From positions 322,433 through 386,432 of the forward strand of contig BCGN01000007.1 in NCBI GenBank assembly GCA_001599295.1: a DNA stretch of 64,000 bases, written 5' to 3'. This DNA comes from Sporopachydermia quercuum (Eukaryota). The position numbers were made by a program, and so were the translations under genes. Below, in pieces: positions 1 to 64,000 of the stretch (position 1 is its first letter; the number at the start of each line of letters is the position of its first letter). The notes beneath the pieces were generated by a model, which was not told the origin of the DNA, ran no database searches, and saw nothing but the letters and a program-made list of their open reading frames with translations.

Positions 1-738
1 TTCTTTAGTTAAATCAACATTCCACACCTTTAATTGACCTTGGGCTCCACCACTAGTTATTAATCTAGTTCCATCAGGAGCTACAGACAAATTCCAGCAT
101 TCTCCTTCATGAGCAATATGAGTTTCGACGCATAAATGTGTTTTCAAATCCCATAATTTGATCATTCCATCTTTTGAAATACTCACGAGCCAGTCACAAT
201 CCTCAGGATCACCAGGTGTTCTCAAAAGCTCCATACCTGTAATTTCATCTCTATGAGACCTCAGTTTAAACAAACCGGCCTCTGCCACTAAATCCCATAA
301 AATGATATTGCTATCTTTGGAACCACTTACTAAACGAGTACCTGAATCATCAAAGCATAATTTCGTAATAGCAGATTTATGCCCATTGAATGTGACAAGC
401 ACATTTCCTGCTTGAATATCCCATACTTTGATAGAACCATCGGAATGGCCTGCTGCAACTAGATCGTATTTTGATTCGTAGCCTAGCTGGGTGATTTCAA
501 CTGGTGGCTTACTACTGCTAGCGCTATTTGAACCAGGAATTTCTCCATCACGAAATTTGGAAATCTCCTCTCCTGTTTTTATATCCCATACGAGAATTTC
601 TTCTAATCCAGCAACTAAAGCTCTTCCTGCTGACTGTTTACCTTGTGAATGGCTTGGTGGTAACCAGAGCACATTACAAGCTGATGCTATAACACCAAAA
701 CAGGATTCCTGCTCAAATCGCTTATACGACTTAACCAT
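1..738 (-). CDS. DIP2: U3 snoRNP/SSU processome WD40 protein Dip2/Utp12, 5' part (runs off window start)
   Basis: ATG at 738 (minus) reads MVKSYKRFEQESCFGVIASACNVLW..., matching the Dip2 N-terminus. WD40 repeats follow (GHSDGSIKVWD, FNGHKSAIT, GSKDSNIILWD). Not in the ORF track because there is no stop in the window. Confidence 0.92.
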   Translation of the reverse strand, partial: MVKSYKRFEQESCFGVIASACNVLWLPPSHSQGKQSAGRALVAGLEEILVWDIKTGEEISKFRDGEIPGSNSASSSKPPVEITQLGYESKYDLVAAGHSDGSIKVWDIQAGNVLVTFNGHKSAITKLCFDDSGTRLVSGSKDSNIILWDLVAEAGLFKLRSHRDEITGMELLRTPGDPEDCDWLVSISKDGMIKLWDLKTHLCVETHIAHEGECWNLSVAPDGTRLITSGGAQGQLKVWNVDLTKE

Positions 739-839
739 ATTTATGAGTTATGATTAATTTCGATAGCACGGTTGTATAATCTCAATAGCAACATAACTTT
801 TCATATCATTATCATCATTATAGTTAACGATCAAGTGAA

Positions 840-882
840 TGAAAATTTCCTTTAATTTTCCTCTAACAAATTAAAAAATTTT
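840..882. promoter_or_regulatory. RRPE-like elements (TGAAAATTT at 840-848, AAAAAATTTT at 873-882) upstream of DIP2
   Basis: Motif matches 100-145 nt upstream of a ribosome-biogenesis gene. Such AT-rich motifs also arise by chance. Confidence 0.45.
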
Positions 883-1220
883 AAGGTATTCCCGATTTTG
901 AATTGTGCATGTAGAGTGCANACAAATGCATAGATAATGCATGTTTGTTAAATGATGATGTAATCCAGTTTTTCTAAGTGTTCTGGCATGTTTGAAGCAA
1001 GCAATTGTTAGATAAATTGGAGGGCTCATTTATGGGGATAAGAGAATGATCGATTTGTCGACCGGTTAGAAAGGATACCAATAGACTATTTTATTGAGTT
1101 GGTGTCAAATATAATGCCTGGTTTCCTATAAATGATAGATTCCCTGCTGTAAAGAAGGAATGTGTTTGGATAAATGCAAAATTAGTATTAGTATATATCT
1201 TATAGCGGTGATAGATCAAA

Positions 1221-2386
1221 ATGGTATGTGATAAATGCAGGATATTTAGTGTATTCCTGTTATATTTATATTTTCAACCCAGAATGATTATGATTAGTTA
1301 GTTACTATCAGGCAAATATTTGATATTACAAGTAATGTGATCTTAAGACCGAGCTATTAACGTGAAGTTCGATATAGAGTCAGAAACAAATGGCTAAGTT
1401 CTTTGGTGATGCCACAGGAGCATCATCAACAGTTGCTACAAAGTATCTGAAAAAAGCTGGTTGGTCTATAGAAGATGCTATGGAGTTATACTTCAATGAC
1501 TATAAATCTAGGAATGATCCAGGTGCGCAGAAAAATAGAATTGCAATGAAACAGATATTTGATTCATATAAGGGTATGTTGAAGAGCACCATGATTGATT
1601 TTTATGCTGAATCGAAGTTGGTATTTGAGGTATGAAGCACCTAACAATTGTTTCAGACGAGACTACAGGAATTATAGGCATAGATGGAACAATCAAATAT
1701 TTTGAGGATCTAGAGGTATCATTAGAAGATGTGGTAGTTCTGGCAATAGCTCAGTTATTAGGATCAGAAGCTGTTGGCGAATTTAAAGAAATACCATTCA
1801 TAGAAGGATGGGCAAGTGAAGGGTATGTTTTATGTGCATCTTGTTGATTGGCAGATTATTTCAATATTGCTAGAAATATGAGGAAGACAATAGGATTGGT
1901 TATACTGACTTATGCACAGGGTGAATTCTATTGACAGTATGAAAGCAGTTTGTAAGAAGCTTAAAGAGAGGCTTGAAAACGACAATAGTTTTTTGAAGGA
2001 AGTTTATGGGTTCACGTTTGGTTTTGTGCTAAGTGAAAGTCAAAGAGTGCTACGTAAGTACCGGTATTGATGTATTTTATTGAAAATGGTGATGGTGACG
2101 GTTTATTAGTTTTCGAACACTGACTGATGTTATAGCACTGGAGTCTGCATGTGATTACTGGACGTTGCTACTATCCAAGAGATTTCCTTATATTGTACCC
2201 AAGTGGATTGACTTTGTTAATTCAGAGTATAAGAAGAGTGTATCTCGAGATACATGGAATATGGTATACTTGTTTTTTGAAGAATTAGAGAGAGATCCTA
2301 AGTTAGAGAATTATGATGAGACAGCTGCTTGGCCTTCTGTGATAGATTCCTTCGTTGAGTATTTGCAAGAGAATAATCTGCTGTAA
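1221..2386 (+). CDS. DCN1: NEDD8 E3 ligase Dcn1; exons 1221-1223, 1378-1573, 1657-1822, 1920-2053, 2136-2386 (249 aa)
   Basis: Four introns (GTATGT x3, GTAAGT; branch sites TATTAAC, ACCTAAC, TACTGAC, CACTGAC; YAG acceptors) splice to a 750-nt frame. It has a UBA-like N-terminus and PONY-domain motifs (IGIDGTIKYFEDLEV, KSVSRDTWNM, YDETAAWPSVIDSFVEY). Confidence 0.92.
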
Positions 2387-3348
2387 TTAATAGCTGAAAC
2401 ATGTAAAGTATAGCGTTGAATTATGAGTATATGAATTGTATGATTGAAATAGGGGTCGATTTGACAGCTGTTTGTTATTGTTGTAAATACNCACTTATTG
2501 GTAATTATAGTACTGAAGAGAGTACCAATAGATGTTTGCTATTAGTAGGGAATAAATTGTGTATCTTTTTTTACTAACGTGTGCCGTTACCACTCAATAT
2601 GGCTGATTTCTAAGCTGCAAAGCAAAACATCACTCGACATGTTAATCACATGAGCGCTTCATATCAATTCGAATAACTCCCAACGGTATCACTGATTGAT
2701 CTATCAACCAAATTCTCTTGGCCTTAGTCCATAGTTGCTCTACTATCATTTTTACTTTCTCCTACTTTCTGCTGTTTTATATTCACTTCAGAACAGTATA
2801 CAAATATTCAACTTCAATCAGTTTATATTAAATCACGTGCTTTATCACATGACCCAGTTTTCACGTCTTATAACTCTATCTATCTCTTTTCACTCCATTA
2901 AATATAGAAATTCCAGTTTCTTTGTTCTTCACCCAAACACCTAGCAGATTCACTTTACCTTACTAAAAGCCCTAACAGACATCTCATTCTTATAACAAAC
3001 CTGAAATATCAATCATTTACCAGCAATGGTTCATTATATTACATCACCAAGATACTACTATACCGCACGAATACATTAACACAGCAGAACAGTATAACAA
3101 CTTGTTCATTTGGATTTGTTAATAGAGTCATAGTATTGGACTCATCACTGCAGATTCATACTTGTTTGCCTTTCTTTTGTTGATATAGTACCACTATATC
3201 ACTATAGTGGTGTATAATATCCCTAGGGTGACTGACGTAGCGTGTCATCTTGTAATAAGTATAAAGTAAATGTTGATAATTGGAGTCAATTAAGCAAACN
3301 TTTGGAAATTTTGTACATTTATTTTTTGTATCACTAGATTTGGCCAAA

Positions 3349-5523
3349 ATGATGCCTCAGAATGGTCAAGGGCTACCTGGTCAGCCAAATAGACCTAATC
3401 AACCAGGGCCTGGTGGTCAACAACCAGCAGGTCAACAACGTCCAACCCAGAGAAGAATGACCACTGCTGAAGATATGAAACAATTAGTTGCCAGATATCA
3501 AAATGATTTGAAAAGAGCAAAAGAAGTGGGTGAAAGGACTCCTCAGGGACAGGATTATTTGCGAAATGCTGCTAGGATCAAACAGATTATTGTGAATTTT
3601 AGAAAACAGGTTGAACAACAGCAACAGGCGCGTAATGCTGCTGCTGCTGCTGCTGCTGCCGCTGCATCTACTGGTAATTCTGGTGTCAATCAGAACGTTG
3701 GACAACAATTCCCGAATCAACCAGGAAACAATCTTCGACAGACCTCAATGGCTCCTGGTACTCAACGAATGATGCCACAAGGGCAAGTTCAACCGCAAGG
3801 ACAACCACAGCAGCAGCAGCAACAAGCACAACAACAGCCTGGTCAGCAAGTGCCTCAAAGACCAATGAGTGCCCAAGAACAAGTTGTTCAGTTGATGAAT
3901 CGTCAACGACAAGTCAAACAAATGTTGGAAGAGTGTTCCAAACGGATTGTTGATATTCGTAATAATCTTCGTAATCCTTCCTTGAATGAAGCCGCGGCAA
4001 ATACACTTAGAGAACAAGAAATTGCCTATAAACGTAAATATGAACAGCTAAAGGCAACTGACTTGGCTTTCACAAAAAGAATTCAAGCTTTATCTAGTCA
4101 AGGCAATATTCAAACCCAACAGATGCAGCAGGTGCAATCAACACCACAGTTGCAACCAAATCAAAAACAAATGCAACAAGGACAAGGTGCTACTAATATG
4201 AATATGTCACCTAATATGAATCAAATGACTAATCAACAATTTGCTCGTGCTCGTACAATGGCAACAGTAAGTATTATCGAATGACTTCCACAGAATGCAT
4301 TTTTTGACTAATTATTGAAGCTCATTCTGAATATTTTCCTTATTTTTGGTCAATGATTTTTCTCGTTTTGTTTTGTTTTGTTTTGTTTTCTCCTGNCTTT
4401 TTATGAACAGAACTAACATTCTTCAATATAGACCCCCAACCCTTTGAATGCTCAACCACAACAAAGAATACCAACACCGGCAGAACAGAATTTATTAGCT
4501 CAAAAGAAAGCTGCAACTGCTGCTCAAATGGCAGCGGCGAGAAGGCATTCTGCCAATATCAATCAGCAGCCTATTGGCCAACAACCACCTGTTCCGTTAG
4601 CCGCTGGTGCATCAAATATGAATAGAACAGACAGTAATTCCTCTCTTCCAGGAATGAATCGAACTGGCTCTCAAGTAAATATTGCTGGTGGTGTTCATAA
4701 TCCTGGCGATAAAATGGGTGATCAGTTACAAACAAAATCGTCTCAACAACAAACACAAATACAACCACAACCACAACCACAAAATCAATTGCCCCAACAA
4801 CCACAACCACAACTACAATCACAACAACAATCACAACAACAATCACAACAACAATCACAACAACCGCAACCACCAAACCCTCAATCACAACATCAACAGT
4901 CACAAAGTCCTCAAAATGTTTCCCAGTCAAACTCTGCCAATCAATCACAGCCAAGAAGCAGAACAGGATCAAACTCACCTTCAGTGCCCCTGGGAATGAA
5001 TACNAATAAACAGGTTGTAAGCTCTATCACAATAAGCAAAGATATATCTGTAACACCACCAAAACCAGTCGTGCTCAAGCTGCAGAATCCTACGCTTTCT
5101 GGAGGATCAGCTTTGTCTGCGGTCTCATTGACTACCCCGGCGGCAATCAAAATGCCACATGTTGAACTTCCTGGAGAACGGATTCTATCTAAACGGAAAC
5201 TCAGTGAATTGTTTAAAACCGTTGCTGGAGAAGATGATGTTGACGCCTCTGTTGATGGTGATGTAGAAGAGCTATTGCTCGATATGGCTGATGACTTTGT
5301 TACTAGTGTTACTGCGTTTGCTTGTAGATTAGCAAAACATCGGAAATCTGATACTTTGGAAGCAAAGGATATTCAGCTTCATTTAGAGAAGAATTGGAAT
5401 ATTAAAGTACCCGGTTTTAGTTCTGATGAGATTAGGTCTGTTAAGAAGTTGCTACCAACTCCTAGTTATAACAGTAAGTTGAATGGTGTGAATATATCCA
5501 AGTCTGTTGGAAAAACTAGTTAA
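3349..5523 (+). CDS. TAF12: TFIID/SAGA subunit Taf12; exons 3349-4266 and 4432-5523 (669 aa)
   Basis: Q-rich N-terminus. Phase-0 intron 4267-4431 (GTAAGT...AACTAAC...TAG) joins the two ORFs in frame. C-terminal histone fold (RILSKRKLSEL...DVEELLLDMADDFV...ACRLAKHRKSDTLEAKDIQLHLEKNWNI). Confidence 0.93.
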
Positions 5524-6532
5524 TATATGTATAAATATTCTCAGTGATATTAATTCTACTACTCACATCAAACAGAAAGCTTATTATTCAGTTCAATATC
5601 ATCAGTTATCATCAATCCAGTTGATATTAAAATGTATCAGCAAATAGGGAATGTATTTCATTACTATTNCAGTGATAATAATAGTGAAATATATTCAATT
5701 ATCACCTAAAAATGAAAAGGAATGTGTATGAATACCGAAATATATAATTAATATTCGTCTCATAACTGTCCTCAAGTCAAGTAAAAGTAGTTCATTGAGC
5801 TCTTCCAAGTTGTACCTATATAATTCTATGTTTCTATTAACTTAGCTATTGAGCCATTGAGCCAGATAGCACTCAGCAGAAGCTTAAAAAAGTATTGAGA
5901 TGAATTGGATTTTAAACCAATGAGAGTAAATAAGTATTACAGGTTGTTTACATTGGATAGAAGAGGCACAATTTTGAGGAATAGTAGTAGAAGAGCTGAG
6001 CTGGTTCTCTAGATTCCACTGATTGATCTTTTGAAAAGGAAAAGGATGGATTCAATGATTCAATGATGACAGTATAGAAAGTGGACCTCGCATTAATTGA
6101 TTAAAGAGGTGGAAATAAATGACTCGTTAATGATACCTGTTTGATGTAATGAACCAGTATCAAAGGATTCATCTCTCATAAGAGGATGGCCCTGGTATCA
6201 TATTTCTTATCATGTTTCATATCATATCCAAATTTTAATTGATTATTAATATGTGTAAGAAAATAAAAAATTGACAAGAACTAATAAATGCAATTACTAT
6301 ATTTACTATTTATTTCATGACAACCTCAATTGATCATGATAGTCTGTCATAATTAATATATGTATCATTTTCACTATCATTAATTAATTTATGTATCTGA
6401 AATTAATTATAATTATTCGTAATATAAAATCTCCACCAAAAACGATCACACTCAATGAATGACCGAACGCTTTCTTGAAACTCTCCAGAACACTTCATTG
6501 AACACTGCCTTGAACACTCTTTTAAGCATACT

Positions 6533-9500
6533 TCACGAGAGACCTACACCTAGACTTTTATCATCCTTTGCTCTCTTCTTCCATAGACAATGCTTCTCGA
6601 ATTGATCTTCCAACGCTCTAGTAGTAACAGGTTTCCTAATAACTCCGTCAAAAATGCCTGAGCGAACTGCATCTTCATATAAAAGTGTGGTGGTGATAAT
6701 AGGAGTATCGTTATTGATATTTGGAGTAAATCTAATCAATTTCGCAGCATCCTCTCCGGATAATTGAGGAAGGCGATACTCTACAATGACAATATCAAAT
6801 TTAACTTTTCCTGCACATCTTCGGATCAATTCATCTCCATCAGAACACGTGACAACAACACATCCTAGCTTTTCAATCATTTTCGCTACCGAATGTAGTA
6901 GTAAAGGGTTAGAATCGCATAGAATGACGTCTAACGGACGAAACTTCTTGGTGAATTCACCCGAAGGTGTCGGGTGACTCTGAGCTGATAAAAGGGTCTT
7001 CGGGTCTAATCTTCGGGAAGATTGTCTGCGTTTCCGAACTCGGAGTAAAGCAGCCGAGCTCCGGGAATCTTCCGTATCGGAAGAAGACGACATATCGAAT
7101 ACCCCTGGTTTACTTTGTAAAGATGATTTTCTATCAACCTGTCCCGCTAAAGTATGACCCGCTGTTGTTAACGGTTTTCTTGATTTTGATCCAGGTGCTG
7201 AGACGAAGCCTGCGGAAGCTGCGGAAGCTGTAACTGGCTTAACGGTTAGCTTTGTCGGTTGGCTTAAAAACAAAGGCCGAGTAGATTCAACCGGAGTTAA
7301 GGGAGTCATTACTGGAGTCAGTACCGGACTGCTCTGGGTACTTAATGCGTCATCAGTTTCAACAGCAAACTCGGAAGCTGATCCGGTTCCGAGTCCAACT
7401 AAATCACCCGGTTTCCATCCGGCTCCTGATCCAAATGTTGAAGAGCTTGGAGAATTACTGGGTGAATATGTAACTGAATGCGAGTATCTTCTGGCGCTAC
7501 TTCCTTGCTGTTGCTGGGGGATCGCATTTCCTACGCTAATTCCTTCGACTGATCCTGCGGAACTTGCTGTAGACGTTCTGTGACTGTGGCTGTGACTGTG
7601 GCTATGGCTATGAGTGTGGCTTAACACTGACGCAGGTTGCGGTCCCGTTTGACGCTCTGATTTAAGTTTGCTGATTTTATCCTTATTGGCCTTATCTAAC
7701 GCTACAAGGTTTCGGAACGCAAAGCTTCCAAACTCATCCGGAGGTTTATCCGCTCCGATATTCGGCTCGGAATGCCGACTCGTTCGAGGTCTCAAATGAG
7801 ACGGAATAGCAGATGTTGAGTTTGTAGTCATACTAAGGGGAATTGTAGGTGCTGTATTCAAAGCAATACTACTTCCAGAAGATGCCGGAACCTCCATTCC
7901 AATTCCGATCCCGATTGCTTCGCTGTCCTTCCGGTTATCCTTTCCGCTTTCCTTTTCATCTTCAGGATTTCTATCTCTTATCTTCTTTGATTTTTCTTCC
8001 GATCCTCCAAAATTAGTCATTTCTGCTCCTCGTGAATCAAAATATTCTGTATCTTCTGGATTCTCAATATTTGGAACAAACAACGCATCCGCTTCAAATA
8101 ACCCGTCCCAGTCTATTCTGGAGAAAAATGGATGGCTTTTGATATCTTCCGTTCCGTTTTCTCCTGCTCCTAACCGATCCTCCGGATTGACCCNGAGCAA
8201 TTTTAAAATCAAATCCTTAGCTTCCACAGAAATAAGCTCCCGTTCCTCTTCTTCCGAAACTTCCGGCCATTGAATATTGCAGTTCAGAATATTCCGAAAT
8301 ATTGCTTCGGGAGTTTTCGCATGGAATGGTGGATATCCGAAAGTGAATTCGAATAAAACACACCCGATAGACCACCAATCCGACATTTCATCTTGCCCGA
8401 CACCCCGGATAGTTTCCGGTGCAAGATAATCTGGTGTTCCGACAAACTTCCGGGTCAATGCCGATTTCTTCGGGTCATATAGGGCTAGGTTCACTGGGGG
8501 AGTACTGGACCCGGGGCCGGACATAGAGCCACTATTAGACCCAGAGTTAGTAACAATTCCGGTTCCAGTCCCAGTTCCAGTGCCTGCTCCAAAACCAGTA
8601 CCAACTGGAGATGAATCGTTTGGATCAGTTGAAATTGCACCATTAGAAATAATCCGGATACTACTGGAAGAACTAACCGAGTTAAGATAGTTTCGAACAC
8701 CTAGTAAACTGACGTCAGAGGAATTTGAGTCGGATCGCAATGATCGATGGAAGCTTCGTTTCTTACCCGAATGTGACCCAGAGAGCTGCAGCTGCGCCGT
8801 GGCCAAGGTCGGAGAGTTCCCTGTTGAGTTTGTAGTAAAATTACTCGATGGTCCGGGAGCCGAAACAGAGCTCCGGCGTTTCAAATCCAATCCAGGTGTT
8901 AATCCAGGAGGTCCTGCTGATCCGCTACTTCCACCAGTTACGGCTCCGGCTCCGCTCCCTGTTCCTGAACCATCTTCACCAATATTCGGATATAAAGAAA
9001 ACGGAGGGACGGCAGAAACTGACTCCGAATCCGACACGGCCAGCCCCGAAACGGATTCCCGCTTCCGCATATTCACCCGAGCTTGCCGTGACACCAAACC
9101 CATTCTGCTTAACCCAAAATCGGTCAACTTCATATGCCCTCGGCTATCAATCAAAAAATTATCGGGTTTAATATCACGATGAACAATCCCTCGGCTATGC
9201 AAATCCTCTACCACTATTATAAACTCGGCAATATAATGCCGAACCCAATCCTCGGGTAATGTCCCTAATGCTTTCAATAGTGATCCGAAATCTCCTCCGC
9301 TAAGGTATTCCATTACTAGGAACAAGAAATCGTCNTCGGCAAAAGTGTAATAGAGTTTAGCTACAAACGGAGAAGAAGCTTGGGCCATCATGATAGCTCT
9401 TTCAGCTTTAACGTTTGTAACTTGATTCTTAGCAATCATATCGGCTTTCTTNAGCACTTTGATCGCATAATAATCGCCGGTTAGCTTCCGACGGGCTAAA

Positions 9501-12500
9501 TAAACTGATCCAAAGGCACCTTTGCTTATTGGGGTTACAATTTCAAAATCTCGTATGGAAGGAGACGAAAGCCGAGAAAACGGGGCAGTAGATATTAGAA
9601 GTGGAGACTGAGGGGGTTTGAATAAGGTGTGAGAAGAGTTCAATGCAGGGTTGAGGTCATTCGGGGTTGAGCCGGACCCAGAGCTGGAAACTGATAACTC
9701 CTGAGCCGATATCGGAGCAAGTTGACTATGGGGCAGATAAGGACTTAGTCTGGGTGACCCGGATATTGAACTCTTCTCGGCATTAGTGTTCCGTTTAATA
9801 GATGACATTGGTGATGCGTGCGCGAAGGGAACAAGAGCGGGTGAGTTTTTGCCGGTTCCAACTCCAATTCCATTGTTGATGCTGCTGTTTTTGCGACGGG
9901 GGGAACCAAAGTTGAGGTTTGTGGGGGTCGTGCATGATGAGCTTGAGTTTGCGGCTGGCAACGTGGGGTATTTTCTTACATTGTCGGTAGTTTCCGATCC
10001 CGAATAACCGGTTTGGGTGATATTAGCCTCAGAATTGGTTCCTCCTATTCCGAGACTTGAACCGGATCGCGATCTGACATTCGGAAGAGAATTAACAGAG
10101 GAACATGATGACGGAGCTCGGTTGATGATTAATGACTGACCTAGTTTAGCTGAAGACCCAGATTGGTTGTTGGGAAAGTTGTAATTACCAGGATCCGATT
10201 TCAACCGGGTCATTGGATTCAGCTGAGAACTTATATCTTGTGGCATTGCCGGCCCCAATTTACCNTGTGGCACATAAGACGGAGAAAATAACGGAATATC
10301 GGGTATTTCTCGGGTTTCTGTGGGGTTCTGGTCCACTTTAATCGGAGTATTTCCTGACGCATGTGTGTGTGATTGTGATTGTGACTGGGACTGTGGCAGC
10401 GATTGTTCCGGCCCGGGTAAATCAAGAACTGTTGTGTTAGGACTTATTTGATTCTTCATGCTACTGAATGATGTCTGTGATCGGGTCAAAATAAGGTTAG
10501 AATTGTACCCGGATTGTTGCGAGTTAACAGAACCGGGTCCGACACTGGCACTGCCGCTTCCGGGTCCGGTGCCAGGTCCGGTCCGCTTACTAGTTGACCC
10601 TTCTTCTTGGTCAGAAATGTAATTCTGATCCGGCAGTCTTATTCTATTTAACCGGGACTCCGAATTGCTATGGGAGATGTCCCGTTTCCTTGGGACAAAT
10701 GGAACCGGAAGATTAATTATTGGGGCGGAGGGACTATTGTTTGAATCCGGGTTATATTGGCCGAATGGAAAAGTAAACTTTTCCCTTTCAGGGGCGTTTG
10801 GCTCCGATGGCTCAACTTTGAGGTCAACTGTCAGTTCTGAGGGTGAATTTGACAGAGAATTGGTTTCCGTGCTCCGTTTGCCATCGGCTTCCAGGTTGTC
10901 ACATGTCATTTCCACATCATAATCCAGGTCTATTTCTTCCGAACCGGCATCATCTTTCTCGCCCTCTTCCTCTTCCTCCTCCTCATCATCATCATAACCG
11001 AGCTTCCGTGCCCTTACTTTCTCAATAGCTTCCTCCATTACGTTAAGAATCGCTTCGTCGGTTTCTATCCGGATCTTCTCGGTGTAAACAACGGCATTTC
11101 CCCATCGGATCAAAGCTTCTATCCGGTCCTTACATGCTTTTGCGGTATCGGATGCTAATAACGTTAATGCTGGTATAATGTATTCGGAAGGATTGAATTG
11201 CTGGACTTTCGTTATGGCAGACAAGCAGTCAGGAGAAAACGGTTGTAGTTCTTCTTTTGTAGTTGAAGAACTTACAGATGAGCCAGGTGATCCCGGCGAC
11301 ACGACTTTGGTAACTGTACTAATGCCAATGCCAATACCAATGCCGGTGACACCCCCTGGTCGTTCCGGATCAACCTGTATCTGGGGATCCTTAATTGATA
11401 ATGCAGTGTTGACTAAATTGAGCAGATTATGCAATACTTTAAGAGGCAGTTTTGAACCACTATTTGGGTCAGTTGTTGATCCAAATAAAGGCATTGGTGA
11501 ATTTCTAACTGTGATTGAGCCTGACTCGGTTTCTGAGTCCGAACCGGAATCAGACTCCGATTCTTGATCTAAAGTTGTAACGTTTTTAGGGTTGGCTAAT
11601 GGTGATTGCATCACCATATTTGGTATATGCGTTCTATTGTGACGAGCAAATGACCCCGTTAGAGTCAGGTTACCTGGCGATTCGGTTCCCGTGGCAGTGG
11701 CAGTGGCAGTTCCAGGGGCAATGGATGATCCAGTTCCGGTACTAAACCCAGTCCCGAGACTGGTACTATCAGATTTACTTCCTGTTTTATTGGTTGTGTC
11801 TGCGTGTTTGGCTTCCCTTTCTGAGCTCTCGAAACTGTAAGTCGTTGAGTTGTCTTCAGCTTCCGTCCCAACCTTATATCCTTTATACATGACTTCCTCC
11901 GAAACACCTTCATACCTCCCAACAGCCTCCAACTCATTTATCAAATCCAAAATTCCTCTCCTGTGTTCCATCAACGCTTCATAACATAATTGTGCATCAC
12001 TTTCAGCTTCATGTTCAATAAAACACACTTCTGAATGCTTTTCTAACCACCAGGTAGGAACGTATTGTTCACATATCATACAAATTTCTTTAGGAGGATC
12101 AGGCATTGTCTTCAAGCTCGGAGCAGGGAATACGGGTAAATCGGATAAAGATTGTAAATACGACACTAATACAGAAGCCCCAAAACCTAAAGTATCGGTT
12201 ATTTTCTTCGGAAGGAAAAGTTTGATGTTTCGGGTCTTCCGACATGGTTTCAGAACCCACATCGACCGCAAGGGGTTTCTATAAGGAGAATTATCATGAA
12301 TGAGAATTCCCTGGCCTTCTATCTCCAAGTAAGAAGGGCAAGGAGAAGGAGAAAAAGACAGTTTCCTTGAGTTTTGTTCGGGCTCATATTCAGGGGATAT
12401 GCCGGATTGGGAAGGAGAAACTGATGACAGGGAAGCGGAGGTTGCTGTGCGATGAATTTTTAGATCTTCTGTTATTGCGTAGCTTGGAATAGGAGGGGAT

Positions 12501-13030
12501 ATCCGTGAAGACGGATTTTGATCCGACTGAAGTGATTCCTTTTTTATAACTGCATTATCCAATTCATCCACTGAATCCTCAGCTTCTGGTGAATTTTCCC
12601 TGTTAACTAAGAACCTAACACGATAACTAGTATCATCACTAATCATAATCTCTGTTGCTCTTAAGAATACATTCCGATCTTCCTCATCGCCAAGGATTAT
12701 GTTCCCTATTGAATTTCCAACGATTGTATCGATTTTAGTACCAACAATAGCTTCCCATGATGCAGATATATACTTTACTATGCCACTGAGGTCTAATTCT
12801 AATACGATAGAATTAGTTGGGTTGCTCGCTTGCTTTAAATCTTCATTTTCTTGTTGGTTTAACCTATGCGATTCAAGAGAGCTTTGGTTCTCAGTATGAG
12901 AGTTGGAGTTGGAATTTGGCTGGAGGTGAGAATCTAACGATGTGAAGCTTGGTTCATTAGGGCATGGTTTCAAGTTTGAAGATGATATTTGATTCAAATT
13001 AGGATCAGGTTCATCTTTATGGGTGTCCAT
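6533..13030 (-). CDS. RIM15: Rim15/Cek1 Greatwall-family Ser/Thr kinase (PAS, C2HC finger, split kinase domain, receiver domain), 2165 aa
   Basis: PAS ([17 protein letters not shown]), CMICEQ...[31 protein letters not shown], a long kinase insert, [11 protein letters not shown], and a C-terminal REC domain. Confidence 0.96.
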
Positions 13031-13949
13031 TGTACTGAAAGTAGTTATAATGTAATGTTAATAGAAGACGACTCTGCAGATTGAGGACGTCGCTATATGT
13101 TTTAGTAAGAGTTGTTGATGGTATGATGTTCAAGAAGAGAAGAAAAAGAAGGAAACAGCTCATAACTAGAGCTGAAGCCAGTTTTCTTAGTTTGTGCTTT
13201 GTAATATACTTTGTTTGTGTTTTGTAACTTGCTGAATTATAGATCTCGGTTGCGTTTTGTGGTTGTGGTTTGGCGCTTGCAATTGTATTTTGTCTTTGCT
13301 CAATTTGACCCTGCTACAATTTAATTCAATTCAACTATCATCAATTCGGTTGTCTGCTCCAAGCACCCTCCTTTAATCCAATATTGTCTCTCCTTATCTA
13401 ACCATAAATTAAATATAGTTGAAGCATAGAATACAACTATTGATTTACATATTCTTCCTTTCTTCCTTTCTTCGTTCCTTCCTTNTATTCTTTATCCATG
13501 TGATCACTGATCACAAATCACCGACNATACTACCCTTTGTGTGGTTAACGTGTGGATCATGCAGTNTTGCTGTATTAAAAAAAATTAACTTTATTCAGTG
13601 TTAACTCTATTTGATTCCCTGACCTAATTTCTGTTAGGAAGAGAACTTGAGATTCTNCCTGTTGTTAGTATGAGGGTGGATTGATGTGCAAATTAGGAAA
13701 TGATGGATGAAGGACGTAGATAAGCTGATAAAAGTAACAAGTACAAGAAGGGAAGTAGATCATTGAGTGAAGCTGATAGACGAGATTAATGGGTCTATTC
13801 AAAGATGTATATGAGAGAAATTCGGGTAGCTTATGGTTTATCACATAGAAAGTGTATGTTTTCTTGGAAAGGTATTCTAATCTACACACGTTCAAGTAAT
13901 GAATCTTGTAATAACTAACTATACATATGCAGCAGATTCTCCTTATTAG

Positions 13950-14760
13950 AGCATNATTGACCAGACAGCGAAGAGTTCGCAAATTTCACTCAAAAATCAA
14001 GTATCAGTCTACTTTATCTGAAAATTTCATCAATAATAACAAGCATAATTCAACTTTTGCTAACTAACAAGCTTTTCATTTACTATGAAATAGTATCGGC
14101 ATCTCCCTAGGTAGATAATGGTTCAACAGAACCCGTCTATTTCTTCGGTAAGCTTAGTAACAAGAGATGATACCTCAGAAGAAGGTATTGTCTCCTTTTC
14201 TTAAATCCTGATCGATTTTCCTGGCCTTTTTTAAGCCTTATTCATGTCTTTCTCAACTCAAGGGATCCCAGTTTGAGGAAAACACTACGGGGTCATATAG
14301 AAAACTGGATGCATAATAAAAATCATCTGATGGATTCATCAAAAATTCATAGTATCTGTGTCTTCAACTTTTTTAGCATAATGTATATTCTGACCTCTGT
14401 TAGGTTTGATTTGACTTGATCTGGTTTAGTTTGGTTTGGTTTGGTGGGAAANGGATAACAAGATCAGTTGATAAGCTTAGATATGAGAAACATAAGACTA
14501 TACCAACTAGGAGTAATCTAATTAAGTATAATTAAATACTCAATAATGCTCAAAGGAACTTTCTCATTGAAAAGAATACTTCAGCAGCTTTGATCTTCCA
14601 CAGTCTTTCTCAGAAATGTGCTCCCATAGCAACGACTACGCGTACTNTAAGCTGACTTAATTGATGCCGGGAAACGAATTCTTATGTAAAACTTACATAA
14701 TAGAGATTCCATTGTTCATCCATTGTTCATCCATTGTTCATCCTCAGCAAATAATGACAA
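13950..14760 (-). mobile_element. Possible highly decayed hAT-superfamily transposase remnant
   Basis: Broken minus-strand frames give, in hAT-like order and spacing, QWNLYY, HISEKD, ITPSWYSL, YYASSFLYDP and DEIFR*...ILDF*VK. Many stops and frameshifts; no TIRs seen. Confidence 0.35.
14709..14743. repeat. Tandem repeat (CCATTGTTCAT)x3
   Basis: Read directly from the sequence. Confidence 0.9.
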
Positions 14761-15227
14761 AAGCTTTCACACCAAGAAATATCTCTGTTCGTTATTTTTT
14801 ATTAATTGACTATGCTACAATTCAATACTTACTCATATGCAAGATTTGATTTATTAACTGTTTATAAATCATCTATCAGTATTATTTTGATATATTATTN
14901 AAATAATGCTTTGTTTAATGCTTGTATAATGCTTGTATAATGTGTCGTAAAGAAGATGGTAATCGAAGTGCTTTCAGTCATTCTTATTTGACATGGATCA
15001 TCTTCCTGCTCTTTTGATTCTGATTCTAATGTATTATTTCTATCGTCTTAGCACTTTTATTGCTTCTTTTCTTCCCTTCCTTCTAATACTCTTACAAATT
15101 CAACTTCATTTCAAATCATTTTTAATCACTCATCTCTGCTTGGTACTTCATTTTCTTTGTTCTATTCATTAAATCTCCTGCTTCTTTACAATTCTTTGAA
15201 GTGATAGCTTGGCTTCTTCCACCAGAC

Positions 15228-18200
15228 TCATTGTTGGCCATTCAGTTCGCGCTTACTATTGTCTTTTCTCCCATTTTCTTCTCTTCCACTCGCTTTGAAT
15301 CCNGTATCCTTAACCTCAATAAAATCGTCTTTATATTTATCACTTATTTGACATGAATTGTATATATTATCTCTCATGGTCTTAATTGGTGTCTTTTGCC
15401 ATCTTCTGAATATTCGAGAAGGTGATTCAAACTCATAACAATGCTGTATCAGGGATTCAATCTCTCTCTCCACTGTTGAGAACTGCATTGGAATTCCAAT
15501 GCTTCTTAAATATCCAATCATTTCTAATCCTTCCCAAGGTCCAATATCTGATTTATAGAAGGATATTCTAGTTAATCTATGCAAAACATACGGAATGAAT
15601 ATTTTCCTTCCTTTTAATCTAACAATTTCTTCCCATGTATAATTCTTAGCTTTTGCTTCTTGTTTTAACATCCTAATAACATATGCAACAAAGTTCTTAA
15701 TAATTGTAATGCTCTGTAAAAATACAACCCGAATTAACATAGTTCTCCAAACGTATTCATTGAGAAATATGCCTTTCTGACAGCATTTATGCAGAAAGAG
15801 CATTGTTTCACGATCATTCTGATTCTGTCGATAGAGCTCTCGAGGACTAAAGTTCTTCATAGGCCGAAAGCTTTCCTCAACTATGTCATAAGCCTTTGAG
15901 CTGGAATCGAGTTCGTTCATCAGGGTTCTATAAATGGCTCTCATCTCGTCTAACAATGATTCCAGTGTCTCTTCTTTTATTTGAGATACGTTATAAAAAT
16001 CAATATAAGTAGGGGAAGCAATAGAGCTCAAATTGGAATCAGAATCAGAAGTAGGATCCGAATTATCTTTCATCTCTTTATTCTTCTTACTATGGATGGA
16101 CTGGTTATCAATAAACTGATGTATTAATGGCGTAGGAATGGAGCTTATATTTCTAACAAGCCATTGCTTAGCTCTTGTCTTTTCTGCTTCTTCATCTATA
16201 GTAGTAAGCTTCTTATTTGAATCATCAAGATGTTTTTCGCCTTTTGACCGGTTTGAGCTTACTACACTTTCAACTTTATTATTTGAATTAATATCTGGGT
16301 TTGCACTCCCGGTCAGCATTTTGTTGTCTTCTTTCGCTTCGCTATGGCTGCTCAATGTAATAGGTTCACCATTATTACTGAACAGCAATTTAAGCTGTTC
16401 CCAGTAATCAACAAGCATCACGCTGTCAAATAAAGTATTCAGAGATGCTGTGGATTCGCCAAAATCAATAAAAACTGGTATTTGATTCTCTCGATTGTTC
16501 TTCCTGGTCCTAGCTTTTACAATACGATACAATGTAATAGGTCCTCGTTGTAGTAGCATTAATGCAATTGAACTGGCCGCTTTGCCTAGCTCTTCATTCA
16601 ACACCTCAAATTGTGTATCACCATTCGCTATTGGTTTTTCAATTTTATATTTAAATTTGTTCAAGTCGTTCAATGCTTCATAGATTTCTCCTTTTTTGAC
16701 TAAATTGTTAATCCGCAGAATTGCTGTTCTTAATGGTAGTTCACGATTTTCGAATACCTTATGAAACTCGTCTTCGAATGCACTGGTGTATCCATTTTCT
16801 AAAAGAATAGATAGATATTTAAAGGTAACATCACAACCAAGATCATGAACGCCTTTGATAGTAAGTGAGAATTCATCGCATAACTGACATATTTCGCTTG
16901 CTCTATCAAATTGTCCTGTACCAGCGAATAATTTGAGCAATGATAGTAAAGTATATATATCTATGGGATTCTTAGATAGTTCTAATTCTAATTCTCCTTG
17001 GCTCAATTCCGATAATTTTATAGCAGATAAATAATATGTTTCCTCAATATTCACTGTAATTAATCTTTTAATATGATGAAACTTTCCCCAATCGATAGTT
17101 GAGTTCTTCATGTAAGAATGACAGATTTTACCCACTGATACTTGCATAATTCCATCAGCGGCTTGAGGGAGCTTCGAAAACTTTCTAATACCCTGAAAAA
17201 TCGCATCACTCAAAGAGAAAGAGTATGAATTAATAGGTCCATCTGACAGACATTCTAGTAATCTTTTGAAAGATTTAGCATAGTCCATACTTATCAAATA
17301 GTGTATTAGGTCTTCAATCAATGAGTCACGGAAGCTGTAAACTTTCTCATCCATCAAATAAAAACACCAGTTAATAGCCATATTCTTATCCCGTTTGCTG
17401 TAATATTCAATAAGCTTATCAAACAAAAGAGACGATCGTCTATAATTACGAACACTCCTAATAAAATTCTCAAACTCCTTTCTACCTTCTGGAGACTCTG
17501 ATAACATAGCACATAAACTATAGTCAAGAATGTTCTGCCTTGAGACATTATAATTTTTGAATATATACTGGAAATTCGGTATNCTCTCAGGGAATTTATA
17601 AAGCAGGAAAGAAAACAAGCTTGAGATGAAAAGATTAGATACATTAGCCCTTCGTGCTATGAATTCAACTTGTTTCATTCCTTCGCTAAACTGTTGAGGA
17701 TTTAAACTGAAAGCAAACATTACAATTGAATTCAACCAAAAACTCTTCGTTTCAAGAATAGAATCGTTTAAAATTGCTTGAATAACAGGACTCAAATTTC
17801 CAAGTGAATTTAAGGGCTTATCTTCCAATTCATTTGAAGCTGATTGCCATAGGAAAGCTAAGTGTTCAAGCTCTTCTTTCTCAAACAAGGTGACGTTCAA
17901 AGCTTTGAAAAAAGGATGCAGCGAATCCTTAGCCAACGTTGATTTAATTGAGTTCCTATATCGTTTCGGTTCATGCCTTAAAACTAAGGATCGGAATTTC
18001 TCAGGTGAGCCAATGTTGTTCAGTTGTGTTTTCTGTCTTCTTTTAACCTTTTCCTGGTTTTCCTTTGGTTTAGCCAAGGAATCAGGGGCCGAAGATGGTT
18101 TCATAGAAGATTTGAGTTTACGATTTGATATACTACTTGCTGTAAAATATTTTTGTAACCGCTCAAAGCTGAAAGTCGGTTTCCAACCATTGAAAGACGA

Positions 18201-18302
18201 TGGTGTATTGATGATAGATATCTCATTGTGAAGAAAGGTGGAGACATGGTTATGGAGTTGAAATCTCGTACCGTTTTTGAGCTTATGCAACGGAAACCTC
18301 AT
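15228..18302 (-). CDS. Probable mitochondrial pentatricopeptide-repeat (PPR)-like protein, 1024 aa
   Basis: Basic N-terminus with few acidic residues. Helical repeats resemble PPR (IYTLLSLLKLFAGTGQFDRASEICQL; FDKLIEYYSKRDKNMAINWCFYLMDEKV). Orthologue not identified. Confidence 0.55.
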   Translation of the reverse strand: MRFPLHKLKNGTRFQLHNHVSTFLHNEISIINTPSSFNGWKPTFSFERLQKYFTASSISNRKLKSSMKPSSAPDSLAKPKENQEKVKRRQKTQLNNIGSPEKFRSLVLRHEPKRYRNSIKSTLAKDSLHPFFKALNVTLFEKEELEHLAFLWQSASNELEDKPLNSLGNLSPVIQAILNDSILETKSFWLNSIVMFAFSLNPQQFSEGMKQVEFIARRANVSNLFISSLFSFLLYKFPEXIPNFQYIFKNYNVSRQNILDYSLCAMLSESPEGRKEFENFIRSVRNYRRSSLLFDKLIEYYSKRDKNMAINWCFYLMDEKVYSFRDSLIEDLIHYLISMDYAKSFKRLLECLSDGPINSYSFSLSDAIFQGIRKFSKLPQAADGIMQVSVGKICHSYMKNSTIDWGKFHHIKRLITVNIEETYYLSAIKLSELSQGELELELSKNPIDIYTLLSLLKLFAGTGQFDRASEICQLCDEFSLTIKGVHDLGCDVTFKYLSILLENGYTSAFEDEFHKVFENRELPLRTAILRINNLVKKGEIYEALNDLNKFKYKIEKPIANGDTQFEVLNEELGKAASSIALMLLQRGPITLYRIVKARTRKNNRENQIPVFIDFGESTASLNTLFDSVMLVDYWEQLKLLFSNNGEPITLSSHSEAKEDNKMLTGSANPDINSNNKVESVVSSNRSKGEKHLDDSNKKLTTIDEEAEKTRAKQWLVRNISSIPTPLIHQFIDNQSIHSKKNKEMKDNSDPTSDSDSNLSSIASPTYIDFYNVSQIKEETLESLLDEMRAIYRTLMNELDSSSKAYDIVEESFRPMKNFSPRELYRQNQNDRETMLFLHKCCQKGIFLNEYVWRTMLIRVVFLQSITIIKNFVAYVIRMLKQEAKAKNYTWEEIVRLKGRKIFIPYVLHRLTRISFYKSDIGPWEGLEMIGYLRSIGIPMQFSTVEREIESLIQHCYEFESPSRIFRRWQKTPIKTMRDNIYNSCQISDKYKDDFIEVKDXGFKASGREENGRKDNSKRELNGQQ

Positions 18303-20032
18303 CGTAAAGTAGTGCTGATAAAGCCAACATAAGGAACCACCTCTTTATAGTGAATACTATCTTATCATTGAATAGTTATGCATCTTCCGCTATTCAAGAG
18401 GTGATTGTGTTTGGTACTTGTAAATGAGATNACCAGTGACCAATAGATAGCATTAGTGTTCTTATGGGGAGAAAAAATTGAGTTACTATAGAAAAAATAG
18501 CAAACGGTGCTTGTTTTGAGCTATCTGGTCAATTTTCCTTATAATAATATCAATGAATATAGATATTATGGTATATCTTGTGATCGAGTTGATGATAGAA
18601 AATGTCAATCTTTTGAAAAGATAGAATATAATAGCGGAGATGACTACTGACAGTAGAGATGNTTTTCGGAAATGATTTATAAATAAAGTTAGAATTGAGA
18701 CAGCATTGTGCCTATATATGCATTAGAATTTCGAAGTTTAATCTGTACTGGCTAGGGTGAGGTACATAGTTACGCATCAACCGGCGCAACCTTAGAAGTT
18801 TAAACCACTTCCGGTCACTTTTCCTAACTATTTATCGAAACTTTATGTCAATCAGTCTGTTTTAATATCATAGTATTTATTTCATTGTTGTAGATTTACA
18901 GATAAATAAGTAGAGGCTGCATTAGTTTCTGCATTTTATCTACAGAACGAACTATTTGACCTTCCTTTACTTGAATTAAACTTCAATNAATCAAAGGCCT
19001 TGCATTTATCATACATCAANTGTTATGCTTATTCTCCACTATCTGATCCAACTCCCTTGTAAGGAAATAATAGGACTACCAAGTTCTTTCAACTTCTTTA
19101 CCTCAGAGACAATAAATTTACATTACTTAACTCAAGATTTACAATTATCTACAAGCNAGCTGTGGACTTTTTCATCTAGCTTTCAACTTCAATAATCTCA
19201 TTCCCACTGACTTCCCAACCATAGCCACACCATGCATACAGCTTGCATATCCCCTCTGGTCTGTTCCAGTTCCACCACCTTTCTTGCAGTGGAACATGTC
19301 TTGCCATAATATCATGTACAGCTTCCAACGTATCTTTTCTTCCAAATTCATCACCATCAGATTACCTGTTAATAGAAATAATAAATCCACTTTACAATCG
19401 NATTCCCTAGTATTCCTAGTTCTTTTACCGACGTGACTTACAAATCAGCGTAACTACAAACTCTCCACATGCAATCCTATTATTACTGTTATGTGGTAGT
19501 TGGAGAATCCATTTGAATGAGAAAAAAAATAAGAAGAATTTCGGCCTGTAGAAAGTGAAAGATCATAACTGGTAGATGATTTGCAGTTTAGTATCAGCAG
19601 GATATCATCTATAAACANTAAACAAAGTGTATGAAAAGTCGATTATTCGTTCTTTATTTCAGTTGGAAGTGTGATTGACATTGTTTGGAGCTTGGCTTTG
19701 GATACAAATTTGATAGACAAGAACGTACAATCAAGAAANTCATTGAAATCATTGAATAAGAAGAAAGAAGACTAAAACGTATTGAATATCAAATCAACTA
19801 CTTAAATCTTCTATCTTCTATCGTTACTTTCGTGTTATTTTTTTCCTCTTTCTCTGGCTCTTCATGATAGGTATTCTACCATCAGTGGTACTGGTATCTA
19901 TCATTACTATAATCTTATAACACTATTCACCAGGGATACTTTCAAAACTCTCTTATATGCACTCTCATGCATAGCTGATTTAATTCATCGCAGCGAATAT
20001 CTCTCGATTTTATCACTAATTTCATCCCCATA

Positions 20033-22108
20033 ATGAAGAAAAATAAGAGTATAAAAGATTCTGATGAGTCTGGTGAACAAGGATTAAATCTTCATTTGTT
20101 TTCCATTGAATCAACTGATTCTTTGAATGACTCAAACGAATCAGCTACCGCACATCTTCTATCGTCAGAAGAGAGAAGTGAAGAACCTGAAAGCGAGCAA
20201 CTTCAGCAAAATCAACAAAGTCACCAGAGTCAACAACCAGTTGGTGTATTAAAAACTAAAGATTCCAAGAAATCGAAGCCAAAGTCTCTTGTCAGATTTG
20301 CTTCTCATGATGATGAAGTGTATATCAATGAGTTCCATAGTAACGACAGAAATCGTGGCAACGAGCTGAGCACTAAAAATAAGAATAATACTAATAAGAA
20401 AAATAGATTCCATAGATACAAACGCAATCCTGCGTATCGTGATATTTCAGCTCACTATGAAAGAAGATCGAACTCGTTTTCTGATAACTCAGAGTCAGAT
20501 TTATCATATGATGAAGACAATGATGAGATAGAAATCGANTATCAATACAGTCATGGTAGAAGTGCTAAACAACATCAACATGATATTTTTGTTAAAAAAG
20601 TATTATATGGTGGTCTACTGGGTCTAATAATCTCATTACTGATATATATTTCACTATTGCTAACTGATGATAATGATCTCCCCCATGACGGTATTNACTT
20701 CAAACCAATACTATCCAATGGGTCTCACGATTTCTATCCAACAACATTATTTATTTCTCTGGATGGATTCCATCCTCATTATATTTCTAAACAATTAACA
20801 CCAAAACTGAACTCNCTAATGATTGAGGAATACGGTGCTCCTTATATTATTCCTTCCTTTCCTTCGTCTACTTTTCCTAACCATTGGACGATGGTCACTG
20901 GGCTATATCCATCAAGCCATGGTATAGTGNGTAATCACTTTTTTGATCCTTCGTCGAATAAACAGTTCATTAGTACTCGAAATGAGTTAGCTCTTGATAG
21001 ATCTTGGTGGGGAGGCGAACCAATATGGGAAACTGCTGCTAAGAATGGTGTTTCTTGTGTTGTTCATATGTGGCCAGGTTCTGAAGTTCCATGGGGCTTT
21101 GGTGCACCTATAGAAGTTGATAAATATAATGGAACTGAAAAACTGTCCCGGAAACTTGATAGGATCTTCAGCTGGTTAGATAATGATATTGAGACTCGTC
21201 CAGAGCTTTTGCTTGCATACGTACCTACCATTGACTCATTAGGTCATAAATTTGGTATATCAGGTCCGGAGTTGGAAGAAGGATTGCAGTACGTTGATTC
21301 TTTTATACAAAGCTTGTATGATGATCTTGAGCTGAGAAATCTTACTGATATTGTTAATGTTATAATTGTATCAGATCATGGAATGGCACCAATTTCTAAT
21401 GACCGGTTGATATTCCTTGACGATTTGATTGATATTTCAACTATTGAACATCGAGACGGCTGGCCATTGTTCGGCTTACGCCCTTTCGATTATTACGATA
21501 ATAATGAAGTATATGCCAATCTTTCCAATAGAATCAACAATCTACCNCCGGAAAAAGCACATTTACGTGTTTTCAATTCGACAACTATGCCGAAGGAATT
21601 CATGTTTACTAATACTGGTGATGACAGATACCAAGAACGAATTGCTCCAATATGGTTGATTCCTGACGAGGGTTATGCTATAACTACTCATAAAGAATTC
21701 GAAGACAAGAATTTTGATTATACACCGAAGGGAATTCATGGTTATAATAACACTGAAACTTTGATGAGGGCGTTATTTTTGGGTACAGGACCATTTCTCC
21801 ATCAGTTATTCGACACTGTTGACGAAAGGAAAGGAAATGAAGTAAAGAAACTCGCTCCTTTTTCTAATATTGAGATTTATAATTTAGTATGCCATTCATT
21901 GAATATGGTTCCTGGGGAGAATAATGGGACATGGATAGGCAATGGTAGTGATAAACATAGTAAAAATAGTGGTAGCGGTAATAAAGAAGGGAATTTGAAG
22001 CTNTTGCAGCAAGGATGGAGAGATAATGTTCAATATCCTGATGTTGGGTTCAATGTTAGTATTATTGATGTTGATTCGACTTATGATGAATTGTATGGTA
22101 AAGAATGA
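20033..22108 (+). CDS. NPP1: Ectonucleotide pyrophosphatase/phosphodiesterase (Npp1/Npp2 family), type II membrane protein
   Basis: One TM helix, then [26 protein letters not shown] (catalytic Thr), [19 protein letters not shown]. Confidence 0.93.
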
Positions 22109-22172
22109 GTGAGAAAGAATGGATTAGAAATGAATAGGTATTGGTATAATGATAGATAAATAAGTAAAAAAT

Positions 22173-22214
22173 AAACAATAAACAATAAACAATAAACAAT
22201 AAACAATAAACAAT
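22173..22214. repeat. Minisatellite (AAACAAT)x6 downstream of NPP1
   Basis: Read directly from the sequence. Confidence 0.9.
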
Positions 22215-22558
22215 GAATAATAAATAATGAACAGCGAACAGTGAATAGAAATAAGAAGTAAAACCCATAGATAGGTGTGGAACCTTGCTGAATTTACTTT
22301 GGCAATTGGGAATGGTTCAAATAAAATGGAAATTATTTACCAATAAATGTTTAGAAAATCATTCAAATGGCATGATAGACTATTAAATATGATAGTGCTG
22401 TATTGTAGTATTATTGTATTATAGTATGAGAGTATTACAGTATGAGAGTATTACAATATGATAGTATTATAGCCCATTCTAATCCCTTATGCAGTACACT
22501 CAGCATCAGTATAGTCATCGGCAATCCTTGCTAAGCATTCCATTTAATACTCAACACC

Positions 22559-22628
22559 CAGCATTCAACACTCAAGTGATATCTCCCATTCAGCATTCAA
22601 CACTCAAGTGATATCTCCCATTCAGCAT
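22559..22628. repeat. Perfect 32-bp tandem duplication (CAGCATTCAACACTCAAGTGATATCTCCCATT)x2
   Basis: Read directly; lies just 3' of the PXP1 stop codon. Confidence 0.9.
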
Positions 22629-22648
22629 AATGCAATCCATTTCCTACT

Positions 22649-24501
22649 TCATAGCTTAGAAGAGCTCGGCTTCTTCTTTGATTGCCAGCCAAATTGTAGT
22701 TTACTCTTCAATCCTTGATCAATTATAACATTAAGAACTGATGTTTTGCCTCCAATTCCAGCACTATCACTAACAGCTTTAGCAAACGCTTGTTTCAATT
22801 CATCATATGTTCTGACTAGATAACCATTAGCACCTAAAGATTCTCCCAATAAATCATACCTAACTTCTAGACTTAATGCCGTTGATGGTAATTTACTCTT
22901 GGTATCATTACCATTGCTATTATACTGTTCATTAGGAGTGCCATGGTAAATGCCACTGTTGTTCATGATAATTATCACCAAGGGTAAATTACTTCTAACT
23001 GCAGTTTCAATCTCCATACCGGAAAATCCAAAAGCTGAATCTCCTTCAATGGCAATAACTAATGAATTTGGTTCAGCTGCTTTAGCTGCTATAGCATAAC
23101 CTAATCCCAATCCCATAGTAGCATTCGTACCAGCATCTAATCTTCTTCGAGGGTAATTCAATGGGAAAGCAACTCTAGACACATCCATGGTATTCGCTCC
23201 TTCTGACGCAAAAATGATCTCTTCTGGCTTATAAACTGTTTGATTGGCTAGTACTTGCTTGATTATATTATAGGAAGCTTGATAAGTCATAGGTATATCA
23301 TATTTGTTCTCTTTTTCGATGCTTTTCTTCTCGTTTGCTTGGATTTTATTGATAATCTCAATAGGAATTTCAGGAGCNNTCCAATTAATACTANTCAACT
23401 GTTCCGTCAGCTGAGGAACAGTAAGCTTCAAGTCGCCTAATAGACCTAAGTATGCATCACCAGTATTGTTACCAATTTCTTCAGCATTAATATCGAATTG
23501 AATTATCTTAACGTCTTTTCTAAATCTTGGCGATGCACCGAAGTGAAGTAACCAGTTGAGCTTTGCTCCCAAAAGTAAAATAACATCANCGGATTTCAAT
23601 GCTTGAGTTCTAGCTGCTGAAAGGTTCCCATCCCAATTATCAGGAACAACACCTTTACCCATAGGTGTAGGTAGGAAAGGAAGATTAGTTGATTTTATGA
23701 GTTTTTGGACTTCTAGCTCGCTTTTGGCATAAGCAGCCCCTTTCCCAATGATAACTAAAGGGTTGGTAGATGATTGTAAAGAAGATACAATAGAAGCAAT
23801 AGTATTAGGATCGCCAATTGATTTTGGTGGTGAAGGAAATTCACCTTCACGTTGGAAATATTGTGATAACTTGTCAAAACACTCAACTGCTTCTTCTGAT
23901 TCGTTTTCTATATCAGTTTGAATTATATCTGCCGGTAAATCAATATAGGTGGAACCAGGGCGGCCAAANGTAGAAACACGATAAGCTTTTTCAAGCAAGA
24001 AAGGAAAGTTTGATAATTTATGAGGTTTGCCAGAAAACTTGGTAAAAGGAGTTGTAACAGTTATTTGATCTTCTTCTTGGAAAGCCCCTTTATAAACTTC
24101 ATCGCTGTCGCTTGAGCCAGCCAGAAGAATCAATGGCCATGAATTGGAATTAGCATTGACTACTCCAGCCAGACCATGAATAATCCCAGGTCCTCCAACT
24201 ACTAACAAAACTCCTGGTTTCCCTGTGAGATATCCATAGATAGAAGCTGCATAAGAAGCTGCCTGTTCGTTTCTGAAGGAAATAAATTGAATTCCTTCTT
24301 CAATACAAGCATTAGCAACCTGGTGAGAATTACGCTCTGTTAGTAGATGAAGCAATTGATACATAGGTACTTGTGCGATCGTATATGGGATGGCACCTGA
24401 GGGATACTTACTTCGACCACTGGGATTCCTACAATTCCAAAAATTGTTTTGATTCCAGCTCTTTTAATGGTTTGAGCAATAAATTTAGATCCTGTTACCA
24501 T
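22649..24501 (-). CDS. PXP1: Peroxisomal TPP-dependent 2-hydroxyacyl-CoA lyase / oxalyl-CoA decarboxylase-like; exons 24501-24412 and 24319-22649 (586 aa)
   Basis: Exon 1 MVTGSKFIAQ...IFGIVGIPVVE. Intron 24411-24320 is GTAAGT...TACTAAC...CAG. Motifs FRNEQAASYAA, LDAGTNATMG, TPP motif GDSAFGFS...MNN; C-terminal PTS1 SKL. Confidence 0.92.
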
Positions 24502-25898
24502 ACTTGCTTTTATTGTAGTAATAATCTGTTGGATCGTATTGTATTGGGTCTACTAAGCTNCTCTGCACAAGTAGTTGAGTCACCTACTATCTCCTCTGCA
24601 AAATAGTAACACTAAACGTTGCTTCTGAGTTCTAAAAGGACAAGCAATTCAACGTCGTAATAGCAAGGAATTTGTGGATAGAATACTATTGATTTGAAGA
24701 ATGTAAANCAGATGTACAGTAGTAGATTATGAATTAGTAAGAATGAATTGAATGAGAAGCGGGGAGACAAACAAGGAGAGCAAAGGCCGAGGAAATAAGA
24801 TTAAAGATGATGCAAGTTGATGCAAGTTGATGTATTAGGGAAGAGCTGCATGAAGGGTAAGCATAAAGTGAAATGAAAGGGAAGTAAAGTAGAGAGTTAG
24901 AAGTGCAGGGAGAAACATTTGAATAAAGANAAACACATATTTTGCTATATTTTGGGATAAGATGGCAGTAATATAATGGATACATTGCTACTGGTTGTGA
25001 ATAGAAGATTGCAGGTTTAATCCACAATTAAGGTTCAAAACTCTATTGTACATTTATTTTAGGATCACAAGATCAGAAAAGGTACAAATGTAGATGAATT
25101 TATGTAATAGATAACTATTTTTCTTTTAATTCCAGCTTAAATTCACTCCAGAAAACTTGATTATATTTTTGAAATACGTATTACCAAAATCCATACCACT
25201 TGTTTTAAAGTTTGTAAATTTTTCCCTAACATTACTATGAAATATGAATCTGTTCCACTTGAATGATCAATTCTCCACGGAGCACAATACAATATCACGT
25301 GATCGATGAAATTTGGGAGGTCTAAAGGTGGTTTCAATTTACTATTCACCGAGTTGAATAACTTTAGGATAAGTGGAAAAACACTACCAATAATCTATTT
25401 TAATTCAGATATCTAATAAATATATACAAGCTCTGTTCAATATAACTGTTTGATCAATATTCCAATGAAGGCTAACGAAATCAATCATCTAATCCTGTCA
25501 ATGACATGTTATAGTAAGCTGGTAGAATGATGATTGTGATGTATGAGTATAATAACGCAAATCTATGATCAGCTGATTTCATTTCGCCTTGCCCATCAGT
25601 AAAATTCGTTAACATTGCCTGAAAACTTACAGGTTTTACTGTTTCTTTTTGATAGAGCATAATGCTCATCTAGAAANTTCTAAGTCTAGTGACAAACAGN
25701 TTTCATTCATCGTACATCATATCTCAGAAGTGTGTCACCCAAAGGCATTATTCTGCTACTATCTCCGTTATATTTTCAAAACTTAGCTTTAACAGCTCAT
25801 TCGCACTCCATTCATACAGATCATCACCAAATTATTCAATTCACTCTATCGTTGCATCATGCAATACATCCTTACTCTCAAGCAACTGCTTCTGAAAT

Positions 25899-27458
25899 TC
25901 AACATTTACAGTTATTCACAGTGCGTGGGAAAGGTATAACATCTTTAATGTTATCTTCTGCCGTTAAGTAACTAATCAGTCGTTCGAATCCCATACCAAA
26001 ACCACCATGAACAGTAGTGCCGTTCCTCCTTAAGTTCAAATACCAGTTCAAAGGGTTAACTGCCATTTTCCTATCAACAATCTCTTGTTCCAGCTTCAAC
26101 GGGTCTTCCTCTCTCAAACTGCCTCCTATTAATTCCCCAATCTCTGGTAATAACAAATCAAAGCATGCAACAGTTCTACCTTCGTCAAAGCTATTCTTCT
26201 TCATATAGAAAGGCTTTAAAGCAGTAGGATAATCAGTAACGAAAACTGGACCTTCAACGTGCACTGCAGCTAACCATTTTTCATGCTCTGACCTTAAATT
26301 GTCTCCATACTTGGGAATAACGTCAAATAGATTCCCATCTTTATTGGCAGCCTCCAGCAAAACATCAATAGCCTCAGCATATGTCATTCTTCTCCATTTC
26401 TCGTCTAATTTTATGGCTTCCCATCTGCTCTTTAAAACTGAGGGTATATCTGTTTGAGTTCTATAATCTACGTCTACCTCTGTCACGACTTTACTTACTT
26501 TATGAGGACGAATAAATGGATTAGCAGTTAATAAATCGCTTTTCACTCCATTTTCATCATTCAACAATCCTTGAACAACGGACTTGATCATAGCTTCAGA
26601 AATTGCGATCAAGTCCTCTAAGTCTTTTACAAAGGAAATCTCAGCTTCAACCATCCAGAACTCGCTCAAGTGACGATTTGTATCACTTTCTTCAGCTCTG
26701 AACGCAGGAGTAAATGTCCATACTTTATTGACGGCAGCTGCCAAAACTTCTAAATGCAACTGAGTAGAAACAGTTAAATATGTTCTCTGACCAAAAAATT
26801 GTGAACCAATAGGAGCTGAATTACTGTTCACCGTAAATAGCTCACCAGCTCCTTCACAGTCCGTAGATGTTATTATTGGTGGATTCACTTGTGTATATTC
26901 TTGGTCATAGAAAAAATCACTAATTTTCTTGATAGCAAAAGATCTAAATCGTAGAACGCTCCCCAAACTCAATGCTCTCCATCTGTATTCTGGAATATTC
27001 CTTAAGAAGTGTCTTGAATGAAACTTCTTCTGCAAAGGATATTCTTCTGTAATAGGACCTAGAACTCGTATGCCAACACCGTCTCTAATGTCCTCGGTGG
27101 ATAATTCAAACGATTGTTCACCAAAAGGAGTTAGCTTGAGGGCTCCTGTAACAGAAACTGTGGCACCTGTCTTGAGATTTGGATTTCTTGCCTTATCAAC
27201 TGGTGCTACAACTAGTAGCTTTTGACTACAAGTTCCATCAGTTACATCGATGAACGCAATTTTCTTAAGCCTGCGAATAGATCTTACCCAGCCGTTAACA
27301 GACACAACAGTATCCTGATTTGGAGGACTATCTATAAGGGATTTTATAGACCTCACGCGTGTCTGAAGAGCATTTTCTTCAATCTTTGGTACCATATGTA
27401 TCAGTCTATTACCACCAAGGATGGCTCTAATAAGCCTTGGAGTTTTATATGGCAGCAT
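25899..27458 (-). CDS. SLM5: Mitochondrial asparaginyl-tRNA synthetase
   Basis: Basic presequence, OB fold (VNGWVRSIR), YLTVSTQLHLE, FRAEESDTNRHLSEFWMVEAE, HGGFGMGFERL. Confidence 0.95.
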   Translation of the reverse strand: MLPYKTPRLIRAILGGNRLIHMVPKIEENALQTRVRSIKSLIDSPPNQDTVVSVNGWVRSIRRLKKIAFIDVTDGTCSQKLLVVAPVDKARNPNLKTGATVSVTGALKLTPFGEQSFELSTEDIRDGVGIRVLGPITEEYPLQKKFHSRHFLRNIPEYRWRALSLGSVLRFRSFAIKKISDFFYDQEYTQVNPPIITSTDCEGAGELFTVNSNSAPIGSQFFGQRTYLTVSTQLHLEVLAAAVNKVWTFTPAFRAEESDTNRHLSEFWMVEAEISFVKDLEDLIAISEAMIKSVVQGLLNDENGVKSDLLTANPFIRPHKVSKVVTEVDVDYRTQTDIPSVLKSRWEAIKLDEKWRRMTYAEAIDVLLEAANKDGNLFDVIPKYGDNLRSEHEKWLAAVHVEGPVFVTDYPTALKPFYMKKNSFDEGRTVACFDLLLPEIGELIGGSLREEDPLKLEQEIVDRKMAVNPLNWYLNLRRNGTTVHGGFGMGFERLISYLTAEDNIKDVIPFPRTVNNCKC

Positions 27459-27745
27459 TATTCAGATTAGTCAATACGTGTAAGTAATTTCTACTTGTTT
27501 CCAAAATAGTAACGACAGAGTGACACCGATAGTGATAGCAATACTTATATAATGTCTAATAACCTGCAAATGCTTCAGATCTTACACATTGTAAAGAAGA
27601 GTTGATAGAGAAACAATAACGGTGAATTCCTGATAGACACAATAAATTCAACAGCATTCGATTTGATTGTCGGGATAAAATTCCATCCTACCCTAATTTG
27701 GCAATAACAGATCATGTGGCTCGAGTAAGTGCATTATATTTATGT

Positions 27746-27751
27746 CACGTG
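27746..27751. promoter_or_regulatory. E-box CACGTG (Cbf1/bHLH type); further intergenic copies at 2834, 25296, 29163, 45939, 46094
   Basis: GTCACGTGAT upstream of SLM5; TCACGTG(A) recurs in promoter-side intergenic DNA. Confidence 0.45.
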
Positions 27752-27963
27752 ATGTATGCAAGATTATGCATATAATGCATGTGAAAATGAACATCAACTG
27801 GAATAGATGGATCAATGGGATTATACGTTTACCATATTAATACTACCATAACGACAAAAGTACTGTGGAAACCCTAAATTTGCTTTATCTATTAGATTAC
27901 AAACAAACACCAAGCCTAAAAGTGTACTATGTAACTGAACCCTTCATTCTATTACCGGTCCAT

Positions 27964-29040
27964 CTAATCCAAACGTGTAATGTCAACTGTTTCATCATTC
28001 CTACTTTTTTTCCTATGCTGCTGAGCAATAAACACCTCCACCCGTTTCTTAAGTCCGCTATTTGGCGTGAGATCGGATACTGAAATCAGTTTATCACACG
28101 CAGGAATAGGACATTTTGTCCTATTGTTGTTAGATCGTATGACTTGCACAATAGCTTCTCTCTCAAAGGAATGTCGACAAGATTTACTAACAACAGGATC
28201 AACAAACAACGACATTGTTAAGGGACACTTCAACGAGATGGTTTGGTCACCAACTACTAGCTCATCATCTCCATTAGCATTCTCAGTCAAGCTGTTTAAA
28301 TATGTAATAACTTCATCCTTCAACTTCGTATCAATTTGATCATCTTTGACATTAATATTCTGTAAGACCCATTGTGCCCATGGTTCGTCTCCACCCAGTG
28401 CCTTTTCAGGATATATTCTCGCCCATGCAGACTCTCTAAATTCTTGTAAAATATCGGCTTCTTCTCTAGCAAAAGCTGTGGCATCTTTCACATTCCTCAT
28501 GTATTCTTGATGTATTGTATGTCCCATATCAGAATATAGGCCTTTAACTGATGCTCCAGAACTTATATAATTCCCATTAGAATCACTATTCGATATGTAG
28601 CCATTCAGTTTCTCTACCGATAGGCCATTGCTGAGATTCCCTCTCAGTATGTCTTCCAGCGAAGCTTCTTTATCCTGTTCATCATCACAGTACGAATTAT
28701 CATGATTTGCGCATGCTATCAGTGAAGACTTTGATAAAGAGATGAAATCTTGAAACAGATTTCTATTTGCTGATCCCGACAAAAGCTTTTTCAGCTGTTG
28801 TTCAGATTTGCCTAGCCATAACATCAATTCCCCATTTTTGGCATCAACATCTCCTTGAAACTCGTTCTCACCATATTGCTCTGTTAGTTGCTCTGCGTTT
28901 GATATCAGCTCTTTCTTTGAATTCTCAATCAGACTGATGAGTTTTGCCATCGGGGTTTGGATTTGATTTAGTTCTTTCACAGCTAGCCAAGTAAAAGGCA
29001 ACCGGTTTTCCGAAAGCTGTTCTGTTATTTCACCTGACAT
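27964..29040 (-). CDS. MMS21: SUMO E3 ligase Mms21/Nse2 (Smc5/6 complex)
   Basis: DDELVVG...ISLKCPLT...PVVSKSCRHSFEREAI...CPIPAC is an SP-RING; helical N-terminus. Confidence 0.9.
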   Translation of the reverse strand: MSGEITEQLSENRLPFTWLAVKELNQIQTPMAKLISLIENSKKELISNAEQLTEQYGENEFQGDVDAKNGELMLWLGKSEQQLKKLLSGSANRNLFQDFISLSKSSLIACANHDNSYCDDEQDKEASLEDILRGNLSNGLSVEKLNGYISNSDSNGNYISSGASVKGLYSDMGHTIHQEYMRNVKDATAFAREEADILQEFRESAWARIYPEKALGGDEPWAQWVLQNINVKDDQIDTKLKDEVITYLNSLTENANGDDELVVGDQTISLKCPLTMSLFVDPVVSKSCRHSFEREAIVQVIRSNNNRTKCPIPACDKLISVSDLTPNSGLKKRVEVFIAQQHRKKSRNDETVDITRLD

Positions 29041-29851
29041 TGTGAATGTTTATTGGTTGATATGGNGATAAGCATCGAATGCTGGATTGCTGGAGATAAT
29101 TAAGTGATCAAATGGTGCTGGAAAATCTGTAATCTGAATAGTAAAACGTCTGCAGTTCGTTTCACGTGAATCGGGTCACGATAGAATTGGCGCAATTTAG
29201 ATAAACGGTTAGCAATGATTATGTTCTGGATTGATGGATTATAGCAGATGATTTGGTTAAGAAAATGGAAAGGCGTGTTTCAAGAGGACGCGACTTATGC
29301 GGATCTTGCATGAATGTGCATACATATGGACACTTTGAGAGCTGATTTGCCTATTTTAGTAGGATAACTGTACATTGGAAAAAGATGAATTTTACTGGAT
29401 ACAAGTATAATTGAAAGAATAGTAGATTTGATGTGATTGTTTTAACAGATCCATCCTCTGTTTACTGGATTTTAAGCTGTTAAATACATATTAATGTACT
29501 AATAGCATATTAAGTGTTCTTAAGTTAAGAACGCAAGGTTTCTGCATCTTCATATATGCTTGCATGATTATACATGAGTTATCAGCTTCTGGCACACAAC
29601 ATAAAATAAAAAGCTAGAAGCCATTAAATTCTTATTGAAAGCTATATATCCTCTTATCTATAGTTTTCATATATAGTGATTTTTTACTGTCATATTATAC
29701 TTAACTATTAAGTTCTGAAGTACTATACAATTTTCACTTACGACGCCTGTTGCTTTTCCTATGAACTGCTATCCATTATGTACATGTAAATCACCAAGCT
29801 CGCTATGATTCTAGCTCTCTGTCCATGGACTATTATAACTAGTTCTTGTGA

Positions 29852-30412
29852 TTACTTTGAAGGAACAGGCCTCGCTGTAAANATTATTTTATACCTAATG
29901 ATTTCCATTACTGTGACCGATGCAACGTGGTTGGCGGGACAATCAGCATTAGTGAATGTTTGAGAACTACTCCTCGTTGGATCAGAAATCCCATTAGGAC
30001 TACCCATATTCAACACTGCTAAAGGAGTAGATAACTTCTGAACTTTTCCTATTAATTTTTGATTTTCCCCGATATACAATTCTGCATTCGTATTGTTGAT
30101 ATTCTCGACATCTGTATCAATCACCAGTTGTCCTATCTTCAAAAGTTTTTCTTCATCGCTTGTAGTATGTGTATCTAGTCTTGGCTTTTTGCTCAGCTGT
30201 TCTTGTTCCTCAGGGTTAATTGCAGTTTTACCCTCTATGTGTTTTCTCTCAAAAGCTTTCGTTATATTCGAAAGAGTAGATGTTTGTATTTCTCCTTGAA
30301 TTTCAATCATGGCGATATCATTCCCCAGCTTTACAAGCAATGGGTTTCCTTCTACTGCGCTGTCGCGCGTCGATAGACTACCTATCTTACTAGTCACAAT
30401 AGCTGAAGGCAT
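29852..30412 (-). CDS. CTF8: Ctf18-RFC subunit Ctf8 (186 aa)
   Basis: Starts MPSAIV at ATG 30412; MIEIQGEI, LYIGENQKLIGKVQKLSTPLAVL, IIRYKIxFTARPVP. Confidence 0.9.
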   Translation of the reverse strand: MPSAIVTSKIGSLSTRDSAVEGNPLLVKLGNDIAMIEIQGEIQTSTLSNITKAFERKHIEGKTAINPEEQEQLSKKPRLDTHTTSDEEKLLKIGQLVIDTDVENINNTNAELYIGENQKLIGKVQKLSTPLAVLNMGSPNGISDPTRSSSQTFTNADCPANHVASVTVMEIIRYKIXFTARPVPSK

Positions 30413-30926
30413 CGCGTCTTTATCTATCAATGATCAATCTGCCAATCCCAGCATTTGCTTTACAAACTATTAATAATACCTTCATTGGCAATTAACAAAA
30501 GAACTCTCATACAAGCAGTTTTCCCTATAATATTCAACCCATAAACAACATTGCAATCTCTTATCTACGAAGCCAACTCAATCAAACGACTTTCACCTCT
30601 CTCTTCACAACAATGTGACAGCAAGATATAACTGATTACATAATCTGATAAAACTAAACTTCATGATTCAAATTTATGTCACTTTCTGATCATGTCATAC
30701 AATATTCAGTCTGTATTTTGCTTCAAACTTTCCTTTCCATAACATTTGCCTATCCTTACACACTGACAATAATAGACTATTATCAATAACATTTACGCTT
30801 TCTCTATCAAAACCTGTAGAAAGCTTTACAGAATTGACCTATTTGACTCTAATACCTTTCTATAGAGCATTGCAAGCCATTTTGAGGCTGCAGAATAACT
30901 GCAGTTCATACAAACAAACCCTCAGC

Positions 30927-33638
30927 ATGCTTGGGGCATTGGAGAAACTTGTTCTGGCACAAATCGTGTACCAAACAATCGAAAATGCTAAACCAGCAAC
31001 AGGTGCTAATAAAACGTCTTTCTTCATAGTTAATGTTGCATTGATTACATCGCAATTCAATAGTAACCCCATGATCTTGGAAAAACTAAAAAGCTTTAAA
31101 GAACGCGGCATTGGTATAGGGAATGGAAGCAGCAACACCAATAGTAACAGTCCTACAACTACCACTGGAGGTATAGAAGAAGGATTTCTTAATGAAGAGA
31201 AATGCACAAGAGAAATAAAGGAACTTTTACATCATGAAAAGTCGTTTATTTATTCCAGTAGCCATACACCTTCTATGTTGCAGATCTCAACTGATGCTCT
31301 GCAGTATTTGAGCTCAGCTATACATAAATTATATGACCAGTACAAACTGGTGTTAATACAGTTAATCAAGAACGATGAAGAGAAATACCAATCCAAGATA
31401 AAAGAGATTGAAATGATCGAGAAAGGTGAATTAGACAAAGAACTCGTGAGAGAAAATGCAGTGTTGGCCCAAATCAAAACTGCCCAGCAAGCCCATAGGT
31501 TACATCCGCAAGGTCAGAGAGGCAGACAACAGTACAGGTCACAAACTCCTATTTCACATCAAATCCAAAGACAAATTTACTCTTCCATGTCTAACATGAC
31601 CCAAAGGAAGTCTTCATCGCCACAGGTTCCTGATAGATCGAGATCCATTACGCCTGGTAAAGAGATGAGTAATTCTATCTCTTCTGGTAGCACTGGACCC
31701 TCTACTAACTCTTCTCCAAAATCAGCTCCTGCTGCTAATACTGTTTCGACGTCTGTAACTGCTCCTGTGCCAAATAACGTTGTAGTATCTAAAGAAAAAA
31801 CTGTTACTGGTGATGTTTCTGTTAGAGAAACAGTACCTGCGGCTACTAACGGTACTAATTCTGGAACCCCTGCGAGTACAACGAGTAACATTCCTATTTC
31901 CAATACTCTAAACAAAAATGGCACTTCTAGCATGAGCGATAGTACCGTTTCTAGTACTGATAGTAGACTGACAGAAGAACTCCATATAGGAATAGGGACC
32001 AAGCGGAAACTTGATGATACTACAAATACCCAAAGCATCAGTATCAAGAAAGAGAAGCTTGAACAAAACACGAGAACTATTGAAGATATTGATATGAGAG
32101 ATTCTGATGTTCGTGAGAAAAATGGTAATTCNAATACCAATGCTATTGCTAATGCTAGTGACGAGGCTATTGGAGCAAATACTAATAGCGACAATATCAA
32201 GGTAGAGCAAGCAAAACTAGAAATAGAAAAGGGGGGAAACGTGAACTTGAACCTGAATCAACAGAAGCAAGGAAAAGGACTAGTACAATATCAAACCGCA
32301 AAACCGGGATTGAAACAAGAGCTCAAGAAAAAACTAAATGAAGCCTCAAAAGAAGAACCAGAAGTTGGGAAAAAGGTGCCAGCTAGCAATGCTGAGAGTA
32401 CTGCAGGTCGTGAGAACACTTCTAGTAGTAACGTTAATGATACCACCGTCACTGATGCTGTCAGTGGAAAGATTTCTGATGCTTCTTTTACAGGTAGTAA
32501 TAACGTTTCTCCTGTTCCTACTACTGATGTCTCTAAGAATCCTGCTGACATGTCTAAGGCTGTTACTGCTGGTGGCGATGACACGCCGCTCAAAGAAAAG
32601 ACATCTCAAGGCTCTGTTCACGCTGGAAGATCCCCAAGGTCTGCCAGTCCTGCCACTCCAGGTAGTGTTGATGGTGAAAAGGAAAATATCTATCAAGATG
32701 CTTTTGAAGAGTTGCCTCGGGAGCCAGTCAGCATTATGCCCAATGAGACTGAGGCAAAGGCGGGAGCCGATGGAGCAGAAAAGCTGACGGAGACAGAAGA
32801 GCAAAGAGTAATTAGTAAGTCAACACACACTGCTGTTGCAAGTAAGAGTAATGATAGTTTGAACGTGAACGTGAATAAGGAGAAGGAGAAGGAGAAGGAT
32901 AAGAGTGAAGCTAATGCAGATGCTGCGGCTAGTAACTCTGAAGTAAAGGTAGATTCGAGTGGTATTATCGGTACTATAGCAGCTTCTCCTAGTTTATCAA
33001 AAGGAATCAGTACCGCTAAGACTAAATCTACTTCTGATACTACTCTCTCAACTTCTACATCAAAATCTACAGAAGTTTTATCTCTAATTTATGATAAGAA
33101 TGATAATGATACTGATTATAAGAGCGCTGAAACGTTGGATTCGGCCAAGAAAAACCCTAAAGCCACGACTAAGTCGCCTGAGACCTCCAACCAAAAAGAG
33201 GAATCCACTGCAACAAGTATAAACAATATGTCGCGATCAATTGTCGCGGCAACAGAGGAAAGTAATGATACAATGCATGAACCACCAAAGCATAAACCAA
33301 ATCGTCGTTTCCAATCATTAATAGCTCCAGTGTTGTCAGATCTCATGTCTAATAGAAATGCGTCGTTTTTCATGCACCCTGTCCATGAAAGTGATGCCCC
33401 GGGTTACTACGATATGATATTTACACCAATTGATCTGAAATCAATCAAGGATCAAATAAAAGATGGCAGGCTACAGAATACAACTGAATTAGCCAGAGAA
33501 TTATGGCGCATGTTTGCTAATGCTGTTATGTATAATAAATCTGGTTCAGATGTGTATGAATGGACGTTAGAAATGGTTCGTGATTTCGAATTACTATGGC
33601 AAGTGATCGAAGAAGCTGAAGGAGAGTCCGAAGAGTAA
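30927..33638 (+). CDS. NuA4/TINTIN-type bromodomain protein (Eaf5-like N-terminus, low-complexity middle, C-terminal bromodomain; BRD8/Bdc1-like), 903 aa
   Basis: First ATG at 30927 (MLGALEKLVLAQIVY). Bromodomain FMHPVHESDAPGYYDMIFTPIDLKSIK...MFANAVMYN keeps the acetyl-lysine-binding Asn. Confidence 0.8.
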   Translation: MLGALEKLVLAQIVYQTIENAKPATGANKTSFFIVNVALITSQFNSNPMILEKLKSFKERGIGIGNGSSNTNSNSPTTTTGGIEEGFLNEEKCTREIKELLHHEKSFIYSSSHTPSMLQISTDALQYLSSAIHKLYDQYKLVLIQLIKNDEEKYQSKIKEIEMIEKGELDKELVRENAVLAQIKTAQQAHRLHPQGQRGRQQYRSQTPISHQIQRQIYSSMSNMTQRKSSSPQVPDRSRSITPGKEMSNSISSGSTGPSTNSSPKSAPAANTVSTSVTAPVPNNVVVSKEKTVTGDVSVRETVPAATNGTNSGTPASTTSNIPISNTLNKNGTSSMSDSTVSSTDSRLTEELHIGIGTKRKLDDTTNTQSISIKKEKLEQNTRTIEDIDMRDSDVREKNGNXNTNAIANASDEAIGANTNSDNIKVEQAKLEIEKGGNVNLNLNQQKQGKGLVQYQTAKPGLKQELKKKLNEASKEEPEVGKKVPASNAESTAGRENTSSSNVNDTTVTDAVSGKISDASFTGSNNVSPVPTTDVSKNPADMSKAVTAGGDDTPLKEKTSQGSVHAGRSPRSASPATPGSVDGEKENIYQDAFEELPREPVSIMPNETEAKAGADGAEKLTETEEQRVISKSTHTAVASKSNDSLNVNVNKEKEKEKDKSEANADAAASNSEVKVDSSGIIGTIAASPSLSKGISTAKTKSTSDTTLSTSTSKSTEVLSLIYDKNDNDTDYKSAETLDSAKKNPKATTKSPETSNQKEESTATSINNMSRSIVAATEESNDTMHEPPKHKPNRRFQSLIAPVLSDLMSNRNASFFMHPVHESDAPGYYDMIFTPIDLKSIKDQIKDGRLQNTTELARELWRMFANAVMYNKSGSDVYEWTLEMVRDFELLWQVIEEAEGESEE

Positions 33639-33730
33639 TTTTTGACTGGAAAATGCAAGAAGTTTACATAAATAGTATGGGTTGACAGGAAAATGTTGCT
33701 GATGGATAATAGAGTTGTTGAAATGGTGAC

Positions 33731-33754
33731 GGTGGTGGTGGTGGTGGTGGTGGT
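33731..33754. repeat. (GGT)x8 microsatellite
   Basis: Read directly from the sequence. Confidence 0.9.
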
Positions 33755-34136
33755 GAGATGGTATAGTATAAGATAACATAGTATAATATGGGATAGTCTT
33801 CAATAGTAAATACTAACCTAACATACATGAACTATCAACATTCTGATTCTCGTTCACCTTTAATTTCAACCACTTTAATGTGATACAATAAAAATGTAAC
33901 GTTTCAAGGGGTTCTTTTGATCGTCCGGTATTTTATCACCGTTCTTCCTCTACTTTGTAAAAATACTCATTTCATACAATGTAATAAATCAACTGCTAGT
34001 GATAGAACAGCCTCATCGTTATTATTATTGTTGTTTTCCTCCTCGTCCTTATAATCTATATACAATAAAATATTTCAAAAACAATGATAAAGAATTGTTT
34101 CTATAATCCTTGTCAAAGACTCAACTGCATTTTCCT

Positions 34137-34566
34137 TCAACGTTGCATAGACTTGGTCAATAAATCGCTGGATTGTATGTTAGTATCAGAGGCAAGAGTA
34201 GAGACAGCAGATACACATATATATTTATGATACAGTAAACTTTCTTGCAGAATGCACAAACAAAGTTTATAATATCATTGTTCATACTCTCATCGTGATC
34301 CTTTCGCTGTTGATCCATCTCCTGAATACTTACTTTTGTTCTTGGAATCTTTGTCCCACTCGTTCACTGTGTTTCAAAAACTTTTCTGCACATTTCAATG
34401 TGCAAGCCTCTTCACGTCCGGTCAATTTGTTTGAAGTGAAATCGTTGACGCAATCATTGAAACATCTTTCCACTAATGAAGAATACAATCTCATGAAATC
34501 TTTCATTTGCTTCTTTTCCAAGATAGCTTGAAACTCTTGTTGTTCACGTAGGTTTAATTGTTCCAT
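34137..34566 (-). CDS. TIM9: Mitochondrial IMS chaperone Tim9; exons 34566-34334 and 34167-34137 (87 aa)
   Basis: Twin CX3C (CFNDC...CTLKC), [24 protein letters not shown]. Intron 34333-34168 (GTAAGT...TACTAAC...CAG) restores [10 protein letters not shown]. Confidence 0.95.
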
Positions 34567-34748
34567 TTTGATAGTTGAGTATTATAAGGGTTTTGTGTTG
34601 TATAGTACGAAGGCAGATAAACAGAAAAATCAGATTGCTATGTGGGTATCGTATAAAGAAATGATGTGGACTGTATAGTGTTGAACCATTGACAGAGAGA
34701 GATTAACAGCGTTAATNGTACAAGAATGATGATTAGCCACTGAGATGT

Positions 34749-34758
34749 TGAAAAATTT
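34749..34758. promoter_or_regulatory. RRPE/RGE-like TGAAAAATTT upstream of TIM9
   Basis: Motif about 185 nt upstream of the ATG. Confidence 0.35.
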
Positions 34759-35873
34759 CCATTTTGTCACTTTTCAGCATAAGTGTTATTTATTGTTGTG
34801 TGCATTGCTAAGGTAATTAATGATTATGTGATCTGAGGGTGGAAAAGATATTGTGATTATGTCATTACTTTGATGTTTCCTAGTTTTTCTTGCGTACATA
34901 ACGGAGAGGAGTTGGAGGGGAAAGAAATGAAGATTTGATGAGTGGTTAGGAAATCTGGTTAGAGAACAATGGAGGAAAGTGCATAATAGACATGAAGAGA
35001 TTGCTAAATGTTTNTTAAATAAAAGAGTTTACTGAGTTGCAAGTTGGTTAAAAGTGAGTCCATTTGATGAGATAGAGAGGTCTGCTGGTGCGAAATGATG
35101 TGTAATGAGAGGTGATGGTCAATGTGGGGGACGAGATCGGGCAAGCATTGAATTATAGGCTCGAATATAGGCTTTTTCATTAAATCGGCTCAAGAATAAC
35201 ATTTTAAGTGATTTCAATCAATCAATCTTTATGTAGGGCATTTTAACTAAGAGCATAGACAATAATTTTTGTTTTCTGTTATTCATTGTGAAACAAGGAA
35301 AAGTACCTGCCTGTACCCCTTGTCACAATATTTAGGTGATCATTGCATTCGAAGGTCAAGCTCTGTGATGATGTGATAGCCAGGTTATATGCATTGGCTA
35401 CTAAAAGTTCAGTCATCCCTATTGAGTCTTGATAGANTCCAGAATTCTTAAACTCTTCTGAAATTTATGAACCGATTAATGGAATAAATAACGAGTAGGT
35501 TGTGATGAATCGATGCCCTCATTGAAAGATCTAGGTGTACGGATGAATATAAACGTGGGGAGAGAAAAACAGAAAAGCAATTGAGCGTTAAAAGATAGAA
35601 GGCAAAGGGCCTACTGAATAATTGAGAATATGAATTTGTTATGTATGGTAACCTGTTGGAATGATTGACAATGTCTGAAAGCACACAAATGGTTATGCAT
35701 TGAGGAATATTAATTACATAGTAGAACAAGATGTTTCAAGTTGTAGTCAATCACCTTTCTTTGTTGAACTAACCATTGCGTATAATCTACCGACACATTA
35801 TTATTCGTAACATTTTTTTCATAAATTCAGTTAGTTTATATAATTATATATACTCAGTACTAGAGAAGTATTT

Positions 35874-36854
35874 TTAGGCTTCAACTTTCTCCGTCAACAA
35901 TTCCAAAAGAGTGACACAATCAGCAGAGAACTTTCTGATACCTTCAGACAACTTTTCAGTGGACATTTGGTCTTCATTCAAAGCAAATCTGAAAGCAGGT
36001 TCATCATCGACATAGGTAACTTTTTCCAAGTCAAGAGCTTGAGCGGCTTGAGCATCTAACTTCTTAGGAAGTTCTTCAGTAGAGTTGTATAATTCTTCTA
36101 GTAACTTGGGGGCAATGGTGAGGAAATCAACACCTGCTAGTTCTTTGATTTCACCAGTGTTTCTGAAAGAAGCACCCATAACAATGGTTTTGTAACCAAA
36201 CTTTTTGTAGTAGTTGTAGATATTCTTGACGGAAACGACACCAGGATCTTCAGCACCTTCGTAATTCTTTCCAGTGGAAGCCTTATACCAATCCAAAATT
36301 CTTCCTACAAAAGGAGAGATCAAAGTAACTTGAGCTTCAGCACAAGCAACGGCTTGGGCGAAAGAGAACAATAAAGTCAAATTACAATGAATTCCGTACT
36401 TGGCTTCTAGTTCTCTGGCAGCTTGAATACCTTCCCAGGTTGAGGCAATTTTAATCAAGATTCTTTCTTTATCGATACCCTTGCTCTTGTATAAATCGAT
36501 TAATTCAATGGCCTTCTTGATGGTAGCTTCCTTGTCGAAAGACAATCTAGCATCAACTTCAGTAGAAACTCTGCCAGGAACAATCTTCAAAATGGCAGTA
36601 CCGAAATTGATAAGTAAGATATCTAAAGCAAGGTTGGCAATTTCTTCGACTGACTTACCTTCAGCTTGAGCCTTAGCTTCAGCAATGGCATCATCGATCA
36701 GTTGGACGTATTCTCCCTTCTTGGAAGCAGCCAAAATCAAAGATGGGTTGGTGGTTGAATCTTGGGGCTTATATTTGGCAATTGATTCGAACTCACCGGT
36801 GTCGGTAACGACAACGGTGCCTGTAGCCTTCAAGTAGTCTAATGAAGAAGACAT
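35874..36854 (-). CDS. TAL1: Transaldolase
   Basis: [57 protein letters not shown]; strongly biased codon usage. Confidence 0.98.
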
Positions 36855-38471
36855 TGTGATATGATTATCAATATTAACAGTAAAAATAATAAATCCTGGA
36901 GTTGTGTTTATTTCTGCAACTGATGTAGTTTCACGATTCCTATATTCAAATGTAAACTACAAATCAATGTTTTCTTTCTTCCAACTATTGTTGATTCATT
37001 TAATTATCCAGTCTGCGAATTGGCCTCTTTATAATACTTGTGTTAATGTTGCATTGCATATTACCGANTTATGTTTCGTAGTTAAGGTTAAATCATGGTT
37101 ACATAGAAAAGGGGAATTTCACTCAAAATGATTACGTACATATGGTATGGGTATGTACGTAATAATGATTTTGATTGAACAATAAATGATTTGATTTTGA
37201 TGTGATTAATATATGAGAATGTGAGTTATAATAATGATGATAAAGATGGAGACTCTTTTATTAGTATTGTATGCATTTCATTCATGGTAGTGGTTTGCTA
37301 TTACAGTATATATGTTTGGGAGAGTGTAAGAGGGTAAAATACTTGTAGTAGTTTAGGAGGCATAGAGGTGTCATTTGCATGAGAAGCGTTTGATTCCATA
37401 CATTTTCGATACAAGTTATAAAAGATCTACTAGAGGGACGGATTAAATGATTGATGAGTAAAGAATAAGTGAATGACACAAATCAACTGTGGATTTGTTG
37501 ATCTTAATAAGCAAATGATGAGCTAGAACAGATTATTGGCTATCTTTTCAAAGTTTGGTATCCTGTTGATGATCATGGACTGGTGATGTGCGAGATAGTT
37601 CAAGGTTAAAAATGATGGATGACTTATTGATCTGGCAAAGAATCTACTATATAGTACTTGAAAATTGCCGTCAAAATAGGATTGTGAACCAGCTGAGATG
37701 CATCTACAATGAACCATTTATATATTTCTCCTTTTGTTATAGATAAACCCTCATTATAAACTATGGTCTCCGTATTGAGTCTTTGATCGCATATTGAATG
37801 TAGTGCATGGGGGTACAGGATCAGATCAGAATTCACCCGAACAAAACGGTACCATGTTGGCGAAGCATACGAATGTGCTAGATTGATGGTTTGGATAGTC
37901 GATGTCTTCATAGAAGACATTATTACTAGTATTATTAGTATTTCAATGCTTTGGTACTTGTACTGTAAAATCGGTTCCCAACTTATTTTCTAATGGAAAA
38001 ACACTCGCAGAACTTTAGGGAATATCGCTTTACATAATGAAATTTTTGATTGCATATGAATGGTGTGGAATAGTTTAGTATAATCTGCATTATGCTTGTA
38101 GGAATAGCCTTTGCAAAACTATATATTGGAAGATAACAAATTAGAAAATATGTCTAATAAAACTCGACAATGTGGTTCATTTATTCTGTTTGATACGGTA
38201 TATATAATCAGAATAGAATATTTACTATAGCATTTTTCTTACCGTATTATTGGCTTGTATACTAGCTCTTTCAGGTTTCAATTCCAAACTACCCAGAGAA
38301 CGAAACTACTTCCGTCAAATGGGATATTCATTACAATTTTTTTGTATCTATAAGATAGATTGTATATTAAACATAACTAAACAAATTTTCTTATATTAAT
38401 TCCCAATCGTCTGTATTATTTCATTTCCATTCCACCTACATGAATAACCATGATTTCGATCTACATAATTC

Positions 38472-38498
38472 CATTGGAACGGGCATTGGAACGGGCAT
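38472..38498. repeat. Tandem duplication (CATTGGAACGGG)x2
   Basis: Read directly from the sequence. Confidence 0.85.
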
Positions 38499-39461
38499 CT
38501 GATTTACTTGTGGCTTCAAAACTATTGTCATATTGACATGGTATCTCATCTTCGCATCTAACCTCATCGAGCGCCGGTTAAGATACCTGCTGTATAAACA
38601 ATTACACGGGTCTGATGATATTCATATCCGTACACATGTATAAGTATACCTGCCTTTTGAAGGGAACCGACAGGACCACTGGTGGCCGATGTCTTTATGC
38701 TTTTTACCCGTGACTGTGTGGCATAGGCTATTACTCCAAAACAATTTAATAAAAAGTGTACTTAAAAGAAATGAAAGAAGTTACTTTTCGATGAAGTAAC
38801 TAACGATGGCTCTTAATGAAAATTTTCCGAGCCGTTATTTTTACCAAACTGAATATGCGAATAAAAAGAAGAAAGATGCAAGACCAAAGCTATATACTAA
38901 TATACTTGGAAATAAGTTGATTTCTTAAGACAACAATATCGAAATGATTCAAGAGGCGTGTTTGAATGTACTTCAGAAAAAAGAAAAAAAATTAGTTTAA
39001 TCTCTCAGGAATCATTACCCATCATGCATAAGAATTATTAACCCGATCACCAATTCTAAGCAAGTTTTCAGTGTTTGAGCAACATATTCACACAGTTAGT
39101 TAATGGACTACCCAAAATAAGTAAACAAACTCATAGACATTCAATCTTCATTTATTCAAGTACTCCAGAGAACAAATCCTCAAAATCCTATTATCCTCCA
39201 ACAACAATAAACATTTTCCCCGTAGAGCAACTTCGAACAATAATGGATATCTCCACAGTTTCCCAATCAGCACAAAATCATCCCCATCGTAACAGTCGTT
39301 CCTATCTTTTTGTTCTCGAATTGTATCATTTTTTATTAATGTGTGTCGCAAGTTAATTATTACATAATCAAAAATAGCTTTAATACGATGGGAAACCTTA
39401 AATGATCTCAACCTTAAGTATCCTTCATTTTATGCTCATATTTACCTAGTTCTTTCATTTA

Positions 39462-39685
39462 GTGAGTAACTAGCAGAACGGTTATCATTACCTTTCACCA
39501 ACTTTGCTAAAAACTTTTAACAGAAAAGTTTGATTGTAAATCCTTTAGCAGTCACAGAGGAAGCAGTCTCACCATTTCTCTTTTCAGTAGGCGGTCTTAT
39601 CAGATGCCTATTCCTTATCAGAGATAATCCTTATCAATTGCTATTGATAGCTATATCAACATACTAATTATTGTTTGAGATACAG
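39462..39685 (+). other. Candidate 5'UTR intron of SPP41
   Basis: GTGAGT donor at 39462, TACTAAT branch at 39662-39668, TACAG acceptor ending 39685. An in-frame TAG lies between the acceptor and ATG 39822. Confidence 0.5.
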
Positions 39686-39821
39686 GGTATCTTTAGTTAT
39701 TATACTAGTCAATAAACGTTATTGCTCAATCGGAAACACGCCCAACAACAACCAATAGAGCACTGTTGGTATTTGGTGTTGGTGTTGTTGTTGTTCCCTG
39801 TTACGCCTGCCAGAACATACA

Positions 39822-42800
39822 ATGGCTTCTGATGCTGGGGATGAACCGGAAGGGCAATCATCAGCTTTAAACGATTTAGATGAACTACAATTAGAAGATG
39901 CAGTGAATGCAGCAATGGAAGCAGCGGTTGCTGCTATGGAGCAAGATGACGCTGCTAATGATACTACTACATCAAACCAACATGATACTGATGAATTGTT
40001 TCGTACCGCGTTCCCTAGTCAGGATATGCTTGTGGCAGTTGCTCAATCTCATGTTGATATGCAAGAGCACGAACAAACTCGAGTGGAAGAACAACAACAN
40101 GAAAAGGAACTGGAAGCTGCGCATGAACATGAAATTGACGATATGAAGTCTTCAGAGCATACAAACAATATAGAGAGAGATTTACATCAATTAGAGCGTA
40201 ATAGATCACATTCGCCTGTACCTGCTGAAGATGATACCGAGCAACCTCAACCTTTGCAAGCTGCGCACGTAGCTATTGAAACTGCTACAAGAGCAGGTAG
40301 TACAGATACCCCAATTGCAAATGGAGAAGAAGAATCGAAAGACGTAGAGATGAAACAGCCTGATGAGATGGAGTTGGCTCTTCAGAGCCTAGACAACTTC
40401 GACTTCAACAACTTGAACATGAATGATTTGCAAATACAGCCAAATTTACTCAATGCTATGCAATCCTTGGTGACTCAATCGCTTGATGAGATGCATCCAG
40501 ATGGAACAGAGTCCCAAAAGGAAGGCCAGAGTGAATCAAAAATAGTAGAGCCATCGCCTGCAGCAGGAGGTAACGAAGGAGAGAAATCAAGCGGTAGATC
40601 AACAGAACCAGTCAATCAGGTTCCCAATAGTGAACATGAAAGTCCTAATTGTATTGAAATCCCAAAACCCGAATCAATACTTTCAGAAGAATCAGGTGGA
40701 AACGCGGCGCCACCGGAGAAGGAAAAGGATAATGTAGATAGTACCAATGAAAAGCCGATTGACGTGAATGATTTCCAGCTTGCACTTCCATCGGCTGAAG
40801 AATTAGAAGAGCAAATGAAGAATTTGCCGATATCTCTTGATGCTTTAGGAGATTTAGGTGCTTCTATGACTCAAAGCTTGGCCCAATTGTCAGAATCGAT
40901 GAACGAGTATCAATCAACGGCAGTTGATCGTTCCAAAGGAATTGATGATAATAACGCTGATACTAGCGGGATTGAGACTGCAGACAGTGCTAATGAGGAT
41001 GATAACGGTGCTAGTGATGACTTATCTGCCTTTGATAGCACATTATTGTCAAAGGTTGTTCAAAATATGATGAAATCTCTTCATCCAGAAGGTGAAGATG
41101 AAGCTGAAGCTGCCCATCAACTTGGTGATGTCAATGAATCTATAGACACTTCCATTTCCAATGATGTGTTAGATCCAACTCTTATTTTGAAGAATGCTCT
41201 AGCGTTAGCCATGGAAAACCCTGATGATCTGATAGGGAACATGCAACTACCAGAAGAGGCTTTTGGTGTTGGAGAATCAACTGCAGGTGAAGACAAAAAT
41301 GAGACTAATGCTACAGAAAAAGNAGAGCAAGAAGCTGCATTAGCTAGTTTAGAACAAAGCTCCACCTTAGAGGCCGCCCTTTCACAGTTTCTACAGGGCG
41401 ATAATCAAATCGATTTGGATCAACATACTGGCTCATCTACATCTCTATTAGAAGCCCTGTTACATGGCGAAGTCGGCCAGAATGCAAAATCCAAACCAAA
41501 ACGGATAAGAAAGGCCCAACCAAGAACTCCGAGAGCTCCAAGGGCCCCCAAGAAACCAAAGGAGCCTAAAGCAAAGAAAGCTAAGGAACCGAAGCCTCCG
41601 AAGCCGCCAAAGCCACCTAAAGCTCCAAAGCCGCCTAAAGAACCTAAAATACGAAAGGAAAAAGCACTTCCCCAGCCTAAAGATGGTCTAGTGGCTGCTG
41701 GTGATGAAGTCGCTGTGGATAAATCAAAGGAAGGTACTGAAGAGGAAATACCCAAGACATCCAAGCCAAAGACACCCCGAAAGCCCCGAAAGAAGAAGGC
41801 CGATAAGCAGGAACCCAAATACGACAGTGAAGGTAANTTGATACCTTCTGTCAGTACCGGTGTCGATGGTAAAGCTGGTTTTACGGACACTGGTGGAGAT
41901 GATAAGAATAAGGGTAAGGATAAAGATAAGTCTGAAGCCAAGAAGAAAGAAAAAGTCCCAAGGAAACCACGTAAAAAAAAGGAGAGAGCTGGGAATCATG
42001 ACACTTCTATCGTTGGTATTGCTGCCAATACGCCAACAATCAACCTCAACACTTCGATTACGCCAAATACTGTACCTACTGATCCTAAATTGGCTATGAT
42101 TGATGCAATCTCTGTTTCAAAGGCCTTTGCTACTGCTGCACCAGAAACTCATTCTTTGAAACAAGTGCACTTCTCCGGGAGTTCAACTGGTGGTGCCAGT
42201 GCTAACGCTGGTTCAACCTCTTCTGCTCCTACTAGGGGTACTGGTTTATCTATTGCCGAAACATTGGCATTGGCAAGACCCCGCAGAGACTATTCATCAA
42301 TTCAGTCTCTAGAAGCAGAAAGAGCACGTCAGGATGCTCTGAAGAAAGATTCAGACTCTTTTGGACGGTTGATGAATAGAACTGGTCCCAACCCAAGAAT
42401 TGCTGCTAGTCTTGCCTCTGCCATGAAAAATTTGCCTTCTAATTCAGGAATTGGCAGTATTAATTCTAATGAAGCCAGAACTGGTGGGAGCAGTAACAAC
42501 GAGCCTAAGATGACATTTAAGAACAGGTTTTTGAACGAAAGTGCTGTTGAGGCTGGCCAATTGAAATATCTTACCAAGCCAAAGACAACCAAGTTTGTTC
42601 ATCATGTTCCTTCGAACTCTGGTATCAAATTGCAAGGCAACTCTAAAGCCGGTTCAGACTCTGATAGCAATGACAGTGGAACAAATCATCTGGCACTGCT
42701 CGCTCAGCAATTGTATTCTAGCTCGGCAGATTCGTTAAAGAAAGTCTCCGACGGCGATATCAATCTTCCGCCTGCGGACCAAAACGTAAGCCAATCAGGA

Positions 42801-44195
42801 ACCCCCGCCAGTACTGGCGATAGCAGTACGGTAGCAGAAGGAACACCTGAATCCTCAGATTCAAACATGATGACTGTTCTGCTACTAGCAAAACAACTAA
42901 TGGCTGGTTCTGCTGAAAGCTCTGATAGTAGTATGATGAAATCTGCTTTGCGTTTAGTAGAAGATTTGAACATACAAGGCCGAGGATTGAGTGGTAAGTT
43001 TGGTACTAGAAATAAATATCGTAATGGTAGCGATCAAGAGAAAATCAGAGAAGATAATCGAGAAAGAAAGAAACGCTGGAGAGATTTGAATGCAGAGAAA
43101 AACAAGGATAATGACTTACGATCACGAGTTCAAAGGAGAGCGAACGTGATGTTTGGACCTGAGGAATCTGCTGCCAAGCGTCAATGGATTGAAAACGAAT
43201 TTTCTCGTAGAAGACAGAAACGATTGGCGAAAAATAACTTGATGGGTAGAAACTCTTCCAGTGGTATGGATGACAGCCTAATTGTAAGTGAGAGTAGTGG
43301 TAAACAGCGGATGATCAATATGGAGAAGATCATCACGCCAAACATGGTCAGTAACGGTGGTGATATCAGACAGGTATTATCTGCTAGGAAAGATTATAAA
43401 AAACCTTTCGCTGGATCATTACCTAGTAGTAGTAGTTCTGCTATGAATAATGGTGCTACGTCTATTACAGCAGCATCTAGCCATGGGCAAGGATTCGACT
43501 TGTCGTCTGTTGTTGCAAGATTATCCAAGGATGCTAATCTGGTCAAGGATTTGTCAGGATTGATAAAGGTGATTAATAATTCACATTCATTGCCAGGAGC
43601 CCTTGGTAGACAAAGCGATAAGCCTTCAACATTGATCACTCAGTTAGAGTCCTTATTGAGTCAATCTGAGAAGAGAAAAGCTCGCGAATTGAATAATGAT
43701 GGGAAGAATGACGATGAATCAAGAAAGAAAGTTCGTGTTGCTTCGTTTNCTATACCTCCTGTTCTTGTTCCTGGTGGCATGGTTTCTCCCTCTGTCAAAT
43801 TTCCTATGTATAAGAAGCCGGAGGATGATTCTAAAGAAGCTGAAATTGAAGGATCTGGTACACCTAAGAATGGTACTCCCAGTATTGATTCTGCCCAAGT
43901 GACCGTGAAGGCAGCATCTGACCAAACTCTTGCGAAAGGGGAGGAAGCTTCTAGCAACAGAGTTGAAGTCACTAATGAATCACCGGATACCATCAGTACA
44001 ACTAGCACGAATGACAGTACTCCGAAGACATCAAATGCCAAAGAAAAAGTTAATCCCGTTATGGCTAGCCAGTTCAGAGGTATTAGAAAGCCTACCTTCA
44101 ATGCTCCTGTTCCCAGAGTTAACCTGAAGCAGGCTAACAGTAAAGTAAGAGCTATGGGTTTTCCTCCTTCTTTATCTTCATTGATTCGCAATTGA
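39822..44195 (+). CDS. SPP41: Spp41-like nuclear protein (DUF3020), 1457 aa
   Basis: DUF3020 motif KIREDNRERKKRWRDLNAEKNKDNDLRSRVQRRANVMFG...WIENEFSRRRQKR; LSIAETLA motif; acidic N-terminus; K/P-rich repeats. Confidence 0.85.
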   Translation: MASDAGDEPEGQSSALNDLDELQLEDAVNAAMEAAVAAMEQDDAANDTTTSNQHDTDELFRTAFPSQDMLVAVAQSHVDMQEHEQTRVEEQQXEKELEAAHEHEIDDMKSSEHTNNIERDLHQLERNRSHSPVPAEDDTEQPQPLQAAHVAIETATRAGSTDTPIANGEEESKDVEMKQPDEMELALQSLDNFDFNNLNMNDLQIQPNLLNAMQSLVTQSLDEMHPDGTESQKEGQSESKIVEPSPAAGGNEGEKSSGRSTEPVNQVPNSEHESPNCIEIPKPESILSEESGGNAAPPEKEKDNVDSTNEKPIDVNDFQLALPSAEELEEQMKNLPISLDALGDLGASMTQSLAQLSESMNEYQSTAVDRSKGIDDNNADTSGIETADSANEDDNGASDDLSAFDSTLLSKVVQNMMKSLHPEGEDEAEAAHQLGDVNESIDTSISNDVLDPTLILKNALALAMENPDDLIGNMQLPEEAFGVGESTAGEDKNETNATEKXEQEAALASLEQSSTLEAALSQFLQGDNQIDLDQHTGSSTSLLEALLHGEVGQNAKSKPKRIRKAQPRTPRAPRAPKKPKEPKAKKAKEPKPPKPPKPPKAPKPPKEPKIRKEKALPQPKDGLVAAGDEVAVDKSKEGTEEEIPKTSKPKTPRKPRKKKADKQEPKYDSEGXLIPSVSTGVDGKAGFTDTGGDDKNKGKDKDKSEAKKKEKVPRKPRKKKERAGNHDTSIVGIAANTPTINLNTSITPNTVPTDPKLAMIDAISVSKAFATAAPETHSLKQVHFSGSSTGGASANAGSTSSAPTRGTGLSIAETLALARPRRDYSSIQSLEAERARQDALKKDSDSFGRLMNRTGPNPRIAASLASAMKNLPSNSGIGSINSNEARTGGSSNNEPKMTFKNRFLNESAVEAGQLKYLTKPKTTKFVHHVPSNSGIKLQGNSKAGSDSDSNDSGTNHLALLAQQLYSSSADSLKKVSDGDINLPPADQNVSQSGTPASTGDSSTVAEGTPESSDSNMMTVLLLAKQLMAGSAESSDSSMMKSALRLVEDLNIQGRGLSGKFGTRNKYRNGSDQEKIREDNRERKKRWRDLNAEKNKDNDLRSRVQRRANVMFGPEESAAKRQWIENEFSRRRQKRLAKNNLMGRNSSSGMDDSLIVSESSGKQRMINMEKIITPNMVSNGGDIRQVLSARKDYKKPFAGSLPSSSSSAMNNGATSITAASSHGQGFDLSSVVARLSKDANLVKDLSGLIKVINNSHSLPGALGRQSDKPSTLITQLESLLSQSEKRKARELNNDGKNDDESRKKVRVASFXIPPVLVPGGMVSPSVKFPMYKKPEDDSKEAEIEGSGTPKNGTPSIDSAQVTVKAASDQTLAKGEEASSNRVEVTNESPDTISTTSTNDSTPKTSNAKEKVNPVMASQFRGIRKPTFNAPVPRVNLKQANSKVRAMGFPPSLSSLIRN

Positions 44196-44445
44196 GATAT
44201 CGATCATTGAGATTTTTTTGTTTCCAGCATTTTGAGGAGGAGCAGCTGCCGTTGTTCCTTAATTTCCTTACANCCAGAAAGTTCTTCTCTACCCAATTGT
44301 TGTGAATTGTATTCAATCTATTTATTATTATTATGTATATTAGCTATGTATTATAGATGTATCTTCAATGGATTAATTCCCAAGTATACTATTAATCAAC
44401 TTTGTAGATACACGGTTCTAAGACATTTAATATTGACCAACTAAG

Positions 44446-45604
44446 TCAATCGTATTTGAACACGTTCAAGTGGGATAATCTTTTTGCAAAACTTAGAACT
44501 TTCCTTGGAGCCTTCACAACGTCGATCAAAGAATCATAATCGCCTCTTGCCAGGAGAGATTTCAGATTATTCAATTGAAGTCTTATCATACTGGGAACTT
44601 CATATTTTTCGTTCCAATTTAGCTTTCTCATTACTTCAGATTGTAGATCAGACTGACTAGTCACAGACGCAGTGCTACCATAAAGATAAAAATGTCGATC
44701 CATTTTCATAGGTGTATAAAGAAGAGGAATNTGAATAGTGACAAGTGAGTCCTCGGATGATGTGGTTATTGAATCCAAGTTCAATTCAATCCATTGACTC
44801 AGAAAGTTGTCCACTACAAGAGGTGCAATTAGTTTTGGAGGCTTTTCTATTTCCTGTTCAATATCAGCATATCCAATATCATTTTCTTCAGGGCTCTTGT
44901 AATGTAGATTTAGAGTCTGCACATACTCATAAGACTCAAATTCGAAAACACCCCCAACTAAAGTATTAGGAAATACAGGAAATCTATCACTCTCTGCAAA
45001 NCGTGATCTTCTTGCAAGAGAAAAACACCTTTTCTTTGATGCCATGTCAGTGCATATAGGAGCAACCCAGGATATCATCGAACTAATTGGTGACGAAAAA
45101 GAGTATTTACACGAACCATATGTTTGTTTACTGATTACCTCTCCGGCCTCACAAACGACCAAGTTGGTTTCTATGACAGGGGAGAGAATGTTTTCTAGTT
45201 CCAAAGTCCTATTTGTTATCCATTTTTTTTGCATGTTTTTCAGTACAGCTTCTATTCGAATCCCCGAATACAAGAACTGCGAGGTGCCAGATGGCTCACA
45301 TATCCTATTTTGCGAAACCGGAGCTCGCAATGCTTCAATTCTTTTACCATCTGCCAGTTGAGAATACAGAATCCATGATATCAAAAAACTTGTAGGACCA
45401 AAGGTAAACAGTACCATTGCGACAGCATACAGCGCTACGATGTAGATAGACCCACAAGGGAGAGTCAATGATCAGATCATAAGGCTGAGTAAAAGCAATC
45501 AATATAGTATAGGACATACAACTGAGAAAAGTTCAAACGTTTGCTTAGCAAATATCGGATATTTCTATGGTAGCTAATAAAAGCTTCTTTCTAGCCTAAC
45601 ACAT
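44446..45604 (-). CDS. Unidentified protein of about 300-320 aa; start uncertain (unspliced ATG 45417, or ATG 45604 via micro-exons)
   Basis: About 1 kb of open frame convergent with SPP41. The track start at 45468 is TTG, not ATG. No family recognised with confidence. Confidence 0.6.
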
Positions 45605-45895
45605 TTTCTTTTGATGGCGATAATTAAAGGCAACCAAAGAACAACAATCGTATTTTGCTATAAACAATCAGGAACCAAAATAAGATTCTGTGGTAGTTAT
45701 ACGAAGCTATCACACGGGCTCTAAAGACATCCACAAAGCTGTTCACTTTGTGATTTGACTGTATTTAGATTCATAAAATAATCTATACTGTTACTTCCTC
45801 TAAACACTGTGGGAGCTAAATGAGCCAAGTAGTCGATGATACAAAAGCAATTGATAATAATCAGTCACATGACATAATCTGGGGAAGCTTCATTT

Positions 45896-45918
45896 CTCAT
45901 CATCTCATCATCTCATCG
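45896..45918 (-). promoter_or_regulatory. Triple PAC-like GATGAG motif (CGATGAGATGATGAGATGATGAG on minus)
   Basis: CTCATC at 45896, 45904 and 45912, about 300 nt upstream of ATG 45604. Could also be a slipped 8-mer repeat. Confidence 0.4.
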
Positions 45919-46831
45919 AACACCTTCCTCATTATTTGCACGTGATAGTAGAAGTATATAAAGCCCCCAAAATCTCATACAGTTTAGAATAAAGTCCCTG
46001 TGGCAAACTTTAAAAGCATAACTCAATTAATAAAAAGGGTAATTCCTCAGCCACAAATTAGGTAATGTTGGAAAAAAGTAAATGATGACAGATCACGTGT
46101 GATCACATCAAATTGTGGATGTTAAGTGAAATTTCACCAGATAGGATGAGTAATGTGGAAAATCGTCAATGAGGATAACGCAACAAAGGGAAAGTGTGGC
46201 AGCAATTNAACGTAAATAGGTAACTTGTTAGAAGTTATAGCGATAGCGAAGAACGCTAAAATTATTAATTGCTTTGCATCGAAGTAGAAAGAATATACAA
46301 GAAGACTATCTTTAGATCAGGTGAACAAGATGTCATTGAGACTTCCTTCGTGTCTCAAATACAATTAAAACATTTAGCTTTTAAAACATNATGTTCACAT
46401 AAATCAATTGTGGAATCAATTGTGGCCAAACTGAAAAACCTCGTGCAAATGGCACGGTTGGATGAAGGTTTGTGGCGCACAATCATGCCCTTACCGTAAT
46501 TTCTATTCCACTCAATTACTGCAATATAATACTAAGACTTGTAAACCATTCTTACTTGGAGCAATAGAAAAATCAACTGAATCAATCATTCAAGCTTTTA
46601 TCAGTAAATGTATCTTATTATCATCGAAGATAGTCAACAGTAAATGAAAACTCCGAATTACCGATTTTGAAATCAATTAAGTTACGCACCATAGTACGAA
46701 AGAATAGACAAATCATGGTAACATCTGGTAAATAGGAGATGGCGCATGATTTTCGACAGGTAAAGTTAAATTGAGGGTGTGGCTTTTTTTCCACCAGTTT
46801 AGTTCGCACGAATTGGAGATTAACTTTGGGA

Positions 46832-46840
46832 TATATAAAG
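46832..46840 (+). promoter_or_regulatory. TATA box (TATATAAAG) of PRX1
   Basis: Consensus TATA about 160 nt upstream of ATG 46998. Confidence 0.6.
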
Positions 46841-46997
46841 GATGGAAGATCCTGTTTTACTGTTCTTTCGTTTGGTTTCTGCGCTGGAATACACTATTTA
46901 TTATTTTCAATTGTATTTTAGTTAGTAGCTAAGGAAGTTTCTTACTGGACAAGATTTATTCACTAGTGTTTCTTGAGTAATAAACAAATTAACAATA

Positions 46998-47684
46998 ATG
47001 TCTTCTCTTCCACCACCCCCGGCTGGAACCTTGAGAATTGGTTCCACCGCTCCTGACTTTGAAGCTGACACTTCAAATGGTCCTATCAAGTTCCACGACT
47101 ATATTGGAGATAGTTGGGCTATCTTGTTTTCCCACCCTGATGATTTCACTCCCGTCTGTACTACTGAGTTGGGTGCTTTCGCCAAGTTGGAACCCGAATT
47201 TGCTAAGAGAAATGTCAAGTTGATTGGTCTCTCTGCCAACGGTCCTGAATCTCACAAGGCTTGGATCAAGGACATTGATGAAATCACTGGATCTAAGTTG
47301 ACTTTCCCCATCATTGCTGATCCTGAAAGAAAGATCGCTTACAAGTACGATATGATTGATTATCAAGATGCTACCAATGTTGACGACAAGGGAGTTCAAT
47401 TCACCATTAGATCTGTCTTTATTATCGACCCCAAGAAGACCATCAGATTAATCTTGTCGTACCCTGCTTCTACTGGTAGAAACACCGCTGAAGTTTTGAG
47501 AGTCGTTGACTCTCTTCAACTCGGTGACAAGAACAGAATCACTACTCCTATCAACTGGGTTCCTGGTGATGACGTCATTGTCCATCCTTCCGTTTCTAAC
47601 GATGAAGCTAAGACTCTTTTCCCTAAGTTTAGAGTCATCAAGCCTTATCTTAGATTGACTCCTTTGGAAGTCCCCAAGAACTAA
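46998..47684 (+). CDS. PRX1: 1-Cys peroxiredoxin (Prx6 class)
   Basis: FSHPDDFTPVCTTE, RSVFIIDP, YPASTGRNTAEVLRVVDSLQ, TPINWVPG. Confidence 0.95.
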   Translation: MSSLPPPPAGTLRIGSTAPDFEADTSNGPIKFHDYIGDSWAILFSHPDDFTPVCTTELGAFAKLEPEFAKRNVKLIGLSANGPESHKAWIKDIDEITGSKLTFPIIADPERKIAYKYDMIDYQDATNVDDKGVQFTIRSVFIIDPKKTIRLILSYPASTGRNTAEVLRVVDSLQLGDKNRITTPINWVPGDDVIVHPSVSNDEAKTLFPKFRVIKPYLRLTPLEVPKN

Positions 47685-48401
47685 AGTTTCTAACCTGTTG
47701 ATGTTTTAATGATTCAATTCATCTAGTGGCTACGGCTTCTTAGTCTGTAACAAAATACACAAATACTATAATATATATATCGTAAGTTCCAAAAACTTTC
47801 CCTCACATTTTTTACTGTTTGTATCGTTTTTCTCAGCATCTTTCTTTAATCGCACATGATCTCTATTTACCTATCAGTTTCTTTCGATCTGAGCAGATTA
47901 TGTTATCGAAAAACAATTGAATCTTTCTGAAAACTTTATCTTTTGACAGCCCCGTATTCTTATTCTCCTTTTTAAAATTAATATCACGTAATCATCAAAT
48001 AATCCTTATCCTGCTCTCAACAAGACACACACAACCACCAATTATGGGGTCTTCTTATTGAGCTCAATTTACTTCCGAAACGAATCTCCGGGATGCATTT
48101 TCAAACGTAATAACCGAATTGATCCAATTACAATTAATCACGGAATTGTTCTTTTTGTAGTATTAGATGGCAATTGTACATAGTAGTAGTCAATTTGTTA
48201 GTTGATCTACCAGCTCCTTTCAATGCAATTGTCACAATCAGACAAGGCAAAACTTCAATTACGATAATCTTATAGTTTGGTTGAAAACTCTACAATCTAT
48301 TAATTTTTGATCTTATCAACTCTCCTCAATAACTATTTGAGCAGCTTTACGGTCTATCCGTTGCCTATTTACCACAGCTTTGTAACTTCTCCCTATCCAC
48401 A

Positions 48402-50066
48402 ATGCAGTCAGTTCCTCCCTTACCAGTTCGAAGAGTAGCTGTCGAAGAACTAATGAACCGTCGGCTTTCAGGCAGAAACAGAAAGTATTCTGACGCTTCC
48501 TCTTTCCGTTCTTACTCGAAAACAGCTAAACCATTCTTGAATTCAATCCAGTATCAAAGCTCATTGAAAAACTTAGAATTCAGAAATCATATCCTAGAAA
48601 CACGTGAAGCATCTATCAGCGAAGAAGCAAGAAAAAATGACTCTGAACTAGTATCAGATTTCAACCATTTGAAATTAGAGAAAATGAAATATTCTGGGGA
48701 TTTCCCTCTTGCAGTTGATGATGGCAATGGTAAACATGAAGATGTAATTGATTGGGACTATTGGTCAGCTATGATGTATGACTATTCGGCATTGATAAAA
48801 GTGTCGCCAGCTGAAGTAGAGTCGGGTGTTTTCTCAGGTGTTCCTGAGGTCTGTAGAAGATTTCTTTGGCTGAAATTTCTAGAATCTAAAGTCACAACCT
48901 ACGAAGAAAAATTCAATGAATTGATTAGCAATAGAGACTCCTTAGCTGAAGAAGAGCGGATTAACAGAATAAGAAGAGATATTGACAAGGTCTTGGAGAT
49001 AACTCAATGGCAAGCCGTTGGAGAGTCTGATTTTGATAGAGAAACTATTCTGAACATTGTGCTTAGTTTTTATAGTTATATCGGTAACATTCAAGGGTAT
49101 ACCTCCTCAGCATTGTTCATTGTGATTCCATTCTCAATTGTTTTATCTCCCAGTGAAGTATTTTCAACTTTGGTCTGTCTACGAGATTATCCTATATTCC
49201 ATGATGCTTTAATAGCTAGACCTAAATCAGAATCTGCTGACGGTGCGAACATCAGCACTTTCGAATTACTCAAGTTCCAAGTTTCGCGCGTGCTAGAAGA
49301 TTCATATACAGATATTTTCTCAGTCATTACCTCTCAGGGCATATCGCCATCGCTATTTCTTTCTTTGCCTCTAACTACGTTTTTTGGAGCCTTGATTCCT
49401 TTATCTTCAGTGTTGAGAGTCTTTGATCTGGTGATATTCCTAGGTCCCTCTTCTTTAATAAGAGTGATCACTGCTGTATTGCATAGAAATCATAAGCAAA
49501 TCATATCCATTTCCAAACAAGGAAACGAGAACGAAACATCAGTTAGAGCATTGACTAAATTTTTGAGGTTTTCTCTGTTTGAGTACTATAAGAATGACGG
49601 TGAATTCAGAGAGGATGATTTACTGCTTGATGCCATTGTCATTGAAACCTTTCCTATCGTATTGGAGAGGTACGAGCAAGAATATAAATGGCTTGTTACA
49701 TCAGGCAAAAGTTCTAATTCTGATTTAACCCGGGAACTCGAAACTCAGAAACGCATTATGGCTGAAATTGCTGCTGCGGGAAAAGAAATCGAGGACATTT
49801 CCAAAGAACAGGAGAGGATGAAAACTGATATCGAATCAGATAAAGAAATGATTGAGAAGCTGAAAAAAGAAAAAAGAGAGCTTTTAACAGAAATGGATAG
49901 ATTGAAGTTTGAAATTAGTGAATTAGATATGGAGGAAGAGATTAAGAATGCCAACGAGAGAAACGACCAGATTAAAGAGATGAATATCGATTTACAGCAT
50001 CAAATTGATTTGGTGAATGCGGATATTGAAGAAGTTAAAGGAAAGCTAGCTGAGGCTAGAAATTGA
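48402..50066 (+). CDS. Gyp5/Gyl1-like TBC (Rab-GAP) domain protein with C-terminal coiled coil; catalytic motifs degenerate
   Basis: IDWDYWSAMMYDY, GVPEVCRRFLW, IRRDIDK, GYTSS, VLRVFDLVIFLG, and a heptad-rich C-terminus. Confidence 0.8.
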   Translation: MQSVPPLPVRRVAVEELMNRRLSGRNRKYSDASSFRSYSKTAKPFLNSIQYQSSLKNLEFRNHILETREASISEEARKNDSELVSDFNHLKLEKMKYSGDFPLAVDDGNGKHEDVIDWDYWSAMMYDYSALIKVSPAEVESGVFSGVPEVCRRFLWLKFLESKVTTYEEKFNELISNRDSLAEEERINRIRRDIDKVLEITQWQAVGESDFDRETILNIVLSFYSYIGNIQGYTSSALFIVIPFSIVLSPSEVFSTLVCLRDYPIFHDALIARPKSESADGANISTFELLKFQVSRVLEDSYTDIFSVITSQGISPSLFLSLPLTTFFGALIPLSSVLRVFDLVIFLGPSSLIRVITAVLHRNHKQIISISKQGNENETSVRALTKFLRFSLFEYYKNDGEFREDDLLLDAIVIETFPIVLERYEQEYKWLVTSGKSSNSDLTRELETQKRIMAEIAAAGKEIEDISKEQERMKTDIESDKEMIEKLKKEKRELLTEMDRLKFEISELDMEEEIKNANERNDQIKEMNIDLQHQIDLVNADIEEVKGKLAEARN

Positions 50067-50561
50067 GCATTGGGTGTTTGAAATGACTGTTAGTAACGTT
50101 GTTGTGACTGATATGATTTATACCTGTATATTTGTATATATGTATGAGATATACTATTTGTTAAGACTGTTAGACAATTCTTTACTATATTGTTTAATAC
50201 AGCAAGCAGGATATTTTATAGTAACGATAGTACAGTTAGTTTTCGCTCGAATATTGATAAATGAATTTATATATGAACAATATGACTGTAGAAAGAAGAA
50301 CATATAGAGCTGGGAGTGAGAAATTATGCTCGACAGTTTGTTTATTAATCACAACTATCTACCATCAACCAAATCATTCAATATAAGATATACTTTATAA
50401 TATCATTTAGCTATCTATCATCAATGCTCTAGCCTATAAGGTATACAATCATCATAAGCCTCTTCCCTCAAAATATTAGTCTCCATGATCTTATTTCAGG
50501 ACTCATTCTGTCACTAATTTCCCATTTCACTTTCTAAATTGAATTCCTCCCATTCAACTGC

Positions 50562-52196
50562 CTAATCACCCTGATCCTTAAACGCTTTCAGATCAACACA
50601 TTTCCCACAACAATACTCTTTCATTATTGGTATCAAGGAAGCAGTTCCTACATTCCACCACTCAACCTGTTTAGCTGCAGGAATACATAATGATTTCTTA
50701 CAAGAGTAACATACCTGTTCGTCTTGAAGTCTTTGCTGTATCAGACTCATTTGATTCCATGAGCTTATTAGATTCTCCCATTCTTGTTTCTCCTCCTCAG
50801 TAATATCAAATTGAAAAATTGCTTCAAATGCCAGTTCCATCAAACTTGGTCCTGAAGCTCTCGTTTGCTTATGCTTTGGTACCAACCATTCAACTAATGC
50901 GAATCCCTCAAGATTTCTTTTNCATTTATGAGTACTAGCACTTGGTGTAGCATCAGAAGGAAACCCGATAGCAGTCAGAGATGGGAGACCGGTGAATTTT
51001 TTGAAATCATCACCGGGTTCAATCAATGGATTGGGCCGTATAGACAAAATCTCTAATTTAGGGAGATCCAATAGTTCGTTAGGTAAGTATGCGATCTCGT
51101 TACCACCAACTGAAAAATCAACCAAGTTCACCAATCTCCTTATGGAAGCAGGAATTCGCTTCAACTGATTATTCCGAAGACTCAGTACAGTGATGGTATC
51201 AATTCTAAACAATTTAGTATTCAAACTTGTAAGCATGTTATGAGCAGCATATATTTCAATCTTCGGCGTCATAGAAGATACAACTTTACCATCAGGAAAG
51301 CAAATCATTCCCGAGAGATCCGAGATTTGATTAGGGAGATGAGACAAGTTCAGGCCTTCTAGCATAACTTTAGGATTTCCTTCTTCAATGCACATATCAA
51401 TGACTTTAATACATTTCTGAGTAGCTTGCAAATTAGCCGATTGTTGCTTAGATTCTTGTAGCTGCTCTAAATGATCTTGCTGTACTTGAGATGATTGAAA
51501 TTCATCTATAGTTCCCAAAGTTGTGTCTTCTTGATCGTATTCATGGGGAGGAGAACTTGTTAGATCAAGCATTAAATCGTCAGAATCTATGGTTGTTGAG
51601 CCATATATTGATAAAGAAAGATCTCTGGATGACACAGGATGAATTGGAGTATGGAACTTGTTGTAGTTGTATTCAAAAGGGTCCGAAATGTCATAGGAAT
51701 CTTTAGAATCAGGAAAATTCACTGAAGAAGCTTCTGATGTGAGATCTTCCTTGTAAGATGTGATTTTTGGGGATGATGGAACAGTAGGAGCAATGGAATC
51801 AGGAAGAGCATTAATACCGGTTGTAGATTGAGTACATGAGTGATTTGCGGCTGAAATGGCATTAGAACTGCCATTGACACTAGAATTATAAGCCCCGTTC
51901 AAAGATCTTTTCTTATTACAATCTAGCCGAAACAGTGAGAGATTGAAGTCCTGGTTTGAACTGTTCTGAGGTAAATTACGGTTTTGTTGATGATATTTCC
52001 TCTTCCTTTGGCGCTTTTCACTGGTCCTTCTATAGAACTCGTTCATATTCATCATTTTATGCTTATTATTAGTACCAGTAATTGCAGGAGATTTGAGCCC
52101 ATCAACAGAAATATGATGCCCTCTGAAAGGGCTTGTTTTCTCTGATTCATAATGTCCTTTGACAAATGCCAGTGGTAACAAAGGATTCGAATCCAT
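50562..52196 (-). CDS. Leucine-rich repeat protein with C-terminal BC-box-like helix and Cys-rich tail (LRRC58-like)
   Basis: LRRs (VLSLRNNQLKRIP, FSVGGNEIAYLP, ILSIRPNPL), PSLMELAFEAI, CYSC...YCCGKC. Confidence 0.75.
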   Translation of the reverse strand: MDSNPLLPLAFVKGHYESEKTSPFRGHHISVDGLKSPAITGTNNKHKMMNMNEFYRRTSEKRQRKRKYHQQNRNLPQNSSNQDFNLSLFRLDCNKKRSLNGAYNSSVNGSSNAISAANHSCTQSTTGINALPDSIAPTVPSSPKITSYKEDLTSEASSVNFPDSKDSYDISDPFEYNYNKFHTPIHPVSSRDLSLSIYGSTTIDSDDLMLDLTSSPPHEYDQEDTTLGTIDEFQSSQVQQDHLEQLQESKQQSANLQATQKCIKVIDMCIEEGNPKVMLEGLNLSHLPNQISDLSGMICFPDGKVVSSMTPKIEIYAAHNMLTSLNTKLFRIDTITVLSLRNNQLKRIPASIRRLVNLVDFSVGGNEIAYLPNELLDLPKLEILSIRPNPLIEPGDDFKKFTGLPSLTAIGFPSDATPSASTHKXKRNLEGFALVEWLVPKHKQTRASGPSLMELAFEAIFQFDITEEEKQEWENLISSWNQMSLIQQRLQDEQVCYSCKKSLCIPAAKQVEWWNVGTASLIPIMKEYCCGKCVDLKAFKDQGD

Positions 52197-53502
52197 GGTG
52201 TTGATGTTCTTGAGCTCTATGCTCTTTTGTTTACTTCTAATTTTTTACCTAGAAAAACTTCAATGCCGATTATAGCCTATTGTTCTCAATATATGCTACT
52301 TAGTTTCATATTTTAGTGCTACAATCAATCAATTGTTTATTCAGAATAGACACTTCAGTCCCTTTACTCTTCCCCCTTGGTGGGCTCTTATCAGCAGTAT
52401 CAATCTACTTCTGCCGATTCCTCTATCTTGGGTTCACCTTTGATCACAAGATCAATAGTAAACAATTCTGTTTGTGTACCGTTTTAATTTACTTGTATTT
52501 AATTATTGTGTTGGCTTCTCGAATCATTATTTTTAAAGATGCTGTTATGACTCAACTGTAAAAATAGTTGTTGATAATTACTACAGATTTCATATAGTGA
52601 AGGGAATTTTTCGCGTTTCATAAAACTCGCAATTAACACAACACGAGAAATTGTGGGGTGAAGGGAGACTTGAGATTGCAAGGAGTTCTGCGTTACGGTC
52701 CTAATGGGTATTTTTTCGGATGGAAAGTGACCCGGATGGCGATAGAATTGGGTAACGATTTTGGTTATCAATTGGAAAGTAAAACAATGTTAAATCCGCT
52801 CTTTCAGCTTAAACAATGTTTGCCCTTCTCTGTTTTAGTTCTTCTTTTTATAACTACATAGTACTTTTTTAGTTGTCAAATATCGTGTACAAGTTGCATA
52901 GTAAAATGATAGACAGGGTCGAATGTTACAGTGGTGGCTGTAGATAGTGAAAGTGAAAGCATTTTGACGAGTCAACAAGCTATGAAGAATCAATCAAGTC
53001 AGAGGTCACAGTTTTAGGGAATTGGTCAACATACAGTGTTGTTCAATTGTTTGTAATGACTTCTCTATACAAAACTATGTTGGCATGTAAGGTCAATTGG
53101 ATGCTACTATATCTATACCGTGAGAAACAAACTTTCAACTATGGGCAACTACAAGTAAAACAGTCATGTAAATATAGACATATGTTATCAACATTCCAAA
53201 TATTTTGGGACTTATTTGCGCGAATTATAAATCACGCTCACATAAAAAGGATATGATGTTGATTCCTAAGCTAGGATAATAATACAGACATCTGACAAAC
53301 TGAAAGCCACTCACATTTCAGATACCATAAACAATATACAGCTATATACAACTNATCAGATAGGAAGATAAAAATCCGTACAGAAACTCAGCAGATGTAC
53401 AATCAAATGTACCTTTAAATTTACCTNAGATTATTCAATCTACTAGTCAGCTTCTCATTGTCTTTCCATACAGAATGCTACCTATACTATTTTTCTATCT
53501 TC

Positions 53503-56118
53503 TCAAGCTCTTATCCTTTTTTTTCCTCTCCTATCATCTCCATCTTGGAGCTCCTCGGGTTTATAATAATGTGGTGCCAAATCAATCAACCATTCACTCT
53601 GAATTGGCATACAAGCTCTCATGTACTCTTTACTGGTAAGAACCAACTCATAGTAAAGTAGGAATCTAACTGGAGGCTTTACATGAAACATAACCGAGCT
53701 CGGATGAATGCTAACCATTTGACTTGATTTAATGGTTCTATAACTGTCTCCAGAGTTGGATAGCCTAGCAGTATTAGGGAAAAACCCTGAGACCAGTGAT
53801 TTCTGAATATTGATGACATCATCGCTCAATAATGACCCGATGTCTGACCCGGAATCGGGACCAGGTCCGACATCAATTTCAACCCGATCACACAACCGGA
53901 TCAACTGTTCTCTAACATCTCTTGCTCTTGCTAAACTTTTATACTGTACGAAATGATCTTTGGCCCATTGCATTGAGTAACCAGACCAAACCCATTCATT
54001 GAACACTTCTAGCACCATTAAATGGTCTCCCCCGTTAGGAGTGATAAACCCATCTCTAGCTTTGTCAGCTTCAATCTTCCGGTCCTTTGGTCGGAAAAAT
54101 AGCCCTGATAACTCCCCAAGCATAGCTACTACTGTTATCACATGGGCCACGCATTTCAGCTCATCGCTTGTAAGAATGGCTTTAGAAAACATTGGATCTA
54201 ACGGAAACTCTGACATTTTTCTCCCTATTTTCGTTAGTTTCCCTTCATCATTTAATGCTCCTAATGCATATAGCAGCTGCAGGGCTTTCATTAACATTGC
54301 GTTCGATGGAGGATCCATAAAATCAAAATTAAGCAAATCTGTTATACCCAGGGAAAGCAATAATAACACTACAGACGTTAGGTTCGTCCGTAGGATCTCT
54401 GGCGCAGTTTCCTTTGGAAGTTCGTTCTTATAAGACCATTCAGTATACAGTCTGAAGCATTTACCAGGACCAACGCGCCCTGCTCTGCCAGCACGTTGAT
54501 CTGCTGAAGCCCTTGAACAAGGAGACACTATTAAACTCTCAATTCCTGTTTTGGGATTGAAGACGTTCTCTTTGACAAAACCCGGGTCAATAACGTATAC
54601 AACACCATCAATAGTAATGGATGTTTCCGCAATATTAGTAGCCAATACTACTTTTCTTGACCCTTCCGGAGTTGGCACAAAAATTTTCTGTTGTAAATCT
54701 GGAGGCAAATTAGCATATATAGGACATATGATCAAATCGGCTATTTTATTGCCTAATTTCCTGCACGTGTCCTGTAAATTCTCCTGTATATATTCTATTT
54801 CTTCTTGACCTGTAAGGAATACTAGTATATCACCTTTACCTTGAGAAGTATGGATTTGAAAGATGGTAGTAATAGCAGCATGGAGATAATTTGCTTCTGG
54901 TTGCAATGTATAATGAATGTCTACTTTATACCTTCTGCCTGGGATTTTGAAAATAGGAGCATTGTTGAAATATTTGCTGAATTTTGTAGCATTCATAGTT
55001 GCAGAAGCTATTAGCAGTTTGAAATCAGGTCTTGCTTTTGCAATGTCCTTGATCAACCCGAAAAGAATATCTGTTGATAACGTTCTCTCATGGGCTTCAT
55101 CTATCATTAAGGCTGAATATGAAGATAGTTCAGGATCTGACAGAAATTCTCTTAGGAGCATACCATCTGTCATATACTTAAGAATAGTATTTTCATTAGT
55201 ATTATCGTCAAATCTAATAGAGTAACCAACTTCGTTTCCTAGTTTTACACCCATTTCCTCAGCGACACGTGTGGCAACAGAAATAGCTGCTACCCGTCTC
55301 GGTTGAGTGCATGCCACCTTCATGCCACTATCACAGTATCCGGCTTCGTAGAGGTATTGGGGTAATTGAGTTGTTTTTCCCGACCCAGTTTCTCCAACAA
55401 TAATTAGAATTTGGTGATCATTAACAGCTTGCAATAGTTCATCTCTGTATTTGTAAACCGGCAAAGATTTTCGTGTTTGATCTATCGAGCTGATTTTTTC
55501 TTCGGCTTCTTTTATTTGCTTCTCTACTAGCGATTCTGACTCCTGTAAGGGAAGGATGTCAACGTTTGAGGCAAACTGTACCATTTGCGATTCATCAAAT
55601 ACAAACTCATAATCATCAGACGCTTCAGGTTCGCGATTTTGATTGGGATTTTGTTTGGAACTACTGATTCTATCTTTCTCCCAAGATTCATAATCATTAA
55701 CTGGCTGTTGGCCAGTTCTATTAGATGAGTAATAGTTATCACGTTTATGAAGAGTATCATGTTTTCGTTTAACGTCAATATGACCTTTGTCGTCAATATA
55801 ATCTTCTATTATTGAGAAATTAGAACCAGAAGAAGATGAATCGTTTTTCCTTTTCTTGTTTGATTTCAGTATGCTTAGAAGCTCTACTTGTCTATTGTAT
55901 TCATTTTGCTCTTTCTTAGTGAGATTTTCCCAGCCATATTGTTGGATATCTTCCTCAAAAAACTCAATTTCCTTTTCCAAGCGTAATAATTTCTCATCTT
56001 GACGTTTTGATAAATAGCTTTGCCTGGATTCTTGCCGGAGAGCAGATACCGAATTGGAATTAGAATTCTGGGGCAATGATGAGGAAGTAGCTTTGGAGTC
56101 ATTGGGCTGATTGCTCAT
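53503..56118 (-). CDS. PRP2: DEAH-box splicing helicase Prp2/DHX16 (871 aa)
   Basis: RQSYLSKR N-terminal motif, TRKSLPVYKYRDELL, GETGSGKTTQLPQYL, DEAHERT, SAT, QRAGRAGR, HYTLQPEANYL. First ATG at 56118. Confidence 0.92.
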   Translation of the reverse strand: MSNQPNDSKATSSSLPQNSNSNSVSALRQESRQSYLSKRQDEKLLRLEKEIEFFEEDIQQYGWENLTKKEQNEYNRQVELLSILKSNKKRKNDSSSSGSNFSIIEDYIDDKGHIDVKRKHDTLHKRDNYYSSNRTGQQPVNDYESWEKDRISSSKQNPNQNREPEASDDYEFVFDESQMVQFASNVDILPLQESESLVEKQIKEAEEKISSIDQTRKSLPVYKYRDELLQAVNDHQILIIVGETGSGKTTQLPQYLYEAGYCDSGMKVACTQPRRVAAISVATRVAEEMGVKLGNEVGYSIRFDDNTNENTILKYMTDGMLLREFLSDPELSSYSALMIDEAHERTLSTDILFGLIKDIAKARPDFKLLIASATMNATKFSKYFNNAPIFKIPGRRYKVDIHYTLQPEANYLHAAITTIFQIHTSQGKGDILVFLTGQEEIEYIQENLQDTCRKLGNKIADLIICPIYANLPPDLQQKIFVPTPEGSRKVVLATNIAETSITIDGVVYVIDPGFVKENVFNPKTGIESLIVSPCSRASADQRAGRAGRVGPGKCFRLYTEWSYKNELPKETAPEILRTNLTSVVLLLLSLGITDLLNFDFMDPPSNAMLMKALQLLYALGALNDEGKLTKIGRKMSEFPLDPMFSKAILTSDELKCVAHVITVVAMLGELSGLFFRPKDRKIEADKARDGFITPNGGDHLMVLEVFNEWVWSGYSMQWAKDHFVQYKSLARARDVREQLIRLCDRVEIDVGPGPDSGSDIGSLLSDDVINIQKSLVSGFFPNTARLSNSGDSYRTIKSSQMVSIHPSSVMFHVKPPVRFLLYYELVLTSKEYMRACMPIQSEWLIDLAPHYYKPEELQDGDDRRGKKRIRA

Positions 56119-57888
56119 TATGATTAGAATGTCTCTTAGCAACGAAGTCCGCTGTTGAGATGTTGACTATAACAGCTTGTGCTAGGGAGTCTTACTCTGG
56201 TTGCTGTTTAGTTGAATTTTAAGTAGCAAAAGATATTTGTTGATGTTAATGGAAAGTTAGGACGGAGAATGGTGAAACAAATGAGTATTGGAGATGAAAA
56301 AATTGGTTTGTATGAGGAAAAATAAGATTAAAGTTATACATAACAATGCAGGTAGCCAGAGAGTTTAAAGGCTCAAAGTTTGTAATAAATAGTGAAGAAG
56401 TAGGAGCATAATTGAGAAAGGAAATACAAGAAATACAGGGAAGAAGTGACAAACAAAAGAGTATTAGGCCGTTTGAATATAACTGTTGTTTTGCATATTG
56501 TTTGGAAGTAAGAGAAATCTATGGTTACTATAGTGAAACAAATGTAGTAATTGAGTTATTCAATTCATACTGCTTTGGGAATAAACTTGAATTAAGTTGG
56601 AACGAAGTTTGCCTAAGATAGGAAGGGCGTATATTTTGGTGTATATGCTTTAGCTATTATTGGCAAAATATTCTGCTGGAACTAATAGATGGATAATCAA
56701 ACAGTCTTAAATATTATTATTAAATAGCCAAAGAATTTGAGAGTGCTTCCAGGCTGCTTTGAAGCAAGGTATTTGTTGATTGTTCAAGGAAGCTCAAGTT
56801 GAGTTGGAGCTGTTAAACTTTATTAAACCTTTAAGTTAGCAGACAAGACTCACAGTGTTTTACGATCTTGTAAAATATCCTATATCTTTAGAAATGTACA
56901 TCCAAATTACTTAAAGTCAATCAACAGTTAACTAGGTACATATTCATAATTATTCTTGGTACTAGGCTCTAAATACTATTTACTATCATCCTTATACTAA
57001 GCCAAGGTACCATCATCTACCCAAATTAAGCTTTCCTGTAAGTTCTCCTTCACTACATATTACTTCGAAACCTTAGTTTTAACCCCATCATTATTATCTT
57101 TTCCGTTCTTCGCAACAACAAAGAAATCCCGGAAATCCATTTCTCTCATTTCCCTAATTCATCTCCCTACATCATCATCAACAATAACATCAACACCACT
57201 CAGTATATAACTATAGCAATTGTCACTCTTATGATTTTTTTCAACAGGACAGCATCATTAGCAAATTTGACGGAACAAAACCTTGTGTTTTGTAGCATAG
57301 TTTCCTTTTTATCCGGAAGATCACGCGTCTTGTTGATTTGATGAATGAGTAACAATCCATTTCATTCAATCATCATACCATTGATCATAACGTGTTTCAC
57401 CATCGGAATATACGTTGTGGGCTTTTTACGTGACTTTTTGGGGATAATATAAATCAAGAAGGAAAAGGAAATAGTCTTGCACTATAAAAGCGATCAACAG
57501 CAACAACCGGTGATTACAATACCTTGTATATAAACAGAACGCTGAATTGAGCGCGAACTTTGTTGATCAGTCAATTTTAAATCAATAAACATCATTCAAT
57601 TAGTTGAAGTGCATTTGTCGCAATTGGTTTGTGTTAGAAGGCAGTTAATTTTGAGGTTTGTGGAGGGCGTGATAGCAAAACATACAAACAGACAGAATAC
57701 AAAACACAGAAATATAACGAAGGACAATACATGTATTTGTATGTGTCATGTTATTGTTTCTAGGTATCCAAGGCAGTTAGGAAGTACGATACATAGTACT
57801 GAGAAGACATATAACCTACAGCAGACCTGCTATTATATATATTTACTATCAATATCTAGGCATTTGCCTATTTGCCTAGAATTCAACA

Positions 57889-60468
57889 ATGAGTACTAGA
57901 CTTCAACTCTCTAGTCAGAATCCTAGGCAAATGTCCAGGCAAACAAATACATTCAACCCTTCCACTGAGTCACCGAGGAAACGAAAACAATACAAATTGA
58001 CTAATGATTCCACTGTGCTATTTGAACACAAATCAGCAAAGATATTCCAATACAACCTACCAGAGACTGCTTTTGATTTCGATTCTTTACCTAGCAATAC
58101 CACAAATCAAAACACCAATACCCTAGGCAGCTCATCAGACACTGCCTTCTCGCCTCATAATGGCCAATTGATTGGATTTGGATCATTCAAAATGTTTGAA
58201 ATGCACTCAGGCAATGTCAGGTACCTCCAATGTGGCTCATTAATCTATCCTATTTTACCTAGACTTAGAATATGGCGAAACGCATTCAACGAGCTAATAA
58301 TACCTATATATAACCCTGACAGATGCTGGTGTGTCATATTCGAGGCAATTGATACAGATAGTATGAAAGAGTTAGGCAAAGTGTTACAGAAGTGTTGCTT
58401 CTATAAGGACTCATATAATGACGGAGGTAAAACTGGTGTAGGCATTGGCCTAGGCAGGAATACTAAAGAATACAGGGATATTAGACATACGAAGCCAAGA
58501 AATTCTAGTACTGAGTTAGAGAAAAGCAGATCTATGAATAGTATACCTCGAAGAGATCAAAACATGCCTAATAATTTGCCTAGTCAGTTGCCTTCAGCTC
58601 ATGTCAGTGCAGCTAAAAGCAACCCACCCTCAAATCCTCTCATCTCTAGCTTGAATCCTTTGAAACAACAACTAACAATACACTCAACAGATTATCCACA
58701 GGAATCAATTTATCTTGCTTCAGAACTAAAGAGCAGGTCAGATTCTAGCTTATCAATCGACTCTATTGATTCTATTTCGTCCTCGTTTGCCTGCTTGGAT
58801 TTTGATGTGCCAAAGACTGAGAATGGAACAAATGAGGCAAACGAAGATAATGTCACAAGCGATTCGTTTGACATTGACTCAGGTAATGAGTATGGCTTAA
58901 GTAGTGCACACGATACTGAGGATAATGACATAGAATTCAATGTCGCAAGTAACTCAAATAGTAGCGAGGAGCCAATTGCCAACAATATCATTGATGGCCT
59001 AGGCAATTACTCGTATGGAAAGATACATATCCAGACCCAAGAGCTTCAAAGTACTAATGCTATAGGCAATTCTTCTAGCGTGTCCAATATAACTAGCACC
59101 AGCAATGGCAACTATCAAAACATCGATGATTCTGAGAGTAGTTTTTCTCGTATTAATGACATTGCCAAGAGAGACTCGAACTCCAAGACAAGCAATACCA
59201 GGCATTCAGTCGCAAAAGGTAACAATTACAACGCCCGTGTCAATGCATATGTCTCTGGCATTGTCAATGACACTCTTACGCATAACAGCTCCGATTCTCT
59301 AACAAATATACCCAGGCAATCGACTGATTCCACTACTCTTATTAACGTTGGTACTCCTAACCTCTATAGTACTTTACCAACATTGCCTAACGATGAGTCT
59401 GGTAATGAGCAGGACAATGAGGAAGATTTGACGTTCAACACAGCACCATCAAGCATACATAACGAAGACCTTACACAGGAAATGTCAGAGTACAAAGAAC
59501 TGGAAGCACTTTATGAAATGCAACCCGAGGATGACATTTATGTGCATCTGAGTGACAATGACATGCTGTTTGACTGGTTGATTAACGAAGACGAAACTGA
59601 CGATCTGGATGAGTTAGAGTTAGCCAGTGATTCAGCAAGAAACACCGGAGACTATACGGAAAATGACTCGGATCTAATCGATGACACAGCGAATATAAAG
59701 CCATCACATAATCAAATATTATACCATAGCCAACAAAAGGAAGGGGAAAGGATGACCGAACAGGATGGAAACAATAGTTGGACAAATGAAGGGTACAATG
59801 ACACAATTCCAGATTATAAACGGAAGAATTTGCTTAATGGTTCAATAATGGAGGAAATGGCGGAACCAACCGGAATAACGACAGATAACGGAGAAGATGC
59901 AGTAAAGCGAACACAACCGTCAATAGGGTTTAGCTTCCGAAATGCCTCCGTGAGTAGAATACGGAAAGAAAGTGGAAGCTACAGAGAAAATAACCCAGGA
60001 TCGGAATCTAACAACCCCCCTTCTGATTCTTCCAAGACGGAAACTCCCCGCATAATGCCCCACACCAGATTTCCCAATCTGGTAACTAAACCTACACCAA
60101 AGATAATTCATACTTTATACAAACCGGAGTCTAGCTGGATGAACCCCTCCTTAAACAGTTTAGCTGACTCCTACCTGTCAAAACTTTCATCTGCACGTAC
60201 ATCCGAGCTGCGGAATCCTGCATACAAACTGGAGCAGCATCGGAATAAAGTTTCGGATATATTCCCCAATTCAGCAATAACATCCGTTCTGCTTTCAAAA
60301 GGGCCAAATAGAGCGGAAGAATCGACGGCGCCGACGGAACAGAAACTAGGTTCTAACCGTACTCTCTCATTACAAGATACATTCCTACACCATAAACAAC
60401 AGCATGAAAAAGAAGAGGAAAGCGGGAAAAGTTTTGCTAGGCGGATATTTTCTTCGTTTCTGGGTTGA
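57889..60468 (+). CDS. INP1: Peroxisome inheritance protein Inp1 with long acidic C-terminal extension, 859 aa
   Basis: Basic N-terminal patch (PRKRKQ), VLFEHKSAKIF, IGFGSFKMFEMHSGNVRYLQCGSLIYPILPRLRI; convergent with TOM40. Confidence 0.8.
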   Translation: MSTRLQLSSQNPRQMSRQTNTFNPSTESPRKRKQYKLTNDSTVLFEHKSAKIFQYNLPETAFDFDSLPSNTTNQNTNTLGSSSDTAFSPHNGQLIGFGSFKMFEMHSGNVRYLQCGSLIYPILPRLRIWRNAFNELIIPIYNPDRCWCVIFEAIDTDSMKELGKVLQKCCFYKDSYNDGGKTGVGIGLGRNTKEYRDIRHTKPRNSSTELEKSRSMNSIPRRDQNMPNNLPSQLPSAHVSAAKSNPPSNPLISSLNPLKQQLTIHSTDYPQESIYLASELKSRSDSSLSIDSIDSISSSFACLDFDVPKTENGTNEANEDNVTSDSFDIDSGNEYGLSSAHDTEDNDIEFNVASNSNSSEEPIANNIIDGLGNYSYGKIHIQTQELQSTNAIGNSSSVSNITSTSNGNYQNIDDSESSFSRINDIAKRDSNSKTSNTRHSVAKGNNYNARVNAYVSGIVNDTLTHNSSDSLTNIPRQSTDSTTLINVGTPNLYSTLPTLPNDESGNEQDNEEDLTFNTAPSSIHNEDLTQEMSEYKELEALYEMQPEDDIYVHLSDNDMLFDWLINEDETDDLDELELASDSARNTGDYTENDSDLIDDTANIKPSHNQILYHSQQKEGERMTEQDGNNSWTNEGYNDTIPDYKRKNLLNGSIMEEMAEPTGITTDNGEDAVKRTQPSIGFSFRNASVSRIRKESGSYRENNPGSESNNPPSDSSKTETPRIMPHTRFPNLVTKPTPKIIHTLYKPESSWMNPSLNSLADSYLSKLSSARTSELRNPAYKLEQHRNKVSDIFPNSAITSVLLSKGPNRAEESTAPTEQKLGSNRTLSLQDTFLHHKQQHEKEEESGKSFARRIFSSFLG

Positions 60469-62018
60469 TATTTGAAGCCGAGAATCCGGGGTAAACAAGA
60501 TACAGTGCGAGTATCAGGAATTTATAATTCGGAGATGATTTTTTTTTTTGTTAAGCGGGAGAATAGTTGTGGTAAAAACGACGATGACACCTTGTATTGA
60601 TGAAATATTGCTGGAGATCACGGAAACTATCATCAGAGTGGTGGTCAACTCATTATTTNCTCACTACAAACAAGAGCTGTTATAGTAAAAGTTCATTTCA
60701 ATTCATTTATTTCCATTCCATAGAAAATCAACTAACAGAAAGAAAGAAAGGAAGAAAGAAAACATCAAACAACATTGGAAAGAAAGGATAAAACGAAACA
60801 AGAGAAAGAAAAGTAAAAGGAATAAATGAAAAAGAAGGAAAGAAAGGAAAGATGAGATTTTTATACAAGAATTATTCTTAAGCATAAGAATAATTAGAGG
60901 CGAAGAAAAGGAATGAGAAGCAAGGAGAGCGGAAAAATCAAAGAAATTTGATTAAAAAAAGGAAGAAATCAGAGGACGAAAAGAATAACAATTATAATAA
61001 TACTCAATTGTATGAATATACGAATATTCAGCGGACAACTTTGTAGTTTGTTGGTTGTAGTGCGTTGTAAAATATAATTGACAAATGATATTATTTGCTG
61101 TTGATTAGCTCTTGACGGATTAATTGAATTTGTTGAACAATGAATGACAATTAATTAGCAATTGATACAGTTGTCGTAATTATGAAAGAGTAATAGCAAT
61201 GATAACAGTAAAATGATAGTCAGTTATAATAATAACAATCAAAGTTCTGATATTCGTACTTGCATTAATAATAGAATTGATGATATTTGATAATATCTGC
61301 ACAAACAATAATGACAGTAATTAAAATACCTCCAGTAGCAACAAGAACAATAATCACAATAACATCAGCGCTAATTATAATTCAGTTANTTAGTGCAAAT
61401 TGAAATGTAGCCTTTGACTATAATTGCATTTATTGTTGTTACTTACGGTTATCGAATACTATTAAACAGCTCAATCGCAATCATAATGTGTTATTCTGTA
61501 TTATCAAACGATTGTTTGTCTTTTTTTTGCTGCTGATAGTGAGAATAACAATATTACTAATAACAACAGTAAGAACAATAATAACGACAATGACAGCGAC
61601 ATAGCCACATAGTTGCTAATAATAAACAGAGTCTGAAATTCATTATTGGATGCAATGGGATTTTGCTTATACCGTAAATGATGTTGATATTCTCTTCAAT
61701 GACATTACTATTTCAATCCTATTACTATCAGACTTCATATTGTCATATTGCTCATACACTATTATCAATAACTCCATAACTGCAGGCTTTCTAATTTCTC
61801 CTCGATATCAACACTAATACTAATATTAACATCACCACATCAGTTTATTCACTTCATTGCTTTAGTTCAACCAGTTTCACCAATCAATTCATCAGCTTCA
61901 CCAATCAATAGCTCATTTCTCAATTCTTTACCAACTTTCCATCCTCTCTTCCAATCATTCTCTGAGATTCAATCATCAACACAACTCTCCTTACCCCTCC
62001 ATCCGCTCACTGACTACT

Positions 62019-63146
62019 CTAAAATGCAACACCAGCTTCTTGCATTTGCTGTTGTTGAACCATAACAGCCTCAGTGCTGCTTTGAATTTGACAACCAATT
62101 CCAATTCGCGAGGTATGCTTGAATTGATCGATTTCTCCTGAAAACAAGACGGAGACAACAGGCAAAACTCTCTTCTCCAAAACAACAGCTACTTTTCCAT
62201 CAGTATCCAATTGACCTCTGAACACACTATTGACGAATTCATACTTCGCACCAACAGTTGTTTTGCCGTCAACTTTAGGAGCATAGCCTACGATGCCATA
62301 AGGGCTTTGAATAGGAACAACAGAAGCAGTGATGGTACTTTCTAAACCAACTTCTACCTTATCAGTGACTTTCCTCCAGAAAGCAGCCGAAATTCCACCA
62401 GTTCCTGTTAATTGACCAGTAAGAATCCAATTTCCAGCGTTGTATCTTGCCAAATAACTGACCATAGCTTCTCTAGGGTACATTGGATTGATTGCTTGCA
62501 TAGTAGCTTCTAAGCCAATGGCCAATTTACTGGTTAATGCTTGCAATAATGAACCAGACACAATTCCTGAGAAGCCTCCTTGCAACAGAGATGGATTGGC
62601 AACTTTCAAGTTCACACTGAAGTCATTTCCTTGGTAATCTTGTTCCAATTGAACCATAGAAGGTTGTCCTTTCATTTGCTGGAATAGAATCTTGGTCACG
62701 GAATTTTTATCCCAGGTGTAAATCAATCTACCAAACTTTGACCATTCATTGTCAGTGGAAGCAACAGCAACGAGTTTTTCTGATTGGAAAACGGGGGTGA
62801 ATGAAAATGGTGGAGTAGTTTTACTGCCAGAAGTGAAGCTTTGGGTCACTTGGAACATTGGGTTCATGTTGATGATCTTCATGAAGTCAGCTTTGAGACC
62901 TTCGAAGAAAATAGAGTTGACAAATACATCTTTTGTGACTTCTTTGTCTAGATCTTCTACTGTACCAGGGTTGATTAGGTTGAGAGAAGAGCGATGATTT
63001 GCTATAGAGCTGTACACTTCGTTGACGTAGGAAAACACTGGGTTTGATGACCAGAACGAAGATTGCGATTGTTTTTCAGGGAGAATGCTGGGGATTGTTG
63101 GATGGATAGGTGGTAGACCTAGCGGTGTTGTAGTTTGGGAGGCCAT
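62019..63146 (-). CDS. TOM40: Mitochondrial outer-membrane translocase pore Tom40
   Basis: LNLINPGTVEDLDKEV, FEGLKADF, NPMFQVTQSF, QLEQDYQGNDFS, AFWRKVTDKVEVG, TVGAKYEF, FRGQLDTDG. Confidence 0.96.
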   Translation of the reverse strand: MASQTTTPLGLPPIHPTIPSILPEKQSQSSFWSSNPVFSYVNEVYSSIANHRSSLNLINPGTVEDLDKEVTKDVFVNSIFFEGLKADFMKIINMNPMFQVTQSFTSGSKTTPPFSFTPVFQSEKLVAVASTDNEWSKFGRLIYTWDKNSVTKILFQQMKGQPSMVQLEQDYQGNDFSVNLKVANPSLLQGGFSGIVSGSLLQALTSKLAIGLEATMQAINPMYPREAMVSYLARYNAGNWILTGQLTGTGGISAAFWRKVTDKVEVGLESTITASVVPIQSPYGIVGYAPKVDGKTTVGAKYEFVNSVFRGQLDTDGKVAVVLEKRVLPVVSVLFSGEIDQFKHTSRIGIGCQIQSSTEAVMVQQQQMQEAGVAF

Positions 63147-63965
63147 AATGCTAGAGATTTGGTTAGTACAGTGGGCAGAAGGTGAAAGAGGAAGATGCGA
63201 CGGTATATTGGACGGAAATTTGGCTTAAGAGCAAGAACCACAGCAGCAAATAACAGTAAATGACAGTAAATGACAATCCAAGAAGATTCTAGAGCTATTT
63301 TTACAATAACAGCGAACAGGGAAACTGTTGGAAGCGACAGTCATCACATTCACAAGTTAAACTGTCCGAGGAAGAGCAGGCAATCCAATCAACAAGATAA
63401 ACAGCTTACAGCTATAAATCACCTTCGGCTATTTCAGTAAAGAATAATCACTTCCTTGGCTTGTTACAAGTATCGTTTCCAATTTCTCTTCATTTGTCCC
63501 ATTCTATTCAAAAGCTCTTGCTTATTCCTCTTGTACTATATTGAAGCTATCAGTCATCAGCTATCAGTCATAAGCAATAATTTTAATTGATTTAAGCCTG
63601 CGCAGCAGCTAAAAAGCAGACAGGTATTTACACAAACCTCCTATGTCATGCTGACTGCTATTTTCCTTATTGTCATTAATTTCCCGTTCTGATAGGTCCT
63701 TGGCTTTGAGGGTAGTGTGATCGATCATCTATCAACAATAGCAACATGTCCTTCAGTATACACATTCTTGTTGCTGGAGTGTCCTTTGAATGATTTCCAA
63801 CTCTGAATAAAACATCAACATCACCTTTCCGCCTCAATTACCTCATTTTCCAATAGAAACTGTAAATACATACTTAAACTTCAATCAATTCAATGCTTCT
63901 TCAGCTATTTGTTACTGGACGTTTGATCAAGCACAGTAGCAATCAATGGCAAATCTATCAACAAA

Positions 63966-64000
63966 ATGTCGAGAAAAAAAGGGTTTTCCGTTAAACGATT
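63966..64000 (+). CDS. Possible start of a gene running off the window (MSRKKGFSVKR...)
   Basis: AAAATGTC start context and an open frame to the window end; too short to verify. Confidence 0.3.
   Translation, partial: MSRKKGFSVKR

Follow-up and report, generated by a model that had tools for sequence, protein, structure and literature searches.

The window analyzed here is a stretch of 64,000 nucleotides from Sporopachydermia quercuum, and it includes a gene for a 903-aa protein of the fungal BRD8 type, together with neighbors that allow its gene order to be compared with other yeasts. The features of the locus are as follows.

20033..22108, + strand: nucleotide pyrophosphatase (NPP), a phosphodiesterase (PF01663, E 2e-94); left flank of the inverted block
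22649..24364, − strand: TPP-dependent enzyme (PF00205, PF02775 and PF02776), presumably PXP1-type; synteny marker
25899..27458, − strand: class II tRNA synthetase (PF00152 and PF01336), putatively a mitochondrial AsnRS of the SLM5 type; synteny marker
27964..29040, − strand: MMS21/NSE2 (zf-Nse, PF11789, E 3e-20); synteny marker
29852..30412, − strand: CTF8 (PF09696, E 7e-20); divergent neighbor 514 bp away, inserted between the BRD8-type gene and MMS21
30927..33638, + strand: BRD8-type gene, a single exon with no intron required; relatives share its architecture
30927..31481, + strand: N-terminal helical domain (aa 1-185), proposed Eaf1-binding tether, from HMM match and AF2 model
31482..33281, + strand: low-complexity linker (aa 186-785), probably disordered, from composition and with no Pfam match
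33330..33560, + strand: bromodomain core (Pfam PF00439, aa 802-878; 61.2 bits, cut-off 21.7; E 9.8e-17)
33405-33407, + strand: pocket Tyr827, in the ZA loop
33534-33536, + strand: pocket Asn870, in the BC loop
34333..34566, − strand: TIM9 main exon (Tim10/DDP, PF02953, E 2e-23), convergent with the BRD8-type gene; right flank of the inverted block

For most of this block, EAF5 and MMS21 aside, the S. cerevisiae gene names are ones that we take to apply. Pfam searches confirmed the neighbors named in the first-pass annotation (Ctf8, MMS21, TIM9, the PXP1-type enzyme and NPP), with the refinement that CTF8 is directly divergent from the BRD8-type gene and MMS21 lies one gene beyond. The TPP-dependent enzyme has a probable upstream exon near 24343-24549, where the upstream frame is open. 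The SLM5-type synthetase between MMS21 and the PXP1-type gene had been missed previously.

The reading frame of the BRD8-type gene is unbroken except for a single masked base near aa 402. Upstream of the first ATG the frame stays open from 30690; the start is probably correct, since this ATG aligns with the N-termini of four relatives (P0013, P0014, P0016 and P0017). CTG codons sit at conserved leucine positions (aa 10, 141 and 837), so the standard code applies. The protein comprises the helical domain, a linker of about 600 aa and the C-terminal bromodomain, with hydrophobic residues making up 17% of the linker versus 34-35% of the two end domains. Linker length is very variable among relatives, whose full proteins range from 457 to 1173 aa. 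The open reading frame, composition and Pfam results thus bear out the layout read earlier from the letters, in which the quoted N-terminal stretches are followed by a long disordered region and a bromodomain with an MYN motif.

This motif lies at aa 868-870, and pocket residues Y827, Y828, Y869 and N870 are all present. In an alignment of 11 yeast sequences (A5), Y827 and N870 are kept in all 11 and Y828 in 10. Members from Pezizomycotina have lost the second pocket tyrosine and carry a long bromodomain insert of 40-70 aa that is absent from the 903-aa protein. The bromodomain therefore keeps the residues of an acetyl-lysine pocket and may bind acetyl-lysine. The protein has one bromodomain and lacks ET, HAT, BAH and ATPase domains, and Bdf1 (at L002/L004), Spt7, Gcn5, Rsc1-2, Rsc4 and Snf2-Sth1 are all encoded separately in the genome. 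In a tree of 32 bromodomains, 22 family members separate from the 10 other domains of the genome with support of 96/87, while AU tests reject grouping with Bdf1 (p-AU 0.0016) and, at a borderline level, with Spt7 (p-AU 0.044). On the tree and these tests, the grouping with Bdf1, Spt7 or Rsc that the first-pass annotation had named as its alternative came out negative. Membership in the BET family was rejected on the lack of tandem bromodomains and ET, the separate Bdf1 and the AU value, and membership among Spt7, Gcn5, Rsc1-2, Rsc4 and Snf2-Sth1 on the absent companion domains, the tree split and the genes present elsewhere. The sequence comparisons support a fungal BRD8-type protein, an assignment made through Pezizomycotina relatives.

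The N-terminal domain was modeled by AF2 at a pLDDT of 67, rising above 84 in helix 122-184 (the terminal long helix is given as aa 122-165). Eleven proteins were recovered by the bromodomain alone, and the N-termini of 10 of them, all from Pezizomycotina (P0007 was excluded as truncated), were built into an HMM. Run against 1024 six-frame segments from the window, this HMM scored 39.1 bits (E 3e-11) on the N-terminus of the 903-aa protein, with a runner-up at 5.3 bits. Reciprocally, five proteins were recovered by the N-terminus alone among 1.84 billion, and all five carry a C-terminal bromodomain. Two independent routes thus lead to one family, given that proteins found by the bromodomain match at the N-terminus and those found by the N-terminus carry the bromodomain. 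In the ESM Atlas, aa 1-190 best match a cluster labelled ‘Bromodomain containing 8’ (0.84, a range that shuffled proteins reach one third of the time), which is no more than a lead. N-terminal-domain queries against the genome recovered the 903-aa gene and no second gene with this domain, and queries with proxies for a separate EAF5 returned only this gene or nothing credible. A search with two N-terminal profiles of a PDB set, which may not contain Eaf5, gave no Eaf5 chain up to an E value of 10.

Among 29 TIM9 loci, nine are yeast-like, of which two are too short, leaving seven that are testable. A BRD8-type bromodomain gene adjoins TIM9 in six of the seven (five distinct, L016 and L017 being near-identical). 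It is head-to-head with MMS21 in L021, in the same orientation as in the window, and in the CUG-type loci its orientation to TIM9 is reversed. The SLM5-type synthetase, which shares 41-46% identity with the TIM9-adjacent gene of other yeast loci, strengthens the synteny by its place between MMS21 and the PXP1-type gene. A Hanseniaspora locus (L018) has the inverted order Sec7-GEF, URA3, TIM9, SLM5(-), MMS21(-), slot(+), PMP(-), and a single inversion of the block yields the S. cerevisiae-type order. EAF5 is reported as YEL018W (PMC2614481) and MMS21 as YEL019c (PMC3618361), which by the naming convention makes them adjacent and divergent. The comparison of yeast gene order proposed in the first-pass annotation thus places the BRD8-type gene in the EAF5 position, both in L021 and in the window, where CTF8 intervenes, and supports its orthology to EAF5.

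The Hanseniaspora slot holds a conserved gene of 94 aa that is a putative EAF5 by its position. The bromodomain profile reached it at E 2, 11th among 2577 segments, and hhalign against both domains gave probabilities of 0.2-0.3%, equalled by 11-14 of 30 shuffles, with a shallow profile (Neff 1.9). Its structure model has three helices, with no bromodomain among the top 50 fold matches. Even the N-termini of syntenic CUG-type yeast orthologues were undetectable by the N-terminal profile (probability 0.2%, with 6 of 30 shuffles equally high), so a blank result is expected for a fast-evolving domain.

Single genes for Eaf7 and MRG/Eaf3 are present in the genome, where Eaf1 and Swr1 are encoded separately. 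Complex prediction of aa 1-185 with the N-terminus of the genome's Eaf1, folded without alignments, scored 0.52 against 0.18 for the best of three controls, with runs agreeing in at least 63% of contacts and a partner pLDDT of at least 57. Of 78 solved complexes, 51 pass the score mark, as do 2 of 108 mismatches. On a eukaryote benchmark it is passed by 39 of the 65 solved pairs that lack a like structure and by 2 of the 126 unrelated pairs; scores of at most 0.60 take in only 5 of the 78 solved pairs, but all four passing mismatches (of 180). The model weakly suggests that the N-terminal domain contacts the Eaf1 N-terminus. An AF2 model consistent with crosslinks is reported in which Eaf5 1-139 binds Eaf1 28-91 and Eaf5 179-279 binds Eaf7 (PMC9643008). 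With Eaf1 1-250 deleted, Eaf5, Eaf7 and Eaf3 are listed as falling to 0, 0 and 3 spectra (PMC5861120 supplement), and BRD8 is described as binding the EP400 N-terminus in pull-downs (10.1101/2021.08.11.456009).

Architecture, family and syntenic position are established for the 903-aa gene, as is, by the N-terminal queries, its single copy. We consider it likely that this single BRD8-type gene is the orthologue of S. cerevisiae EAF5 and, most plausibly, encodes the TINTIN bridging subunit of NuA4. The N-terminal helical domain would grip the N-terminus of the scaffold Eaf1, as the complex model weakly suggests, and the C-terminal bromodomain, going by published Eaf5 and BRD8 models, would bind Eaf7 and through it Eaf3. 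With its pocket residues present, the bromodomain could read acetyl-lysine, and the long linker might allow this module to contact nucleosomes at a distance from the NuA4 core. In the S. cerevisiae lineage, synteny and the literature suggest that, along with an inversion of the block, the linker became shorter and the pocket degenerated to give the 279-aa Eaf5. The first-pass annotation had held that Eaf5 is a shrunken BRD8 orthologue and that this gene keeps the reader. A full-length BRD8-type gene in the EAF5 chromosome position, with intact pocket residues, supports that proposal, which is less new than was assumed: a 2023 AlphaFold study already describes the N-termini of Eaf5 and BRD8 as homologous, although in several other papers Eaf5 is said to be without a homologue or without recognizable similarity to BRD8. 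The new contribution is the synteny and the intact yeast intermediates.

A true BRD8 orthologue here would also be compatible with an EAF5 that is an unrelated in-place replacement in Saccharomycetaceae, where it assumed the bridging role by analogy. The Hanseniaspora slot gene shows no detectable sequence link to either domain, BRD8 is called in print a functional equivalent without recognizable similarity, and the neighborhood is not frozen, as the arrival of CTF8 and the flipped CUG-type genes attest. Yet such a replacement needs the loss and gain of a gene with the same function, position and orientation beside MMS21, and in published AF2 models Eaf5 has the same two domains, its C-terminus resembling a bromodomain; we judge it improbable. 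It is likewise unlikely that this BRD8-family protein acts mainly outside NuA4/TINTIN, or that its bromodomain is a mere protein-binding surface that no longer reads acetyl-lysine. The Eaf1 complex score falls in a weak band, but all TINTIN partners are encoded in the genome, and the altered pocket and insert of Pezizomycotina members are offset by pocket conservation across the yeast sequences. In Neurospora, the clock is reported to function without the BRD-8 bromodomain, and BRD-8 to be present in only a fraction of NuA4, although all BRD-8 is reported NuA4-bound (10.1101/2023.04.24.538162). A diverged paralogue of Bdf1, Spt7, Gcn5 or Rsc, unrelated to BRD8 and Eaf5, is largely refuted and hardly credible. 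In the PDB, the sequences nearest to the bromodomain come from a generic set of proteins (PBRM1, BRD4, TAF1, BPTF and Gcn5), with no BRD8 chain among the best 60, but the separate genes, the single bromodomain without companion domains, the tree and AU tests, and the family-specific N-terminal domain all argue against it.

On a bolder reading, EAF5 and BRD8 would be one gene whose stepwise decay budding yeasts retain at one locus, from a canonical bromodomain in most lineages (S. quercuum, the CUG-type loci and L021) to the pseudo-bromodomain of S. cerevisiae Eaf5 and the 94-99 aa single-domain remnant of Hanseniaspora, a scheme whose chances we regard as evenly balanced. The remnant is too small for both Eaf1- and Eaf7-binding domains, so TINTIN there would be detached from NuA4. 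If the scheme is true, most yeasts carry a NuA4/TINTIN acetyl-lysine reader that has been lost from the model yeast, and BRD8 is commonly, but wrongly, paired with Bdf1. The literature is split among TIP60 papers, which give Eaf5 no homologue and pair BRD8 with Bdf1, a Neurospora paper that treats EAF5 and BRD-8 as separate, and a trypanosome study that calls them homologous from models; gene order and intact yeast intermediates are independent evidence able to settle this dispute. No new mechanism is revealed, but genetically tractable yeasts could serve the study of a BRD8-type reader within TINTIN, which S. cerevisiae cannot.

Among known systems, the trypanosome study states that the N-terminal domain of BRD8 is homologous to those of Trypanosoma cruzi BDF6 (TcTINTIN) and Eaf5, and models the three trimers alike; it rests on AlphaFold models (Figure S2), and yeast intermediates and gene order are absent from its available text (10.1101/2022.11.14.516520). 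S. pombe Bdc1 (SPBC21D10.10) is described as a NuA4 bromodomain subunit in a yeast without Eaf5 (PMC2614481), the complementary pattern expected of orthologues. Bdc1 is likened here by description only, is a 34 kDa protein (PMC2614481), and has no BLAST match to BRD-8 according to the Neurospora paper (10.1101/2023.04.24.538162). S. cerevisiae Eaf5, the TINTIN tether, shares the place beside MMS21 in divergent orientation and, by description, a folded domain at each end with a linker between, the N-terminus for Eaf1 and the C-terminus for Eaf7 (PMC9643008, PMC5861120, PMC2614481). It has 279 aa versus 903, and its bromodomain is described as pseudo- or non-functional whereas that of the 903-aa protein is canonical. 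Human BRD8 of TIP60/TINTIN bridges MRGBP-MRG15 to the EP400 N-terminus and by description has the same layout of N-terminal domain, long insertion and bromodomain (10.1101/2021.08.11.456009, PMC11330486, PMC11462934), but its scaffold is reportedly an Eaf1/Swr1 hybrid, unlike the separate Eaf1 and Swr1 of S. quercuum, and a two-bromodomain isoform is described. For Neurospora BRD-8 (NCU09482), the paper detected orthologues in neither Saccharomyces nor S. pombe and regards EAF5 as a distinct gene (10.1101/2023.04.24.538162), whereas the 903-aa gene is from a budding yeast. Named Pezizomycotina proteins with this layout and matching N-termini are among the 11 best bromodomain matches, and we infer them to be BRD-8. 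BRD-8 and its Pezizomycotina orthologues are reported as a NuA4 auxiliary subunit with, as here, a single bromodomain in a long and mostly unstructured protein (10.1101/2023.04.24.538162).

The focal gene is an uninterrupted ORF of 903 aa at window 30927-33638 (+), in a genome of 15 contigs (16.4 Mb total) that reads CTG as Leu. Pfam places a single bromodomain at aa 802-878 (E 9.8e-17), in which the pocket residues Y827, Y828, Y869 and N870 are all present. The preceding aa 186-785 contain 17% hydrophobic residues versus 34-35% at both ends, in line with the long disordered region ahead of an intact bromodomain described in the first-pass annotation. AlphaFold2 predicts that aa 1-185 fold entirely into helices (mean pLDDT 67), among them a long one that is confident from residue 122 onward. 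The gene is real and conserved.

Used as the sole query, the bromodomain picked out 11 proteins (776-1173 aa) from 70 candidates, and the seven that are named all belong to Pezizomycotina. We built an N-terminal profile from 10 of these proteins, leaving the focal protein out, and it scored the focal N-terminus at 39.1 bits versus 5.3 for the next best among 1024 six-frame segments. Against 1.84 billion representatives, aa 1-185 gave five matches, all unnamed and all with a bromodomain at the C-terminal end. For aa 1-190, the top entry in the ESM Atlas was ‘Bromodomain containing 8’ (0.84, graded by the tool as a lead only). By domain layout, the other bromodomain matches in the genome read as Gcn5, Bdf1, Sth1, Snf2, Spt7, Rsc1/2 and Rsc4. 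In a tree of 32 rows, 22 family members split from the genome's 10 other bromodomains at 96/87; the grouping with Bdf1, Spt7 or Rsc bromodomains that the first-pass annotation had named as contrary to its reading was not recovered. Forcing the focal bromodomain together with Bdf1 (p-AU 0.0016) or Spt7 (p-AU 0.044) was rejected. We use the name BRD8-type because of the architecture, the Atlas lead and the conserved Pezizomycotina BRD-8 described in the available part of a Neurospora paper (10.1101/2023.04.24.538162), the underlying comparisons covering Pezizomycotina proteins, unnamed relatives and the genome's other bromodomains. There is little doubt that the focal gene belongs to this type. 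The Pezizomycotina members (P0002-P0012) have a 40-70 aa low-complexity insert within the bromodomain, mostly miss the second ZA-loop Tyr, and carry MFN instead of MYN in 7 of 11. Separately, the first >200 residues of the Gcn5 reading frame (G000:C6:747437-750685) are nearly all Glu/Asp.

The strongest evidence for orthology with EAF5 is gene order, which in the window reads:

(+) NPP
(-) PXP1-type TPP enzyme; probable intron, with a 5' exon in the 24343-24549 region
(-) class II tRNA synthetase, read as SLM5
(-) MMS21
29852-30412 (-) CTF8
30927-33638 (+) focal gene
(-) TIM9; probable intron in the 34200-34333 region, with a short 3' exon
(-) transaldolase

All five neighbors named earlier (CTF8, MMS21, TIM9, PXP1, NPP) are found here, with CTF8 standing between MMS21 and the focal gene. 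Window ORFs at 15228-18302 (1024 aa), 3349-4284 (311 aa) and 44446-45417 (323 aa) had no Pfam match at E 0.01.

Scanning metagenomes for TIM9 yielded 29 loci, nine of them yeast-like (76-80% identity). Two of the nine (L013 and L019) end too soon to be counted; in six of the remaining seven, a family bromodomain gene directly adjoins TIM9, and the 20 non-yeast loci had no match to the focal gene. Five loci (L012 and L014-L017, counting the near-identical L016 and L017 separately) have the order SLM5, TIM9, family gene, and genetic code table 12 fits all four tested. In each of these five, a pair of paralogous class II (Asn-type) tRNA synthetases is also encoded within ~5 kb (L012:735-8447), with an apparent third synthetase gene between them, all labels being inferred. 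In the L015 orthologue's bromodomain (L015:11924-12274), three ZA-loop residues are missing and Glu replaces the second Tyr, possibly an independent start of pocket decay. Locus L021 (Sec7-GEF, URA3, TIM9, family gene (-), MMS21 (+)) shows the window order backwards without CTF8, and the remaining locus, L018, reads:

Sec7-GEF
URA3
(+) TIM9
(-) SLM5
(-) MMS21
9569-9853 (+) 94-aa ORF between MMS21 and PMP1/2, conserved in Hanseniaspora
(-) PMP1/2

CTF8 is absent from this position in both L021 and L018, so that it has either joined the block or left it. We take YEL016C, YEL017C-A, YCR024C, YCR024C-A and YCR026C to be NPP2, PMP2, SLM5, PMP1 and NPP1, respectively, with GEA2, URA3, TIM9 and PXP1 presumably on the other side of EAF5/MMS21 in S. 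cerevisiae. According to the available parts of the sources, EAF5 is YEL018W (PMC2614481) and MMS21 is YEL019c (PMC3618361), so the two are adjacent and divergent. A single inversion of the PXP1-to-focal-gene block, between TIM9 and NPP, converts the window order into that of S. cerevisiae and L018, and the yeast gene-order comparison proposed earlier thereby puts the focal gene at EAF5's place in the same orientation. Proxy queries of the genome matched the focal gene only.

The L018 gene in the EAF5 slot weighs to some degree against reading the focal gene as an EAF5 orthologue. That gene is real: among 22 candidates, 12 relatives of 94-99 aa share an invariant core, and all seven named are Hanseniaspora. 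Its start lies only ~230 bp from that of MMS21, leaving no room for a second domain. Profile comparisons found no similarity to either family domain, and its three-helix model had no bromodomain match. This counterweight is limited: the profile lacks depth, and our profile likewise misses the N-termini of four clear syntenic orthologues, although that of L021 is just detectable (21 bits). The family N-terminal domain diverges past detection inside budding yeasts, and the slot gene is a candidate minimal Eaf5 remnant. Right after its stop codon (L018:9830-10050) lie several degenerate tandem copies, ~40 bp each, of its 3' end. The odds are about even that the locus records stepwise decay down to a one-domain remnant in Hanseniaspora. 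Orthology of the focal gene to EAF5 is very likely.

The source genome encodes Eaf7, Eaf3, Eaf1 and Swr1. In the available parts of published work, AF2 models and crosslinks put Eaf5 1-139 on Eaf1 28-91 and Eaf5 179-279 on Eaf7 (PMC9643008), deletion of Eaf1 1-250 loses Eaf5, Eaf7 and Eaf3 (PMC5861120 supplement), and BRD8 binds the EP400 N-terminus (10.1101/2021.08.11.456009). Predicted with the genome's 76-aa Eaf1 N-terminus, focal aa 1-185 scored 0.52 versus 0.18 for the best control (graded weak; contact agreement at least 63%, partner pLDDT at least 57). Among solved complexes 51 of 78 attained the mark, compared with 2 of 108 mismatches (39/65 and 2/126 on eukaryotes); those that passed with scores of 0.60 or less were 5 of the 78 solved complexes and all four passing mismatches of 180. 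Since binding of this pair was likely beforehand, the score nudges the odds up and is no proof of binding. Most likely, the N-terminus would sit on Eaf1, with a long flexible tether joining it to a bromodomain that would engage Eaf7-Eaf3 and acetylated histones; we consider this mechanism as a whole likely. A role in acetyl-lysine reading is not assured, given that the Neurospora bromodomain is described as dispensable for the clock phenotype in the available part of that study (10.1101/2023.04.24.538162).

The link between Eaf5 and BRD8 is contested but already published. As far as the accessible portions of these sources go, one preprint states homology between the BRD8 N-terminal domain and its TcBDF6 and ScEAF5 counterparts and presents an Eaf5 model with a bromodomain-like pocket (10.1101/2022.11.14.516520), and two later preprints describe an Eaf5 pseudobromodomain or non-functional bromodomain. 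Similarly limited portions of others report no recognizable similarity and name Bdf1 as the BRD8 homologue (PMC11330486), rate Eaf5 as no more than a possible functional homologue (PMC11462934), list Eaf5 and Bdc1 each without an orthologue in the other yeast (PMC2614481), give the Eaf5 domains as not known (PMC7047200), or mention neither Eaf5 nor BRD8 (PMC10964406). The literature searched held no gene-order or intact budding-yeast evidence for the link, which YGOB, PANTHER and PomBase may already imply. Our finding adds independent support to this contested idea and names yeasts in which it can be tested.
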